Positions 1-64,000 of a stretch of 64,000 nucleotides of DNA are shown in pieces. Positions within the stretch are counted from its first letter, which is position 1. Every line of letters begins with the position of its first letter. The DNA comes from a virus (lineage: Duplodnaviria; Caudoviricetes), in IMG/VR virus record IMGVR_UViG_3300008113_000053, positions 2,227 to 66,226 of that record. One strand, written 5' to 3'. The notes under the pieces are model-generated. The model worked only from the letters and a program-made list of their open reading frames with translations. It did no database searches and was not told the DNA's origin. The translations under genes and the position numbers were made by a program.

Positions 1-1731
1 AATACTCGTGTCACTCCGAAGAATTTTAAAAAACACGTACGGCCAGACAAGCCGTTGTCATTGTCTTTGTTAGAAGCAATTGAATCTGAGCTTACAAATA
101 TAATTGAGACTGGCGATTACGATAGCGGTAAAGCTGTGGCATTGCCGGGTGCAGAACTTGATTATGCGCAGTGGTTAAAGCACAATGCCCCTCACGCTGC
201 CAATTCACCACTTGGAGATCACCATAAACGCGCTTGGGATTGGGCTTCTAAATTAGAGCAAGGAGTTGCGCCTCCAGCATTGATTGAGTGCTGGTTTCGT
301 GGTGGTGGTAAATCTACAACCGTTGAGCTTATATCTAGCTGGACAGCGGTAAGAGCCACACGGCGTTTTCTGCTATACGTTTGTGCAACGCAAGATGCTG
401 CTAATAGGCACGTAAGTGACATTGCTGGAGTAATGGAGCGATGTGGAATTGAACGCGCAGTCAATCAATATGGTTTTTCAAAAGGTTGGAATGCTAGTAA
501 ATTACGCACTGCTAATGGGTTTAATGTACTTGCTTTTGGTCTTGATACTGGTGCTCGTGGCGTTAAGCTTGACCATCTTAGACCTGACATGATTATCCTT
601 GACGATATTGATGAATTGGGAGACAGCGTCAATAGAGTAGAAAAGAAAATTGAAACTATTACAGCGACAATCCTTCCTGCTAAGAGTAGAGATTGCGCTA
701 TTGTGTTTGTGCAAAACAGAATCCACAGCAACAGCGTGATGTCGCGTGTGTTGTCTGGTGAGTTAGATATGTTGCAAAACAGAATACAGTCTCCTATTGT
801 GCCAGCTATTGAGGGCTTAGAATACATGCCCGTTGAAAAAGAAGATGGTCGCACTAGTTGGAAAATCACAGCTGGTAAAGCAACATGGGAACATAAGAAT
901 ATAGATGTATGCCAACGTGAAATTGAAGACTTTGGATTAATTTCATTTTTGCGAGAATGCCAACACGATGTTGGTGTAGGCGGACGCTTTTTCCCAGACT
1001 TCCGTGAATACTCACAAGACGGAACGCCTTGGCATGTTGTTGATTATGTTGAGGCACAACCGTGGTGGAGATATTGGGCAAGCCATGACTACGGTACTGG
1101 TGCACCAGCTTGTTTCTTGTTGTATGCAAGTGACGAGCGAGAAAATGTTTACGTTCTAGGTGAATGGTATGAAGCTGGAAAAGTGTCTTCAGATCAGGCA
1201 CAACTAGTTTGCGAGTTTTTGGAAAAACATAAAGTAGCTACTCCGGCAGATAAGAACAAGCGTTCAGGTGCATGGAATACTAAATTAGAGGCTATTGCTT
1301 ACGACTGGGCAAATACATTCCCACCTAAAAATGTTGAAGAACGAATTGGTGAATATCCGGTTGAATGTTGGTGGGATAAAAATTTACCCGCAGTACGTGC
1401 TGTTAAAGACCGCAAGGCTGGATGGGCAAGAACAAAAGAATGGTTGGCTGCATCTGAATTTGTAAACGGCGTACTAAGACCAAAATTGCAAATTGTTCGT
1501 GGGTCTTGCCCTAATTTAATTAAACAGTTGTCTGAAACAATGACGCATACAAAAGATGCGGATGAGATTGACAACGGAACACGTAACGATCACGCCATTG
1601 ATAGTTTCCGCTATGGAGTAATGTGGCGAGAATACCCAGTAAAATGTCCTGAGACTGGAGAAGGTAAATCAGGTAAAGAGTTTGGTTTACCTAGTTGGTA
1701 TAAAAAATCTAAGGAAGATAACTGGATTTGA
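1..1731 (+). CDS. terL: Terminase large subunit (5'-truncated; frame 1 is open from base 1)
   Basis: Walker A FRGGGKST, Walker B IILDD, nuclease motifs HDYG and NDHAID; lies upstream of portal. No stop in frame 1 between base 1 and the TTG at 55. Confidence 0.9.
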   Translation, partial: NTRVTPKNFKKHVRPDKPLSLSLLEAIESELTNIIETGDYDSGKAVALPGAELDYAQWLKHNAPHAANSPLGDHHKRAWDWASKLEQGVAPPALIECWFRGGGKSTTVELISSWTAVRATRRFLLYVCATQDAANRHVSDIAGVMERCGIERAVNQYGFSKGWNASKLRTANGFNVLAFGLDTGARGVKLDHLRPDMIILDDIDELGDSVNRVEKKIETITATILPAKSRDCAIVFVQNRIHSNSVMSRVLSGELDMLQNRIQSPIVPAIEGLEYMPVEKEDGRTSWKITAGKATWEHKNIDVCQREIEDFGLISFLRECQHDVGVGGRFFPDFREYSQDGTPWHVVDYVEAQPWWRYWASHDYGTGAPACFLLYASDERENVYVLGEWYEAGKVSSDQAQLVCEFLEKHKVATPADKNKRSGAWNTKLEAIAYDWANTFPPKNVEERIGEYPVECWWDKNLPAVRAVKDRKAGWARTKEWLAASEFVNGVLRPKLQIVRGSCPNLIKQLSETMTHTKDADEIDNGTRNDHAIDSFRYGVMWREYPVKCPETGEGKSGKEFGLPSWYKKSKEDNWI

Positions 1732-1874
1732 TGTTAATTGCGATATTGGCAGTGCTCGTTGTATTTAGTATTACTACTACGTTAATACTATTTAGAGTCA
1801 TTACATTATTGTCCGACATCAAAGACACCAAGTTATATTACGAGCGGATTATCAATGACGAGAAGTGGGTGTAA
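1731..1874 (+). CDS. 47-aa single-TM protein (not in ORF track)
   Basis: MLIAILAVLVVFSITTTLILFRVITLL...; ATG overlaps the terL stop (TGATG) and the ORF ends 2 nt before the portal ATG. Confidence 0.65.
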   Translation: MLIAILAVLVVFSITTTLILFRVITLLSDIKDTKLYYERIINDEKWV

Positions 1875-1876
1875 GC

Positions 1877-4069
1877 ATGGATATACAACAATTGTTAAAC
1901 GGCGGCGCTACGCAAGACGTACGCTTATCTGCATTTAAAAAGCCATCTGCACCCGGCACAATTGGGTCTTTTCCTGTCAAAAGTTTGCAACTAGCAGACA
2001 AAGACAATTTAAAACTTGACCATCTACCATCAGACTGGAAAGTAGATCCGCGTGAACAACCTGAAGAAGGAATGCGCGTAGCAAAATTTGTTTCTGATCA
2101 ATTTCAATCAGCACAGCGATCAAGGCAAGAGCAAGAATTAGAGTGGGCTTTAGCTGTAGCGTTTTTTGAAGGTAGACAATGGTTACGCATTGCGAGTCAG
2201 ACAAGAAACCTAGTTCAACTACAAAGTCCGCATGAGCCAAATCGGTATATGACCGTAAATAAAATTAGGCCATTGATTGACGGTGTTATTGGTAAGTTGA
2301 CGCAATGTGCTCCAGATGCAACAGCGGTTGCATTATCAGATAGTGAGCAAGATAGAGCAGCTGCTGATGAAGCAAACTTTATAGTCAAACATTACAATCG
2401 AAAGTTTGACAGAGAAACACAAACAAAAGAACGTGTTCGATGGGCATGTGTTTGCGGTACATCATTTCTTAAAGTTTTTTGGAATTCATCAAAAACGCAA
2501 ATTGTGCCACAGATGGATGTAGACGCACATACTGTGGTTGGTCACGTCGAAATGAAAGTTGGAGATATTGTTGAGCAAATTCTTCCAGCGTTTGATGTGT
2601 ATGTTGACCCAAGCGCAAAACGCGATGAAGATGTTAGATGGATGATTCATGCATCAATTAAGCCATTGTCATGGTTTGTTGATTCATACGGTGAAATAGG
2701 TAAAAGTGTTAGGCCTGATGCAATGGTTGGCCATAATGCTGGTTATGTTGACAACTATTTAGACAACTCAAATGGTGGTGGACGTGGATGGATTCCACCA
2801 TCCGTTACACACTTAAATAATCACGACCGACGCAAAAACGCTGCTGTAGTGTATGAGTATTGGGAGAAGCCAAGCAAGCAGTATGAAAAGGGTAGATACA
2901 TTGTTGCTACTGAATCCACGCTTTTATACGCTGGTATTTGGCCTTATAAGAAACGTGATTCGTTTCCATTTATTCCATTGCGATGGCAACCAAGAGCTGG
3001 CACTCCGTATGGTTACAGCCTTGGGTTCGATTTAGTTTCTCTGCAGCAAACATACAATCGTATCTATTCTCGTTTACTAGAACAGTTTGAAGGTCAAAAG
3101 GATTACCTGATGATCGAAAGACTATCTAATGTCGGAGCTGACGCATACGACAAAGAAAGTGACACGATTGAAGATAAGAATAGGATTTACCGAAAAGTTT
3201 ATTACGACAGGGGTGCGCATCCTCCAGTAATTCAAAGAGCGCCGGGAATTGGAAGTGACCTATTCCCATTACTGCAATTCATTGAAAAAGACATGATGGA
3301 TATTGCTGGATTACATGATGTGTCTCAAGGTATGGCACAAGCAGGTACTCCCGCAGAATCTGTTCGATTACTGCAAAAAGCTGACAACACGCAACATAGT
3401 TATGTCCGAGCTGACATTGAAATAAGTAACGCAAAGATTAAAGAATGGGAAGTTGCGTTAATTGAGCAGTTTGCAATTGTTCCCTTTGTTGGAAACATGC
3501 AAGGCGGAATGCTTCCAAAAGACCAAATCCAACAGGGGATTATGCGATTTGACGCATTGCGAAATGGCGGAATGTATCGCATTGTGTATCTTCCCGGATC
3601 ATCAATGGATGATGGGCCAGATGCAAGATTGCAGAAATATGCTGCATTGCGACAGATGGGTGTGTTTGGCGACCCAATGGACCCAGCAACGAATAAGTTG
3701 TTTATTGAATTAGTTGGCATGCCAGAAACCACAAAAATCCTTGATCACCTAACCGAACAAGACAAAAAGATGGCAGCAGCGCAGCAACAACAAATGGAAA
3801 TGCAACAACAGCAGATGGCTCAGCAGAACGCTCCTAAACAACAATATGACCCTCAAGCTGAGGAGCATAAAGCAATGCTTGACATGAAGAAAATGCAAGC
3901 TCAAATATCAAGTAAGCTTCAGGCAGATATTGCACTTGAAACGGCTAAGGCCGGACTTGAAGCACAGCAGAATGAAGATTTTGCAATGGTCGATGTTGGT
4001 AAACAACATGTTATGAATAGATTGCAGCCAGAAACTGGCATGGCAGTTAAAAAGGAAGGTAATATTTAA
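1877..4069 (+). CDS. Portal protein (P22/podovirus-like)
   Basis: About 730 aa, follows terL; N-terminal 'FFEGRQW...TVNKIRPLID', Q/M-rich coiled C-terminus. ATG at 1877 preferred over GTG 1865. Confidence 0.85.
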   Translation: MDIQQLLNGGATQDVRLSAFKKPSAPGTIGSFPVKSLQLADKDNLKLDHLPSDWKVDPREQPEEGMRVAKFVSDQFQSAQRSRQEQELEWALAVAFFEGRQWLRIASQTRNLVQLQSPHEPNRYMTVNKIRPLIDGVIGKLTQCAPDATAVALSDSEQDRAAADEANFIVKHYNRKFDRETQTKERVRWACVCGTSFLKVFWNSSKTQIVPQMDVDAHTVVGHVEMKVGDIVEQILPAFDVYVDPSAKRDEDVRWMIHASIKPLSWFVDSYGEIGKSVRPDAMVGHNAGYVDNYLDNSNGGGRGWIPPSVTHLNNHDRRKNAAVVYEYWEKPSKQYEKGRYIVATESTLLYAGIWPYKKRDSFPFIPLRWQPRAGTPYGYSLGFDLVSLQQTYNRIYSRLLEQFEGQKDYLMIERLSNVGADAYDKESDTIEDKNRIYRKVYYDRGAHPPVIQRAPGIGSDLFPLLQFIEKDMMDIAGLHDVSQGMAQAGTPAESVRLLQKADNTQHSYVRADIEISNAKIKEWEVALIEQFAIVPFVGNMQGGMLPKDQIQQGIMRFDALRNGGMYRIVYLPGSSMDDGPDARLQKYAALRQMGVFGDPMDPATNKLFIELVGMPETTKILDHLTEQDKKMAAAQQQQMEMQQQQMAQQNAPKQQYDPQAEEHKAMLDMKKMQAQISSKLQADIALETAKAGLEAQQNEDFAMVDVGKQHVMNRLQPETGMAVKKEGNI

Positions 4070-4950
4070 TGTCCGAAGAGATGGTGATGCGTACCACTGA
4101 TTCACCAGCAGTGGCAATGGACAATGGGTTTAATTCTGATAGTGGTTTCTCCGCCGGAGACCTTACGAGCGCAATGGCGTTAAATAGCTCGAATAGTGAT
4201 GGACAATCCGAAACAGATTTAGGTTGGTTGGACGAATTTGTAGAACCAGATATCGATCCTGAAACCATGGTCCGACAAAGGATTATGGATAGCCTTGCAG
4301 CTAATCAGAACACTCCACAAGATGTTCCGTATGAACGGTTCAGGGAAGTAAATGAAGCAGCTAAGGCGAACAGAGAGCAAGCATCGGCTTATGATAAATG
4401 GGCAGATGTAATCAAACAGTTTGAAAGCCAAGGCTATCAATCTGCTGCTGATGTTCAACGCGCACTTCAAGAACAACAGGCTCAACAACGTGAAGCTGAC
4501 ATTAGGCAACGGTATGAGGAAATGGCTCAGACCAGCTTTATGGATCCGGAAGTTGCTAGAGCACAAGCTGAAGTAGAAATTCAAAAGGGTAAGTACGATT
4601 CACTTGTTAATCAAATGAATTCGTACATGACTGCACAGCAAAGGAGCGTTGCTTTCGAGCAATATCCATATGCTAATCGGGCACCGGGCATTGTTGATAA
4701 CTTAATTAATGCTGGACTGCCTCCTACTCAAGCTGCGCAAATTGTTCATAATGAAATTGCTAATCTGGCTGAATCGCTAGTGCCAGAGTTGACTGGATTA
4801 ATTGCGCAACAGCGTAGTATCCCAACTCCAATTGACACTTCTTACTCAGCACAACCCGTAGTTACACCTCCGCCACCAAAGCAGTTAGGATCTCCAATGG
4901 GAGCTATTTCTCGCATGCTAGGTATCGGCAGGAACGTTAATAACATCTAA
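4069..4950 (+). CDS. Capsid scaffolding protein
   Basis: Acidic N-terminus, VPYERFREVN motif, coiled coil; lies between portal and capsid. Confidence 0.75.
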   Translation: MSEEMVMRTTDSPAVAMDNGFNSDSGFSAGDLTSAMALNSSNSDGQSETDLGWLDEFVEPDIDPETMVRQRIMDSLAANQNTPQDVPYERFREVNEAAKANREQASAYDKWADVIKQFESQGYQSAADVQRALQEQQAQQREADIRQRYEEMAQTSFMDPEVARAQAEVEIQKGKYDSLVNQMNSYMTAQQRSVAFEQYPYANRAPGIVDNLINAGLPPTQAAQIVHNEIANLAESLVPELTGLIAQQRSIPTPIDTSYSAQPVVTPPPPKQLGSPMGAISRMLGIGRNVNNI

Positions 4951-4961
4951 GGAATAAACCA

Positions 4962-6020
4962 ATGGCTATTGATTTTAATGGTGCATTGACTCTTGCGGAT
5001 CAGGCAATCCTTTCCAATGATCCACTCGTAAAAGAGATTACTAAGAGTCTTCACAAGACATGGAATGCAATCAAGGACATTCCATTCACAACATCCCCAT
5101 CGCTACGTCAAGTTGGACAGCGTTACGTTAACAGTGGTATCCCAACGCCTAACTGGACGGGTATTAACTCCGAACCAGTCGCAGTCAAGGGTAAGCCAAA
5201 GTCGTATGAAGAGCAGATGTACTTACTCCGTAATAAAATTACGGTGGACCACGTTCTTCTTGATCAGCCAAATAACATTATTGATCCTGTTGAAGCACAG
5301 GTTCAGATGTATTTGGAAGGTTTTGCGTATGACTTTAACGATAAATTTATCAACAACGACCCAACGTCTAACGTTGCTGGTAATAGCGTTGACGCATTCC
5401 CCGGTCTTGCGTATCGTTTAAATAACCCAAACCAGTATGACATTCCAACTGAAATGGTTATTGATACAACAGCTGACATCTCGCTTGGTAACCTTCTCGT
5501 CAATAGCGGGACAGCAACATCTACGCAGGGCATTGGCGCTGCAAACCGAATGATCGCTGATATTCAGCGTTTATTAGACAACATGAATACGCCAGACGGT
5601 GATGGTGTTGTCTTCTATATGTCTGAGCTTACTAAGCGTCAGGTTGAAATGGCCATTCGTGTAATGGGTATTGGAGCAGGTTTTGATATTACTCAAGACA
5701 GCTTTGATCGACCTGTTGAGAAGTATAAGAATGCAACCATTCGTGTTGTTGGTCGTAAGGCTGACGGTTCCACGCCAGTCATTTCCAACTCGCTTACAAT
5801 TTCCACTGTCTCCGGTTCTAACGCTAATACTTCACAGATTTATGCTGTTCGTTATGGATCCGGTTACGTGACTGGTTGGCAGTCTGGACCATTTAAGCCA
5901 CAGTACTTAGGTTTATCTAAGGAAAACGGAATCATGCACAACATCCTCTTTGATTGGGGCTGTGGTCTGTGGATTCCTCACGTTCGTGCTATTGGCCGTA
6001 TCAACGTTAAGGTTCAGTAA
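4962..6020 (+). CDS. Major capsid protein
   Basis: 352 aa after scaffold, AAGGA RBS; capsid-like pattern (TLAD..., FINND....AFPGL, FDWGCGL...RAIGRI). Confidence 0.85.
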   Translation: MAIDFNGALTLADQAILSNDPLVKEITKSLHKTWNAIKDIPFTTSPSLRQVGQRYVNSGIPTPNWTGINSEPVAVKGKPKSYEEQMYLLRNKITVDHVLLDQPNNIIDPVEAQVQMYLEGFAYDFNDKFINNDPTSNVAGNSVDAFPGLAYRLNNPNQYDIPTEMVIDTTADISLGNLLVNSGTATSTQGIGAANRMIADIQRLLDNMNTPDGDGVVFYMSELTKRQVEMAIRVMGIGAGFDITQDSFDRPVEKYKNATIRVVGRKADGSTPVISNSLTISTVSGSNANTSQIYAVRYGSGYVTGWQSGPFKPQYLGLSKENGIMHNILFDWGCGLWIPHVRAIGRINVKVQ

Positions 6021-6031
6021 GGAGAAAAACA

Positions 6032-6883
6032 ATGCGTGACGCAAAACTTCAATTTAGGTTTGGCGGAGGATCTGGATCGAGCCTTAAGGTTGGATTTAAC
6101 GACACCTCTGTATCATCGACTGTTGCTGGTATTCAGGGTGCAACATCTACTAATGGATGGTCGCAACCGTTACTGCTTGGTGGTTACACCAATACAGTAG
6201 CAGACGCAACTGTATTTATTGGTAATGCTGTAGCTGATCAACCAGCTGCTAATGCTTTTACACTGTGGGGCCATAATAACCGCAACCAGATGTATGTGCA
6301 TTCGGCTGTACAAGTCCGACAGGCTACTACAGCTACAACAGTAAACATGGTTGTTGAAGCATCTAGTGACAACAGTACGTGGTTCCAAGTAGGTGCTAGT
6401 GAGTCTACACTGACCGCAACTACGGGCACTGCATCTACGATTACGTTAACTACTGCTGCTGCTACAGGCTTATTAACTGCTGGTGCAAACCACAACTTGT
6501 CAGTTGGTGACGTGTTAATTGTTGACGCAGTTGGAACAGCATTAGCAGTTGGACCACCTAACGTTACTGCAGCAGCAGTTACTCTTGGTCAGGTTTATGT
6601 TGTTACATCTGTGCCTTCTGCAACTACATTTACAATCGGACTTGGTCCAGCTGCAGCTTATAATGGCGTTTACATCGCTGCCTCATTACTAGCTACTGCT
6701 GGCGCTGCAACTACGTCTTTTGTCAAGTGTAGTTCCGGTGCGATGTTACAAGCTTCAATTGCCCCAAGTAATAGGACGTATTACCGTGTGCGATACGTTA
6801 CTACTTCAACTGGTGCAACAGCAGCTGACCTCCTTGTTCTTAACGCCTACGTTAAGAATGGACGTGACGGAGCATCCTTCTAG
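6032..6883 (+). CDS. Virion structural protein (capsid decoration-like) with inserted beta module
   Basis: AAGGAG RBS directly after MCP; VEASSDNSTW and YYRVRY jelly-roll-type motifs; T/A-rich. Confidence 0.55.
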   Translation: MRDAKLQFRFGGGSGSSLKVGFNDTSVSSTVAGIQGATSTNGWSQPLLLGGYTNTVADATVFIGNAVADQPAANAFTLWGHNNRNQMYVHSAVQVRQATTATTVNMVVEASSDNSTWFQVGASESTLTATTGTASTITLTTAAATGLLTAGANHNLSVGDVLIVDAVGTALAVGPPNVTAAAVTLGQVYVVTSVPSATTFTIGLGPAAAYNGVYIAASLLATAGAATTSFVKCSSGAMLQASIAPSNRTYYRVRYVTTSTGATAADLLVLNAYVKNGRDGASF

Positions 6884-6891
6884 GAGTTGAT

Positions 6892-7539
6892 ATGAATCTA
6901 GGTCAAATTAAACAAAAAGTACGCATGCTGGGTCGGAACTATTTTGGCACCGATGCGGACCTTGATCCATTTGGCCTAGATTACATCATTTTAGAATCGG
7001 CCAATGAGATAGCCAGACGTACTGACTGTCTTGTTGGCCGTCGGTATTTATCTCTGATTGCAGGAGAATCTGATTACTGCGCACCAGATATTTACAAAAT
7101 CAGAGTTTTAAAAGTATTGAATATGTCAGGTGAATACTGGCAACCAAAACTGTTTAATTTTAGCAATCAAATGGTTGATCGATATAGAACGCAACCAGAA
7201 CAACAGGTTCCAGATGCAGCAGTTATATCTGGCATGAACCGCATTACATTTTTTCCGATACCTTCTATTAGTGTAACTAACGGAGTCCTAGTAGAAGGTT
7301 TCGCGCAACCCGGCGACAACTGGGCTTATGACACTACTGGTACAGCTTTAGTCAACACTGACACAACAGAGTGTCCACTTCCAGATGTAGCTCATGACTG
7401 CTTAGTTTATTTAGTACTATCTACACGTGCATTACAAATGCGTGATAAAGACGGGATAGTATTGTTCAAGCAAGAATACTTAGACCGACTAGGTCAGGTT
7501 GAATCTTATGCTGCAACATATGCACGGAGAGCAGTCTAA
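6892..7539 (+). CDS. Head-tail adaptor-like protein
   Basis: MNLGQIKQKVR start, FFPIP, 'P...HDCLVY' pattern typical of podovirus adaptors; position. Confidence 0.65.
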   Translation: MNLGQIKQKVRMLGRNYFGTDADLDPFGLDYIILESANEIARRTDCLVGRRYLSLIAGESDYCAPDIYKIRVLKVLNMSGEYWQPKLFNFSNQMVDRYRTQPEQQVPDAAVISGMNRITFFPIPSISVTNGVLVEGFAQPGDNWAYDTTGTALVNTDTTECPLPDVAHDCLVYLVLSTRALQMRDKDGIVLFKQEYLDRLGQVESYAATYARRAV

Positions 7540-8468
7540 TGGCACTAGGATTTACCGAATTACGAAACGAAGCTTTAAAGCTTTTAAATGAAACGAACAC
7601 GTCAGTAGTCGGTGAACTTGCCACGGGCGTTGGGTTACCAATAACATCTGCTACGGTTTCTATTGGAAATCCATTGATATCAGCAGTCAACTCTTTAGCC
7701 GTAGGTGATCAAGTACGTTTTATTACCTCTACGGTAACTAACATCATTGCCAATAAAACTTACACCGTTTCAGCCACTAATTTAAGCGGTACTGGATTTC
7801 AACTTGTTGGAGTTGCGCCAGCAAGTTTAACACCTACTGGTGGAACAGGCGGAACATTTACAGTTGTTGGCAATAGTGTTTTTAGTGATGAAACAATTTG
7901 TACATATATTAATGAAGCAGCCAAGGAAATGGCACGTTCATGCGTATGGAACGAAGATTCTATTTCAATTAACACAAGCACCCGTGTAACTACATTTGCG
8001 GATAAGTTATTGTGGCATCCTTTAACAGTCAAAATAGGAAGCAGTTTACTAATACATTGCGGTGAAATGGAGTTGCGTTCTTACGACTTAGGATACACAT
8101 CTACTACTGGAACACCGACATATTGGTATAGATCAGGAAATACAAATATTGGTTTGTACCCTGCACCTACATCAGCCATCGACATAGTAGTTACTGGTGG
8201 TGTTATGCCAGCTACAATTTCAACTGATCCAACATCAACCGTCACATTAAGTATTGCCCCCGACGATATATTACTTAAGGCGATACCTGCTTATGTCGCT
8301 GGAAAACTTGCATTTAAAAATTATGATGACCCATCATTAGTTGGCCGTGCGTTTTGGAAGGATTGGTACGACCTTACTCGTATGCAATTATGGGCACAAC
8401 AAGATACTTCATTGAAGTTGCCGGGGTGTCCATATGGTGTTCCTCCTATTCCACAGAGTCAAAAATGA
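7539..8468 (+). CDS. Second adaptor-like protein with inserted beta module
   Basis: FTELRNE...YINEA..., GTPTYWY, IGLYPAP adaptor motifs; TAATG coupling to upstream gene. Confidence 0.6.
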   Translation: MALGFTELRNEALKLLNETNTSVVGELATGVGLPITSATVSIGNPLISAVNSLAVGDQVRFITSTVTNIIANKTYTVSATNLSGTGFQLVGVAPASLTPTGGTGGTFTVVGNSVFSDETICTYINEAAKEMARSCVWNEDSISINTSTRVTTFADKLLWHPLTVKIGSSLLIHCGEMELRSYDLGYTSTTGTPTYWYRSGNTNIGLYPAPTSAIDIVVTGGVMPATISTDPTSTVTLSIAPDDILLKAIPAYVAGKLAFKNYDDPSLVGRAFWKDWYDLTRMQLWAQQDTSLKLPGCPYGVPPIPQSQK

Positions 8469-8761
8469 AAATAGCATATGGTCGTTTAATTTTAATTATG
8501 TTAGCTGCATTTTTGACAAGTGCGGTACCTGAGTTTGACGCAGCTTGGAAAGCATTTCACATTTCAGATAATGCTAATTATGGAATGGTGACTAGAGCAC
8601 TACTTCTTTCTAGCATAGAAGGTCTCCGTGCTGGTATACCTGCTATGGCAACTGCGTTGATTGCGTTTTTCATGCGGCAAGATACAGCTTTGCCAATGTT
8701 TTCAGTAACATTGCCGGAGGTGAAACGTGTCAGTGAAACGACGAGGGACTTCAATGGATAA
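8465..8761 (+). CDS. Two-TM membrane protein (holin/lysis-associated candidate)
   Basis: ATGA overlap with the upstream stop gives start MKIAYGRLILIMLAAF; two hydrophobic segments. Confidence 0.5.
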   Translation: MKIAYGRLILIMLAAFLTSAVPEFDAAWKAFHISDNANYGMVTRALLLSSIEGLRAGIPAMATALIAFFMRQDTALPMFSVTLPEVKRVSETTRDFNG

Positions 8762-9038
8762 GTTGCACTTTGACTGGAATCAACTGCTTGCTGGATTTAT
8801 TGGCGCTGTAATTGGAACTGACTGGCCAAAGATCAGAACAATTATGCAAGGAATCATAACCGTTTTGTCCGGTACAGCTTCCGCAATATATCTAACGCCC
8901 ATGGTTGCCAAGCAATTAGGTTGGGATCAGCCTCATCAAATGATTGGGCTTTCTTTTTTACTTGGGACACTAGGTTTGCGTACAGTGCAAGCGTTTAACA
9001 CATTAATTGAAAACACACTTAAGAAGGTTAGTCAGTAA
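8754..9038 (+). CDS. Holin-like protein
   Basis: 94 aa, three hydrophobic segments (LLAGFIGAVIG; SAIYLTP; LSFLLGTLGL), charged C-terminus, GAGGGA RBS. Confidence 0.6.
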   Translation: MDKLHFDWNQLLAGFIGAVIGTDWPKIRTIMQGIITVLSGTASAIYLTPMVAKQLGWDQPHQMIGLSFLLGTLGLRTVQAFNTLIENTLKKVSQ

Positions 9039-9307
9039 TGAATGAGTATTATGAGTTAGGATTAACCTCGTATAACGTATTAGATAACGGGCGCATATCA
9101 GTCATATTTAGTGACGGACTTGCACTTGAGTATGTCAGCGAGGAAACATTAGATCAAGATTGTGCCTTATACGACACTGAAATTATTGAAAACTTGCGTA
9201 AATATATTGTTTGTTATTGCGCTCATTTTGGTGGTGCGTTAATAGAAGGTAAGACGTTTGTGTTTGATTTAGCTGAGCCTAATGGCAATATTGTCAGGAT
9301 TGTGTAA
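9038..9307 (+). CDS. Hypothetical acidic protein
   Basis: TAATG-coupled on both sides. Confidence 0.6.
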   Translation: MNEYYELGLTSYNVLDNGRISVIFSDGLALEYVSEETLDQDCALYDTEIIENLRKYIVCYCAHFGGALIEGKTFVFDLAEPNGNIVRIV

Positions 9308-10641
9308 TGGCATTAGTTACAGCCGACTGTTCATTTATATTGGGCTTTGATCAGAGGCCGTATGAAAGTCGTAGTGCATTAACAATAAGTGGTACTACAA
9401 CTGGATTAGCAATGCCATTTATTGCGGAGTTTACAGGGACTATTACTCGCGTAGTTATACCAATTGCGTCTGTAACTACTGCTGTTACAAATTTAGACAT
9501 TGGCATACAAGCTTTTGGTGGTGGAGGTCTTCCGTCGGGCACGTTTTTAGCAACGCAGAATACGGTTTCATTTTCAACGCAAGCTTTTCCGTCTAATTAT
9601 GTACTTACTTTAACCAATCCTGTTTCAGTAACTATGGGGCAATTCTATTACATAGTTATTATTCCTAATGGATCATTTACTGGAAATATATCTCTTCATT
9701 ATTTAATAACAACAGCGCAAAATTACGCAGGAATGTTACGGCCATCAACTAGAGTTGCGTCCGCATGGGTAAGAGCTGTGTCCGGAAGTTCATCTCAGCC
9801 AATTTATGGATCTGCCACAAACTGGTATTCATTAGATCAACCAGCAATGGGCGCACAGTCAAATTATCAATTTACTGTTACATTTACTAATGGCAGTGCA
9901 AACGTTACATCAACATATAACACGGCCACATTAAATATTGACAGTCCAGTGCGATTGACAACGACGGGTACATTGCCAACTAACTTTGCAATCAACACTA
10001 CCTATTACATAAAAACAATATCAGCTACTGATGTAACGTTATCAGCTACACGTGGCGGTGCCGCAATTTCTGCTGGATCTGCGGGTACAGGCACACACAC
10101 AATGACTGCATGTATTAATGAATCTGATGAAATCGGATTTGCTTTTACATTAGACGCAAATCACCCAGCAATTAAATTAGACGCACTTTCCATGTCGCTA
10201 TCTCTTACCTTGACTAATCCGGGCATGACGTTCTCATTAAAACAATACAATGCATCTGGAACACTACTAAACACAATAGAGGCATTAGACACAGACAGAT
10301 TTAATGGATCGGGCGTAGGATTTTCATACTTTAAAAATGCAACATCGTCTGATATTTGGTTAGAGCCAAATACTAAATATTACTTTTTATTAGCATTTAC
10401 TGGCACATTTACAGCTGTTCCCACAGATTGGCGTGTATTTGATTACGATAGTCAATTTATTAGAACAAGTGGAGCGTTTATTACAAATTACGCATACAAG
10501 TATGGCGCTACAATCGTTGAAAATACAAATATGTATACGACATTTGGATTGCAAATACGTGGAATAAGATACAACGACAGTGGTGGAGGAGGTGGATATA
10601 TTAACGGGTCTTCATTTTTTGATGGAGGGTTTTCAGGTTAA
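9307..10641 (+). CDS. Fibre/spike-type structural protein, beta-sandwich rich
   Basis: T/S/G-rich; paralog of 10641..11699 with an inserted module. Confidence 0.6.
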   Translation: MALVTADCSFILGFDQRPYESRSALTISGTTTGLAMPFIAEFTGTITRVVIPIASVTTAVTNLDIGIQAFGGGGLPSGTFLATQNTVSFSTQAFPSNYVLTLTNPVSVTMGQFYYIVIIPNGSFTGNISLHYLITTAQNYAGMLRPSTRVASAWVRAVSGSSSQPIYGSATNWYSLDQPAMGAQSNYQFTVTFTNGSANVTSTYNTATLNIDSPVRLTTTGTLPTNFAINTTYYIKTISATDVTLSATRGGAAISAGSAGTGTHTMTACINESDEIGFAFTLDANHPAIKLDALSMSLSLTLTNPGMTFSLKQYNASGTLLNTIEALDTDRFNGSGVGFSYFKNATSSDIWLEPNTKYYFLLAFTGTFTAVPTDWRVFDYDSQFIRTSGAFITNYAYKYGATIVENTNMYTTFGLQIRGIRYNDSGGGGGYINGSSFFDGGFSG

Positions 10642-11699
10642 TGCCAACAATAAACGTACCTACATCTAAATTATTGTTGCCTCTAGATGGTTTTTCTACA
10701 GCAAACTTTGGAGGCGCGTCGGGAGCAATTACTAGTAGTAATGGCGGTGTTGCCGTTTATTATGTGCCACAAGTTACGCATAATGTGACCACAATTGTTT
10801 TTCAATATACGATTAACACAGCTCCATCACCTAATACATTTGATGTTGGCATACAGGGCGTAAACGCAACTACAGGTTTTCCTGATGGTACATTTATAAC
10901 GTCTGGGACATGGACAGCTCCTGCATCCGGCTCTGGTTTTGCAACTACTACAGTAACAACAACATCGCTGACAAAAGGTACGGCATATTACTTAGTAATT
11001 AGAAATGCAGTATCTGGATTCACGGGATCTGTAAATATTTTCAATAATGTAAATAACACTACAACTGGAAAAACACGAGGAGCGCATGGAAGGATATCAG
11101 GTGTTTGGTCTGCAGCTACAGTGCGGCCCGGCGGCGGGATTTGGTTATATGATGGAACTAAATATTATGGAACAGGATTACAGTCTTCAAGCGGATCTGA
11201 AGCAGCTGTAACTGGTGTGAATGAAATTGGCACAACGCTTACTCTCCCAGTAAATACGCCTGACATTTCACTGTATGGCGTTTGCATTTACGCAGTTACC
11301 ATTAACGCAGGTAGTCTTTACGACATAATATTAAAAAATTCAGCTGGCACTACACTTTCAACAATTACTCTTGATGGCGATCATAACCAAAACTACATAT
11401 ACGGAATATTTCCTTCTGCTCAGACTATAACTGCCGGAAGTAAGTATTACATTATGATGAAGGCAAACACGGGTACAACTCCATTAATACGAACAGCTGT
11501 TAATTTTAGCGGAGCCTTAATGACTGACATAAGGAATGGAGTTGTAATGAATAAAGTTACATACAATGGAACAACGTATACCGAAACAACAGGATCAACA
11601 TTGCAAGGGTATTTACTATTTAATAATATTGCGTATACCCAAACCGGCGGTGCGTCAGTATATTCAATCCCTGCGTCGTTCAGTCAACTTGAGGGATAA
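10641..11699 (+). CDS. Fibre/spike-type structural protein (paralog of 9307..10641)
   Basis: Shared blocks DIGIQ..GLPSGTF / DVGIQ..GFPDGTF and DEIGFAFTL / NEIGTTLTL. Confidence 0.6.
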   Translation: MPTINVPTSKLLLPLDGFSTANFGGASGAITSSNGGVAVYYVPQVTHNVTTIVFQYTINTAPSPNTFDVGIQGVNATTGFPDGTFITSGTWTAPASGSGFATTTVTTTSLTKGTAYYLVIRNAVSGFTGSVNIFNNVNNTTTGKTRGAHGRISGVWSAATVRPGGGIWLYDGTKYYGTGLQSSSGSEAAVTGVNEIGTTLTLPVNTPDISLYGVCIYAVTINAGSLYDIILKNSAGTTLSTITLDGDHNQNYIYGIFPSAQTITAGSKYYIMMKANTGTTPLIRTAVNFSGALMTDIRNGVVMNKVTYNGTTYTETTGSTLQGYLLFNNIAYTQTGGASVYSIPASFSQLEG

Positions 11700-11711
11700 T
11701 GTGAGGTAGTT

Positions 11712-12797
11712 ATGTTCCAAATAAAACAAAGTGATGCAGATGCAGCGCATAGACGTATTCCAGTACTTCTAGTAGACATTACAGATGGGTTTACACCAGA
11801 AACTGGTGTAACGGCACCAACTATTAATGTCAGCAAAAACGGAGCGACTCCTGCAGCTGGTGCTGGCACGTGGGCCGAAATAGGTAACGGGCAATACTAC
11901 TATCAATTAACTACAGGTGAAGTAGACACACTTGGTTGGGTTTCTTTAAATATTGAAAAGGCCACTGTCAGTCGTGACTATAATTCCGTAGTACAGATTA
12001 TGGCCTATGACCCATTTGATGTAGTAAGGATTGGTCTTACTGCATTACCAAATGCTGTAGCTGGAGCCGCAGGTGGTTTACCTACAGGTAATGCATCTGG
12101 TCAGGTTACTGTAGCAGGTACTGCTTCTGGTGCTATTACGTCATCATCTTTTGCTACGGATGCAATTACAAATACTGCGTTGGCTGCAAATGCAGCTACG
12201 GAAATTGCAGGTGCGGTCTGGGATGAGCCTTACGCGTCGCATACAACTGCTGGCACGTTTGGTAAATTGATGGATCTATTGCGCAAGGCTAATTTAGCAA
12301 CAGAAGGCACCGTGTCTGTAAGTGGAGCGCCAGCTAACTCTACTATTTATTTCCGAACATCATTAACAGGCGTAGACAATTTTTATAATAGTCAAACAAT
12401 ATTGTTTACATCTGGAACACTGACAGGCCAAACCGCAGTCATTAGTACATTCACGTCTACTAATGGAGTAGTTGAACTTTCTGATTCTTTGACTAGCACA
12501 CCAACTTCTGGTGATGCATTCTTAGTTTTAGGTGATCACGTATGGAGTAAAGAGCAAATTGCTGATGGTATTCTTGCTCGTAAATTAGATAGCACTGGTA
12601 ATGAATCTGTGCTTAACGGTGCGTATACGTCTACATCTACAGATAGAACAGTTCGTCAGGCATTGCGTATATTGCGAAACAAAGTTGACGCATCAACAGG
12701 AGCTACAATTGATGTGTACAATGAAGCAGGAACCGTGGTTGTTTGGAGTTTACCGTTAACAACCGCACTTGCAGATCCGATTGTAAAGGTAGGTTAA
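11712..12797 (+). CDS. Virion structural protein
   Basis: GAGGT RBS; INVSKNG...EIGNGQYYYQLT and EIAGAVWDE motifs seen in phage fibre/baseplate-type proteins. Confidence 0.6.
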   Translation: MFQIKQSDADAAHRRIPVLLVDITDGFTPETGVTAPTINVSKNGATPAAGAGTWAEIGNGQYYYQLTTGEVDTLGWVSLNIEKATVSRDYNSVVQIMAYDPFDVVRIGLTALPNAVAGAAGGLPTGNASGQVTVAGTASGAITSSSFATDAITNTALAANAATEIAGAVWDEPYASHTTAGTFGKLMDLLRKANLATEGTVSVSGAPANSTIYFRTSLTGVDNFYNSQTILFTSGTLTGQTAVISTFTSTNGVVELSDSLTSTPTSGDAFLVLGDHVWSKEQIADGILARKLDSTGNESVLNGAYTSTSTDRTVRQALRILRNKVDASTGATIDVYNEAGTVVVWSLPLTTALADPIVKVG

Positions 12798-12798
12798 C

Positions 12799-13293
12799 AT
12801 GGCAACATCAACGGCATTTACAAATGCTACAGAAGCAAACTTATTGAATTGTCTACTTAGGGGTGCATCGTTTGGCCCATTTGGTGGCAATGGCTCCACT
12901 GGAACACGTTTGTATTTAGCATTAATGACAAACGTGGCTAGCGATGGCACATTAGCTGAAAATGCATTAGGAACCGCAGGTTACAGTACTCGAATTGGAA
13001 TTGGAGCAGCAGCCACTGATGCAGTATTTGGCATTGGTGGCGCAAATACGGCGGCTAGTACAGGAGCGCCGGGGCCATTAACTCTTATTACACCAGTGTC
13101 ATTTACTGCGTCTGGTGCATCTATTACTATTGCAGGTATTGCAATTTGCAACTCAGCAACAATCAGTGCAACTGCTTCTACTGATGCAACAATTTTGTTC
13201 TACGGAGATATTACTGGCGGATCTGTAACTCTTGGCTCAGGTCAAACTATTACATTCCCCAACAACACAGGTATTAGTATTGGCCTAGACTAA
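12799..13293 (+). CDS. Small tail-fibre subunit-like protein
   Basis: 164 aa, 'EANLLN...LYLALMT...ILFYG...GQTITF...ISIGLD' pattern of small fibre proteins. Confidence 0.6.
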   Translation: MATSTAFTNATEANLLNCLLRGASFGPFGGNGSTGTRLYLALMTNVASDGTLAENALGTAGYSTRIGIGAAATDAVFGIGGANTAASTGAPGPLTLITPVSFTASGASITIAGIAICNSATISATASTDATILFYGDITGGSVTLGSGQTITFPNNTGISIGLD

Positions 13294-14408
13294 TGGCAAT
13301 ACCAAATAGCGCTGGTTATATAACAGCGATATTTATTGGTGTAAGGCTTGCTGCTCCGCCTGTACCCGGTGGTAATAAATCAGCAAGCCTTAGTGCTTTT
13401 GCTACAGTATCTTCATCTGCTACAAGATCTGTTAGTGTAACCCTGTCTGGAAACGCTACTGTTTCTGCGTCAGCAAGTAGGCCAGTTAGCAGTACTGAAT
13501 CTGCATTTGCAAGTACATCTTCATCGATTACTAGGTCTGTAGGAGTAACTGGATCTGCTAATGCTACTTTATCGTCATCTGTAACAAGGTCAGTTAATAG
13601 TGCTCAATCTGCATTTGCAAGTACATCTTCATCTGCAACCAGATTAGTTGGAAGTACACAATCAGCATTTGCAACAGTATCGTCAGCTTCAACAACAGTA
13701 GTCGGAAGTACACAATCTGCATTTGCTACGCTTTCAGCGTCAACATCAAGTTCTATTGCATCTTCTAGCTCCATGTCTGCGTTTGCGACAACGTCTTCTA
13801 GTATTACTAGGAATGCAACGTCAGCTATAAGTGCATTTGCAACAACATCATCTTCTGCTACTCGAAATATAACGTCATCTATCAGTGCGTTTGCCACAGT
13901 TAATAGCTCTGCTGCAAGATCATCAAGTGTAAGTATTTCAGCGTTTGCGTCATTATCATCAACAGCGAATAGGCAAAGTAACTCCAGTTTAAGTGCATAC
14001 GCAAGTTTAACTACGTCTATTAACCGTGATGCAGTGAGCGCTATTTCGGCTTTTGCAACAGTAAATGCAAATTCCACTCGCACGTCATCAACTACATTAA
14101 GCGCATTTGCTACTGTTAATTCAAGTGGAGTTGTTGCCGGAGGTCCCTCAGGTCCAAGTTCAGTAACTATTGTTGGTAAAGCGTATTTAGATGTTAATGC
14201 AACTTACAACATTTTATGCACATGTCCGCCGTGGATTGTCAGTAATGATGATGTCTGTGCATGGCAAACGCCGACTACAACTCTTGTCGGCACGTACGTG
14301 GTAACAGAGTCTTTAAATGACATGTTTACTCATAATGATCAAGTTAACGGTGTGTACAATAACACTGTTACACTGGTTAAGCGTTTTACGCGAAAAGGGT
14401 GCGAGTAA
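13293..14408 (+). CDS. Ser/Thr/Ala repeat structural protein
   Basis: About 14 tandem 18-aa SAFAT repeats; Cys-containing C-terminus. Confidence 0.65.
   Translation: MAIPNSAGYITAIFIGVRLAAPPVPGGNKSASLSAFATVSSSATRSVSVTLSGNATVSASASRPVSSTESAFASTSSSITRSVGVTGSANATLSSSVTRSVNSAQSAFASTSSSATRLVGSTQSAFATVSSASTTVVGSTQSAFATLSASTSSSIASSSSMSAFATTSSSITRNATSAISAFATTSSSATRNITSSISAFATVNSSAARSSSVSISAFASLSSTANRQSNSSLSAYASLTTSINRDAVSAISAFATVNANSTRTSSTTLSAFATVNSSGVVAGGPSGPSSVTIVGKAYLDVNATYNILCTCPPWIVSNDDVCAWQTPTTTLVGTYVVTESLNDMFTHNDQVNGVYNNTVTLVKRFTRKGCE
13392..14129 (+). repeat. Coding tandem repeat, 54-nt/18-aa unit (SAFATxSSSxTRxxxSxx)
   Basis: 13 full units (one of 20 aa) plus one partial, read from the translation. 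Confidence 0.85.
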
Positions 14409-17400
14409 TGGCTACAAAACAAATATCTAACACGCAACAGCCGTTTCAACTTGGAGACAGGGCATTTATTGGTATTGATACATACACGGCTGCAAACCGT
14501 CTTCCCGATGGATACTTTCAAACGCTTGACAACATTCTTGTTTATGGAAACTCGCTTCAACCTCGTAACGGCTGGTCAACATGTTGGCACTCGTCATCTC
14601 TTCCTTACAATGCAACTACTGGATCGCCAATATACGAATTAACAACACTGAAAGACAAAGGTTCTAAAAGTAAAGTTGTATTTGCCAGTAATTCAAATAT
14701 TTATTTCTATGACACAAATACGTATGGAGTTCCAAATAATACTTACTCGTCGGTAATAAATAGAGCAACTGGCACTGCGTTAACAACTGCAAATAGTGCA
14801 AATGTGCGCATGACCCCATACGGAAGATATGTATATGGTGTAGATGGAGTTAATAACCCATTTAGGATCCGAATGAATGGGCAGATAGTTGAAGCTGATA
14901 GACTTCCGACGTTAACCGACTGCACAAAATTTACACCTAAAGCAACTGCGTCTGCTATTACGGTAATGCCCGGAACGCAAATTAGCAGCTCCTATTCAGC
15001 GCCAATTGATTTAACTGGATTTAGTTCAGCACCATCCGTATTAGTATCTAAAATTACTAACGGAGATTTTTCAACTTCTACAGCAACAGGTTTTGGTCAA
15101 TGGAACTACAACACTGGTGATGCGCAACGTGTTGCCAGTGCCGTGTATACATTAGCTGGTGTCACTTACAATGTTTTTGCCCCACAGTTGGCTGCCCCAG
15201 CTACACCTACAGTAAAAAATACTAGTAAATACATCCTTACGCGAGACGGAGCTGTTGGAAACTGTATCAAAATTGATCACATACAAGATTTTATTTATCA
15301 AGATATTGATGTACGTGATGTATTAGTTACATATGACGAGCAACCAATAAGCTTTACTACAAACGGCGTGTCGGCAAATATTACTACAACCATTAATCAC
15401 GGATTAGCTATTGGTCAACCTATTAAATTTACAACTACAAATGGAGGAGTTTCGACTACACTTATCTATTATGTAAAGTCTGTGCCAGCCTCAAATATTA
15501 TTACGGTGACTACAAATTCAATTGTTGCAAGTGGATCCGCTGTTATATTAGGTGCTACTACATTAGGTCAGAACACAATGTTAGTACAGCACAATGCTGG
15601 TACTTATGTATTGACGTTTTATGCGTATAACCAAGATGATTTAAATAATTTTGTAAGTAATAACACGCTAGATGTTTTTATTCGCGGATATCAAAACACC
15701 GCGACTACTGCGCTTACAACAAACGATCAGATACCCGGAGCTGAAGTTTACTACAGTGCTCAGCCAGCAGCTGGGACAACTCCTAGTGACTGGCATAAAT
15801 TCCAAGTGCTTGTTGACTTTAGAGAATTTGACAAGCAGTTAACTGGAATACAAGTGCGTATTGCGTCTGCTTTTGACAGAGGCGGAGATAGTTTTGTATT
15901 TCTGGACGACGTGTCCTTGTATGCTGTCAATGCTCAATTGCAATTAGCTTCTATACAGGACGACACAAAAAAATTACTAAAACTGAATGCAAAGCAGTCA
16001 AACCCTACATTTATTACAACCACGTTGCCAACTGACCCTTTTGCTAACTTAATTGCAAATGAATACATCAAAATAAATTTAGGGATGGCTACTACATTTA
16101 CGGCGGTAGCTGGGCCAACACTTACATGTACTACTGATCACAACTTGAAAAATGGTGACATAGTCATGTTTTCAACTGCGACTGGTGGAACCAGTACGTC
16201 GATTCCTTATTATGTGAATAGTGTTCCCACTAGCACTACATTTACTGTTACTACTGACAGCACATTAACTGGAGCCACATTTCAATTTACAGGTACTGTA
16301 ACATCCGGTACTAATTATTTCACCCCTAAGTTCGACTTGCGAACGACACAAGCGTTAAGTGTCCGTGCGTTCTTCTCAGAAAAAATTAATCAAGATGTTC
16401 CATCGTTTAGTCTTGGAATCCGCACTGCAACCACGACTGAATTTACTGGTCAGTGCAGGTATGACAAAACGACAAACTACCTTACGTTTGATTTGTATCC
16501 AATATCAGCTGCAACACGAGCATTAGTATCAACAATCATTTTAAAGTTTGACTACGACGTGTCTTCTGTGTATGACAATGAATGGATTATTAGTTTAGGC
16601 GAAGTTGTACGGCAGGGGGCGTTAACACCGCAAACAAAATACTCGTATGGATTTACATTATGGACTCCGTACACAGCACCAGTAAATGGAAGTTCGCCAT
16701 ATTGGGGTACATCTACATTCAGCACTGCAGTTGGCGGTAGTACAACAACGTTAAACACGGCAACGTATCACAAATTAGGTGTCAATAAACCTATTACATT
16801 TACGACTGCTATTGCATCTACTCCAGCAATTGTTGCTGGCACAACTTATTACGTGAATGATGTACTTTCGTACACATCATTTAATGTCTCTACCGCACCA
16901 TATGGGTCAGGTACTGTCATATCTTTTCCGGGAAGTATTTCATCAGGCACATACAATTTTTCAGCCACTCCAGATTTGCCTAGCAGTGATGGCTTTGAAA
17001 CAGTAGCAAGTAAATACACCAGTGAAGTCACTGTCACAGAAGCTATTAATAAGGTGTCAGTAGAATTGTCTACTGTTGACCTTCAAGTTGGATTAAATCA
17101 CTATTACAAATATGCTTGTGTATACAGGAAGAATTTACTAACTGGTGACAATGTAGGTAGATTGATAGGAATTGTAGATTTAGACACGGGTGCTTCATAT
17201 ACTGATGGCACTAAGTGGGAAGGTTTTACATCATCAAGATCAGGCACGACGATTACTATTGTTGACCAAGTGCCAGATTCGCAAATGTTCTTTGATAATG
17301 GTCCCGGTACACGTGGTTATAGATATCGGTTTGGCAAAGATCAGTATCCATCCGGTGGTGATTGTATTGCGGTTTACAACCAGAGACTGTTTGTATCTAA

Positions 17401-18562
17401 GAAGAATACAATTTATGCGAGCTGGCTTTTAAATACAAATAACGAATACGGTATCTACACAACATTAATATCTGATGTAACTGACCCTGAAGTTGCAATT
17501 AAAGGAGCACAGTTTTCTGTTAGTAATCAAACTGATGAAGAACAGATAATGGGTATGGTCACCATTCAAGGTGACGGATTGATGCGAGATAACAGTACGT
17601 CAGCTGCATTGGTTATCATGCGCGAGCATACAACTTATCTCCTTACGGGAGATAGCCCACACAATTTTGCAAATCAAGGATTTTTACAGGGGTCTGGATC
17701 TGGTTTAGTTGCTAAACGCGGATGTGCAGTATTGATGGGAAGGCTTATCTTAACTACTGCAAACGGAATCATGGAATTGCAAAGCACCGTCCTTGTCCCT
17801 AGAGGACAGCAGTTGGAGGGTGTATTAAACATTAGGTCTCAAGATTACATTAACGGAAGTTACAACTACGTTTCTGCAACTGCGTACGCTAACTGTGTTA
17901 TGTGCGTACATGACAGACGCTTATTGTTATTAGCACCAGAGGCTACAGCAAATGGATCAGCTCCAAGTGCTGGCAATCCTTACATCTATATTTACGACAC
18001 TAGAACAGAATCATTTGACCCAAGAAATGCAACACAGGTCAAAACTGGTGGCTGGGTTCGATGGATTAATCCTGCACGATACACCTCGTTAATTGCTGTT
18101 GAAACTAGTGATGACACACAGGATTTATATGCTGGAGGTGCTGACGGAAAGCTATACAAGCTTGACAGGTTTGCGGATGGTGTTTATGCGGATAGTTCTG
18201 GTAATAGAACTTACACAGGAATTGATTGGGTTGTCAAAACGCGTAAGTACGGACAAGCTTTTTCTGAAAGTAACATTTACTACAGCGCCAATAAGATTCA
18301 CGCATTAAACATTCACCTGCAAAATTTACAGACTGATGCTCCTATATATTCATCATGGGTAATTACTGGCCAAAAAGGTTATTCAACTGCTGGAACATTT
18401 AGGTTTCCAAATAGCACTGACAAAGTTATTTCCATACGAAGCATTAGTAGGACAGCAGATCAACAGACATTTGATATAAAATTATCTGCAACGACATCAA
18501 GTAAATGGAAAATGTTTGGCATTCATGCGATAACGACAGAAGGTAATACACCGAGAAGCTAA
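14408..18562 (+). CDS. Tail nozzle/tubular protein B-like with large insertions
   Basis: N-terminal FIGID...NIL...LQPRNG, C-terminal propeller-like region (YNQRLF, YIYIYD..GWVRW, LYAGGADGKLYKL); ATG 14408 couples to the upstream stop. Confidence 0.65.
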   Translation: MATKQISNTQQPFQLGDRAFIGIDTYTAANRLPDGYFQTLDNILVYGNSLQPRNGWSTCWHSSSLPYNATTGSPIYELTTLKDKGSKSKVVFASNSNIYFYDTNTYGVPNNTYSSVINRATGTALTTANSANVRMTPYGRYVYGVDGVNNPFRIRMNGQIVEADRLPTLTDCTKFTPKATASAITVMPGTQISSSYSAPIDLTGFSSAPSVLVSKITNGDFSTSTATGFGQWNYNTGDAQRVASAVYTLAGVTYNVFAPQLAAPATPTVKNTSKYILTRDGAVGNCIKIDHIQDFIYQDIDVRDVLVTYDEQPISFTTNGVSANITTTINHGLAIGQPIKFTTTNGGVSTTLIYYVKSVPASNIITVTTNSIVASGSAVILGATTLGQNTMLVQHNAGTYVLTFYAYNQDDLNNFVSNNTLDVFIRGYQNTATTALTTNDQIPGAEVYYSAQPAAGTTPSDWHKFQVLVDFREFDKQLTGIQVRIASAFDRGGDSFVFLDDVSLYAVNAQLQLASIQDDTKKLLKLNAKQSNPTFITTTLPTDPFANLIANEYIKINLGMATTFTAVAGPTLTCTTDHNLKNGDIVMFSTATGGTSTSIPYYVNSVPTSTTFTVTTDSTLTGATFQFTGTVTSGTNYFTPKFDLRTTQALSVRAFFSEKINQDVPSFSLGIRTATTTEFTGQCRYDKTTNYLTFDLYPISAATRALVSTIILKFDYDVSSVYDNEWIISLGEVVRQGALTPQTKYSYGFTLWTPYTAPVNGSSPYWGTSTFSTAVGGSTTTLNTATYHKLGVNKPITFTTAIASTPAIVAGTTYYVNDVLSYTSFNVSTAPYGSGTVISFPGSISSGTYNFSATPDLPSSDGFETVASKYTSEVTVTEAINKVSVELSTVDLQVGLNHYYKYACVYRKNLLTGDNVGRLIGIVDLDTGASYTDGTKWEGFTSSRSGTTITIVDQVPDSQMFFDNGPGTRGYRYRFGKDQYPSGGDCIAVYNQRLFVSKKNTIYASWLLNTNNEYGIYTTLISDVTDPEVAIKGAQFSVSNQTDEEQIMGMVTIQGDGLMRDNSTSAALVIMREHTTYLLTGDSPHNFANQGFLQGSGSGLVAKRGCAVLMGRLILTTANGIMELQSTVLVPRGQQLEGVLNIRSQDYINGSYNYVSATAYANCVMCVHDRRLLLLAPEATANGSAPSAGNPYIYIYDTRTESFDPRNATQVKTGGWVRWINPARYTSLIAVETSDDTQDLYAGGADGKLYKLDRFADGVYADSSGNRTYTGIDWVVKTRKYGQAFSESNIYYSANKIHALNIHLQNLQTDAPIYSSWVITGQKGYSTAGTFRFPNSTDKVISIRSISRTADQQTFDIKLSATTSSKWKMFGIHAITTEGNTPRS

Positions 18563-19018
18563 ATGGCAACACCATCAACACCAGTAACGATTTATCCAAG
18601 AAGAGATAACCCATCTACTCGTCTTGGTCCCGGTAAATCAGCTGTCGTACTTGAGTATGACAATTACGCTGGTTTACCAGTCGTGCCATATTCTCCTTCT
18701 GCGTGTCAGATAGAATATGCTGACAGTACTCGTGATGTTACGTTTGCTCCATCAATAACACTATGCGATGCAAGTGTTGCGTCATTCACTTTAACTTTGC
18801 CGTCATCTGCAAGTTACATTGGTAGATCGATAAAGTTTATAAAGATGGATGCAACAGCAGCAACAATATCATTTGCAGTGTTATCCGGTGACACGTTATG
18901 GGCAAATGGTGGCTTTACAAGTTTAACTAAACAATACGAATGCGTAGAGTTTTTAGCAGTAAACGATGCCACAAATGCATTTGGTTGGATTGCTTTACTT
19001 AATAAGGTAGTTATATAG
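18563..19018 (+). CDS. Tail-associated structural protein
   Basis: DASVASFTLTLP...GRSIKFIK motif common in phage fibre proteins. Confidence 0.55.
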   Translation: MATPSTPVTIYPRRDNPSTRLGPGKSAVVLEYDNYAGLPVVPYSPSACQIEYADSTRDVTFAPSITLCDASVASFTLTLPSSASYIGRSIKFIKMDATAATISFAVLSGDTLWANGGFTSLTKQYECVEFLAVNDATNAFGWIALLNKVVI

Positions 19019-19027
19019 GAGTAAATT

Positions 19028-19849
19028 ATGATTGATCCATTTGTCGGTGGAATATTAACACAGGCGTTAAATCCGTGGATTAAAAAGATGACTGACCCAC
19101 AGGCCAGTCAAATGATGAATTATCAAAAACGGGCTATGGCTGCCAAGCAGAGCTATATTCCGTATTACAACCAGATGATGAATACTGGTAAAGCACAACA
19201 AAATACCTATCTACCACAAGCTAATAAGATGGCATCGATGGGTATTGAAAGTGCAGTTAAACCACTATCAGAAACCGATTTATTCAAAGGTACTGCTGCA
19301 GCAAACTCCGTATTACAACGTCAAGGCGATCAGGTTAATTCAAATATTGCAACAGGATCTGCTGCCCGTGGTTTATATGGTCCAACTGGATACGGCTTAG
19401 GTGTTGGCGTAAACCCTAATGCTGCAACAGAATCTGCCATTGCTAATAACTTGGCTCAGTTTTCCAGTAACTGGGAAATGGGGCGTGGAGATCGGTTAAA
19501 TGCTGCTGCTGACAGAGCAATGGGCTTAGCTAGGGCTGGAACAGATATGGCTGACCGTGGTGCAGCAGGAGCCGTAGGTTTATGGGGTCAGTTTGGTCAA
19601 GATGCACAGAATATTGGCGCACAAGAACTTGAGGCTCGTAAGCTTGCTGACGAACGTGCAAGCGGAATGATGGGTATGTTGACTGGTTATTGGAACAACA
19701 TGCAACAACAACAGCAAGCTGCTGCTAATCTACGGGCACAAAAGGCACAAACAGATAGGATTCTGTCTATGATGTATAAGCCTGCAACACCGGGTGGTCC
19801 GGGGCGAACAGTAATGCCCGGTGACCCAGATTACACTGGAGAGGGTTAG
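19028..19849 (+). CDS. Putative ejection/internal virion protein
   Basis: A/G/Q/M-rich and helical; first of three genes of increasing size after the tail; AGGAG RBS. Confidence 0.55.
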   Translation: MIDPFVGGILTQALNPWIKKMTDPQASQMMNYQKRAMAAKQSYIPYYNQMMNTGKAQQNTYLPQANKMASMGIESAVKPLSETDLFKGTAAANSVLQRQGDQVNSNIATGSAARGLYGPTGYGLGVGVNPNAATESAIANNLAQFSSNWEMGRGDRLNAAADRAMGLARAGTDMADRGAAGAVGLWGQFGQDAQNIGAQELEARKLADERASGMMGMLTGYWNNMQQQQQAAANLRAQKAQTDRILSMMYKPATPGGPGRTVMPGDPDYTGEG

Positions 19850-19854
19850 TCACT

Positions 19855-21738
19855 ATGGCTTTTAGCTCAGCTGGATTTATGGGTGGTTTAGCCCAACTTA
19901 TTCAAGGTAGACAACAAAATGCGCTTGCTGATCAACAAGCAAAAGAAAAGCTTGAAGAACGTCGATTGCAACTTGGGATGCAAGCTGATCAGATTCGCAA
20001 GCAAAAAATTGATGAAGAACGTGCACGACTAACATTTGAAGAGCAACAAAAAGACTGGACGCAAAAGGGTAAATTGCGGCCTTTTGAAATTGATACAGCA
20101 AAAACAAATCGAGATTTAGGTAAAGCAAATCTTTCTGGCATATTTGTCAATAATGACATTGCTGCCATGAATAGGGATACAGTACGAAGGCAACAGCAGG
20201 GACGCGACCAACTATTTGACTTGTCAGTAGCTACACCTCGGCATCAAGAAATGAAGGATTTGACTGCCGGGTTGCTGTCGCTTGACAGTACTATTAACAG
20301 TCAAATGACTATTGCTAATGACGTGACGAAGCCAATGGCTGAACGCGAGGCAGCTCAAGCTGCAATACGAAACGCTCATAATAGTAAATTTGCGTTGTTT
20401 AATAATGCAAAGAGTAAAGTTGGTTCAGTTCCTAATTTAACTTACGCTGATATTGCTACTGCTGCTGGAATTAGGCAACCTGATCCAACTAAGCCAGTTG
20501 ACTGGAACACTTACAATAACTGGGAATCTCACTTTCCAGCATTCACACCTGTTCCGTTGCGTAGAGTGATTGCCGCATCACCTGAAGGGAAACAATCTCT
20601 TGTAGATCTTGATAAAGCAATTTTAAATTCGTTTGACATGACAAAACACGTTACGCGTCCTACTAAATTTTTTGATATTCAAAAAATTAAAGGGCCTGAC
20701 GGAAAGGACATGTTTCAATTAAATCCAACAACACCGCAATTTAATTTTGATAAAACTAAAATGTCATCTGAATATTTTTCCTCACCGGCATTTTCAAGCT
20801 GGATAAAGGCTGCAGCTGCTACAAATAGGGCTAAAGAATCAGAGATATTGCAACAATTACTTGGCATTACACCTACAGAAACACAATACGACGCAAGTGG
20901 AAAAGTTATAAAGGTTGGAGATGTTGATAAGCAAGGCAACTTGATAATGACTCCGGCATTTGCACAAAGGATTGCAGCTAATTACAACACGCGTGTGCCA
21001 ACTCCAGAAAACTTATCTACAGTTATCAACAACGTGCAGAGTCAGTTTACTGATTCACAACGTAATGCGATTACATTCTGGAATGCACAGATGACATCTG
21101 GTGACACTCGCAAGACAGCAGATGCTGCAAGGTTAACCGCTAATTTATCCGCTCAAAGTGAAGTATTTAAAAATGCTAACGATGGATACATGAAAAATGC
21201 AAATACTGCTGATGCCGAATTAGCACAAATTGGACGAACATTAGGTGTATTAACGGGTGCTTTGGTTGCTCCTGCTTCTGCTATCTTTGGAGAAGAAATT
21301 AAGAAAAATGCTTCTGCGCCACAAAAAGAATTGATACAAAAATATCGAGAGTTATATCGTAAGAAGCAATTAGCTACAGCATATTGGACTGATGCCGGTA
21401 GTCGATATGGTGAATCTTTAGTAAGAGGTGAAGCTAATGTCGGTGCTTACGCACAAGCAATTGGTAAAGCATCTAATATTTACAATGAAGGATTCAGACC
21501 GTTAACTAAAGAAGAAAAAGAGATGTTTAAACGTCTTGGAATGGCTATTCCGGGCACAGAGCAAACACCTCCAAAACCTCAAGCAGGAGGAGGTGGAGGA
21601 GCTACTGCCGGAGGTGGTGCAGTAAAGCCAAACGGAGGACTAGGAAGTAATCAAGCTGGTGCAGGATTAAATGTACCAAAAGACACACCACTCGGTACTC
21701 TTAGAGTCAACGGTAGAATAGATAACCGTCAGCCATAA
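19855..21738 (+). CDS. Putative ejection/internal virion protein
   Basis: GFMGGLAQ N-terminus followed by coiled coil; position. Confidence 0.55.
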   Translation: MAFSSAGFMGGLAQLIQGRQQNALADQQAKEKLEERRLQLGMQADQIRKQKIDEERARLTFEEQQKDWTQKGKLRPFEIDTAKTNRDLGKANLSGIFVNNDIAAMNRDTVRRQQQGRDQLFDLSVATPRHQEMKDLTAGLLSLDSTINSQMTIANDVTKPMAEREAAQAAIRNAHNSKFALFNNAKSKVGSVPNLTYADIATAAGIRQPDPTKPVDWNTYNNWESHFPAFTPVPLRRVIAASPEGKQSLVDLDKAILNSFDMTKHVTRPTKFFDIQKIKGPDGKDMFQLNPTTPQFNFDKTKMSSEYFSSPAFSSWIKAAAATNRAKESEILQQLLGITPTETQYDASGKVIKVGDVDKQGNLIMTPAFAQRIAANYNTRVPTPENLSTVINNVQSQFTDSQRNAITFWNAQMTSGDTRKTADAARLTANLSAQSEVFKNANDGYMKNANTADAELAQIGRTLGVLTGALVAPASAIFGEEIKKNASAPQKELIQKYRELYRKKQLATAYWTDAGSRYGESLVRGEANVGAYAQAIGKASNIYNEGFRPLTKEEKEMFKRLGMAIPGTEQTPPKPQAGGGGGATAGGGAVKPNGGLGSNQAGAGLNVPKDTPLGTLRVNGRIDNRQP

Positions 21739-21750
21739 CAAGGAAATAAT

Positions 21751-24700
21751 ATGCAGACACGACAGCAATTAGAAGCTAAGCGTAAAAAAGAAGAAGCTGA
21801 AGCTCTGGCGAGACAAAAAGCTTTAGCACCTCAATTGCAAGCAGCTAGATCAGGAATGCCTGAATCAAAGGCTCCTATTGCTGAACTTCAAAAAGCATCT
21901 GGTAAACCATCTGCTAGAGTGTCTGCTCCATTAATTGCGACTCCTGACGGCAAAGTACAACGTGGTACACCCGAAGAGTTTAAAAAGATACACATAAAAG
22001 ACTGGGAAGAGAAGTTACGTTCAGGTGACCCTACAGTATTATCGTCTGCTAATGAATGGTTATTACAAGAAGCGCATAAAGAAAAAGCGATAGATGACAA
22101 AACGTACAACTCGCTTCAAGAACGTTTTCGGCAAATGCGCGTTGACTTAAATAAAACGTTCATTGGCGGAGTAGTAGACGGAAAGCAAGTTCCACTAGAG
22201 TGGCCTCGCACTGTATTTGACAAGACAACAAAACAATATGTACAGGAAAAGAGGCCTGTCTCTTTAGCTGATTTAATTGTTCGCAAAGGAAACAGTTGGG
22301 CGTTTATTCAACCAAAAACTACTGGTGAATTAGAAACCATCTTAAGGGCTAAATACGGAAAACGTGACGCTGTATTAGGTAAGACTAAAGCTGAAGTTGA
22401 AGAGTATCAAAGACCAAACACTCCTGCTGAAACGGCTAATATGTGGCTGGGTAGTGGATTAGGTGGTGCAGTTGGTTTTCTTAAACCCATAACAGATCAA
22501 TACGAACGTCTTGAAGATTGGGGTAGGAAGAAACTTGGAGAAGCTCCATACAAAAATCCAATTATCGCAGATGACCCAACATTAACTGGACGCAGTTTTG
22601 CGAGTAGGTTTGAAGCAGCTCGTCAAGGTACGGGCGCTGGTGTCAAATCATTTTTTGCAACACCTGCTAACTGGGCACAAAACGCAGACATTGAAATGCG
22701 AGCGAAGTCTGCCGTCCGTGATCTTGGAATTACTGATCCGGTAAAAGCGCGTGAGGAACAAGCTCGTCAGGAAGAATACTTACGCCAAAGTATTAGGGAC
22801 TTAGCGCCGGGTTCTAACCTATTGATGAGTGATTGGTTAGACAAGACGTGGAATAGATTTCCTGAGAGTGACGTTTATAACTATGGAATGATTGCTGGTG
22901 AAACAATACCAGTTGCAGTCACAGGATTACGTGCAAGCATTGGTTTAATGAATGCTACTAGCACATTAGGTGCTAGGGCACTTGCACCAGTTGGTATGGC
23001 TAACACTGGTCGGACAATAGGCTTAGTTACATCTGTTGCTGCTCCGGTTGGAGTTAGAGCTTTTAGGGATCAGTTAAGTAAGCCTAGTGATGTTTTAAAG
23101 TCATTGCAGAAAACAGGTGATGTTACACCTGCTGAGAAAATTGTACGTGGTATTGAAGCTGCGTTTGATCCAGTTGGCACTGTATTTCAGGGTGGTATGT
23201 CTCCGGGTAAAGAAGAAGCATTGTCACAAAGTGACCCTAGTGGTGCTGTTCGTGGATTTGTTTCTACTGCAACTAACTTAGGTTTGATGGCTCCCGGTGC
23301 TCCTAGTTTGTGGAATGATGTGAAGTCACAAGCTAGAGATGCGGTTAAGTTATATAACCGATCTACAGCAATCAAAGACGCTGCTGGAATTGAATCTTCT
23401 GTATTTAATAGCGCTCAACGTTTTACTAACTCTTTTGCCCGTATTGGTAGAAATGAAATTGGTAAGCGTGTTGCAATGGATCTTGGTTTTGGTGCTACAC
23501 AACCACTAGGTGTTCTTGGTGAAGCAGCATATGCACATTTCTCTGAGCGGAAACCGGGAGAAGAACGTCATTATCCAACCGCTGTAGATTATGGCCTATC
23601 CGTGTTGCATGGACTTGTTTCCTCGCGTCCCGGTAAATTTGCTCATTCGTTGATTAATGTAAATCCATTAGGTGCAATGGAACCACAGACTGCTGCAATG
23701 GACGCAGCTGTCAATATAATTAACAGGCCAGATCGACGTGTTGAACTTTTGCACGACTGGCTTGGACAAACATATGGACGCAGGTTTAACGACTACGATG
23801 TCAGATTACTGGCATCAGAAATGTCAAATGATAATCTTGGCAACATACAGCGCAGATTAGCGCACGTTGGCGGAGCACCAGACCCTGCATTTAAAAATCC
23901 AATTCATTACGTCCGTGAATTCATTAATAACCCAGATGGTTTTTCGGAAGCCACAAGGCAAAAGTACACAGATTTAATTGAAAACATGCGTGGCAATAAG
24001 GACAACAGGGACCATGAACCGGACAGTCCGTTAACTAAAGTCCGCATATTAGATGATCTCAACCCTGCAACCAAAGGTATACGCACACAAGAACTTACTG
24101 CACGATTCCTAAAAGATATTAACTTGCAAGCAGAAGCTGCTAAGTTGGCATCTAAGAATCAACCTAAGCCATCTGAGCCAGTGCAAAAGCAAGATTATTA
24201 CGGCTTGCGCATGATGGATGGGCGAGTACTGGTTTTCAATAAAGACTTATCATCCGCTCGTATTATTGAATCAGGAAACGAAGCTGACATAACTATGCTT
24301 GCTCCAAATTCATCTAGGGAGCTTGCGTCTGTTGACCCGCGAGTTGATTCTTTAGTAAGCCTTGTTGAAGGTTCAGAGCATATTCAAAATATTGTCAGGA
24401 CGTTAATTGAATCAACATTCATTAAAGACGGAAAAATACATAAGTTCTTTGGTTTAGATAAAAACGGCAATCCTATATTTGCACTTGAAGACGGCACACA
24501 CAAAACGATTAACAGGAATATTATTGGTGAATATGTAGGTGATTCAGAATTTACAAGTGCAGATGCAAAAGATGGTTTTATTCCAGCTTTAAAATATTTA
24601 GCTGAACAATCTGGCATGTCTGGAGAGGGTGAGGTTACGTCATTCCGTAAAAGTGGTGTCAACCCTCTGTATCCACATCAGCATGAAGTTGCTGTGCCTG

Positions 24701-27700
24701 ATTCTGAAAATGACACATATGGATTACGCCCAGTATTAGCAAACAACGATTGGGTTATGCATCAGTCTAACAATGGGTCAATTGTATTTACATCTAATAA
24801 CGGTATGGCGAAAGGTCGGCAATTACCTCCTATTGATGTTGCTACAGCATTAGATTTAAGTAATGAAGCAAGTGTAATTAATTACTTAAAGTCATTGAAC
24901 CCAGAAAGTGCAAGTGCTGCTGTGCCTGTTGCTTCAGGTCAAGGTGGCGTTGCCGAGCAAGGCATCATACATATTAATGACAACAAGACACTGCGTGATT
25001 TAATTGCAATTGCTAAAAGCAGTGAAAAGCTTGAGGATAAATTAGATGCCATCAAAGGCATCGTTAGCGAATATGTAAAACATGCACCTGAATGGCAAGA
25101 TGCAACTGGTGTTAAATCGGACGTACGCCAAGGAAGCATTATTGAGTCCGACGGAAAAACATATTTAGTCATTGACTCCGATGGAAATATAGCTGTTGCT
25201 AGAGATATCACAGATATTGAAGGTGCAAATCATTACATCCTGTCCGGTGATGCAATTAATACTAACGCCGTAAGGCATGACGTACTAGAGCGCATTTTTA
25301 ATGATCACAACATTGGTGGCGTAGACCGATCGATGATTCGGCCTGTGTCATCTGGTACGACAGACCTTGAAAGAGCTATGGCTGAGGCTATGCTCACAAT
25401 GTCTACTGGGGCTGACGTTTATTTATTTCATGAGGTTGTTGACGCAAGCCATGAAGATTTACCATCTGTCCTTTTAAAGATTGCAACGCAAGATCACGCA
25501 GACTATCTTGATTTATATAAATCACTCGTAGTGTCTTTGTCGGCTTGGATTGATAACAATCCTGAATTAGCTCACATGAGTTATGTTGCTGCAGCAAAAG
25601 CATTCAATGAGTTGATACCAACAATTGATGTAACATCATCAACCAATAGCGGTAAGTTACAGCAAGCCTATCACCTATTGCGTTTATCAAACTTTAATCC
25701 TGAAATTGAATCTGCTATTACAAATGCAGAAACAAGGCTTGGTTCTGCTCCTGAGCCTACTGGATCTGAGCCAATTGATGTTACTGTGTTCTCTAGAACT
25801 GGAGCGCCACGCACGACAAGAACAACTGAAGCACAGGCGTTAATTGTCAATGCTGCATTAGGACTAAATCGTGCTTTGCTTGGCGGTGGCGACGTATCTC
25901 CAGAGCGTATGAACCGAGAGCTTACTAGGATATTTAAACTTTATCCATCACTAGAAGCAAATAAAGAAGCAGCGCAAGCAAAAATCTTAGAACTCGCTGG
26001 GTTACTTAGAAGTGTACACCCGCTTATTTACTCTAAGGTACTTGGCTCACCACGTATGTGGATGATTAATAAATTCTCTGGATTACCAGCTGAAATTCAA
26101 GCGTTAGCTGCGGTCCTTCCTGAACGTGGGCCTGAAAACTTAGTAGGCCCTAACCCAATACTTGCAACTGAAGCTGGATACACAGCAGCGTTGGAGAAAG
26201 TCCGTAGTACTTACAATATAGAAAAGACACTTGGTACGCTAGATGATTTTAAACAAGAACTGTATCAAAGTGGGTTAGGATTTTTCTGGGAGGTTGTACA
26301 CAATCCAGAATATCTAGCAAATCAATCATCTGAGCGATCTGCAATAGCAAATGACATTAGACGAGCACGTGTGTTTAATGACACCAAGGCCGACTCTTTG
26401 ACACAGATGTTAGTGAACAGCGCTACGGCTGTATATGTGGACACAATTAAAAAGTTGGCTCAAAACCAATCTCTTCCAGCTGATCAACAAACGTTGGTTA
26501 ATCTGGGTGATGCAGTTATTGCGCAAAAATATGTTGACATGGAAGCTGCTCAACAACAACTTACAGGCACCGAGCTGATGTTGTCTGGGTCACCTACGAG
26601 TCAAGAGCAGTCTGCTTTAAGTTTGGCAGAAGCTCAAGCTACATTAGCAGACGTGGCAGAAACTTTAGGTAGAGTTGGAAGTGACATTGCATTAGTTGAT
26701 GCATCACAGCAATTTGGCGTAGGCACTATTGATAATGGCACAGGTCAAGAAATCGGAACAGGACTTACTTTAGCCAAAGAAAAAAGTATTGAAAAAGCGA
26801 CGTTTGACGCTTATTCAAAGCTTACTGATAAAGAAAAAATCGACGTAATTTTATTTAACGGTGCTTGGCCAACAATAAGTGGCTTAATGAGTGAGGCCAT
26901 CCGATCTGGCGATGCGGGTGTGCATGACTCATTGCTATCTGTGATTGCAGAACTTGCCAGTGGTGAAGTCGAATATCCCATGTTGATGTTTATGGGTGAT
27001 CCAAGTGCATATAATCAATTTAAAAACGACGTTAATGTTGTTAGGCAATATGTCAAAAATGCAAGCGCAATTGTTGGTAGTGGTGCAGATATACATGGGA
27101 CTGTCCGTAATAGAGCAATTGCAACATTACGCAGAATATTAGCTACAGACATACCTATTGATGGAAGTAACGTAGATAATGTCAAAGCTTGGTTGAATTT
27201 TCAAAATCTATTTTTAAAAGCATTTACAAGTAGGGTTTTAGAGGCGCACGTTACTGGCGCATCAAAGAATTTGAAAGTAGCTCAAAACACCATTATTGAA
27301 TTAGAACGACAAAACAGAAATTTACTTGATGTAGTTCGCATGGCATCACTTGCTCAAGACGCAAATATGGGCCTTGAAGAATACATGAAGTTGTCTAAAG
27401 ATGTTACTGGTGCCGTAATTAACTTTATGGGATTTGAATTCTCTGCTGGAGAGAGTATGTTAATTTCTGATGCAGTTCAAGCATTAATTAGCACTTTTAC
27501 ACCAGCAGAATTAGCGGCTCCCGGAGCAGCACGAGACTTAGTTGAACGAGCTGCGGAATTAGAACAAGCAATAGTTACAGCTGGTGGTGATATGCGTTCG
27601 TTGGTTGACTCACAAGGTCAAGCAAATGTTACAGTGGTTGAGTATGACAGAGGAGCACTAGGTCGAGACATATCTATTGCTGATCCAAATGCACCTCAAG

Positions 27701-30700
27701 CAACAAAAGTTAATTTACTGAGGGCGAATAATAGAGCAGGACTTGAAAAACTATTCCTGTCCATGATGTGGGGCGAAGCAGCTAACGACAATCCAGTAGA
27801 TGTGACAATTTTAGATGCTATAGCTGGAAAGTTTGAAGAGTCACAACAACTTAAACAATTAACTGAAACGCGAAATCTGCAGACTAAATTCCGCAAAGTG
27901 TTTTTACCGTCACAAGACAGTACTTTTGAGGTAGCTGTCATGCCGGGTAGCGGAAGAGTGCATAGGACAAACCGATCTTCCGAAGACCTTGTTAACGGAC
28001 AAGTGTTTTTTAATAGTGTGTACGAGCAGGGTATAGCTGCAACCAAAAGCGATCCTGTCAAACAACGTAAGTTTATTGATGCAATGAATGCGTTATATAA
28101 CGACGGTAAAAGTGGTGACACCTCTAAGATATCAATGAAGATGTTACAAGAAGTGTTATCTGCCATTGGGTTGCGCTCGTCATCCTTCATGGCAAAAACA
28201 AATCTTGGCAACACGTTTGTTATTGGTATGGATTCACGAAGTCAATACTTTGCCCCATACATGATCACAACAATGTTGACAGCTATGGATGTTCAAGGAA
28301 AGGTGCGTGTTACTGCTGACCCAACAACTCCAAAGCCTCCCGTGTATGACGTAAGGGATCAAATACAGGGGGATGAAGTTAATTACGATCGTTCTGTAGC
28401 AAATAACTTGTCTAAATTCTCTATCTTCTCTACGCCAGAAGATATGTCGAAAATGACAGTAGAGCAACTTGAAGACATGGTTAAGTATTACAATCTTATT
28501 GTAAATAAAAATTCCTTGTCTTTAAATGCTACTGATTTAGCTAAAGCAAAACAGATTAGAGATGCGTATCAATCTGTGTTGTCTGAATATGGTGCCAATA
28601 AAAAGGCACGTGATGTATCTGCTGTAACAACTGTAGTTACAAATAAAGCTAATGCTATTGAGGTCGCTCGGCAATTAGCAAAACTGTATGACATTTATTC
28701 ATTAAGTCAAGCCGAACGTGACATGGAAGCAGATATAGATTTAAACACTGCGTCTGCTCGTTCTGAGTACTTGGCATTAATGGCCCTAGCACGTATAGAC
28801 TCATCGATCATTGAACAATTTGCAATGAACAATGCATCTATTGCGTCTATGACGAAAGGCAAAATAATTGGCCCAGACAATACTGAGACTGTATTACTGT
28901 CACCAGAACAGTTATTACGTTTACGCAGTTTGCGTTTAGCTCAGCTACAACAAAATTTCTACAATCAGGACAATCAGTTGTTTGCGACTATGCAACAACA
29001 CTTGATGGACACTTCAAACTTAAGCCATCGTGATAACCCTGAACAAGGTGAATACATTTATGGCATGACTCGCGAACTTGGTCGTACAGACGATGCTGTA
29101 GCTAGACTTTTATACATTGCATCAAAGAAGGGTTTTGACCGAACAGCACACACTATTGCCCATGAAGTGTCTCACGTATTGTTCTTGTCTTTACCTGACT
29201 ACATGCAGGTTGAATATTTAAAAGCTGTAATGCCTGAGAAAGGTACTGAGGGAGCTGATGAGAAAATTCAACCAGCAATGGCGGATGCGTACAAATTAAT
29301 TAAAAGTGCTTCTGACGCATACGCGTTGCATATTAATCAAGGTGGCAGCAAGCATACATTTAAATTAAAAAACACATCCGGTTGGGATGGCTGGGGAACA
29401 GTATTACATGAAATGACTGCAACGTCATTTGTCAACTTCCTAACCCATGATGGTGTTGTTTATTCCGGTGGAGCAGAAAAAAGCCGAGCTGACAATGTCA
29501 CTGCTGTATTACATAACTTAGGTAATGTGTTGCGTCCAATAGCTGAGCGGTTAGGAACTGCAAGCGCTGGAAACATTGTCATGCAAGACGGCAATGCTAT
29601 GAATGCATATTTCTTAGATCCAGCTGCTGTTAAATATCAATCAACGGTTGAAAACGGTAATGAACGAACATTTTATCCGTTGCAACATTACAGTTGGTTG
29701 AACTTTACTGTTCATCACCAACGTGATGCGTCTGGTGCATTGCGTAGTGTTACACCGTTTGACATGATGGGATTGGTTGATGCTAACAATCCATTTATGA
29801 AAAAGATGTTTGGTGGTAATTACGACAGAGTCAAGTCATTGCTAAATAAGGGTGGAGTTGTATTAGATAGCTCACTTCAGGTTGGTAGATTTATTAACAA
29901 CTCATCCATTGCAACTGAACTTGCATCTGGCCAACGTGCTACCGGGCGTGTTGTCGGCATGGTCATGTCCACAGATTATGTGACACAGCAAGAAGCACAG
30001 CAAGCTGGTGCCAAATATGCTTTTACCATGAAGAATGCAAAAGGCAAAGATGTCATTTGGATTGATGTAAGTAATGACAATAACAAAATGACTTGGTATA
30101 AGCTTCAGTTTGAAGGAAAAGGCAAGTTTAGAAAAGGCCAGCAGCGTTCTGGTAAAAAAGATTACATGTACATTGTCGAGACTACTGGCGACATTAACAT
30201 GTATGAAAAAGACGGTGATCGCCACAAGTTAATGACTGATGGCAAAATGAAACAACAAAAGGTTCGTATCCTTGTTGGGCATGACGCATTTTCAGTGGAA
30301 GACAAATTAGCCAAACCTTATATTGTGTCTACTGGAAAAATTAATACACCGCAGTTTAATAACGTTGTTTACTCAATGCTTGCTCGTGTTGATAAGAGCC
30401 TGACAGAAATGTCGGGACAGTTAAACTATGATCATCAGCAAGGTTTGATTCAGTCCTTAGCAAAAGAATATGCTGGTGTAGAAGAAGGGTCTTTTACTAA
30501 TGTGTATGGTGCAAACTTATACAATTTAGTACAGGATCAAAGTTTAAATATTGGACAGCGTATAGCTAACGCAGATAAGACTAATTTGTCAGCACAATCA
30601 ATTGCTGCCGTCGATCCGTGGGTTCGTTACAAATACAACAACACTCAGTTCAGGTTAAGGTTTACAGAGTTATTACCAGAATTAGGAACCGATGCATTAG

Positions 30701-33700
30701 ATTTACTAAGTTCGTTTTTATACGGTCAGCGTCAAAATATGATGACTCCAGATGGCCGTTTAAGCACATGGCACAGAGCTGTGCCAGTGAAATATAAGCT
30801 TGGATTCTCGCAGAGCACTGCAAACTCAGATAAGTTGTTGACTCAGTGGATGGTCAATAAATTTACTAGTCTGAATGAAATCCAGAATTTTATAACATCT
30901 ATTAAAGATGCTGTTGTTGCAGCACGTAATTCCGGTGAAACTACTATTACAGTTCCAGATCCAATACTACAAATGGAAGGCACATCTATAGATGTGTCAT
31001 CTATTATTAATGGAATGTTCAGTCCAGACATGACTGACAATGAAATTAACGCAACGGCTCAAATTATTGAGAAATTTGGGACAGACTATTTAATTAAATT
31101 GTGGGCCAGCACTGGAAGTAATGGACTAGCTCAACTGTTTGAGGCGTTTAATCATTCAAAGGTAAACTTACAGCCTCTTATCTATCCTTCTACTATGCCT
31201 ACTACATTTGAAAAAGACGGCATTGTGTATGATGTTAAATCTGCTATTGATAAAGTCTTTAATCTTGCGTTAGACCCAACTACTGTTCGTAATTACGTTG
31301 GTCAAAATTTACGTGGAGGCCCAAACACGCAAGCTGCTGAAATCACATCTACTAGAAATTTAGATATAGCAAATCAGGCTGTTCTCTATCACATTATGAC
31401 TAAGGTATTTAGAGACCAACAGAGTCAAGTCAAGTTTATGAAAGACCTGTTGCGTGTAGGTCATACAGACAATAACACTACTCAGCAACTGGATCACATT
31501 AATGCATTGAATATGTTTAATGTAGTGAGTCATATCTTTGCAACAGATTCGCGTTTACGCACAGCTACTCAACGCAACTGGAATGACTCTAAGATCATTG
31601 ACATTAATGGCGATGATGTCATATTTGAAATACCTGATCGTGATATTGCGATTGCAGCTCCTCAGACTGAACAAGGTTCTGTTGTTAGAGTCAATCTTAA
31701 GACTGGTGTTTCTGAATATGTTGTTAAAACTAAAAAGTTAATTAACGGCGAAATTGTTGATAGGTGGGAGCCAGCGCAGAGCGTTGACAAAATGTATGGC
31801 TACAATGCCACATCTCGTCCTAATGATCCAATGCCTAGCACTGCACAGCCATGGACAACTAAGGCTAATGGACAGAGGTATACATCCGAACAGATGTTTG
31901 GTGGTGACCGAAAGGCAGCTGAGGTACTTAAATCTATTCTTGGCCAAAATGAAATGAGCAGACTGGTAACTGATGAAAATTACAGCACAGTAATTTTGTT
32001 ACCAAACGTCGATGCATTTAAAACTGGTTCTACGGAACAGGTTGCCAACAAGGGCATTAGTGCTTGGTCAGTCAGTTTTAATAAGGATACTGGTTGGAGT
32101 TTTAAAGAGCAAAACAGCTGGTGGAATGAGGCTGGTAATCCACGGTCACAGAATTTAAACGCTTTACTTAAAGCGGCAATGCCTTCTACATTAAGTGATC
32201 AAACACGGGAAGGTATTACTAAACTGCGTGTATTAAATGAGGAGTATCACATAGCTAAACTATTGGTCGCTCGTGAGGCCGTAAAGAAAAGTGATTTATA
32301 CAAAAAGCTTGGCGGTGGAGCACGTGAGCAACTATTCCCAGTAGCAGACCGAACTATTATGGGTGATATCTCTGGTGATACTTGGTATAGCAAATCACCA
32401 ACTGGTATGGAGGCACCTGAGCCTGAATCAACATTGGATTACGTGTCAGATATTGAGTTAGTTAAGGGCGGTGAGTCTGACTATCCAACTTTAAATGCAT
32501 TCTGGAAAGCAAAAATTACCGATGAAGTTATTGGTCACGCTGAAGCAAATGCACCAAATGAATTAGTGATTTACAAAGATCCTAATTTACAAAATGGACT
32601 TGGTAAGACACTGCAAGGTAAGCGAGTTACCTTAAATGTTGGGCCAGAAATGTGGCCAATTGTTGATGAGATTATGAAGAGTAGGAAACTACCTCTCGTC
32701 AATGCTAATGAAGCAATATCAATGGATATGGATGAAGGCTTGACCTTATTCTCTAAGACTCCATTTGAGCATGCAGTTGGAGGCGTAAAAGCAATTGGTC
32801 AATTTGGTCAATATATTTTAGGGTTTGACTTATCAACAATTGGAATTCAAGGTGCCAGACGCGCAATGAATGATCCACTTGGTGCAGTATGGGCGCTAAC
32901 TTACTCACTGCCTTCCATGGTCATGTTGAGCCGTGATAACCTTCCATTTTTTGCTGGATATGCTGCTGACTTGATATTGCGTGGATCTAGATATAACGCT
33001 AAGTGGACTCTATTAGGTAATGCTTATTATGAGATGGCAATGGAAGCAATGTTAAAGCATGTCAACCTTGCAAATAAAAGTAATTACACAATGGCCGAGC
33101 TTGCTGAGCTTGGATGGAAAAGTGATTATTATGACTGGAAAACAAAACACGCATTAAACAGAATGAAGGATCCTAGTAAATATAAAGCCTTAATGGATAC
33201 ACCGTTTGAAGTTGATGATGAATTTATCAGTGGTGCAGCTAAACATTTTGTTGGCATTAGTGGGCGATGGGATCAAACTCGTTTGTTGTGGCGTGATTTA
33301 TTCTCGCTTAAGCAAGCTGTTGACAACATGGAATTGGCTGAAGGTCGCAAGCGTTTTAATGTGTTTGAAAAACAGCAGCAAAATTACCGTAAAAATCACG
33401 AAATACGACGAGATAAGCGAGCTTTGCTTTTAGATTTAGCATTAGACATGGGTTTAACTAAGTTCTCTAGATCGAGGATGCAAGCCCCATTGCTTAGCGC
33501 GTTTGGGCAGGTGTGGAATTCTCTTGAAACTGCACCGGGGTACAACAGGTCATTTATTCACGGTATGAACCTTGATGTATTCCATGGTGCAAAAACTCGT
33601 GTTAACGGCGCATATATGAGGCTTATGCGAAATGGCCCTAAGTTTCTAAGAGGAAATTTATTTGACACAGATTTCTCTGATTACTACACAACTACTAGAA

Positions 33701-34758
33701 CTCCATTGTCTAGCTGGGCAAAAGAATCTAGATTGCGAGCACAGGTTGCCACGTATCTAACAATTGGCGCATTAATGATTGCTAACTCTAAAAGACTATG
33801 GGATCAGGAACACGAAAAAGAAGCTTTTGACTGGAGAGAATTTACTGTTTATGGCTTAAAGAATTTTGGATATATTGCTATGTCACCAACAGAGACTATA
33901 GGTATAGCACCATTTACAAAACTTGGTGGATTATTACGACCTGTTGCAACATTATTAGAGCCATCGGAAAGTACTGTAGGTTCTAAGGCAAATGCAATTG
34001 GAAAATCTATACTTGATTCATATGTAATAAACAGGTGGAACAGTTTATCTCAAGCAACGTATGCTGCATTGACTGGAACATCTTATGGTAATCGCCCTTC
34101 ATTCTCACGTAATGAGGGAATGGCAATAGCTGCAGCTAATCAACTGCGACCTCCGCTAATGTTTAGGACATTGCAGGACATTGCTCCAGTTCAGAGTAAT
34201 TTCTTAAGCAATTTTTCAAACTATACATTTGTACAGGCATGGTATGAAGATTTAGCTAAGTATGCTGCTGCTCAGTCAATACCAGAAGAAGAGATTGCTA
34301 ATTTAGGACAATTAGATACAGCACTGGCTAAAGCTCCAGTTATTAGCAATGAAGAGGCGATGCGAATATTCTGGAAGGGATACATGATTCGCATGCTAGG
34401 CTTTGGATATTACGTTGACCCAGAAAAATTCCAGCGCAAAATGGATTTCAAACTTGACCTTGGATTGGCAAGTGCTACCGTTAAGCGCTTGTCTTATCTC
34501 GAACGTGGATGGTGGAAATATGCAACTATTAAAGATGCGTTAGCAGACAGTCGCGGTTTAACAAACGTCATTGAAGGGTTTGAAGAAAAAGAATTTAGAC
34601 GAATGACTCTGCTAGGCTTTGTGCCAGAATCCGCTAAAAAGTATGGAACGAAAATACCATTGAGAGATCGTGAATTACCACTTGGAGCTAACGCTGAAAA
34701 AGCACGTGAGCAACAGAAAATGCAAGATTCTATTAATGGTGAGGGCGAACAGGAGTAA
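21751..34758 (+). CDS. Giant (4335 aa) internal virion/polyvalent protein with zincin-like metallopeptidase motif
   Basis: Uninterrupted 13-kb ORF with AAGGA RBS; TIAHEVSHVLF (HExxH, about 29152-29184) and downstream VLHEMTATSF; occupies the large-ejection-protein slot. Confidence 0.7.
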   Translation: MQTRQQLEAKRKKEEAEALARQKALAPQLQAARSGMPESKAPIAELQKASGKPSARVSAPLIATPDGKVQRGTPEEFKKIHIKDWEEKLRSGDPTVLSSANEWLLQEAHKEKAIDDKTYNSLQERFRQMRVDLNKTFIGGVVDGKQVPLEWPRTVFDKTTKQYVQEKRPVSLADLIVRKGNSWAFIQPKTTGELETILRAKYGKRDAVLGKTKAEVEEYQRPNTPAETANMWLGSGLGGAVGFLKPITDQYERLEDWGRKKLGEAPYKNPIIADDPTLTGRSFASRFEAARQGTGAGVKSFFATPANWAQNADIEMRAKSAVRDLGITDPVKAREEQARQEEYLRQSIRDLAPGSNLLMSDWLDKTWNRFPESDVYNYGMIAGETIPVAVTGLRASIGLMNATSTLGARALAPVGMANTGRTIGLVTSVAAPVGVRAFRDQLSKPSDVLKSLQKTGDVTPAEKIVRGIEAAFDPVGTVFQGGMSPGKEEALSQSDPSGAVRGFVSTATNLGLMAPGAPSLWNDVKSQARDAVKLYNRSTAIKDAAGIESSVFNSAQRFTNSFARIGRNEIGKRVAMDLGFGATQPLGVLGEAAYAHFSERKPGEERHYPTAVDYGLSVLHGLVSSRPGKFAHSLINVNPLGAMEPQTAAMDAAVNIINRPDRRVELLHDWLGQTYGRRFNDYDVRLLASEMSNDNLGNIQRRLAHVGGAPDPAFKNPIHYVREFINNPDGFSEATRQKYTDLIENMRGNKDNRDHEPDSPLTKVRILDDLNPATKGIRTQELTARFLKDINLQAEAAKLASKNQPKPSEPVQKQDYYGLRMMDGRVLVFNKDLSSARIIESGNEADITMLAPNSSRELASVDPRVDSLVSLVEGSEHIQNIVRTLIESTFIKDGKIHKFFGLDKNGNPIFALEDGTHKTINRNIIGEYVGDSEFTSADAKDGFIPALKYLAEQSGMSGEGEVTSFRKSGVNPLYPHQHEVAVPDSENDTYGLRPVLANNDWVMHQSNNGSIVFTSNNGMAKGRQLPPIDVATALDLSNEASVINYLKSLNPESASAAVPVASGQGGVAEQGIIHINDNKTLRDLIAIAKSSEKLEDKLDAIKGIVSEYVKHAPEWQDATGVKSDVRQGSIIESDGKTYLVIDSDGNIAVARDITDIEGANHYILSGDAINTNAVRHDVLERIFNDHNIGGVDRSMIRPVSSGTTDLERAMAEAMLTMSTGADVYLFHEVVDASHEDLPSVLLKIATQDHADYLDLYKSLVVSLSAWIDNNPELAHMSYVAAAKAFNELIPTIDVTSSTNSGKLQQAYHLLRLSNFNPEIESAITNAETRLGSAPEPTGSEPIDVTVFSRTGAPRTTRTTEAQALIVNAALGLNRALLGGGDVSPERMNRELTRIFKLYPSLEANKEAAQAKILELAGLLRSVHPLIYSKVLGSPRMWMINKFSGLPAEIQALAAVLPERGPENLVGPNPILATEAGYTAALEKVRSTYNIEKTLGTLDDFKQELYQSGLGFFWEVVHNPEYLANQSSERSAIANDIRRARVFNDTKADSLTQMLVNSATAVYVDTIKKLAQNQSLPADQQTLVNLGDAVIAQKYVDMEAAQQQLTGTELMLSGSPTSQEQSALSLAEAQATLADVAETLGRVGSDIALVDASQQFGVGTIDNGTGQEIGTGLTLAKEKSIEKATFDAYSKLTDKEKIDVILFNGAWPTISGLMSEAIRSGDAGVHDSLLSVIAELASGEVEYPMLMFMGDPSAYNQFKNDVNVVRQYVKNASAIVGSGADIHGTVRNRAIATLRRILATDIPIDGSNVDNVKAWLNFQNLFLKAFTSRVLEAHVTGASKNLKVAQNTIIELERQNRNLLDVVRMASLAQDANMGLEEYMKLSKDVTGAVINFMGFEFSAGESMLISDAVQALISTFTPAELAAPGAARDLVERAAELEQAIVTAGGDMRSLVDSQGQANVTVVEYDRGALGRDISIADPNAPQATKVNLLRANNRAGLEKLFLSMMWGEAANDNPVDVTILDAIAGKFEESQQLKQLTETRNLQTKFRKVFLPSQDSTFEVAVMPGSGRVHRTNRSSEDLVNGQVFFNSVYEQGIAATKSDPVKQRKFIDAMNALYNDGKSGDTSKISMKMLQEVLSAIGLRSSSFMAKTNLGNTFVIGMDSRSQYFAPYMITTMLTAMDVQGKVRVTADPTTPKPPVYDVRDQIQGDEVNYDRSVANNLSKFSIFSTPEDMSKMTVEQLEDMVKYYNLIVNKNSLSLNATDLAKAKQIRDAYQSVLSEYGANKKARDVSAVTTVVTNKANAIEVARQLAKLYDIYSLSQAERDMEADIDLNTASARSEYLALMALARIDSSIIEQFAMNNASIASMTKGKIIGPDNTETVLLSPEQLLRLRSLRLAQLQQNFYNQDNQLFATMQQHLMDTSNLSHRDNPEQGEYIYGMTRELGRTDDAVARLLYIASKKGFDRTAHTIAHEVSHVLFLSLPDYMQVEYLKAVMPEKGTEGADEKIQPAMADAYKLIKSASDAYALHINQGGSKHTFKLKNTSGWDGWGTVLHEMTATSFVNFLTHDGVVYSGGAEKSRADNVTAVLHNLGNVLRPIAERLGTASAGNIVMQDGNAMNAYFLDPAAVKYQSTVENGNERTFYPLQHYSWLNFTVHHQRDASGALRSVTPFDMMGLVDANNPFMKKMFGGNYDRVKSLLNKGGVVLDSSLQVGRFINNSSIATELASGQRATGRVVGMVMSTDYVTQQEAQQAGAKYAFTMKNAKGKDVIWIDVSNDNNKMTWYKLQFEGKGKFRKGQQRSGKKDYMYIVETTGDINMYEKDGDRHKLMTDGKMKQQKVRILVGHDAFSVEDKLAKPYIVSTGKINTPQFNNVVYSMLARVDKSLTEMSGQLNYDHQQGLIQSLAKEYAGVEEGSFTNVYGANLYNLVQDQSLNIGQRIANADKTNLSAQSIAAVDPWVRYKYNNTQFRLRFTELLPELGTDALDLLSSFLYGQRQNMMTPDGRLSTWHRAVPVKYKLGFSQSTANSDKLLTQWMVNKFTSLNEIQNFITSIKDAVVAARNSGETTITVPDPILQMEGTSIDVSSIINGMFSPDMTDNEINATAQIIEKFGTDYLIKLWASTGSNGLAQLFEAFNHSKVNLQPLIYPSTMPTTFEKDGIVYDVKSAIDKVFNLALDPTTVRNYVGQNLRGGPNTQAAEITSTRNLDIANQAVLYHIMTKVFRDQQSQVKFMKDLLRVGHTDNNTTQQLDHINALNMFNVVSHIFATDSRLRTATQRNWNDSKIIDINGDDVIFEIPDRDIAIAAPQTEQGSVVRVNLKTGVSEYVVKTKKLINGEIVDRWEPAQSVDKMYGYNATSRPNDPMPSTAQPWTTKANGQRYTSEQMFGGDRKAAEVLKSILGQNEMSRLVTDENYSTVILLPNVDAFKTGSTEQVANKGISAWSVSFNKDTGWSFKEQNSWWNEAGNPRSQNLNALLKAAMPSTLSDQTREGITKLRVLNEEYHIAKLLVAREAVKKSDLYKKLGGGAREQLFPVADRTIMGDISGDTWYSKSPTGMEAPEPESTLDYVSDIELVKGGESDYPTLNAFWKAKITDEVIGHAEANAPNELVIYKDPNLQNGLGKTLQGKRVTLNVGPEMWPIVDEIMKSRKLPLVNANEAISMDMDEGLTLFSKTPFEHAVGGVKAIGQFGQYILGFDLSTIGIQGARRAMNDPLGAVWALTYSLPSMVMLSRDNLPFFAGYAADLILRGSRYNAKWTLLGNAYYEMAMEAMLKHVNLANKSNYTMAELAELGWKSDYYDWKTKHALNRMKDPSKYKALMDTPFEVDDEFISGAAKHFVGISGRWDQTRLLWRDLFSLKQAVDNMELAEGRKRFNVFEKQQQNYRKNHEIRRDKRALLLDLALDMGLTKFSRSRMQAPLLSAFGQVWNSLETAPGYNRSFIHGMNLDVFHGAKTRVNGAYMRLMRNGPKFLRGNLFDTDFSDYYTTTRTPLSSWAKESRLRAQVATYLTIGALMIANSKRLWDQEHEKEAFDWREFTVYGLKNFGYIAMSPTETIGIAPFTKLGGLLRPVATLLEPSESTVGSKANAIGKSILDSYVINRWNSLSQATYAALTGTSYGNRPSFSRNEGMAIAAANQLRPPLMFRTLQDIAPVQSNFLSNFSNYTFVQAWYEDLAKYAAAQSIPEEEIANLGQLDTALAKAPVISNEEAMRIFWKGYMIRMLGFGYYVDPEKFQRKMDFKLDLGLASATVKRLSYLERGWWKYATIKDALADSRGLTNVIEGFEEKEFRRMTLLGFVPESAKKYGTKIPLRDRELPLGANAEKAREQQKMQDSINGEGEQE

Positions 34759-34762
34759 TTAA

Positions 34763-35539
34763 ATGAGTAACTCTGCTTTATTTATTGAGATTGCTAACAA
34801 ATATATTGGTATTACTGAACAGCCAGTTGGTAGCAATAGAGGACCACTGATTGACAGGTGGAATAGTAATGCGCATGCACCATTAGGAAGTTTCTGGTGT
34901 GCGTCTTTTGTCAGCGCAATTGCAATGGAATGGGAGGATAAAAGTGGTTATGATTGGCCGTTGTGTATTAGTGCTGACTGTGATGTGTGGCTTGCTAATG
35001 CTAAAAAACACCACTGTATTTCAACAAAGGGGCAGCCGGGTGACATTGTTCTTCTGGTTTCTGGTAATGATGCTTATCATATCGGTATTGTCACAGGTTA
35101 CTCTGAAACAGGAAGTTTAATTTCAGTTGAAGGAAACAGTAACAATGACGGAAGCCGAAATGGATACATGGTTGCAAAACGCAATAATGTGTATGCAGGA
35201 AGAAACAAGGATAATGTCTTCTTTATAAGTCCGTGGAATTTGATGACGGAACAGGATGATTGGAAGATTGTTTATGGCGACAAGCACATCGTTGCGTTAC
35301 TTGAGAACAACAAAACTTACGCGCCTTTGCGTGATTTTGTCAGGCTTGTCACTGGGTCTGATGCTGAGTTATCTTGGGAAGATGGGCCAGTGTACAAAGG
35401 TAAGCCACTGGCCCTTCAATGTATTTTACGAGATAGCAAATCGTACGCATCTATACGAGATGCTTCTCGCCGTTTTGGTCTTGACTGTATCGTCAATAGT
35501 GACCAAAAAAAGGTTTACTTACAAGTCAAAAAAGTCTGA
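34763..35539 (+). CDS. CHAP-family endolysin with two C-terminal stalk/copper-amine-oxidase-N-like repeats
   Basis: FWCASFV, PGDIV, HIGIV and VEGN motifs; C-terminal KTYAPLRD and KSYASIRD repeats. Confidence 0.8.
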   Translation: MSNSALFIEIANKYIGITEQPVGSNRGPLIDRWNSNAHAPLGSFWCASFVSAIAMEWEDKSGYDWPLCISADCDVWLANAKKHHCISTKGQPGDIVLLVSGNDAYHIGIVTGYSETGSLISVEGNSNNDGSRNGYMVAKRNNVYAGRNKDNVFFISPWNLMTEQDDWKIVYGDKHIVALLENNKTYAPLRDFVRLVTGSDAELSWEDGPVYKGKPLALQCILRDSKSYASIRDASRRFGLDCIVNSDQKKVYLQVKKV

Positions 35540-36904
35540 CCCGTAATCGCTGAACTTGGCATAATTGGGATTAAACTCTAGTAGTGAAACCCCAGTTTTG
35601 CCATTTCTGTTTTTAGCAGTAATAACTTCAGCTTTATCTACGCCTTGATCGCCTTCTTCACCGTCCTGTTTGCGTTCGTAGTATCCAGCCCTGTAAATAA
35701 ACTGAATTACATCTGCATCAGATTCAATGTCTCCAGATTCACGCAGATCAGACATCATGGGTCTCTTATCTTGACGCTGCTCTACAGCACGTGACAGGCT
35801 AGATAAAGCAACAACAGGACATGCAAACTCACGTGCTATATCTTTTAGGCCACGACTAATCACGCCAATGTCACGAGTTCTATTCTCTGATTTGTAAGAG
35901 CTTGGCATAGCAATCATCTGTAAGTAATCAACAACCACCAAGCCAACATGAAAAGACTTTTGTGTGTCTCTAATGGCATCTCGGATTCCTCCAAGGGTGA
36001 CAGTTTTATCTGCGACAATACTAACATGAAGTGTCTTAGCCTCCTGAGCTACAAGATGTAGCTTGTCTTTCTGAAAGTTATTCAGCTTCTTGGTCTGTAT
36101 AACTTGACTATCCACTTCACTGTAGATTGACAACATACGTGCAGTGACCATGTCTTTTGACATCTCTGCACTTACAATAAGTACTCCGGTCTTTTGATCT
36201 AAGCTTCTCATAAACTTAGCTGCATTCCATGCATATTGCAATCCAAGACTAGACTTACCCATTGAAGGTCTGCCACCTAGTATTATCAGTTCTCCATTTC
36301 GCCATCCCCCTGTAATAGAATCTATTTCTGTGTAACCAGAGCCGATTGAGAAGTCTAATTTATCTTCATCTCTAAGTATAGCCTCGTTGGTTGTATCCCA
36401 TATTAATTTAGATAAATCATCTGTTGAGTTTCCGGAATTGATGAATGTAACAGAGTTATTTAAATCCTTTATGATTACTTCTATGTCATCGTCACCAGTT
36501 GAAGCCCTCTTACTGGCATGCTCTGAAGCAAAGATGATTTCTCTGCGCCTGTGATAGTCAGTTACAAGCTTGGCATAACTCTCAAAGTTTTGAGTTGAAG
36601 GAAGTAGTTCAGCGCATTGCATAATATATGCAAGCCCACCACATGCCTCTAACGCATTTCGCTTAGTTAGTTCCTCATTCACAGTCACGATGTCAATGAC
36701 TTGACCAGCTTTTTCAATTGCGTTATAGGATTCCCATATAAGGCTATGAGCTACTCTGTAGAACATTGACTTATCAATAGCTGTTAATGATCTAAGTATC
36801 CTGTTACCTCCCAAAAGAACGGATGCTATAAGTGATTGCTCACTCATAACATCCGATGGGACCTCGATATTAAATCCTAAACTTTTATTCGGCACGTTGC
36901 TCAT
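35519..36904 (-). CDS. dnaB: Replicative DNA helicase
   Basis: GGRPSMGKSS, SAEMS, VVDYLQ, RPMMSDLRESGDIESDAD, KNRNG. Confidence 0.95.
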   Translation of the reverse strand: MSNVPNKSLGFNIEVPSDVMSEQSLIASVLLGGNRILRSLTAIDKSMFYRVAHSLIWESYNAIEKAGQVIDIVTVNEELTKRNALEACGGLAYIMQCAELLPSTQNFESYAKLVTDYHRRREIIFASEHASKRASTGDDDIEVIIKDLNNSVTFINSGNSTDDLSKLIWDTTNEAILRDEDKLDFSIGSGYTEIDSITGGWRNGELIILGGRPSMGKSSLGLQYAWNAAKFMRSLDQKTGVLIVSAEMSKDMVTARMLSIYSEVDSQVIQTKKLNNFQKDKLHLVAQEAKTLHVSIVADKTVTLGGIRDAIRDTQKSFHVGLVVVDYLQMIAMPSSYKSENRTRDIGVISRGLKDIAREFACPVVALSSLSRAVEQRQDKRPMMSDLRESGDIESDADVIQFIYRAGYYERKQDGEEGDQGVDKAEVITAKNRNGKTGVSLLEFNPNYAKFSDYGSDFFDL

Positions 36905-37319
36905 CTATGTACTCTGTTATCCTTATTAATAAAACATCGTTGATTACGTCCTGTAATTGTTGATTCTTTACAGGTGGCTCTACTCGCCATGCTTTCATAC
37001 CTCCAGTTTTAGCAACGACTAACTGTATAGTTGGATGCATCTTGCTTAATGGAGTACCAAGGCGTATTGCGTCTGAAATCTCATTTGTAACTGACTGTGG
37101 CGGATAATCGCCATACTTTTCAATTGCAATAGAAAGTAATACTTCAGATGGCGTAGGACGAAACTTAGCGCGTGTAAGAATGCGCCGTAATCCATAAACA
37201 ATATCGGCATCATTACACCCAGTTATCGCTACGCGATACACAGTCTGGCTTGTATCGCTCCATTGAATTGAACTAGGTAGTTGCGAAAGAACTGCCAATA
37301 ACTTATCTGTTGCTGTCAT
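36885..37319 (-). CDS. Helicase loader/inhibitor-like protein
   Basis: KFRPTPSEV resembles the F-P-x-x-x-E motif of G39P-type loaders; lies between initiator and dnaB. Confidence 0.5.
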   Translation of the reverse strand: MTATDKLLAVLSQLPSSIQWSDTSQTVYRVAITGCNDADIVYGLRRILTRAKFRPTPSEVLLSIAIEKYGDYPPQSVTNEISDAIRLGTPLSKMHPTIQLVVAKTGGMKAWRVEPPVKNQQLQDVINDVLLIRITEYIDEQRAE

Positions 37320-38020
37320 TTAAACCACTCCTCTACTGTTGTATTTACATTGCTTATAGTTTGTTTTGGCTTAGCATGTGTGTCCCAGTGCTTCCATAAT
37401 GAGCGGACCGTAATCATATCTTGGTTTTGATACCACTTACCAAGTAACACTTTGACTCTTTCTCGTACGTCATCTGGTGTTACACCCGCTTTGTGCATCT
37501 GCCATATTGTCAAGCGTACGTCTTTCCATTCTTTTTCAGTAATTGGATACTCAGGTGTAAATCCCCATCGCACTTGCTTAAACGCCTTGTAAAGTTCATA
37601 TGCTGGATCGTCTTCCTTATCCAGCTCTTTCTTTGCTGATGCAGTTGATTTAACTGTGACTGTAGCGTCGTGCTCTATTGAATCCGGAAACAATTTGTAC
37701 CCATTACTAGTAGTTCTCCCGTTAGGAGAAGTTCTAGAATTAACAGCAAGTAATCTCTTGTCGTTAATTCTCATATTGGTTAAGTAGTGTAGAGATGACC
37801 TAACCGTGCTCTCGGATAATCCAGTGCATTCACATAATCTCTTGATACTAGGCCAGCAATACCCATCGTTATCAACGTGCATGACTATTGCCATAAAAAC
37901 AACAAAACCTGACGGTGTAAAGTTAACGATGTAATCAATAAGTGCTCTGTCTACTTGGACGTATCCACTTGATTTCTCGCCGGATAAGCCGAATGACTTT
38001 CCATTGAAAACAGTAATCAT
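37316..38020 (-). CDS. Replication initiator, N-terminal winged HTH
   Basis: CWPSIKRLCECTGLSESTVRSSL...TSNGY; upstream of loader and helicase; GAGGAG RBS. Confidence 0.75.
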   Translation of the reverse strand: MITVFNGKSFGLSGEKSSGYVQVDRALIDYIVNFTPSGFVVFMAIVMHVDNDGYCWPSIKRLCECTGLSESTVRSSLHYLTNMRINDKRLLAVNSRTSPNGRTTSNGYKLFPDSIEHDATVTVKSTASAKKELDKEDDPAYELYKAFKQVRWGFTPEYPITEKEWKDVRLTIWQMHKAGVTPDDVRERVKVLLGKWYQNQDMITVRSLWKHWDTHAKPKQTISNVNTTVEEWFK

Positions 38021-38032
38021 TTTGTGCTCCTC

Positions 38033-38060
38033 AAAAAAAAGGTCCCGCTTTCACGGGACC
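38033..38060 (-). terminator. Intrinsic terminator
   Basis: GGTCCCG-TGAAAG-CGGGACC followed by T8 on the minus strand. Confidence 0.7.
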
Positions 38061-38066
38061 CTATTA

Positions 38067-38630
38067 TTACTCAAAACTATGTTTACATTCAGCGCATCTT
38101 TGAAAAATCACTGTTGGATTTTCAACAGGGCTTTGCAATCTCTCTATTGCTTCTTCTACTGACATGCCAGATGGAACTGTTACCATGGGTAGCTTTTCAG
38201 GTATTGGTTCTGTGTCACCTTTAATCATTCTTGTAATTTCAGAAACGGTTAACTTCTTAGCTAACGCTTCATTCAAAACACGTCGCTGCTGATCTAAAGG
38301 TAATGACGCAACAGCTCTATGGTGAGTCCAGCTTAATCCTTCCACTCTGTTTTCAATAGGTATTGCATTTGCAACCCAAGAGTAATTTGCTAAGCTTTGA
38401 TATGCAGCATTTGTTGAATCTAGAGCTTGAGAATATTTCTCTCCATGATGTTTCTCACCATAGTTAAGTACATCACCAAGCCCAAATTGAAACGATGTGT
38501 ATAGACGTTGCATCGTACACATTAATCTTGACCACTCATTGTAATCAAGATCGCCAGTAAACGTAATGCCAGTAGTGCTTACAACAATATTGTCTGGAAG
38601 GCTACTAAACCTTACAATCTCATCACTCAT
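38067..38630 (-). CDS. LmbU-like DNA-binding protein
   Basis: LGDVLNYGE..GEKYSQA...YQSLANYSWVA...LSWTHHRAVA matches the LmbU-family pattern. Confidence 0.65.
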   Translation of the reverse strand: MSDEIVRFSSLPDNIVVSTTGITFTGDLDYNEWSRLMCTMQRLYTSFQFGLGDVLNYGEKHHGEKYSQALDSTNAAYQSLANYSWVANAIPIENRVEGLSWTHHRAVASLPLDQQRRVLNEALAKKLTVSEITRMIKGDTEPIPEKLPMVTVPSGMSVEEAIERLQSPVENPTVIFQRCAECKHSFE

Positions 38631-39189
38631 CAGTAGCCTCGCTTGCCGTCAATGTTTTGACTGTAAAGTTTTCAGTAGCTTCTGTCATACTAAATAAGTC
38701 TGGATACTGCTCGACAAGCGTAAGTTGTATCTCTTTTGGGATTTTACTTTTGTATATCTTTGCTTCTACTTTAACTGCATCAAGATTCAGTGGAATAACC
38801 ATTGCTGCTTTCTCTTCATCAATAATCGACAAAGTAGGAGTAGATATGCGGAAAGATACTTGACCCCACGGGCACTTCCATGTCTTGGCTTTACCAGTAA
38901 GTTGTTTCTTTGCAAAGTCTGCAATTTGTGCGCCATAACGTGCTTGCAACCATAGAACTTTACGCTCTTTTTCTTTGACCATTGCCTTGCATCGCTCTGT
39001 AACAGATTGCACATACAGTTGTTGAGCCTTAAGTTCTGTCTCATACTGCAGTAGTTTCTGCATGGCAAGAAGAATATCTGCTTCTGATGCCAACTCTTCA
39101 CCAAGCCAGCCATCAACTGGACCGGCATATTCGCCGGTCTCAATCTCGTAATAGCTGTCACCAATAATGTCAAACTTAGATTTGTCCAT
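38623..39189 (-). CDS. Mu Gam-like host-nuclease inhibitor
   Basis: Coiled coil followed by KAKTWKCPWGQVSFR; adjacent to SSAP. Confidence 0.65.
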   Translation of the reverse strand: MDKSKFDIIGDSYYEIETGEYAGPVDGWLGEELASEADILLAMQKLLQYETELKAQQLYVQSVTERCKAMVKEKERKVLWLQARYGAQIADFAKKQLTGKAKTWKCPWGQVSFRISTPTLSIIDEEKAAMVIPLNLDAVKVEAKIYKSKIPKEIQLTLVEQYPDLFSMTEATENFTVKTLTASEATDE

Positions 39190-39784
39190 TGAGTCCCTCA
39201 TCTTCTATTGTTAAAAATACTGATTCTGCTTCTTCCGGTGTGTTGAATCCCATCAATACTTCTATAACTAATCGCAGGTTTTGATCTGTAGTATCGTTGT
39301 GTCCTGCTAGTTTAAAGAACACACGTTTCATGTCACTTGGTGTGATACCTGCTCCCCATATTCGTTTACACTCAAACGCAAACTGCTTTCCCGGTGTAAG
39401 TGTAGGAGCCTTACTCGGTTGTGGTGTATCTACAATACGCATGTCACCAGCTGGAGTAATAGGTTCTTCTAGTTCCTGAGCGAACAACGTACCAAACCCA
39501 CACAACGCAAGCGCACGACCAATAGCACCTGTCTCTGCTTTCTCACGATAATCAGCAAAGTGTTTTTCGTGTTCTGTTTTGTGTGCCTTGGCAATTAATC
39601 GCCCATTAACGTCAAGGATTTCTGATGCAAACGTACAGTAGTCAGCACCCGAAAGATCGGGTACTGCATACGTGTTGATTGTCCAGTCAGGACATTCGTC
39701 TCTGAACCAAGCAATGCGAGCTGCTACTGGTAAATACTGTTTACCTTTAAGGTTAATAAAGTGATCTTTAGGATTGAACGACAT
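39176..39784 (-). CDS. Single-strand annealing protein (Rad52/Sak-like)
   Basis: LKGKQYLPVAARIAWFR and EKAETGAIGRALALCGFG; GGAG RBS before ATG 39784. Confidence 0.7.
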   Translation of the reverse strand: MSFNPKDHFINLKGKQYLPVAARIAWFRDECPDWTINTYAVPDLSGADYCTFASEILDVNGRLIAKAHKTEHEKHFADYREKAETGAIGRALALCGFGTLFAQELEEPITPAGDMRIVDTPQPSKAPTLTPGKQFAFECKRIWGAGITPSDMKRVFFKLAGHNDTTDQNLRLVIEVLMGFNTPEEAESVFLTIEDEGLNGQI

Positions 39785-40490
39785 CAATTTCTCCGTTGTT
39801 AATTTTTTCTCTTGTTTCGTCACTGATAACTGTAAGTGCTCTTTTACTCAAGGCATATGGAATACGCAGGTCATACATTAAATTTTGAGAAACAGCATAG
39901 TCATACTTTTTAAGAATAAAAGACAATGGTAACCACGTCCACGTGTACCTCCATGGGTTTTCAATGTACTCTTGATTTTTCGATAACTGGCCTATTAGTT
40001 CTAAGCAGTTATCAGATATTACTAAGCAGTCAACTCCATCAACATTCTGTGTGACACACACTAGGTCGTTGTCAACAAAGTCTTTGACACTTACTGCGCA
40101 CAATACTAATTGCTCTCCGTATGGATATAAAGTATCAGGTCGATCAGCGTACATTTCCATGCACAAGTAATCAGACGATGCAGCAATAAATTTGTATACA
40201 CCATCAAGCTTCCATGCTCTGAAGTGATGAAGTAATTCCCTTACAGACACTTCTTCTGCTGACATTCCGTCAGGCACATCAGCGTTTAAATGCTGCATCA
40301 ACAATTCTTTAGTGCTACCTATAATGGCAAACTTCCATATACCTAAGTTGTTTGTCATGTATGTATATGAGTCGTTGGTTGTTGCCCGTATAGCCCACAG
40401 CTTTTTTGTACTAGGGTAATCTAACTGTACGTCAAAGTTTTCAGCGTCAACTGGAAACAATGAACTAAACTTATCTATTGTAGTATCCAT
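39768..40490 (-). CDS. Hypothetical protein
   Basis: 240-aa ORF overlapping neighbours in the operon. Confidence 0.65.
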   Translation of the reverse strand: MDTTIDKFSSLFPVDAENFDVQLDYPSTKKLWAIRATTNDSYTYMTNNLGIWKFAIIGSTKELLMQHLNADVPDGMSAEEVSVRELLHHFRAWKLDGVYKFIAASSDYLCMEMYADRPDTLYPYGEQLVLCAVSVKDFVDNDLVCVTQNVDGVDCLVISDNCLELIGQLSKNQEYIENPWRYTWTWLPLSFILKKYDYAVSQNLMYDLRIPYALSKRALTVISDETREKINNGEIDVVQS

Positions 40491-40936
40491 TCATTTTCCT
40501 TAAATTTTTTAATTCTCTCTCGTGTAGTGTCAGTGCCAATAGATTGTTCTATAGCGTCTATTGCATTGATCACTTCTATTAATGTTCTGCAGATTATTGT
40601 TACGTTTATGTTTGCGTAATGTGCTTGCTCCTTTCTCACTGCACCTGTTTTTGTTTTTAATTCAATTCCGATACCTATTGGCATTTGCCATTTAGTATTG
40701 TGGACATACAAATCAGGCACTCCAAGTGTGTTCCCTTGCCAGCCAGTTGCATATGAATATGTACCGCAAGCAGGGCATTTGCTTTTGCCTCGCGCCTTAC
40801 CTGTTTCAAACACTGTGTATCCTAACAATGTAAGGCACGAGACAACTTGCGATTGCAAAGTCTTTTCGCTTACAGTCGTGTTCTTATTAGTATTAGTAAT
40901 AGCAGCAACACTACTGTTACGATAATTTTTACGCAA
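40475..40936 (-). CDS. VRR-NUC / PD-(D/E)xK nuclease with zinc-ribbon insert
   Basis: SEKTLQ, GVPDL, IELKT..G...EQ; CPAC insert. Confidence 0.75.
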   Translation of the reverse strand: MRKNYRNSSVAAITNTNKNTTVSEKTLQSQVVSCLTLLGYTVFETGKARGKSKCPACGTYSYATGWQGNTLGVPDLYVHNTKWQMPIGIGIELKTKTGAVRKEQAHYANINVTIICRTLIEVINAIDAIEQSIGTDTTRERIKKFKENEWILQ

Positions 40937-40939
40937 CCA

Positions 40940-41506
40940 CTAGCTCCATCTTTTTCCATATTTAGCCCTTAAGAAATTCCAAACAGGCTTAATATGTCTT
41001 GTTGCAGATGTACCATCAGGAAAAAACGACATGCAATCTATCTCAAGGGCAATTTTAGCTGCCATTGGAGATGGGGATCGCAGGACGTGATTTAAAACTT
41101 GTGGGTACATCATTGTGTTATTTAGAGCAATTGATTCTTGCTCAGTCAATTTAGTGTGTGCTGTAATCACTAACCTTTCGTAATTGTCTGGCTTGTAATT
41201 GTTTCTTCTGTAGTCAGTAGCTTTAATAACATCGCCATCTGTAATGGTATGTTTTGCCAGTACTCTTTTATGCCAGCAATTATTTAGCAATGAAATAATA
41301 TGCTGCCTACTCCATGTTGGCCAAGGTGTAGGTGGAAGTATGGAAAACAATGACAGTACATCTGTCTTTCTTTGTTCTATAGCATCGCTTAACCACAGGT
41401 CATATATTAATAACGCTGTGTATTTGTTACTCACGTAAACACCAATTGAATTGGTGCTTACATGATATGCAACAGGACAATCGTACCTTTTTCGAGACGA
41501 TGCCAT
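40940..41506 (-). CDS. Hypothetical protein
   Basis: 188-aa ORF coupled to the upstream gene. Confidence 0.6.
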   Translation of the reverse strand: MASSRKRYDCPVAYHVSTNSIGVYVSNKYTALLIYDLWLSDAIEQRKTDVLSLFSILPPTPWPTWSRQHIISLLNNCWHKRVLAKHTITDGDVIKATDYRRNNYKPDNYERLVITAHTKLTEQESIALNNTMMYPQVLNHVLRSPSPMAAKIALEIDCMSFFPDGTSATRHIKPVWNFLRAKYGKRWS

Positions 41507-41916
41507 TAGAACTTAGGGGTATATTTACCAGCAGCTCTAGCTACGCAGTGACCACATTTCCATGGTGGAGTCCAAGTCCCTTCAAGAAATGCGTCAACTA
41601 CATCTACAACTTTTGCTCTTACTTCTTGATCCCAGTCTCTTTCATTTGCATTTTTACCTGTCTTCCAAACAAATGTGTCATTCCTCTCATACAAAGTATC
41701 TAGCGTTTCTAATTCAAGTGCTATCTTTTCAATATTTGTAGTTGCCATTAAAGCAGAAGGGGAAATCCTAAATGAACATATTTTTAATTTCCATGCTGGC
41801 CAGCTCAATGTAATAATTTGACTTGGCCCTACAGTGACCTCTAATTTATCCCAACCATTTTTAAATTCGCTTGTTTCAGCCATTAGATTAATGACTGTAT
41901 TGATATCACCTAACAT
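41506..41916 (-). CDS. Hypothetical protein (start at 41916, not 42183)
   Basis: AAAGGAG RBS before ATG 41916; the longer ORF would overlap 42005..42505 and cross a promoter/terminator. Confidence 0.65.
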   Translation of the reverse strand: MLGDINTVINLMAETSEFKNGWDKLEVTVGPSQIITLSWPAWKLKICSFRISPSALMATTNIEKIALELETLDTLYERNDTFVWKTGKNANERDWDQEVRAKVVDVVDAFLEGTWTPPWKCGHCVARAAGKYTPKF

Positions 41917-41929
41917 AATTCTCCTTTGT

Positions 41930-41973
41930 AAAAAAAATTTGTGGAGCGCAAAATGGATTCTACGCTCCACAAA
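41930..41973 (-). terminator. Terminator/attenuator hairpin in the leader of the replication operon
   Basis: 13-bp stem TTTGTGGAGCGTA/TGCGCTCCACAAA followed by T8. Confidence 0.65.
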
Positions 41974-41988
41974 GTAAATACCCATGTA

Positions 41989-42004
41989 ATTATACCGTAA
42001 GTAA
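41989..42004 (-). promoter_or_regulatory. Phage promoter motif TTACTTACGG-TATAAT
   Basis: Identical 16-mer to 56687-56702; intergenic; points into the replication operon. Confidence 0.7.
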
Positions 42005-42505
42005 TTAATCACACATGCATTCTTCTTCCCATCCATTACACGCTTCGCATGGTGTGTAACCCATTGCTTCTTTGTCATCGTCCGTAAGGTCTGTGTCTTG
42101 ACGGTATACATCATCAAAGTAACCGTCTTGCCTAGACATAGTGCCAGCAAAGCACATGCCCGGTTCTGAGTAGTGCATGACAAAGTTTAGCTTTGGGTAC
42201 TTGGCACTCATAGTTATGAACCATGCACCGGGTGGTCCCCATGCAGTGTCAAAGTTATAACGTGCTTCGTTATCTTCGCAGATTAACTCATCGCAGTAGC
42301 AAGCATTCCATTTGGTGCCCCAGTTCTGCATAGACCATGTGTACCAATTGTTGCCGTCTTCCTCATCTGGCATTGGCACTGACCCATTGAAGTCAACGCA
42401 GTTGCGGTCGTGTTTATCCTTACTTGTGTTTTCTGCTACCCATTTCTTTACGTCTTCTGGATTGTCACCAGATACTGTTAATGTGTTATCGCACCAATTA
42501 GGCAT
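42005..42505 (-). CDS. DUF1281/YubB-like ferredoxin-fold protein
   Basis: MPNWCDNTL, NWGTKWN, FDTAWGPP, YSEPGMCFAG; AAGGAG RBS. Confidence 0.8.
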   Translation of the reverse strand: MPNWCDNTLTVSGDNPEDVKKWVAENTSKDKHDRNCVDFNGSVPMPDEEDGNNWYTWSMQNWGTKWNACYCDELICEDNEARYNFDTAWGPPGAWFITMSAKYPKLNFVMHYSEPGMCFAGTMSRQDGYFDDVYRQDTDLTDDDKEAMGYTPCEACNGWEEECMCD

Positions 42506-42516
42506 TATGTTACTCC

Positions 42517-42846
42517 TTATCCGTAAACTAATTCACCAAAACATAACTCCTGCACAATGCAGTCAATGATGTCGTAATCAACATTTTGTGGCTCTAGAAA
42601 CGTACGATCACCAATTGACCAGCATTTACGCAGGTGTTCCAACAGATTTAGGTCTGATATGAGATGTGGTTCGCACTCATCATCAATAATCTCTAGCACC
42701 CATCTTGTGTCTGTGTGCTCAACTACTCGTACATTCTTGACCCAGTCGCTGTACTGAATCATGTCCATCATCATCTCAAACCACCATTCTGTATTGATGG
42801 ATTGAACAGTGAGCGTCATGTGCTCGAATGTGTAATTATCTATCAT
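42517..42846 (-). CDS. Hypothetical early protein
   Basis: Acidic; C-terminal DCIVQELCFGELVYG; AAGGAG RBS. Confidence 0.7.
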   Translation of the reverse strand: MIDNYTFEHMTLTVQSINTEWWFEMMMDMIQYSDWVKNVRVVEHTDTRWVLEIIDDECEPHLISDLNLLEHLRKCWSIGDRTFLEPQNVDYDIIDCIVQELCFGELVYG

Positions 42847-43129
42847 CTCTATTAATCTCCTTTATTGCTTCTGTAAGTCGATCCCAGTTTGTACCAATAT
42901 GAGCATCAAATGTGTCGTGTAACACTTCGACTACACCCACCCATTTATCCCAGTTGTCTGCTGCAGCCTGTGCAAGCTCGTCTCCAGTCGGGTATCCATC
43001 ATGATTAAGTTGCAATGCAAAATCGTATGGCCCCCATACTTCAATATAAAACTGCGGGTATTTCTCCCGCAGCCATCGCAACTCGTTCTCAAAATTCTCT
43101 TGATCTTGATCAATCTCTTTTACTGTCAT
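42836..43129 (-). CDS. Hypothetical early protein
   Basis: ATGA overlap with upstream gene gives start MTVKEID. Confidence 0.6.
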   Translation of the reverse strand: MTVKEIDQDQENFENELRWLREKYPQFYIEVWGPYDFALQLNHDGYPTGDELAQAAADNWDKWVGVVEVLHDTFDAHIGTNWDRLTEAIKEINRDDR

Positions 43130-43539
43130 GGCACTGGCCACCCTTCTGGTTCTTCTAACTTGCAAACATAACCTAAGTCATGCGCACTAAATATGTCATT
43201 CCACTCGCTGTATGTAGAGTCACAGATGTATTCCCACATAGCTTCGTTAAATTCTTCTATGGTGCGTTCGTGGTACACGGACTGCACTAAGGCAATGAAA
43301 TTTGTGATTTCATCATCAGTAACTTTTACGTCTCCTTGCGCCTCTTCTTCGCTAATGAAACGACGTATTGCTGCATCTGTGTAACGCACGTCAATAGATT
43401 TGAAAATGCGTTTACCAAGCGCAGCCATAAAGTATGCACCACAAGCTGGTGAAAGGCACTCACCATCTTTGGTGTAGTGCCCTTGTCCGTCCCAGTGGTC
43501 AGATGACCATTCGTCGTAGTCTGCTATTGAATAAAACAT
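43126..43539 (-). CDS. Hypothetical early protein
   Basis: Acidic 137 aa; AAGGT RBS. Confidence 0.65.
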   Translation of the reverse strand: MFYSIADYDEWSSDHWDGQGHYTKDGECLSPACGAYFMAALGKRIFKSIDVRYTDAAIRRFISEEEAQGDVKVTDDEITNFIALVQSVYHERTIEEFNEAMWEYICDSTYSEWNDIFSAHDLGYVCKLEEPEGWPVP

Positions 43540-43560
43540 GTTTATTTACCTTGTGTTTAA

Positions 43561-44454
43561 TTAAACCCACAGCGCAGCTGAGCCGTGGGCACGGATGACA
43601 ATATCGCTATCGCCATCACAACGTAAAGATGCAGGGCAAGTGTCGCACGTAGTATGCATTTTCAGCATATTGCGCATTGCTCGCATCTCGTTAATGAATG
43701 GATCACTTGGGCACTGCTTGCAACCACGAGCATAAGCAGTGTGACGTTTGTCAACGTAGCCGTCATGTGGACGGACTAGGAATGTACCCCAGCCAGCTTC
43801 TTTGGCTTCCCATCGATCGATGTATGAGTCACATGATGCTTGAAGTACACCACGAAATGGCTTTGCTATCGGCATACGCCACTGGTGTGTGTAACCTGTG
43901 TGACCAAGTGAATAGCGTAGCATGTCACTCCAGATAGGGAATGGTACGGCTACTGGGTCACCGTATGTACCCATGCGTAGCTTCTTGCCAGCGACTAACT
44001 GAATGGTAGCTGCAACAGTGCTAGAGATAACAGGTATATTGCCTCGCTGGAATGATTCCCATACGGCTGATGTGCCTTTGCCGATATTGACATAACACGT
44101 ACGCACATCTTTGACTTTAGCAGTGCGCGTGTGACGTTTGCGTCGCTTGCGGTGGGTACAGTTGCCACAGATGCAACCGTCAAGTCGTTGATCAATGGCA
44201 ACTTGTGGATGCACGTCACGCATAATGATGTAGGTCTGAATCATGTCACCAGTTTTGATGTTCCATTCCTCGTTGTTAGTCTGGCAGTTAGACATGACGC
44301 ATATGATGCGAGATCGACGATCTAGTTGACTAACTCCATCGTATATGCAATAAGAGTTGTACTTTGGCTTCATGTGTTTGCCATTGTGTACGTTAGTAAA
44401 AAGGGCTGGATTTGCATCCAGCCCGAACTTAGCGAGGTATTGTTGTGCGGTCAT
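43561..44454 (-). CDS. Cys-rich phage protein, possibly Fe-S/radical-SAM-derived
   Basis: KTGDMIQTYI, CICGNC, CYV, RMGTYGDP, TGYTHQW, CDTC...C motifs. Confidence 0.6.
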   Translation of the reverse strand: MTAQQYLAKFGLDANPALFTNVHNGKHMKPKYNSYCIYDGVSQLDRRSRIICVMSNCQTNNEEWNIKTGDMIQTYIIMRDVHPQVAIDQRLDGCICGNCTHRKRRKRHTRTAKVKDVRTCYVNIGKGTSAVWESFQRGNIPVISSTVAATIQLVAGKKLRMGTYGDPVAVPFPIWSDMLRYSLGHTGYTHQWRMPIAKPFRGVLQASCDSYIDRWEAKEAGWGTFLVRPHDGYVDKRHTAYARGCKQCPSDPFINEMRAMRNMLKMHTTCDTCPASLRCDGDSDIVIRAHGSAALWV

Positions 44455-44963
44455 TAGTTTCTTTCTTTATCTTTGTTTTCTGCTACGTGATCTAAGTAGT
44501 TTGTTATTGCGCCTTCTTCTGTCCAATTAGCGTCAGTTGTGTTGTTATTTTCTGTTACTGTTTTAAGTATGTCTCTCCAATCAACGTCACGGAGTTCACC
44601 AAGAATGACATCTGTAAGATATGTGTTAGCAATGCCATCAATCAGCTCACTGTACATTTCCTCAAAGTACTCTTTGATGTGTTCAAGTGCGTGATTTTGA
44701 CGCTCATGTTCAGAGTGTTCATGCCACCAGTTGTATATGTCCTCACTGTGATGTAAGTAAAATAACCATGTTGCGTAATTTGTCCAGCCGTTGTATGTAC
44801 TCATTTGTTTTGTTTTTCTGTCTCGTCGTTGATTACTTTTAATTCTGTATATGTGTTGTTGAGACACTTTGTATTTAGTAGCAAGTGCAATTACACTTAC
44901 GCCATTGTTTGCTTGATGTCGTATTGACGCTGTTTGTTCAGGTGTCAGTTTTTTTAGTGGCAT
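44454..44963 (-). CDS. HTH fused to a YNGWTNYATW-motif phage protein
   Basis: N-terminal ALATKYKVSQQHIYRI HTH; in-frame MSTYNGWTNYATW begins at 44804. Confidence 0.6.
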   Translation of the reverse strand: MPLKKLTPEQTASIRHQANNGVSVIALATKYKVSQQHIYRIKSNQRRDRKTKQMSTYNGWTNYATWLFYLHHSEDIYNWWHEHSEHERQNHALEHIKEYFEEMYSELIDGIANTYLTDVILGELRDVDWRDILKTVTENNNTTDANWTEEGAITNYLDHVAENKDKERN

Positions 44964-45196
44964 TACCAGCCTCGTTCTGCTTGATTAGCGCATGCGTCGC
45001 ATTGATATCCTTTCCATACATCCATTGGTGTAAGCCTGTTAGGTTCCTCACATGTCGGGCACGGCAGATTGCGTGGGTTACTTGCTGTTGCTCTGCGCAA
45101 TGCTGAAACACCATGAGGGTCTTCAAACATCTGTTCAATCAGCTCGTCTTCATCATGTGGTATATCGTCTTCATCCCAATCGTAATACATAATCAT
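44963..45196 (-). CDS. Small zinc-ribbon protein
   Basis: CPTC...CDAC; AAGGAG RBS. Confidence 0.65.
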   Translation of the reverse strand: MIMYYDWDEDDIPHDEDELIEQMFEDPHGVSALRRATASNPRNLPCPTCEEPNRLTPMDVWKGYQCDACANQAERGW

Positions 45197-45201
45197 TCTC
45201 C

Positions 45202-45600
45202 TTATTCGTAGTGTGATCGTTCTGTTTGTTGATTTTGTCCGGGAAACTTTTCAATGAGTACATGGTATGTACTTGGTCCGTCATATCCGTAGTCATCTAC
45301 ATCCTCACCTCGTGACCAAGCACGTTCGCAGTGATGCAAACAGTCTTCGCTATCTCGTTGTTGTTCCTCTTTGTTTAACTCCTCGCATCGTTCCTGTAGT
45401 TTCTTTTGTAGTTTTTCAGCTGCATCTCTATTACTACATCGAACATATTTTCTAAGAATAAACAGGTTGCCCCACCAACCTCCTTCCTCTGGGCCACCGT
45501 AATAACTCTCGACGCTATACATAGAGACGATGCACTCTTCAGCTTCTTGTGAATCAGCCATGATCTCGTCCCATGCTTCTATCATTATTCTGTCATTCAT
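45202..45600 (-). CDS. Hypothetical early protein (YYGGPEEGGWW motif)
   Basis: Motif recurrent in phage early proteins; ATGA coupling. Confidence 0.7.
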   Translation of the reverse strand: MNDRIMIEAWDEIMADSQEAEECIVSMYSVESYYGGPEEGGWWGNLFILRKYVRCSNRDAAEKLQKKLQERCEELNKEEQQRDSEDCLHHCERAWSRGEDVDDYGYDGPSTYHVLIEKFPGQNQQTERSHYE

Positions 45601-45872
45601 ATTTTGACATCATTCTTCGTTGCTATATATGCAAAGCCAACCATGCAGTGTCGCTCACTGAATACACGGTATTGATTGCCATCGTATGACTGTTCAATGC
45701 CTTGACGTAAGCGAGTACACCCAATGTCACTGTTGAGTTGTCGCCTAACCTTGATTAGGCTAGGCGGATTACGATACGTGTGAAAGTAAGACCTGACTAA
45801 TCTGTTCGGTGTTGAGTCTTGGAATGTTGACCAATATTCAAACTTGTACGTTATTGGGTTTGCTGCTTTCAT
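45597..45872 (-). CDS. Hypothetical early protein
   Basis: TAGAGGTA RBS, ATGA coupling. Confidence 0.6.
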   Translation of the reverse strand: MKAANPITYKFEYWSTFQDSTPNRLVRSYFHTYRNPPSLIKVRRQLNSDIGCTRLRQGIEQSYDGNQYRVFSERHCMVGFAYIATKNDVKI

Positions 45873-46162
45873 ATTGTTACCTCTATTGTTATTTTGCTGT
45901 GGTCTTTGTTGCCATTAGCAATAAAGTCCTCGTCTACTGTAATAGTTACACGATCTTCTTCCCACTCAATAAGAGTATCGGGGCACTCAAGGCAATACTT
46001 TGCTAGTTTCTTTTTGCCTACCCATGCCACCATTACACCCATAAAATACTTTCTGTCTTGTGCAGAACAATTATTCATGCGATAAAAATGACGCGCCCAG
46101 CGGAGCATTCCGGGCGCATTAAACATTTCAACACTTATTAAGCAAATCTTTTTATTCTCCAT
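45869..46162 (-). CDS. Hypothetical early protein
   Basis: Tiles with neighbours. Confidence 0.6.
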   Translation of the reverse strand: MENKKICLISVEMFNAPGMLRWARHFYRMNNCSAQDRKYFMGVMVAWVGKKKLAKYCLECPDTLIEWEEDRVTITVDEDFIANGNKDHSKITIEVTI

Positions 46163-46409
46163 CGTAATATTCCTTTGTTTCTAATTCGTACAGTTTGTTG
46201 TTTTCTACTTGAATAGCATCAATGATACGAGCTGCATAAAACACATCAACTCGTTGGTCATTCTCTGCTTCTAACTCATCAGAACATGGACCACCTTCTA
46301 GATTCGTGCATGAACACATGGTGTGTCCATACTTGCATGGCGGAAATGAGTAGTTTGGGCAATCACGATATACGTGATGCTTAATATATTCAGCTGTTCC
46401 TGCTGTCAT
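46152..46409 (-). CDS. Small Cys-rich hypothetical protein
   Basis: AAGGA RBS before MTAGTAE; five Cys. Confidence 0.55.
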   Translation of the reverse strand: MTAGTAEYIKHHVYRDCPNYSFPPCKYGHTMCSCTNLEGGPCSDELEAENDQRVDVFYAARIIDAIQVENNKLYELETKEYYDGE

Positions 46410-46623
46410 TATGTTTTTCCTTAGCTTTGTTGATGTACTCTGCAACCTGATGAAAGTCTAAATTGTATGTTATTGAATCCATATCTATATGTTCATCTGG
46501 TGTGATTAATGCGCATTCAAACAACTTTTCGTTATCATCATAACTAACGAGTTGTTTGCAATTAATATGTATTTCATATCCATCATTAAGTTTGATTCTG
46601 CGCTCATACCATTGTCGATACAT
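46390..46623 (-). CDS. Hypothetical early protein (pseudoknot leader)
   Basis: ATG 14 nt after repeat copy 1. Confidence 0.6.
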   Translation of the reverse strand: MYRQWYERRIKLNDGYEIHINCKQLVSYDDNEKLFECALITPDEHIDMDSITYNLDFHQVAEYINKAKEKHNDSRNS

Positions 46624-46637
46624 TGTGTTCTCTTTCT

Positions 46638-46666
46638 GTGCGTTGTTAGTGAGACGCACCCCTCAC
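46638..46666 (-). ncRNA. cis-RNA H-type pseudoknot, copy 1
   Basis: GTGAG-GG-GTGCGT-CTCAC-TAACA-ACGCAC. Confidence 0.7.
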
Positions 46667-46672
46667 ATTTGA

Positions 46673-47164
46673 TTAATCCTTGAGGGTCAATCTCTGGTGG
46701 TTACGAACACAAGTCTTCCTCACCTGACCTTCAAAGTCTGGCATTGCAGTAGCCACATACTTCCAGAAGTCAAAGGCAATAATCGGCAACTTGACATCAA
46801 TGATGACTCTTTCCAGTGTCTGGATTGCCTCATCAATCTGCTCTTCAAGAGTCTCGCTGTTAAGCTGAACCTTGATGATCTTATTCATAAATGACGATGT
46901 TTCACGGCTATCCTTGTCAGGACGCAATGTCATAGTCACTTCAATTTGAACAAGAGGAATAGGATGAAGAGTCTTCTCTTCACCATTAGCTACGTCCATA
47001 CGCAGCTTGTACTCCATTGATATGTGATGCCCGTTGAGTTCAACAGTCTCTGTATGTGATGTTGTATGGTAGCCACCATACGAGTACAGTGTGCCGTCTG
47101 CTACTTTAGCAGGAACAGCGAGAAGAGCTTCGCGGAAATACTTTGTGTACAATTCGATAGACAT
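46673..47164 (-). CDS. Hypothetical early protein (pseudoknot leader)
   Basis: 163 aa between repeat copies 1 and 2. Confidence 0.7.
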   Translation of the reverse strand: MSIELYTKYFREALLAVPAKVADGTLYSYGGYHTTSHTETVELNGHHISMEYKLRMDVANGEEKTLHPIPLVQIEVTMTLRPDKDSRETSSFMNKIIKVQLNSETLEEQIDEAIQTLERVIIDVKLPIIAFDFWKYVATAMPDFEGQVRKTCVRNHQRLTLKD

Positions 47165-47180
47165 GATTATGTTTCTTTCT

Positions 47181-47209
47181 GTGCGTTGTTAGTGAGACGC
47201 ACCCCTCAC
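47181..47209 (-). ncRNA. cis-RNA H-type pseudoknot, copy 2
   Basis: Identical to copy 1. Confidence 0.7.
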
Positions 47210-47216
47210 ACAAACA

Positions 47217-47471
47217 TTAGATAGCGATCTTAGCTTCAGTGAAACTCTTGAGGTTACACTCTTTTGTTAGGTAGGTAATGATGTTATTGCAATCATCTTG
47301 CTCAAGGTTCAGTAACACTTCAGACATGTCAAGTAAAACCCAGTTGACATCGTCTTGTTTATCTTTAAAGATTTCCCACATATGGTTGTAATGATCTTTA
47401 GTTATCAAGTTTTCTTCGAGTAGTTCTTCAAGAACTAAGGAACCCATTACTACATCCCAGTCGCATTTCAT
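47217..47471 (-). CDS. Hypothetical early protein
   Basis: Acidic 84 aa; abuts upstream gene. Confidence 0.6.
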   Translation of the reverse strand: MKCDWDVVMGSLVLEELLEENLITKDHYNHMWEIFKDKQDDVNWVLLDMSEVLLNLEQDDCNNIITYLTKECNLKSFTEAKIAI

Positions 47472-47720
47472 TTAAAACACTTTCCTTCTACTAGTGATTG
47501 GTTTATCAGTCACGATGTTCATGTAAACGATTCCGTATGGTTTAAACTCATACGTATGCTCTAAACATCGCGAGATTCTTATATGCATAATTGTTGGATC
47601 ACAGTAAACATGAAGTCCAGCAATTTTTTGTGCAGCCCATGCATTTGTATAAACATCAGGAAGGCCAATTGCTTGGCCTTGAAAGTCATACTGTTGATTG
47701 TGATAGGTATACCTAGGCAC
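47472..47720 (-). CDS. Hypothetical early protein
   Basis: GGAGGAGGT RBS before GTG. Confidence 0.6.
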   Translation of the reverse strand: MPRYTYHNQQYDFQGQAIGLPDVYTNAWAAQKIAGLHVYCDPTIMHIRISRCLEHTYEFKPYGIVYMNIVTDKPITSRRKVF

Positions 47721-48036
47721 TTGTGTCTACCTCCTCCCATCCAGTAGGTCGTGGCATGGGGGTGATTGCTGATATCCATTTGTCGAATAGTTCGCGCTCA
47801 CGTTGTGTTGGCTCGAATCCAAGCCAGTCATCAAATCCAGCTGCATTGCGTGTATCGTGAGGCACGTGTGCTTCAGCAAAATCTAACAACTCAGCTAAGT
47901 TTTCACGAGCAGCTCGATCAAGTTTATGTTGAAAGCCGGGACGCAACTTAATTAAGCCTTCAAAACCACCACCGGGATGGATGTGGTTGTAAGCAAAGTT
48001 AAGGATAAGTCGGCGATAGTGTGTAAGATCTGTCAT
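47713..48036 (-). CDS. Hypothetical early protein (pseudoknot leader)
   Basis: ATG 14 nt after repeat copy 3. Confidence 0.65.
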   Translation of the reverse strand: MTDLTHYRRLILNFAYNHIHPGGGFEGLIKLRPGFQHKLDRAARENLAELLDFAEAHVPHDTRNAAGFDDWLGFEPTQRERELFDKWISAITPMPRPTGWEEVDTSA

Positions 48037-48050
48037 TGTGTTTCTCTTTC

Positions 48051-48079
48051 ATGCGTTGTCAGTGAGACGCATCCCTCAC
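48051..48079 (-). ncRNA. cis-RNA H-type pseudoknot, copy 3 (compensatory variant)
   Basis: GTGAG-GG-ATGCGT-CTCAC-TGACA-ACGCAT. Confidence 0.7.
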
Positions 48080-48085
48080 ATGTAA

Positions 48086-48484
48086 CTAAGGAACGATTAC
48101 GATTCCGTGTACTTCAGCTGCTTTAAGCTGATACACAGTCTCAACAAAATCACTCATCCATTCACGCAGTTGCATGAACGTGTACTGCATTTCGGTGTCA
48201 TCACTTGTATACAGAACATTGATCTCATCAAGATAACCTGTTGTATATAACTTCCAACGTCCATCGTGAATCATTATGTTGATAGTGAATACAAATGCAG
48301 CCATGCGTTCATGGTGCATGCTTAGTCGTGCTTCAAGCGTCCCATTAATAACAACTCGATGTTTAGTGCGACCATTTTCGCTGTTATGAAACTCAACGCC
48401 TGTAATTAATTCGTTTGAAGCTTTTTCGTATGTTTGAATTACTTTACGAGCCAGCTCGCTGGCATTAATAATTTGCTTATTCAT
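48086..48484 (-). CDS. Hypothetical early protein
   Basis: 132 aa; leader contains CACAGAAAGA like the repeat tail. Confidence 0.65.
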   Translation of the reverse strand: MNKQIINASELARKVIQTYEKASNELITGVEFHNSENGRTKHRVVINGTLEARLSMHHERMAAFVFTINIMIHDGRWKLYTTGYLDEINVLYTSDDTEMQYTFMQLREWMSDFVETVYQLKAAEVHGIVIVP

Positions 48485-48524
48485 CTTTGTTGTCTATTTC
48501 TTTCTGTGCAACTTCAATTGCATT

Positions 48525-48553
48525 AAAAAACCATCCTGCTAAAAACAGGATGG
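48525..48553 (-). terminator. Intrinsic terminator
   Basis: CCATCCTG-TTTTTAG-CAGGATGG followed by T6. Confidence 0.7.
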
Positions 48554-48586
48554 ATGCTATTACGATGCAGATACATATTGTAATAA

Positions 48587-48904
48587 TCATGTGTTGTCTC
48601 TTCTCTTTTTATCCCAATTGCCAATTCGGGAAATAACTCCACCTTCTTTTCCGCTGTTACGCTTAAAGGTTTGAAAAGCTTCTGGTATTTTTTCTCCTGT
48701 GTGGAGAAGGTCTACTGGTAACTCGTCTAGTTCTCCTCCTTTCCATTTACCGTTTGATGTAAGTGTCAAGCGTGGGTAACGCACAATAACTCTAAAGTCT
48801 TGTGGCCGTGTACACCATTTATTGTTTTTAGCTTCTAAAGAAACAACCACCCCGATAACATCGGGGCGGCGTACGTTTCTGACTCGATCGCCTACGTTAA
48901 GCAC
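48587..48904 (-). CDS. Hypothetical protein, SH3/KOW-like N-terminus
   Basis: LNVGDRVR...IGVVV; GAGGGAG RBS. Confidence 0.6.
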   Translation of the reverse strand: MLNVGDRVRNVRRPDVIGVVVSLEAKNNKWCTRPQDFRVIVRYPRLTLTSNGKWKGGELDELPVDLLHTGEKIPEAFQTFKRNSGKEGGVISRIGNWDKKRRDNT

Positions 48905-49142
48905 GTTGCATCTCCCTCAATTGCTCTACAAGCATGCCGACAGGATTTTCCATACGGCGCATTGCATCTTTACCGATGTTAATGATGACGTTGTCATCAA
49001 GTTTATTGAGGCCTTGCATGATGACCTCGATGTAGTTGTCTTTTGTTGATTTTGGCCACAGCTCCATGGTTGTGTCGTATGTCCATTCGCTGTAAACGCG
49101 CAGTGCTTCAAGTGCTTGTGTTCTTGTCATTGGATGCTCCAT
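48897..49142 (-). CDS. Hypothetical early protein
   Basis: Start at 49142 or 49130, downstream of the palindrome cluster. Confidence 0.55.
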   Translation of the reverse strand: MEHPMTRTQALEALRVYSEWTYDTTMELWPKSTKDNYIEVIMQGLNKLDDNVIINIGKDAMRRMENPVGMLVEQLREMQRA

Positions 49143-49174
49143 CTTATTGTTAATGTAATGTTTGTTCAATGTAA

Positions 49175-49239
49175 TGAGGGTAGTAACTTTTACTACCCTC
49201 ACCCTAGTAATTTTTACTACCCTAGTAAAATTTACACCC
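49175..49239. repeat. Cluster of three TAGTAA-N3-TTAC(TA) palindromes
   Basis: tgagggtagtaa-ctt-ttactaccctca, then ccctagtaatttttacta, then ccctagtaaaatttacaccc. Confidence 0.7.
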
Positions 49240-49580
49240 TACCCTTCGTCTGGTTTGCGCAGTTGAATGCGGTGCAAAACATGGGCTGCAGATTGAATTA
49301 CAAGTAACTCACTCTGTGTAATTTGCATGCGATCAACGATAAGTTTGTACATTTTGGCAAGGTTACCTGCGCCCATATTCCAAACCCACGTTGCTGTCTT
49401 GATGCCAGCCATGGAAGCCAACTCATCGTTGGTGCAGTGTCGATGTATGAACTGCATAGCATCCATTGTTGTGGTGTCAAGCATCTCTGCTTGAACTTCT
49501 GCCTTGTCAAGAATGCCATGACGAATCATGGCCTTGATCTGCGCAGCACTCAACTTATTTGTGTCAATTGTTTTCTTCAA
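49239..49580 (-). CDS. Hypothetical early protein
   Basis: GAAGGT RBS before TTG. Confidence 0.6.
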   Translation of the reverse strand: MKKTIDTNKLSAAQIKAMIRHGILDKAEVQAEMLDTTTMDAMQFIHRHCTNDELASMAGIKTATWVWNMGAGNLAKMYKLIVDRMQITQSELLVIQSAAHVLHRIQLRKPDEG

Positions 49581-49965
49581 TTTGTTTACCTTCTATTGTT
49601 AGGTTTGATACTTGTTGGATTGTCCATTTCTGAGGGAATAAGGCCTCGTCAATAATCTCCAACAAATCTGGGAATGACCTCTTTGTGAAAGAAGTTGCTT
49701 CTGGTTTGGTGGTACGAGCGCGAGTTTCAGCTGTAAATTTGACAAACACTTCACAGATGTACTTGTTGCTAATTTCAGTACCATAATGGTCAGCACGAGT
49801 CACGTTGTACATTCCCTCTGCGTCCATGTTGATGTCGATGTTATCAACGTAGAACTCAGTGTTAGTCAGTGTAATAGGTACAGACTTCCAGTCGTACTCT
49901 GTTGGTTTTGTCATAAGAGCCATAAACTCTGCATGCAAATTAAAACTACCATTAATCTTTGCCAT
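49564..49965 (-). CDS. Hypothetical early protein
   Basis: AAAGGAG RBS before MAKING; preceded by hairpin GGGGAGAG/CTCTCCCC. Confidence 0.65.
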   Translation of the reverse strand: MAKINGSFNLHAEFMALMTKPTEYDWKSVPITLTNTEFYVDNIDINMDAEGMYNVTRADHYGTEISNKYICEVFVKFTAETRARTTKPEATSFTKRSFPDLLEIIDEALFPQKWTIQQVSNLTIEGKQIEENN

Positions 49966-50006
49966 TTTTTCTCCTTTGGGGAGAGAATTAACTCTCCCCA
50001 TATCAA

Positions 50007-50378
50007 TTAGCTTAGTCGCAGATGCAACCAGCTGTGGTCACCACACATGGTGTCAACCATATGCTTATTAGACACAAATGTCCACTCACGCTTGTATGGT
50101 TCGCCATGCATATGGAATGAGAACAACCATTTGCCACCGTTGTACATTGGGCAGTTTGGCTCATTGCACGTTGTTGGCGCAATCATGTAACCTCTAAACG
50201 CAGGGTCACGTGCAAGACGCATGAAGTGTCCAGCATCAAAGTAAAACTCTTTGATGGGCAACTCAGTGTACTTACGTTTTGTAATGTCGATGTCAAAACC
50301 CATTGGTTGCATGGCTTCGATGTCTTCATTGGTTGCTTGTAGCACATCTTTCAGTGCCATGAAGCAATTAAGATCCAT
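50007..50378 (-). CDS. Hypothetical early protein
   Basis: 123 aa, GGAG RBS. Confidence 0.6.
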   Translation of the reverse strand: MDLNCFMALKDVLQATNEDIEAMQPMGFDIDITKRKYTELPIKEFYFDAGHFMRLARDPAFRGYMIAPTTCNEPNCPMYNGGKWLFSFHMHGEPYKREWTFVSNKHMVDTMCGDHSWLHLRLS

Positions 50379-50892
50379 TCTCTTTCTCCATTCTCTTCTT
50401 CAACTCATTCGCTCGTGCTTTCTTGAATCGCTCACTGGTTACAATGTCTTTGTAAATAGCGCGATACACAGTGCTTGGTGTCTCAACCACTATTCCGTCT
50501 GTTTTGCACATTAATGCACCCATAATTGGTGCGCTGTGTGTAAAGATGTAAGGGGCAGGTGTTTTCCGTGCCTCTACCTTGTGACCGGCGATCTCAAGGT
50601 ATTGCTCTGCCATTTCATTGGCATGAACATAATCATCAAACGTCAGCACCCATTCTTCATCGAATTCATTGCGGACGCAGACAAACTCACCGTCAAGAAC
50701 AGTGTTATCTTTTTCTTCTGTAATAGAAGTGAATAAACAGATGGGGAGCATGGATGGTTTGAGATAGTCGTTGAACTTCATTTCGTCACCATCAGCGAGT
50801 TTCTCACATTGACGCACGTATGATCGTGCAATGACTTTTTCAGTCTGTTTAAAGATGGCTGTGCCGAGTGCGAGTTTTATTTGTTTGAACAT
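50368..50892 (-). CDS. Hypothetical early protein
   Basis: 174 aa, TAGAGGTA RBS. Confidence 0.65.
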   Translation of the reverse strand: MFKQIKLALGTAIFKQTEKVIARSYVRQCEKLADGDEMKFNDYLKPSMLPICLFTSITEEKDNTVLDGEFVCVRNEFDEEWVLTFDDYVHANEMAEQYLEIAGHKVEARKTPAPYIFTHSAPIMGALMCKTDGIVVETPSTVYRAIYKDIVTSERFKKARANELKKRMEKENGS

Positions 50893-50916
50893 TTGTGTAC
50901 CTCTATAATTTGCGAC

Positions 50917-50958
50917 AAAAAAAAGGAGGAGAGGAAAGCCTAAGCCCTCCTCCCCTCC
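50917..50958 (-). terminator. Intrinsic terminator
   Basis: 15-bp stem GGAGGGGAGGAGGGC/GCTTTCCTCTCCTCC (G-U pairs valid only on minus strand) followed by T8. Confidence 0.7.
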
Positions 50959-50961
50959 AGT

Positions 50962-51426
50962 TTAAATCGCACCAATCAAACCTTCCTCGCCTTCAACGAG
51001 GTATTCCCACCATCCGTCAACGAACTCAGGGATTTGTGCGATGACGTACTTGCGTCCGCCTCCCTCAATGGTGATGTTGCCATCAGCTCCAACGAGCCAC
51101 ATGTTTTCATCCCAGCGTCCGCGTGTTTTATGCCCGGTGGCAGTCCACTCAATGCCGTAGGCAATGAATGTAGCAGTGCCCTCGTAAGACACAGTGGTTC
51201 CACTAGGGCAGTGTCCACCCTTGTTGATGACTCCATTGGCGATTGCGAGTTGTACCAAGTCGCGCATCTCAGCACGGGATATGGCTAATGCTGCAAGTTG
51301 AAGTGAAGTATCAATGTTAATGCTACGCATCCATTCCCACCGACGCTTGCGTACAAGCTCAAGGTGGTCTTGGCGAGCATATAATTGCTCCCTCCATTGT
51401 TCATCGGCTGTCTTCTCTTGTGTCAT
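50962..51426 (-). CDS. Hypothetical early protein
   Basis: GAGGAGG RBS, TAATG coupling. Confidence 0.65.
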   Translation of the reverse strand: MTQEKTADEQWREQLYARQDHLELVRKRRWEWMRSINIDTSLQLAALAISRAEMRDLVQLAIANGVINKGGHCPSGTTVSYEGTATFIAYGIEWTATGHKTRGRWDENMWLVGADGNITIEGGGRKYVIAQIPEFVDGWWEYLVEGEEGLIGAI

Positions 51427-51659
51427 TACTTGCCTCCTCTCATCTTCCGCAACAACTGATTGTCGATTGACCCGAAGGACACATCAACGTATCCATCACT
51501 GTCATCAATCAGCCAAAGGTCATCCTTTGTCAGTGGGCGATCAGCCATTGCTTTGTACATGGCGCGTCGTGCCTCATTGATTGGACGGCGTGGGGTCTTG
51601 ACTTGTGTAGCCACGACCCAAACTCCGTCACGATAGCGTGTGCGTTGCATATGATCCAT
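51426..51659 (-). CDS. Hypothetical early protein
   Basis: GGAGGAG RBS before MDHMQR (ATG 51659). Confidence 0.6.
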   Translation of the reverse strand: MDHMQRTRYRDGVWVVATQVKTPRRPINEARRAMYKAMADRPLTKDDLWLIDDSDGYVDVSFGSIDNQLLRKMRGGK

Positions 51660-51790
51660 TACTTGACTCCTCCATAGTGGTGCATTGGGAGCTGCGAAAG
51701 CCCCCAATACATGAACAACAAACCAGCGACGATGATGATAGCGGTAAGCCCATTCTTGATGAACTCGATATCGCTTTTATGCAGTCTCAT
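51659..51790 (-). CDS. 43-aa single-TM protein (not in ORF track)
   Basis: MRLHKSDIEFIKNGLTAIIIVAGLLFMYWGLSQLPMHHYGGVK; TAATG-coupled at both ends. Confidence 0.65.
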   Translation of the reverse strand: MRLHKSDIEFIKNGLTAIIIVAGLLFMYWGLSQLPMHHYGGVK

Positions 51791-52026
51791 TAACGCATTC
51801 CTTCCAGCATATGCAGTGTGTCAGTAAAGTCACGTGGGACCTTGTTACAGGTGAGGAAAACAGCCATCTCAGTAGCTGCCTTCATAAAGTCCTTCACTGT
51901 GTACCAATTGGAACTCTTACTGCTCAACCGTGATTGACCAAGCGAAAGAGTGATTGTATGAAACCCTTGCGAGTAGACAATCTGTATACGGATACCGGAA
52001 GGGGTTGTGATGTCTGCGTCTAACAT
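51790..52026 (-). CDS. Hypothetical early protein
   Basis: CAGAGGTA RBS, TAATG coupling. Confidence 0.6.
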   Translation of the reverse strand: MLDADITTPSGIRIQIVYSQGFHTITLSLGQSRLSSKSSNWYTVKDFMKAATEMAVFLTCNKVPRDFTDTLHMLEGMR

Positions 52027-52319
52027 TATTCTGTTACCTCTGTTCGTGTGTATGTGGCGCAACCAGCCGCAAAGCTGTCATGTGTCCACTGGCGAGTCAT
52101 GTGGACAAGATCCGTAGCATGAAGCTCACCGTTATGCGTAGTCTTCATAATTTCATTACAAGCAAAGAACAACCGGCAGATGAGGTCTGCATCATGGTCG
52201 TTGTGGTACTCGTTGACAATAGAGGTCTCGTTAGACCAAAGCTCTGTGATAGTCCACGTCGCGATAAGACGGGGGACTACAATACTCTGTGTGCGTGGGG
52301 TGTGTGTAGCAAAGGACAT
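52026..52319 (-). CDS. Hypothetical early protein
   Basis: GAAGAGGT RBS. Confidence 0.6.
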   Translation of the reverse strand: MSFATHTPRTQSIVVPRLIATWTITELWSNETSIVNEYHNDHDADLICRLFFACNEIMKTTHNGELHATDLVHMTRQWTHDSFAAGCATYTRTEVTE

Positions 52320-52407
52320 AACTCAACCTCTTCTTGTGTGGTTAAAAATTTTGGATTTTTTTTGGGAGACCACACCCGGTATTGTGTACCGAGTGTGGTC
52401 ATTGGGG

Positions 52408-52734
52408 TTAGAACCGCTTCAGACCAGCGTAGTCCAAAGCCATCTTCACCGTATCGGCTACCGGGTCGGCAACCTTCACAGGTGATGCATCCACCCAAGT
52501 CACAGACTTGAAATCCTTCAAGGATTCTGCAATGAACATGAAGGTTTCAGCGTCCATTCTGCCCGTGGTCTGTTCAATAGCAGCAGCAGTGATGATTGAC
52601 TTGACCTGTGTCTGAGCGAACAGGTTCGATGCGCTAGGCGTGATGAACATCGCGACCCGTTGTACGGTCGATGTCAATGCAGGAGCCTTAGCGGTGATGT
52701 TGGCGAGGGTCGTTTTGAGTTCAGCGTGTGTCAT
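52408..52734 (-). CDS. First gene of the leftward early cluster
   Basis: AAGGATGG RBS before MTHAELK (alternative start 52746). Confidence 0.6.
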   Translation of the reverse strand: MTHAELKTTLANITAKAPALTSTVQRVAMFITPSASNLFAQTQVKSIITAAAIEQTTGRMDAETFMFIAESLKDFKSVTWVDASPVKVADPVADTVKMALDYAGLKRF

Positions 52735-52777
52735 AGTGTTTACCATCCTTAGTGTGTTAGAGAGTATGTGTGTCGTA

Positions 52778-52793
52778 ATGATACCGTACGTCA
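52778..52793 (-). promoter_or_regulatory. Variant phage promoter motif TGACGTACGG-TATCAT
   Basis: 13/16 match to the motif; about 30-45 nt upstream of the first early gene. Confidence 0.5.
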
Positions 52794-53040
52794 CATATCC
52801 GATAGGGTATCGTGTGTGTTACATACCAGACCGGGTGGTCGGTATGCCATATAAAGTGGCGGGGTTTAGCGGTGGTTATCAGGTGGATGGGTGGGGGTGG
52901 GTGTGGTGGTGGCATGGCAAGCCCCTGCCGGGGTGCTCCACCAGTCATTGGGACTCCAACAGCTATATTCTCTCTCCTCTCTCCTCTATATCTCCTCACG
53001 GAGAAGATACTCTCTAACCTCCTATAACATCCATATAACC

Positions 53041-53059
53041 TGATATACTTACGGTATGT
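53041..53059 (+). promoter_or_regulatory. Extended -10 (TGnTATACT) overlapping the TACTTACGGTAT motif
   Basis: TGATATACT at 53041-53049 predicts +1 near 53056-53058, the 5' end of the tRNA-like RNA. Confidence 0.5.
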
Positions 53060-53167
53060 ACTACTCGCTACCTCTGCAAAGGCCATACCTGTGACCCGGC
53101 GGCAGTTTGGGGTCAGCTCTGTAATTCGCATCTCGCCCCAAGACGGTTGGAATCCGTCAGTAGTACA
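53057..53167 (+). ncRNA. tRNA-like structured RNA without a canonical anticodon arm
   Basis: 9-bp closing stem TGTACTACT/AGTAGTACA stacked on T-arm GACGG-TTGGAAT-CCGTC; inner TTGGGG/CCCCAA stem. Confidence 0.6.
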
Positions 53168-53172
53168 GACCT

Positions 53173-53244
53173 TCCTACTTAGCTCAGCGGAAGAGCGTTC
53201 GGCTGTTAACCGAATGGTCGCTGGTTCGATCCCAGCAGTAGGAG
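53173..53244 (+). tRNA. tRNA-Asn (GTT), CCA not encoded
   Basis: TCCTACT/AGTAGGA acceptor, GCTC/GAGC D-arm, TTCGG-CTGTTAA-CCGAA, GCTGG-TTCGATC-CCAGC. Confidence 0.95.
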
Positions 53245-53273
53245 TTCCCTCATGCATGTAAACGCACCGGGGA

Positions 53274-53327
53274 TGACGTTATGCCTTGTGGACCTTTCTC
53301 ATCTTTCTGCCACAGGGCGTAGCGTTA
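53274..53327 (+). ncRNA. 18-bp hairpin with pyrimidine-rich anti-SD-like loop
   Basis: TGACGTTATGCCTTGTGG/CCACAGGGCGTAGCGTTA with four G-U pairs; loop ACCTTTCTCATCTTTCTG. Confidence 0.6.
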
Positions 53328-53334
53328 TGATAGA

Positions 53335-53412
53335 GTAGAGTTGCCACCGAGAGGTGAGCTGTATAGAAAGAACAGAAACCTCCTCTTCTGTCCCGACATA
53401 TACTAACTCTGC
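53335..53412 (+). ncRNA. Three-way-junction RNA with GNRA hairpin and ACCUCCUC loop
   Basis: GTAGAGTT/AACTCTGC; CACC-GAGA-GGTG; GTATA/TATAC; ACAGAA-ACCTCCTC-TTCTGT. Confidence 0.55.
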
Positions 53413-53418
53413 AAACAG

Positions 53419-53449
53419 AAAAGACCAGTCAGCCACGCTGGTCTTTTTT
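53419..53449 (+). terminator. Intrinsic terminator closing the RNA cluster
   Basis: AAAAGACCAGT-CAGCCAC-GCTGGTCTTTTTT. Confidence 0.75.
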
Positions 53450-53466
53450 GTTGCTATACTAACAAC

Positions 53467-53877
53467 ATGTACGAATATGGAATCAAATACAAACGTGTCA
53501 TTGACGGAGATACTTTCGTCTGCGATATCGATCTTGGTTTTGGGATATGGCTTGCTGATCAGCACTGTAGGCTGCATGGAATTGATACGCCTGAGAAGAC
53601 TACGGCAGAAGGCAAAGAATGCATCCTTGAAGCCAAGTTCTGGTTTGATGACGCAGCAGCCAAGCTCGAAAAGTTCTCAATCCAAGTAGAAGCTAAGGCA
53701 GACAAGTATGGTCGCAGGTTGGTCAACGTACGCACTGACAAGTCACCTTGCACACTAAACGAGCAACTAGTGCGAGACGGACACGCTGTCCCATATTCTG
53801 GTGGAAATAAACAACTAGCTTGGGCTAAGCCACCGATAAACCGAAAACGGATTACAGCAGTACCAGTTGTTGAATAA
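53467..53877 (+). CDS. Thermonuclease (SNase-like)
   Basis: RVIDGDT, DLGF, RLHGIDTPE, DKYGR, LNEQLVRDGHA. Confidence 0.85.
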   Translation: MYEYGIKYKRVIDGDTFVCDIDLGFGIWLADQHCRLHGIDTPEKTTAEGKECILEAKFWFDDAAAKLEKFSIQVEAKADKYGRRLVNVRTDKSPCTLNEQLVRDGHAVPYSGGNKQLAWAKPPINRKRITAVPVVE

Positions 53878-53905
53878 AAAAAGCCCCTCTGTGAAGGGGC
53901 TTTTT
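53876..53905 (+). terminator. Intrinsic (possibly bidirectional) terminator
   Basis: A7-GCCCCT-CTGTGA-AGGGGC-T5. Confidence 0.75.
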
Positions 53906-53988
53906 ACTTCGCTCGACCTAAATGTCATATCGGCATGATGGGTGGACTTTTTAAGTTTTCATCGCGTTGCACACACATAATACCATAC

Positions 53989-54004
53989 TTACCTACGGTA
54001 TAAT
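53989..54004 (+). promoter_or_regulatory. Phage promoter motif TTACCTACGG-TATAAT
   Basis: 15/16 match; tRNA-Leu begins 8 nt after the TATAAT. Confidence 0.75.
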
Positions 54005-54012
54005 ATGACAAG

Positions 54013-54096
54013 GCTCCGGTGGTGGAATGGTAGACACGACAGACTTAAAATCTGTTATCGCAAGGTGTACGGGTTCGAGTCCCGTCTGGAGCACCA
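54013..54096 (+). tRNA. tRNA-Leu (TAA), CCA encoded
   Basis: GCTCCGG/CTGGAGC acceptor plus ACCA; ACAGA-CTTAAAA-TCTGT; long variable arm; ACGGG-TTCGAGT-CCCGT. Confidence 0.95.
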
Positions 54097-54119
54097 ATGT
54101 GCAGATAAATGGTAGATAA

Positions 54120-54764
54120 ATGGCAGCTACACTTAAGTATATTCAACCAGACGCAGAAGAATTTATGATTCACCTAGCTCGTGTATCATCCGACAACGAA
54201 AATAACCCTAATTACGAACGATTACTCAACTACTGCATGAAAGAAGGCCATTGGTCTGTATTTGAAATGGTTGACGTAACCATGGAAATTTATACGTCTA
54301 GGGCTGTATCCGCACAAATATTGCGCCATAGAAGCTTTCGCTTCCAAGAATTCAGTCAACGGTATTCTGATCCTAGCAAGATTGAGATGGACCTGCCTGT
54401 TATGCGTCGCAAAGGCAGCACTAACAGACAGGGGAGCGTCCCATTTGAAGATGAGGAAACACAATTCCAAATGAACAACAAAGCACTTGCTCCAGTTCTT
54501 GTTGCTATACGCGCATATAACGATCTTGTGCAGTCAGGGGTAGCCTTAGAGTCAGCTCGCATGGTATTGCCTTTGTGTGTAGGCACACGCCTCTACATGA
54601 AAGGCACTGTGCGTGACTGGATGCACTACTGCCGTGTCCGCATGGATAAGCACACACAGGAAGAGCATCGCTTAGTCGCTACAGATTGCTGGAATGTACT
54701 AAAAGAAGTGCTTCCTGTTACAACAACAGCCTTTGAAAAATACCATTTAGGGTCTGAATCATGA
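54120..54764 (+). CDS. thyX: FAD-dependent thymidylate synthase
   Basis: GHWSVFE, RHRSFRFQEFSQRY, ESARMVLP, TQEEHR. Confidence 0.95.
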   Translation: MAATLKYIQPDAEEFMIHLARVSSDNENNPNYERLLNYCMKEGHWSVFEMVDVTMEIYTSRAVSAQILRHRSFRFQEFSQRYSDPSKIEMDLPVMRRKGSTNRQGSVPFEDEETQFQMNNKALAPVLVAIRAYNDLVQSGVALESARMVLPLCVGTRLYMKGTVRDWMHYCRVRMDKHTQEEHRLVATDCWNVLKEVLPVTTTAFEKYHLGSES

Positions 54765-55006
54765 CGTTGTTGATTGATATAGGCGTTGATTCTGATATTC
54801 GTGTTGAAGAATTGCCTTCGGGAGCGTTTGAAATTACGCTACATGGCCACAAAATCAACAGTCCGGACATCGGAACGGCTTGTACGGTAATTTATTTAAA
54901 AATGATGCATGGAGTAAAGGTTCCATGCAGATTTTTTATAGAATTACAACAACGTGCAATAGAAGAGTATTACTTACGGTATACTGAAAGACATGAACCT
55001 ACTTAA
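54761..55006 (+). CDS. Hypothetical protein
   Basis: ATGA coupling to thyX. Confidence 0.6.
   Translation: MTLLIDIGVDSDIRVEELPSGAFEITLHGHKINSPDIGTACTVIYLKMMHGVKVPCRFFIELQQRAIEEYYLRYTERHEPT
54970..54985 (+). promoter_or_regulatory. Phage promoter motif TTACTTACGG-TATACT
   Basis: 15/16 match; ATG 54993 follows 7 nt later. Confidence 0.65.
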
Positions 55007-55226
55007 ACCCGGACCCGGATGTAATATTTCCGTAACGCAATCGTTGGATTTTACAGAAAACAACAACATCTTGTTTACTGTAACGATGAATGGCACAGAA
55101 CTAGTCAAAGGTAACGTTGTTACTGTAGCCAAGTGGATGTGTGACGCAGCTACAGACGTAGAAATCAAGGTACCTAGCAAGTTTGTTATTAGTTTTGTGA
55201 AAATGGCGTTGGAATCCGTATCGTGA
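54993..55226 (+). CDS. Hypothetical protein (probable paralog of 54761..55006)
   Basis: Shared KVP.(R/K)F.I block; GTGA coupling to dut. Confidence 0.6.
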   Translation: MNLLKPGPGCNISVTQSLDFTENNNILFTVTMNGTELVKGNVVTVAKWMCDAATDVEIKVPSKFVISFVKMALESVS

Positions 55227-55687
55227 AGCTAGAGGTTGAATGGTGCGGTAAGCCAGAAGACGATTATCGCACCTTTCTTCCTGTCCGCAAGACACCAGCG
55301 TCTTCAGGTGTAGATCTTAAAGCGTACAACGCTAGGCCAATTACAATCAAACCCGGCTGTAATGCACTTATAAACACTGGATGGAAGGTTAAAATCCCGG
55401 AAGGTTATGAAGCGCAAGTCCGATCTCGTTCTGGATTAGCGTATAAGCAATCCATATGGGTACAAAACTGCCCCGGAACTATTGATCAGGACTATCAAGG
55501 GGAAATTCTTGTATTGCTATATAACGGCAGTCAAGACAATAGGGTTATTTTAAAAGGTATGGCTATTGCGCAATTAGTAATTGCTCCAGTAGTACTTCCT
55601 GACATTGTTGCTGTTGCAGATGATGTTTTATTTGAGATTCCAACACAACGTAAAGACGGTGGATTTGGAAGCACTGGTGATTATTAA
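55223..55687 (+). CDS. dut: Trimeric dUTPase
   Basis: SGVDL, RSRSGLA, GTIDQDYQGE, IAQLV, RKDGGFGSTG. Confidence 0.95.
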   Translation: MKLEVEWCGKPEDDYRTFLPVRKTPASSGVDLKAYNARPITIKPGCNALINTGWKVKIPEGYEAQVRSRSGLAYKQSIWVQNCPGTIDQDYQGEILVLLYNGSQDNRVILKGMAIAQLVIAPVVLPDIVAVADDVLFEIPTQRKDGGFGSTGDY

Positions 55688-55992
55688 TGCATTTTGAACA
55701 CTATAGGAATAAATATCAAACAGTAGACGTAGCTACTGATTGGAATTTATCAGGACCTTTGTTTAATGTATTGAAATACATTCAACGACGCGGAAGAAAA
55801 GACAGTAATTCTACGCAACAAGACTTATTAAAAGCTATTTGGTACTTAGTTTATGAGTTAACAAAGGATAAAGATCTCTGTAATAACACTATAGAGAGCC
55901 TTGGGGTTAAACTTTATGAAGTTAAAAAAAGTGAGCTTTGTGCATGCCCAGAGTGCAGAAAAGCTAGACTTGTAACTCAAAAACAGCTATAA
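55687..55992 (+). CDS. DUF3310-like protein
   Basis: EHY...NVLKYIQRRGRK...QDLLKAIWYL; C-terminal CxCxxC. Confidence 0.7.
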   Translation: MHFEHYRNKYQTVDVATDWNLSGPLFNVLKYIQRRGRKDSNSTQQDLLKAIWYLVYELTKDKDLCNNTIESLGVKLYEVKKSELCACPECRKARLVTQKQL

Positions 55993-56039
55993 TCAGGCAC
56001 CCTGAAACAATATCAAACAGGGACAACAACTACCAAAAG

Positions 56040-56072
56040 ATAACGAGGGAGCTTTAAAAACTCCCTCGTTAT
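56040..56072. terminator. Hairpin between convergent genes
   Basis: ATAACGAGGGAG-N9-CTCCCTCGTTAT. Confidence 0.65.
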
Positions 56073-56076
56073 TTGT

Positions 56077-56220
56077 TTAACAGGTACACTTACTTGCTGG
56101 TTTTTTGCAGTGAGTACACATCTTTTCTCCGTTGTGATCCATATCATCACCTTTATACATGCCCTTTTTCATGCCTTTTTTCATGCCTGAATACATGCCT
56201 TTTTTAACTTCAGCTGCCAT
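56077..56220 (-). CDS. 47-aa KKGM-repeat protein with CxxC-x6-CxC tail (not in ORF track)
   Basis: MAAEVKKGMYSGMKKGMKKGMYKGDDMDHNGEKMCTHCKKPASKCTC; GGAGGT RBS, TAATG coupling. Confidence 0.7.
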   Translation of the reverse strand: MAAEVKKGMYSGMKKGMKKGMYKGDDMDHNGEKMCTHCKKPASKCTC

Positions 56221-56558
56221 TACATACCTCCCATTGCGCCCGGTGGCATACCGCCTTGTCCCTGTGGAGACATTCCGCCTTGTTCACCGCCACCGCCACC
56301 GCCGTGCATCTGCTTGTAGAGCTGCACAAGCTGGACTTGCATCTGTTTAAATTCATCTTCAGACTTAATTGCGCCTGATTGATACAGTTGAGTTAAGCCT
56401 TCCATTGCGCCTTTAATATCGCCCTGCTTAACCATTTCTACGATCTGCTCAAGCGGATTACCGCCACCCTGCCCACCACCTTCTTGCGGTGGCATCTGCT
56501 GTGGCTCATTACCGGCACGGACCATTCCAGATAATTCTGGCATTTGACTAGGTGGCAT
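56220..56558 (-). CDS. G/Q/M/P-rich low-complexity protein
   Basis: Helical core flanked by GGGQGGG/GGMPPG tracts; AGGAAG RBS before ATG 56558. Confidence 0.65.
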   Translation of the reverse strand: MPPSQMPELSGMVRAGNEPQQMPPQEGGGQGGGNPLEQIVEMVKQGDIKGAMEGLTQLYQSGAIKSEDEFKQMQVQLVQLYKQMHGGGGGGEQGGMSPQGQGGMPPGAMGGM

Positions 56559-56673
56559 TTTTAACACTCTTCCTTTTTTTCAACTCCATTGAGATGAATA
56601 CCCACATTTTAACTAAAACTTTATCAGAAAGCACTAACAGTAAATACTTAAACAATAGTTTTAACAGATTCAC
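56548..56673 (-). CDS. 41-aa hydrophobic/basic peptide (not in ORF track)
   Basis: AGGAGG 6 nt before GTG; MNLLKLLFKYLLLVLSDKVLVKMWVFISMELKKRKSVKNAT; overlaps the next start. Confidence 0.5.
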   Translation of the reverse strand: MNLLKLLFKYLLLVLSDKVLVKMWVFISMELKKRKSVKNAT

Positions 56674-56686
56674 TAATAACCTCCTA

Positions 56687-56702
56687 TTACTTACGGTATA
56701 AT
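56687..56702 (+). promoter_or_regulatory. Phage promoter motif TTACTTACGG-TATAAT
   Basis: Exact copy, directly upstream of the GGAGG RBS of ssb. Confidence 0.75.
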
Positions 56703-56720
56703 TAGCACTGGAGGAACACT

Positions 56721-57110
56721 GTGCTTAATCATGTTACATTAATCGGAAGGCTAGTTGCTGACCCAGAAACAAGATCCACGCCTAATGGAAAGTCTGTTTG
56801 TAGTATTCGTATTGCTGTGGATCGTAAAGGCCGAGAGAAGGAGACTGATTTTTTCAGCTGTACGGCTTTTGGTCAAACTGGCGACGCGCTTGGTACATAT
56901 GCTCAAAAGGGTCGCTTAATTGCTATTACAGGCAAGATTCAATTAGATAATTACATAAACAAGGATGGCGTAAAGCAGCAGTCAGTTAAAGTGCTTGTTG
57001 ACGGATGGAACTTACTGGATTCACGTAAAGAGCAGGATTCAGTAGCTCCAAACCCTAAACCAGCCGGAAAACTACAGGTAGACGATATTGATGATCCGTT
57101 TGCAGATTAA
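56721..57110 (+). CDS. ssb: Single-stranded DNA-binding protein
   Basis: LNHVTLIGRLVADPETR, ETDFF, acidic DIDDPFAD tail. Confidence 0.95.
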   Translation: MLNHVTLIGRLVADPETRSTPNGKSVCSIRIAVDRKGREKETDFFSCTAFGQTGDALGTYAQKGRLIAITGKIQLDNYINKDGVKQQSVKVLVDGWNLLDSRKEQDSVAPNPKPAGKLQVDDIDDPFAD

Positions 57111-57186
57111 TCAATAAGATTTAATTTAACCCGTAAGTAATGTTAATGATGTGATGCTTATAGTATGATGAATACTGAGGTGTATT

Positions 57187-57438
57187 ATGGGCGTTATCAA
57201 AAAATATCAAAATCCATCTGGTGGCTTAAATGCAGCTGGACGTGCGCATTACAACAGAACAACAGGCTCCAATTTAAAGCCTCCTGCCCCTAATCCAAAG
57301 ACTAAAGCTGATGCTGGAAGGCGAGCTTCTTTTTGTGCACGTATGTCTGGAATGAAGGCAAAAAACACATCTAGTAAGACAGCTAATGACCCAAATAGCA
57401 GAATTAATAAGTCGCTTAGAGCATGGAATTGTAAGTAG
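57187..57438 (+). CDS. Small basic phage protein (DUF6321-like)
   Basis: GGLNAAGR...NLKPP...RRASFCARMSG...DPNSRINKSLRAWNC. Confidence 0.7.
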   Translation: MGVIKKYQNPSGGLNAAGRAHYNRTTGSNLKPPAPNPKTKADAGRRASFCARMSGMKAKNTSSKTANDPNSRINKSLRAWNCK

Positions 57439-57452
57439 TACGGAATGTAACT

Positions 57453-59174
57453 ATGGCTAAACCAACTACCGGAAGACGATGGCGCGTTGTATCGACAGGT
57501 TACTTTGGTACACCAAAAGCGTCATCTGCAAAAACACCAGCATTGCGCAGGAAGTACATGATGGAAGGCGGCCCAACTACGGCTGTTGGTGACCGTGTCA
57601 GCATTGGTGACATTGCTGTTCCGTCAAATGTTCCTTTAGGTAGTAAGATTTTTGTACCGGGGTACGGTTGGGGTATAGCTAAAGATCACGGTGGGGCAAT
57701 ACGTGGGAACCGCATTGACTTAGCATTTGGCGGAGTAAATGCAGCTGGAACAGCACATAACCCAGAAGCTGAAAAGAAAGCTTTATCTTGGGGGAAAAAG
57801 GCGCACACTGTATATGTATTTCCTGCGTCTTATCAAATTCCTACTGATCATTCTCCGCCACAAGCATATAGGAATGATTTAAGTAACAAGGGTAAAGCAC
57901 CAGTAAAAGTCGCTATTGCAAACATACTTCCAAAAGGAAATGGAAACCTTCCGTCTAGGTCTATTACAAGTAAGAAGGAAGGAAATGCGCTACGAGACAA
58001 GATACTTGCAGCGTCTAAAAAAAGCCCAGTTATACCTACTACAAAACCAGCCACAGCTGATTCTAAAGCATGGTTTACGCACGTAGAATCATTTAATTTT
58101 AATGACCCAGTGCATGGATCACAAGACCCATCAAAATTCTTAGGTTGGTCTGAAGTTGGATCAAGAGCTTACAAACAAAAAATAGACAATATAGTTAATT
58201 CAAGTGATTCTCCTGAACAAAAACTAGGCGCTATTGAAGAAATTAAAAATGGCATTGAGTATCAAAAAGTAAAAAACAGAATGACACCTAAAGATGCAAT
58301 ATCTGCATCTGATTACGCTGACTCTAAGATTGAGTCAGTTCAAAGCAGTTTAATGAAACCTACGGTGCAACCTGCTAAAGAAGAGTCATTTGTTTTAAAA
58401 AATGCGCAGCAGAAAATAGATTCGTCTAAAATTTCAACTACTAAACCAGTTGCTACAGTATCTGGTTCTAACATAACAGCTAAATCAAGGGTGACATCGC
58501 CAATTCAGATGCAGCAATCAGTTGAAACTGGTATCCGCCAACCGTCACTACCTATTAAAAAACCTAAAATGACAGGCAGTATTGTAAAAGATCAGTCTGG
58601 TAATACTGGAGCAAATCCTGCAAAACCACAAGCACCAACAAAAACAGTACAAACATCAATGCCAGCATTAACTCAGCAAGTGCGAAGTCAGGTTAAACCG
58701 GCTGAGCAGAAAGCGGAAATTAAATCCAACGCTAATCCACAAATTAAAGGTACTGCTGATCAATCTGTTTCAGGTGTAACTAAACCTCTTACTACAAGAA
58801 AAATCTCCACAAACGCAATTTTAGAATCACCTTTAAATGAGCCATTAGAACCAGTTGATCCTGCAAAAACAGCATCGCCAAAAGTATCAACGCCAGAAGT
58901 TCAAACACGCAAACCTAATTCCGTTTTGACTAACTATATTAAACGGATTAATACAATTGACTCTCTTGTTGATCCGTCACAATATTTGCAACGTAAAAAG
59001 ATGTTCTTAAAAGAGCAGGCTGCAATCAAGGATGCTAACAACAACTTGACAAGTTCGGAGAGAAGTAAATTATTAGATACACTGGGTGCATACCCAGAAG
59101 ATAATCGCAAACCGCAAACACTAGGCGGTGTTGTTAGAGCTGGTAATAATGCTGCACAAGGAAGTAAACGCTAA
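57453..59174 (+). CDS. 3D-domain (MltA-like) protein with long K/P/S/T-rich tail
   Basis: STGY...IAVPSNVPLGSKIFVPGYGWGIAKDHGGAIRGNRIDL. Confidence 0.75.
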   Translation: MAKPTTGRRWRVVSTGYFGTPKASSAKTPALRRKYMMEGGPTTAVGDRVSIGDIAVPSNVPLGSKIFVPGYGWGIAKDHGGAIRGNRIDLAFGGVNAAGTAHNPEAEKKALSWGKKAHTVYVFPASYQIPTDHSPPQAYRNDLSNKGKAPVKVAIANILPKGNGNLPSRSITSKKEGNALRDKILAASKKSPVIPTTKPATADSKAWFTHVESFNFNDPVHGSQDPSKFLGWSEVGSRAYKQKIDNIVNSSDSPEQKLGAIEEIKNGIEYQKVKNRMTPKDAISASDYADSKIESVQSSLMKPTVQPAKEESFVLKNAQQKIDSSKISTTKPVATVSGSNITAKSRVTSPIQMQQSVETGIRQPSLPIKKPKMTGSIVKDQSGNTGANPAKPQAPTKTVQTSMPALTQQVRSQVKPAEQKAEIKSNANPQIKGTADQSVSGVTKPLTTRKISTNAILESPLNEPLEPVDPAKTASPKVSTPEVQTRKPNSVLTNYIKRINTIDSLVDPSQYLQRKKMFLKEQAAIKDANNNLTSSERSKLLDTLGAYPEDNRKPQTLGGVVRAGNNAAQGSKR

Positions 59175-59446
59175 TGATGGGGTCAATGAGGAAGCACATG
59201 AATACATTGTCATATAGAAACTTGTTGAAAATTGAATCTAAGGAACACGGCAGTAAAATCTCGTCTGGTGAAAAATTAAGTGCAATGGAACGAAAAGAGC
59301 ACAACTTGCCTTCTAATCCATCTATTGCAATGATGCAGCGAGCTGAAGCTAGAGAACACGCAGGTAAAAAAGGATTAGTTGCAAAGCCTAGTGCAGCTAA
59401 AACAAAGCAAGCAACTATGGTTTACAAGGCTAATCGAGGGAGATAA
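59174..59446 (+). CDS. Small basic protein with three E-x-(K/R)EH repeats
   Basis: IESKEH, MERKEH, AEAREH; TAATG coupling. Confidence 0.6.
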   Translation: MMGSMRKHMNTLSYRNLLKIESKEHGSKISSGEKLSAMERKEHNLPSNPSIAMMQRAEAREHAGKKGLVAKPSAAKTKQATMVYKANRGR

Positions 59447-59450
59447 ATAA

Positions 59451-62400
59451 ATGGCATCGGCATTGACATCCGCATTAATTCCTACAACATCTCCAAATCC
59501 ATCTAATCCAACTGGTGTAAACGATGATGATATGGATTTGTTTGACTCACTTTTTGGTGCGCCAACACCTGTTGTAGAAGGCCCACGTGTCCCAACATGG
59601 ATGGCTCCCAAAAGCGGATATCAATTCCATGAATTTAAACCTGATGCTTGGAGTAGCGATCAAGATGTTGTTCAACAACAGGTAACAGAATTAGAAGATT
59701 ACATATCTAAACGAGGAGCTGGACGTAGCCCATCTATTGTTGCAAATGAATGGCTCACATTAAAACGAAAAGAAGGTTCTCAGAAATCTCCATTTCAACA
59801 GCGCGTAAAAGATCAGTACGGAGTTGATGTAGTAGATGACCCAGTTGGATTTCGAGACTTTATGGCATCTACACCTACTGCAGACACAGCTGCTAAGGTT
59901 GTTGAATTTTCAAAAATAAAACCAGTACAACCAGTCCCGGAAACGTCATTTACCAATTTTATTGACCAAGCTTTTCAAAGCCATGTATCCGATGAGATGA
60001 GGTCCCAAGCAGGTAGGGTTAGTGGTCGTGGTTTACATCACGAATACGACTCTGCGTTAATGCACGTCATTAATAGGACACGATCTGGTGACCCAAACTT
60101 AATGGGCACTGCATTTGCACACGCTCAAGAAGTGTCTAGGGTTAAACCCGGAGACGATCCAAATACATATCGCCCACAATTGCAAGCTATGTCTACCCAC
60201 GCAGAAATGGCTGCGCTTGGTGAGACTGATATGGATGCGTTTTTAAAACGTAAAAAAATTAATGAATATTATGCAAGCCCAGCAGGTCGCAAAGAATCTG
60301 TTGCTCAAAGAACAACATGGGAGTTTGTAAAAAACCATATAGCTGAATTAAGGACCGAAGCTGGTAAAGGGAATAAAATTGCTGCAGCAACTTTAGGTTT
60401 AGTTGAAGGAGCTGCAAAACAAGGCAAGCAGTATCAAGTCAGCGGCATTGATGACGCAGAGGCATCTTTTGAGCGATTTAAAGAATCTCCTGCGGGAAAA
60501 TATTTAACCGGCGTTACCTTAAGTCAGTTAAATGGTCAAGGTATTTTTAATCTTCCTGAAGCTAAAGACGCAATGAAGCAAGTTGCTGACGGAATGTTGA
60601 ATCCTGATGACGCAAAATTGCTAGGAAGTAAAATTCGACTTGGGACTACATTAAAAGATATGTTGTCCCCTAAAGGTATTAAAACGCCTGAAGATGAAGC
60701 ACAGTACGACGCAACAGCTAGATTGTTTCAGAATCAATTAGATAATGGATCTACATCAGAGGATGCTGCTAAACCACTTGGTCGATTTACTAATGCTGAT
60801 TTTTTACACGCAATAACTGGGTACACAAAAGATACTCCTAACAATGTTGGGTTGTATGCTCAGCATGAGCGGTCTCCAATTTTTACTCCGCAAACAACTA
60901 CTGGTACGTTCCCTATTGCTTCTAATCAAACTGCATCGATGAACGTACAAGGTTGGGGAACAGCTAAAAACCAACCGCAATTCTTAGGTAATTTAGTATC
61001 TAATCTTGATTTGACTATGGATCAGCGCAATAAATTAGCTGATGTAATGGGTCTTTTTGGCGATCGTCGTGATGACTTTTTAATTGGTATTAATAATCCG
61101 CCAGCAGATTTTCAATCAACATTACAAACATTGGCAAATAAGGTTGGTAGTGAAACAGTTGCATTGACTGGAGCACAACAATCAAATAGGACTACATCAA
61201 CAATATCTAACGCCACACAGAGGTTGATGGAAGGTCTTGGGTCACTAGGATTAGATCCAGCTACTGTACAAGATTTACGAGCTACGTTATGGGAGCCTAT
61301 TTCAGGCGCAAGAGTTCAATTGCAGGGTAATTCTGAAACTGGTGCAAGGCGGCTTTTACCAGACATGTATCACTCGTTTGCGCAGACTCCAGATGGCAAA
61401 CCAATTTATTTACAACCAACAAAAAACATTACTGGCACAGATGAATTCAGGATGCAAATGAGTGATTTGTTCACTGCCGGTGCATCGGATTCTAAGCTTA
61501 GGTCTGAATTAAATAAAAATATGTCATCCGTTTTAAATGACAATCCAGACACTGGATCTGTTTTATTTGACGGCGATCAAAAAATGTTTTCGTACAGATT
61601 AGAGAAATCATTGCGATGGTTACATAGAACGGCGCAATTAAATCCTGATCTTGCTGCGGACATTGAACGCAATTTAGGTATTCAATCAATCCTTGGTCAA
61701 TCTGAGGATGGCTTTACTAAAGACGTTTTAAAGTCATTGAAATCAAATGACTCTGGCGAAATTGGTGGAGTCACCACAAAATTTAACTACCTTGGTGGCA
61801 TTTTAAAAGACAGCACATTAGAGAAGACTGTTATTCCGGGGCCAAATCCAAAAGGTCCTCGTGATCTTACAAGCCCAGTTGAACGCGCTGTTTTAGGTGG
61901 AATGGAAGCTGAAGACGCAAAACGCCGACGAGCTACAAACCATTTATTTGCAGTTGAAAATGACATCAGCCGCGGCATTACTGATGGCCTTGATAACCTG
62001 ACAATGATGGCTGATGCTACGACTGGTGATATTAATTCAGCGCGAACAAATACACGTAAGAGCGTATTAAATTCTGCAATTCAATCACTGTCTAGGAATC
62101 AGGTGTTTAGAGCTGACGATGGCCGAGGATTAGATCCAAAAGCAGAAGAAAAACTTACTAAATACGTTGATGCATTAATGGCTGCTACATGGACTGGTGG
62201 TGATGAAAATAGTCCTAATGTAGCTGCTGCAAAACAAGATTTGTATGATTACATTGACACTAAGAAAATTAGCGTCACGTCATCATCAGTTGAGGCTAGA
62301 AATGCTGCATATCGCAAGTCAGTTGAATTAAACGACAATGTAGCTGCTGCAAAACTATTAGACCCTGTACGGCATTTACTAGAAGAGGGAACGCCATATG

Positions 62401-64000
62401 GAGCAAAAAACAAAGCAGTTGTAGAAGGCTTACAGCAAAAAATTGGCTTACTTGAATTAAGTAAAGAAGGGAATGATGACCCGGATTCAATTAAGCATTT
62501 AAATGAGGTTATTGGAGCATACAAGCAAACGTTAAACAGAATGCTTGACCCAAACACAACATTTAACCAAGGCGGATTAATGACGTTGGCTGATTACGAA
62601 AAACGAGGATTACCCGGTGTTCGTAAATTTGGACAGACAACACAATCAGGTGCGCCATTCGGAACATTATTGCCTTTCAGTCAAATGACCGATGCTGAAA
62701 AAATGGCAGACGCAGAAGAAGCCGTCAATCGATGGCTTGCTGGTCAAGATGTTCCAGCATGGAATAAAGTTGATAAATCAATTAAGCGTGGTGCAGGTCA
62801 AGACTTGTTGCGATATCCATCGTCATTTGAAGGCACAGAGCTTTTTGAGGCCGAGGGTTGGTCCGAGAAAATGGCTCAATCATTTGCTGATGAAAAAGGC
62901 GTAAAGCAAGAAGCTAAACCAATTGACGCACAAATAAAATTTACGTTAAAAAATGGACGACCTAATCCTAACGTAACAATTTCACGTCGCGTAATTAAAC
63001 CAACTGAATCAAATCCTGTTTACAAGGTTGTATATGAAGCAAAGGAATTTCAAGATACACCAAATGGAAAACAGGTAATTGCTAAAGCAAAATTAATTCC
63101 AAAGAATGGTCAACAATCAGCAGAAAGTAAAGCTTACGATAAAGTTGCGTCCGCTAAAGCTGACGTTGATGCAATTTTAGATCAAGTAAAAAACTTACCA
63201 GAAGTTGCTGCATTACGTGCAAAGTTAGATAAGGTAACCGAAAAGTTAAGCACAACTTGGAATGAATACGCAGATGCTAGTGACAACTGGAATTCTATGT
63301 CTGCTGCGGAACAATCAAACAATCCACAAGCAAAAGCACGATTAGAACGCGCCAGAGAGGCTTTAAATACCGTAGACAACGATATCACTACGGATGACTT
63401 TAAGCGCCTTGCGGATTTAGCTCCAAGTAAATTTCCACAAGTTGTTAAAGCAATACGTGATTTAAATGAGGCTGAACAAACAATACGCACTTTTGCTGAT
63501 CCGAAACACAGGAATATAAACAACTTTGTTGTTGGTGAATATGCAAAGTTGTATACACGTCAATCAGGTGGAGCAGCCATGTTTACACCTGAAGCTAGAA
63601 CACAAGCTGAGCGTTTACGTGCTGCAGCTTTAATGAAAGGCCCAAAGGTTGAAGAAGGTGTTGTATTACCCGGACGAACTGCCGATGCACAACGTCGAAT
63701 TGATACTCAAGAAGCTCGCGTAAGAGCTGGAAGCCCAGCTGTAGATCTTGGCTTTGAGCCAACTAATGATTTGTTCTACGACATCGGTAGTGGATTTCAT
63801 TTATGGGATCCAACTGCGTCTAAGCCAGCAAAAATTCAACCTCGTGAAAAGGCAACCTTTGACTTTACTAGCCCCGGTAGGCAAGGGTCAACAGATATGG
63901 ACGCACCGGGAGATCCGGGTCGTGAAGGTAAGTTAGGGCCTATACCACCATTACCTCCTAAGCAGACTGTTGGTATTCCAGCTAAACCAGTTAGTAGAGT
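59451..64000 (+). CDS. Giant hypothetical protein, >1500 aa, 3'-truncated (not in ORF track)
   Basis: GAGGGAG RBS; MASALTSALIPTTSP...; manual translation found no stop through to the window end (...KQTVGIPAKPVSR). Confidence 0.85.
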   Translation, partial: MASALTSALIPTTSPNPSNPTGVNDDDMDLFDSLFGAPTPVVEGPRVPTWMAPKSGYQFHEFKPDAWSSDQDVVQQQVTELEDYISKRGAGRSPSIVANEWLTLKRKEGSQKSPFQQRVKDQYGVDVVDDPVGFRDFMASTPTADTAAKVVEFSKIKPVQPVPETSFTNFIDQAFQSHVSDEMRSQAGRVSGRGLHHEYDSALMHVINRTRSGDPNLMGTAFAHAQEVSRVKPGDDPNTYRPQLQAMSTHAEMAALGETDMDAFLKRKKINEYYASPAGRKESVAQRTTWEFVKNHIAELRTEAGKGNKIAAATLGLVEGAAKQGKQYQVSGIDDAEASFERFKESPAGKYLTGVTLSQLNGQGIFNLPEAKDAMKQVADGMLNPDDAKLLGSKIRLGTTLKDMLSPKGIKTPEDEAQYDATARLFQNQLDNGSTSEDAAKPLGRFTNADFLHAITGYTKDTPNNVGLYAQHERSPIFTPQTTTGTFPIASNQTASMNVQGWGTAKNQPQFLGNLVSNLDLTMDQRNKLADVMGLFGDRRDDFLIGINNPPADFQSTLQTLANKVGSETVALTGAQQSNRTTSTISNATQRLMEGLGSLGLDPATVQDLRATLWEPISGARVQLQGNSETGARRLLPDMYHSFAQTPDGKPIYLQPTKNITGTDEFRMQMSDLFTAGASDSKLRSELNKNMSSVLNDNPDTGSVLFDGDQKMFSYRLEKSLRWLHRTAQLNPDLAADIERNLGIQSILGQSEDGFTKDVLKSLKSNDSGEIGGVTTKFNYLGGILKDSTLEKTVIPGPNPKGPRDLTSPVERAVLGGMEAEDAKRRRATNHLFAVENDISRGITDGLDNLTMMADATTGDINSARTNTRKSVLNSAIQSLSRNQVFRADDGRGLDPKAEEKLTKYVDALMAATWTGGDENSPNVAAAKQDLYDYIDTKKISVTSSSVEARNAAYRKSVELNDNVAAAKLLDPVRHLLEEGTPYGAKNKAVVEGLQQKIGLLELSKEGNDDPDSIKHLNEVIGAYKQTLNRMLDPNTTFNQGGLMTLADYEKRGLPGVRKFGQTTQSGAPFGTLLPFSQMTDAEKMADAEEAVNRWLAGQDVPAWNKVDKSIKRGAGQDLLRYPSSFEGTELFEAEGWSEKMAQSFADEKGVKQEAKPIDAQIKFTLKNGRPNPNVTISRRVIKPTESNPVYKVVYEAKEFQDTPNGKQVIAKAKLIPKNGQQSAESKAYDKVASAKADVDAILDQVKNLPEVAALRAKLDKVTEKLSTTWNEYADASDNWNSMSAAEQSNNPQAKARLERAREALNTVDNDITTDDFKRLADLAPSKFPQVVKAIRDLNEAEQTIRTFADPKHRNINNFVVGEYAKLYTRQSGGAAMFTPEARTQAERLRAAALMKGPKVEEGVVLPGRTADAQRRIDTQEARVRAGSPAVDLGFEPTNDLFYDIGSGFHLWDPTASKPAKIQPREKATFDFTSPGRQGSTDMDAPGDPGREGKLGPIPPLPPKQTVGIPAKPVSR

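Follow-up and report, generated by a model that had tools for sequence, protein, structure and literature searches.

A 29-nucleotide H-type RNA pseudoknot behind stop codons in polycistronic phage transcripts

The leader of gene 32 in phages T4 and T2 carries a compact H-type pseudoknot with coaxial stems, a very short first loop (L1) and an A-rich crossing loop. Present only once, ahead of the SSB gene under its control, it nucleates the cooperative binding of gp32. Pseudoknots of the luteovirus (BWYV) class combine a first stem (S1) of 5 bp, an L1 of 2 nt and a one-base extruded junction with an A-rich third loop (L3), which contains an ACAA-type run and lies in the minor groove of S1, and they lie 5-8 nt away from the A-site codon. 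The folds and this spacing recur, with the groove position of L3 presumed, in an element of 29 nt found three times in the window, by which I mean the whole stretch of 64,000 nt that was analysed (64 kb out of the 66.2-kb genome of a novel phage).

The likeness to either system has limits. In contrast to the gene 32 pseudoknot, the element occurs in three to four copies after unrelated genes, and the two sequences are unrelated. The SSB homologue of the window (56721-57110, plus strand; phrog_44, E 3e-38) has no copy nearby, unlike gene 32, and in another phage group an SSB-like gene is found upstream of the element. An unstructured A/U-rich tract leads from the gene 32 pseudoknot to the ribosome-binding site; the tract behind the element is A/G-rich and just 14-16 nt long in the window, and relatives have AGGAGG or hairpins in its place. 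With respect to the BWYV class, the codon 5-8 nt upstream of the element is a stop codon rather than a slippery heptamer, and the second stem (S2) is an invariant 5 bp. A heptamer of the form X XXY YYZ is absent from all three window copies and no recoded open reading frame follows them; when copy 1 is read through in frame, a stop codon comes up within L3. Open reading frames arising by read-through or frameshifting were considered on the sequence and dropped, as was an AUG-UGA start-stop at the 5' edge of the element, since the bases concerned are not conserved outside the family or stops follow immediately.

The preQ1-I aptamer is of equal size and H-type topology, and shares with the element a covarying P1, conserved P2 and loops, an A-rich 3' tail and a Shine-Dalgarno (SD) sequence at its 3' edge. 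However, the element has no PreQ1 match in Rfam (E<=10) and no link to queuosine genes. In preQ1-I the junction loop contains a conserved nucleotide that pairs with the ligand, while the only junction base of the element, base 13, varies. The early RNase III sites of T7 and REP-like hairpins are, like the element, repeated intercistronic structures that set boundaries of processing or stability, and they are long duplexes or simple hairpins with no invariant loops. The element, a pseudoknot of 29 nt, differs from them in having an invariant S2 and invariant loops and in being common to unrelated phages.

The element in the window and its pairing

The three copies lie on the minus strand at 46638-46666 (copy 1), 47181-47209 (copy 2) and 48051-48079 (copy 3), as the first-pass annotation had it, and shuffling predicts no chance matches (0 expected, 100 shuffles). 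Copy 1 matches the core exactly and scores 51 bits with covariance model R1; copy 2 has the same sequence and the same score, and copy 3, with three differences, reaches 44.1 bits. A fourth copy is absent from the window, where the next best hit of model R1 scores only 9.2 bits. The copies have GUGAG/CUCAC as S1 and GG as L1, and their loop GUGCG can pair with the tail CGCAC. Within copy 1, S1 is formed by 46662-46666 and 46649-46653, L1 is 46660-46661, S2 is formed by 46655-46659 and 46638-46642, the junction base is 46654 and L3 spans 46643-46648. Copy 3 has A-U in place of G-C as the outer S2 pair and G as base 20, in L3, so the exchange of both outer partners and one loop base seen at first pass was real.

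The distances on both sides were also as first reported. From stop codon to element there are 6, 7 and 6 nt (copies 1 to 3), and from element to ATG 14, 16 and 14 nt, bridged by purine tracts of the (A)GAAAGA type. Directly 3' of the element, at position 30, stands a conserved purine (A at 46637 and 47180, G at 48050). Behind copy 1 the purine-rich linker AGAAAGAGAACACA occupies 46624-46637 and leads to the ATG at 46623, and the equivalent linkers after copies 2 and 3 occupy 47165-47180 and 48037-48050 (all minus strand). The nested folding energy is ordinary (-7.2 kcal/mol, z -0.99 and -0.73), and the case for a structure therefore rests on comparative data.

Such data are plentiful. Scans for the pattern in viral and metagenome contigs yielded 261 unique contexts, in 214 of which S1 is fully paired, with 21 different S1 helices among those 214. 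When S1 was left unconstrained, it was nevertheless fully paired in 82 of 90 matches in the viral scan and in 119 of 138 in the metagenome scan, against a chance level of about 1-2% in both. The S1 covariation amounts to 0.430, compared with 0.105 in shuffled data (reached in 0/500) and at most 0.119 for slid partners, and double-sided changes are found in four of the five S1 pairs. Among 221 relatives the outer S2 pair (8-29) is G-C in 174, G-U in 24, A-U in 22 and A-C in 1, while the rest of S2 and the loops are invariant. The wobbles are of the sense strand: pair 8-29 has 24 G-U against 1 A-C, and pair 1-18 has 14 against 2. Together, the covariation of S1, the pattern of the outer S2 pair and the sense-strand wobbles indicate pairing in RNA, on the sense strand.

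The element is thus a genuine, strongly selected 29-nt H-type RNA pseudoknot. An RNA-level fold of this type had been proposed from the window alone and is supported by these relatives. One detail of the proposed anatomy has to be revised: S1, L1 and the other 5 bp of S2 stand, but a sixth S2 pair (13-24) does not. Base 13 is T in 138, A in 51, C in 26 and G in 6 of the 221 relatives, whereas A24 is constant through the 62 distinct sequences of alignment A1; it follows that base 13 is free, S2 has 5 bp, the junction 1 nt and L3 6 nt. The consensus thus comprises an S1 of 5 bp of any sequence, closed by G5-C14, the L1 GG, an S2 of RUGCG/CGCAY, a free junction of 1 nt, an A-rich L3 (N-R-A-C/A/U-A-A) ending in ACAA, and, at position 30, a base that is a purine in 103 of 106 unique contexts (A 91, G 12, T 3). 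The search patterns themselves account in part for the constancy of L1, S2 and ACAA. Bias-free tests were made for S2 only, in three S1 backgrounds, and by a model search of 100 loci; S2 variants with unchanged loops were found neither in 1.85 Mb (both strands of the loci) nor in the 100-locus model search.

Placement between genes

In 90 of 107 contexts, 5-8 nt separate the element from the stop codon before it, and in 105 no more than 14 nt do. The distance to the following start is loose, from 8 to 42 nt. The distance from the preceding stop codon is the tightest positional constraint on the element. A depletion of TGA among these stops (3/107, with a background of 22-31%) is not claimed, as there are few independent upstream families and overlapping ATGA junctions bias the background.

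In the window, copy 3 follows an ORF of 132 aa (48086-48484), copy 2 one of 84 aa (47217-47471) and copy 1 one of 163 aa (46673-47164), all on the minus strand; in their clusters the element is found after the stop in 27/28, 52/52 and 58/59 cases, respectively, and a fourth upstream family shows 42/42. Downstream of copy 3 lies an ORF of 107 aa (47713-48036, minus strand) and downstream of copy 1 one of 77 aa (46390-46623, minus strand, ATG at 46623), and their clusters are preceded by the element in only 9/55 and 13/19 cases. Other downstream families range up to 17/22 (also 10/36 and 19/37). The exception is the 163-aa core gene, which lies between copies 2 and 1 and has a copy on both sides, with the element before its start in 57/57. 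These linkage counts take in related contigs and some duplicates and are not independent. The element is more faithful to its upstream than to its downstream gene.

At the element, one upstream gene can be joined to various downstream genes, and conversely. The downstream partners in 214 contexts include ORFs with an abutting SD sequence, ORFs past longer linkers, tRNAs (6) and tRNA-like RNAs (23), the 5' end of the tRNA or tRNA-like RNA lying 3-7 nt beyond the element in other phages. In loci L106/L186 a terminator-like hairpin and no ORF follows. The (A)GAAAGA tract, which the first-pass annotation had noted in place of a strong SD, is correct for the window but is a local feature, as in many relatives AGGAGG directly adjoins the element (for example CGCAC-A-GGAGG).

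These placements run counter to the further suggestion, made from the window alone, of a co-regulated set of putative early genes downstream, governed as by the gene 32 operator, and the function is not that of such an operator.

The ORFs preceded by the three copies have no family match. The AlphaFold model of the 163-aa protein is confident (pLDDT 91.3). A weak Pfam hit to S30AE (E 0.007, below the cut-off) had suggested an HPF-like protein; this was rejected, as the confident model has no fold match in the PDB (best E 0.02, TM 0.36, CapZ) and a profile search of PDB sequences brought up no relevant hit.

Function and competing explanations

The element is a portable module of polycistronic phage transcripts. 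For its function, I put forward tentatively, and with less than even confidence, that it serves as punctuation or as an insulator in such mRNAs, a module that is autonomous and mechanically stable. The spacing of 5-8 nt would be just enough for a ribosome terminating at the stop codon to leave the pseudoknot folded. The element could act alone, by means of a compact stable fold with its loops seated in the grooves of the stems; a loop-groove triplex may be supposed from the geometry and from what is known of the luteovirus pseudoknots. Exonucleases or scanning RNases would be blocked at the cistron boundary, which would provide a cap for the 3' side of the upstream cistron, and such a cap might be most important where RNase P cuts 3-7 nt further on, before a tRNA or tRNA-like RNA. 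In addition, the fold could prevent upstream coding RNA from pairing with the next ribosome-binding site or structured RNA, and could keep the adjoining SD or purine tract single-stranded. Sequestration of the SD by the element itself is impossible, since the element contains no anti-SD sequence. The identical sequence of about 30 nt at several junctions might moreover offer a crossover point for the swapping of accessory genes. The window shows no evident cleavage site or terminator by which the element would come to lie at a 3' end. A plain roadblock would not obviously need invariant S2 and loops across phages of very different GC content, and the pattern of invariance is equally that expected from a specific binding partner or ligand.

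The main idea of the first-pass annotation, a translation enhancer or operator of the downstream gene, is unlikely. It could take the form of stacking on the SD-antiSD helix at the 5' edge of the SD, of a standby or S1 docking site, or of a binding site for a conserved protein that switches genes jointly, and a conserved partner would suit the invariant loops. In 85 of the 150 contexts of the family and in 9 of the 64 others, a purine or SD tract begins 0-2 nt past the element and a start is found within 20 nt. A standby site that depends on a pseudoknot is reported for tisB mRNA (PMC7708055). However, in 29 of the 64 non-family contexts a tRNA or tRNA-like RNA lies downstream, L106/L186 have their terminator-like hairpin instead, the start distance is as loose as given above, and downstream families frequently lack the element (9/55, 10/36, 19/37 with it). 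Furthermore, BLAST between the window genome and other carrier loci brings up no common candidate regulator except a DUF1281_C/Api92-like protein and SSB, the only ones to recur.

Alternatively, the invariant S2 and loops may be an aptamer for a conserved host machine, either the ribosome at the stop codon or elongating RNA polymerase, which I regard as rather improbable. If true, unrelated phages would share a protein-free portable device with which to reprogram recycling and re-initiation, Rho access, or termination after translation stops. The alternative to such an aptamer would be the smallest natural self-cleaving RNA, which is taken up below.

In phage N4 (PMC4496689), three early promoters contain hairpins whose stems only need to pair, located on the template strand with a stem of 5-7 bp, a loop of 3 nt and conserved nucleotides from -17 to +1. 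The element resembles them in its three copies before small ORFs and its pair-only stem beside conserved nucleotides. A DNA hairpin promoter of this logic, extruded, read by a specialised RNA polymerase and starting at the position-30 purine, would accommodate the covarying stem with its conserved loop and flank, the purine in 103/106 contexts and the unrestricted downstream content (SD, tRNA or tRNA-like RNA), and an orphan protein of 4335 aa is encoded in the genome. Such a promoter is nonetheless quite improbable. The wobbles are on the sense strand (G-T 24 vs A-C 1; 14 vs 2), while the N4 hairpin is on the template strand, where sense G-T would become A-C mismatches; the stem of 5 bp has a loop of 8 nt, not 3, and a second helix, and the complementarity and covariation of S2 would be left without a role. 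No vRNAP was detected in the genome by sequence, the 4335-aa ORF having no match in searches of Pfam, PHROG and PDB sequences and no ordered T7-like motifs, though a very distant relationship is conceivable; its only homologues are close orphans, and its leads to polyvalent-protein domains are weak. The phages that carry the element are unrelated and have no large protein in common.

A put- or nut-like RNA, acting on RNA polymerase or Rho to give resistance to termination through a poorly translated stretch, would fit the position right after stop codons and ahead of tRNAs, of a tRNA-like leader of at least 100 nt and of hairpin-containing leaders. A universally conserved host target would be in keeping with the invariant nucleotides, and same-strand terminator-like hairpins lie downstream in the window (44424-44403 and 43074-43050). 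Against this, the untranslated gap in the window measures a mere 50 nt or so, what appears to be the final operon terminator comes after the element in L106/L186, and the put and boxB families of Rfam 15 bear no likeness to it. The 3' strand of S1 together with L3 partly resembles boxA, a likeness that falls in covarying, paired positions; a boxA was dropped on the same grounds as the start-stop and read-through ideas. Antitermination by the element is likewise quite improbable.

Processing of the RNA at each copy is very improbable, whether by a very small self-cleaving ribozyme or by a conserved host RNase that recognises structure, for which the pseudoknot would pass as an acceptor stem with G-C as its first pair and an A akin to the discriminator base. 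Invariance of sequence is typical of catalytic or enzyme-recognised cores, the base following the element is conserved, the element adjoins the RNase P sites of tRNAs and tRNA-like RNAs, and one carrier contig (L076) also uses hammerhead ribozymes. However, no self-cleaving class is known to be as small as 29 nt, Rfam 15 gives no ribozyme family match, and an equivalent of the T-loop for RNase P is absent.

Least probable is a riboswitch-like sensor, an aptamer of preQ1-I size in which a small molecule tunes the adjoining SD. A covarying P1 with invariant loops and P2 is a riboswitch pattern of conservation and the SD lies right against the 3' strand; in five of six tRNA contexts, from four loci (L044, L171, L207, L116), the tRNA closest to the element is Asn(GUU), a queuosine tRNA, with L150 a fifth such locus as judged by eye. 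These points are outweighed in my view by the lack of any riboswitch model match in Rfam 15 (E<=10), a would-be ligand-pairing junction base that varies freely, no alternative pairing able to occlude the SD, and no pathway common to the downstream genes.

Antitoxin repeats of the ToxI-like type III were ruled out, as the copies do not stand in tandem but at distances of 543 and 870 nt, with ORFs in the intervals, and for solitary CRISPR-repeat-like units an 8-nt loop pairing with the 3' tail would be atypical.

Distribution and significance

The first-pass annotation did not recognise a named family, and none has come to light. Rfam 15 gives no family match at the gathering score for the window and 16 loci, and a cmscan of 46580-46720 at E<=10 returns two unrelated weak hits and nothing else. 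Literature searches, with supplementary motif lists of phage RNA surveys (e.g. PMC10690425) lying outside them, produced no report of the element. The 2.2-kb region has no match, in near or distant mode, in a BLAST against 50,697 phage records. A short query in the ACGAG form had no match either, and the hits of the family form to Synechococcus phage S-RIM2 (E=6) were chance partial matches, on the strand opposite to the genes and without S1 and L1. In genome contigs, a pattern with an L3 longer than the canonical one, which leaves the canonical form unaddressed, gave 17 matches, about the chance number, two of them with a paired S1.

The element is nonetheless present in at most 162 loci from virome, metagenome and genome collections, some of whose records are duplicated. 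Its covariation matches that of textbook riboswitches in clarity, yet this RNA of 29 nt is missing from Rfam 15, and its positional logic, after stop codons and before ORFs, tRNAs or tRNA-like RNAs, is unlike that of known phage operators. It marks the borders of slots in which accessory genes are exchanged. If it were an autonomous insulator or stabiliser, it would be a natural minimal part for polycistronic constructs, and if it bound a host machine or a ligand, it would represent a new regulatory class. There is one cultured carrier, Corynebacterium phage PSonyx, which grows on C. glutamicum MB001 and was found by short-query BLAST with the CGCAG form, so that the question is open to direct testing.

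Copies in the window and the pairing of their relatives

The 29-mer GTGAGGGGTGCGTCTCACTAACAACGCAC is observed twice in identical form on the minus strand of the window, at 46638-46666 (copy 1) and 47181-47209 (copy 2), and a near match with three differences follows on the same strand at 48051-48079 (copy 3). The upstream open reading frames (46673-47164, 47217-47471 and 48086-48484) end 6, 7 and 6 nt before the element, and ATGs at 46623, 47164 and 48036 lie 14, 16 and 14 nt downstream of it. A covariance model of the element (R1) scores the three copies at 51, 51 and 44.1 bits, with the next-best hit in the window at 9.2 bits and no fourth copy found by this search. In 100 dinucleotide-preserving shuffles, 0 chance matches were expected. 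The three-copy observation of the first-pass annotation is confirmed, and is far stronger than the sequence alone could make it; its reading of copy 3, where both partners of the outer pair of stem 2 (S2) are exchanged (G...C in copies 1 and 2, A...T in copy 3, hence G-C to A-U), also agrees with the sequence. The nested folding energy is unremarkable (two near-isoenergetic hairpins of about -7 kcal/mol, z -0.99 and -0.73), and the case for the element therefore depends on comparing it with its relatives.

An exact-pattern scan of IMG/VR with the GTGAG stem 1 (S1) of the window gave 35 loci. With S2 and the loop L3 fixed and S1 left free, 72 viral loci were obtained, and the metagenome scan listed 109 stretches. 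S1 was fully paired in 82 of 90 matches in the viral loci examined, by ten different helices, and in 119 of 138 matches from the metagenome scan (loci from L099 on), against about 1-2% expected by chance. Pooling the scans, I found 261 unique contexts that fit the loose core; S1 pairs at all five positions in 214 of these (201 entirely Watson-Crick, 13 with one G-U), by 21 distinct helices. An alignment of 62 distinct 29-mers, pre-filtered to at least four of five S1 pairs and canonical length, and leaving out L158, which resembled a chance match, and two rows that duplicate window copies, shows both-sided changes in four of the five S1 pairs. The covariation score of S1 is 0.430 versus 0.105 when shuffled (equalled in 0/500), and slid partners score no higher than 0.119.

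S2 behaves differently. With S1 fixed as GTGAG and S2 free, RTGCG...CGCAY was retained in 84 of 86 matches, the other two being unpaired chance matches, and with S1 fixed as CGCAG or ACGAG all S2-pairing rows had this same sequence and the remainder were unpaired. As the S2-free scans keep one sequence, S2 is invariant except for its outer pair (G-C 174, G-U 24, A-U 22, A-C 1). The outer S1 pair is G-U in 14 cases versus A-C in 2, and wobbles so confined to one strand point to pairing that acts in the sense-strand RNA. Position 13 tolerates any base, and S2 therefore has 5 bp, with a one-base junction beside it. L3 has the consensus N-R-A-(C/A/U)-A-A, and in 103 of 106 contexts a purine stands directly 3' of the element. 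The invariance of L1 (GG) and ACAA was partly imposed, as both were fixed in all collection scans; its sole independent support comes from the loci retrieved, where neither a mismatch-tolerant scan nor model searches turned up a variant of L1 or S2. The covariation, the sense-strand wobbles and the 21 helices confirm the H-type pseudoknot proposed from the sequence, and this RNA structure is strongly selected.

The motif appears to be undescribed. Rfam 15 searched with cmscan returned tRNAs only for the window, no match at the element in 16 further loci, and nothing relevant for the element itself even at E<=10, in keeping with the first-pass annotation, which did not recognise it as a named family; in the part of the literature that full-text search by concept and by sequence fragments reaches, no published description was found.

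Placement and gene linkage

In 107 contexts with an upstream open reading frame, the element starts 5-8 nt after the stop codon in 90 and within 14 nt in 105, and a start codon follows at 8-42 nt. TGA stops are scarce at this place (3/107 versus 22-31% of the open reading frames in these genomes), which may be real and reflect an RF1-only context, or may result from the small number of independent gene families and from overlapping ATGA junctions elsewhere.

The family of the window accounts for 150 of the 214 fully paired contexts. In 85 of these a purine/SD tract abuts the element and a start codon lies no more than 20 nt away, 57 have other linkers, and 8 lack an open reading frame or are truncated. 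The other 64 contexts continue into open reading frames (24, nine with an AGGAGG-type SD directly 3' of the element), a tRNA (6) or a tRNA-like RNA (23), with 11 unresolved or truncated. ARAGORN places the tRNAs in six contexts at five loci: in L042, L044, L171 and L207 they start 3-4 nt past the element, and in L116 the tRNA lies about 100-170 nt beyond the two element copies; a further case, 4 nt on, was seen by eye in L150. Five of these six contexts, from four loci, have Asn(GUU) as the nearest downstream tRNA, and the sixth has Thr. At L106 and L186, AGGAGG and a terminator-like hairpin come after the element, and an open reading frame is absent.

The tRNA-like RNA (L036:2262-2385; L048:4931-5054, minus strand; 12 further loci in alignment A3) is found in phages where a Sak4-like, an SSB-like and a primase gene follow one another in this order; it lies between the latter two genes and begins 3-7 nt after the pseudoknot. 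It comprises an acceptor-like stem, a GGTTCGAnTCC T-arm and a long central hairpin, whose CU-rich loop (CCUCCU-like) is complementary to the SD region of the downstream primase gene. RNAalifold supports the acceptor-like stem and T-arm, both with compensatory changes (13/19 pairs), and neither ARAGORN nor Rfam makes a call on this RNA.

Several carriers hold other RNA features. Strong hairpins with CU-rich, anti-SD-like loops occupy the approximately 30 nt directly 5' of the pseudoknot in L171, L207, L042 and L116, where a tRNA lies downstream; the last of these has its two copies 73 nt apart ahead of tRNA-Asn. L076 encodes two type II hammerhead ribozymes (7193-7256 and 7512-7575, minus) on the strand of its pseudoknot, and two other carrier contigs encode a tmRNA (L052:4559-4953 and L053:3166-3522).

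For gene linkage, open reading frames on the strand of the element were clustered and mapped to the window; in counts that include related contigs and some records held in two collections, the element follows the stop of the three upstream genes of the window in 52/52, 58/59 and 27/28 instances, and that of the SSB-like gene of the tRNA-like group in 42/42. The 163-aa core gene (46673-47164, minus), between copies 2 and 1, has the element on both sides, and before its start in 57/57. For the other larger downstream families (at least 12 eligible instances), the element stands ahead of the gene in 9/55, 10/36, 19/37, 13/19, 9/12 and 17/22. A gene-32-like operator defining a regulon, as had been suggested, is not supported, as downstream families often lack the element whereas upstream genes are nearly always followed by it. 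Moreover, one upstream gene joins different downstream genes at the element, and one downstream gene likewise different upstream genes. Given the upstream linkage, these variable joins mean that slots of changing gene content have the copies at their 5' border, and the copies probably act as crossover points.

Potential function and a cultured carrier

The element is portable between unrelated phages, kept just beyond the footprint of the terminating ribosome, and indifferent to what follows. I tentatively favour a structural module that would act autonomously as punctuation in polycistronic RNA. Folded between two cistrons, it would form a stable block, most important where RNase P would cut 3-7 nt farther on and otherwise leave the upstream mRNA exposed, and would also insulate the next ribosome binding site or structured RNA. 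Luteovirus frameshifting pseudoknots owe their stability to loop-groove triples, and the element resembles them in its 5-bp S1, its L1 of 2 nt, its single extruded base and its A-rich L3, which includes an ACAA run; such a loop-groove geometry would account for the invariance of S2 and L1 with no need of a partner.

Alternatively, the element could be a translation enhancer or operator, which seems unlikely. An N4-style hairpin promoter is more doubtful still, as the wobbles lie on the sense strand, a second helix is present and a polymerase is not detectable in the genome; an RNA acting on polymerase or Rho is equally improbable. A processing signal or ribozyme has slightly poorer prospects, and a riboswitch the poorest.

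Among deposited phages, BLAST with the CGCAG form identified a single carrier, Corynebacterium phage PSonyx, whose host is C. glutamicum MB001; at least some carriers therefore infect Actinobacteria. Its single copy (67958-67987; 32.5 bits with R1), in which S1 has a bulge or wobble, lies in an unannotated gap, where gene 128 ends 22 nt before it and gene 129 begins 34 nt after it. This cultured phage makes direct tests of the element possible.

Genome setting

The window is phage genome, bases 2227-66226 of a contig of 66,226 bp (GC 41.5%), where a 114-bp exact terminal repeat (1-114 and 66113-66226) indicates a circularly closed assembly. Portal, terminase, DnaB-like helicase, O-like initiator, Gam-like protein, SSB, thymidylate synthase and dUTPase are encoded, as are two tRNAs in the window, and BLAST of the 2.2-kb element region found nothing similar among 50,697 deposited phage records. 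The open reading frame leaving the right end of the window continues over the contig join, reaches 1729 aa in all and ends ahead of the terminase gene. An orphan 4335-aa open reading frame (21751-34758, plus) has no Pfam, PHROG or PDB-sequence matches, just three close homologues among 5.8 billion proteins, and weak language-model leads (<=0.84) to 'large polyvalent protein' domains.

The three copies sit within a run of small minus-strand open reading frames, upstream of the replication genes. The 163-aa protein encoded there has a confident predicted model (pLDDT 91.3), a four-stranded sheet packed by helices, for which no significant PDB fold match was found; an S30AE identity, from a sub-threshold Pfam match, was not borne out by this model. 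An intergenic spacer of about 120 nt (49190-49260, minus) contains three direct TACTAGGGT(A/G) repeats and one inverted copy, and may be the operator or promoter region of the small-ORF operon. A terminator-like hairpin at 48531-48553 (minus) may not terminate, because it lies inside a small membrane-protein open reading frame; another, very strong, with 15 pairs and T8, is located at 50925-50958 (minus), after the open reading frame 50962-51426.
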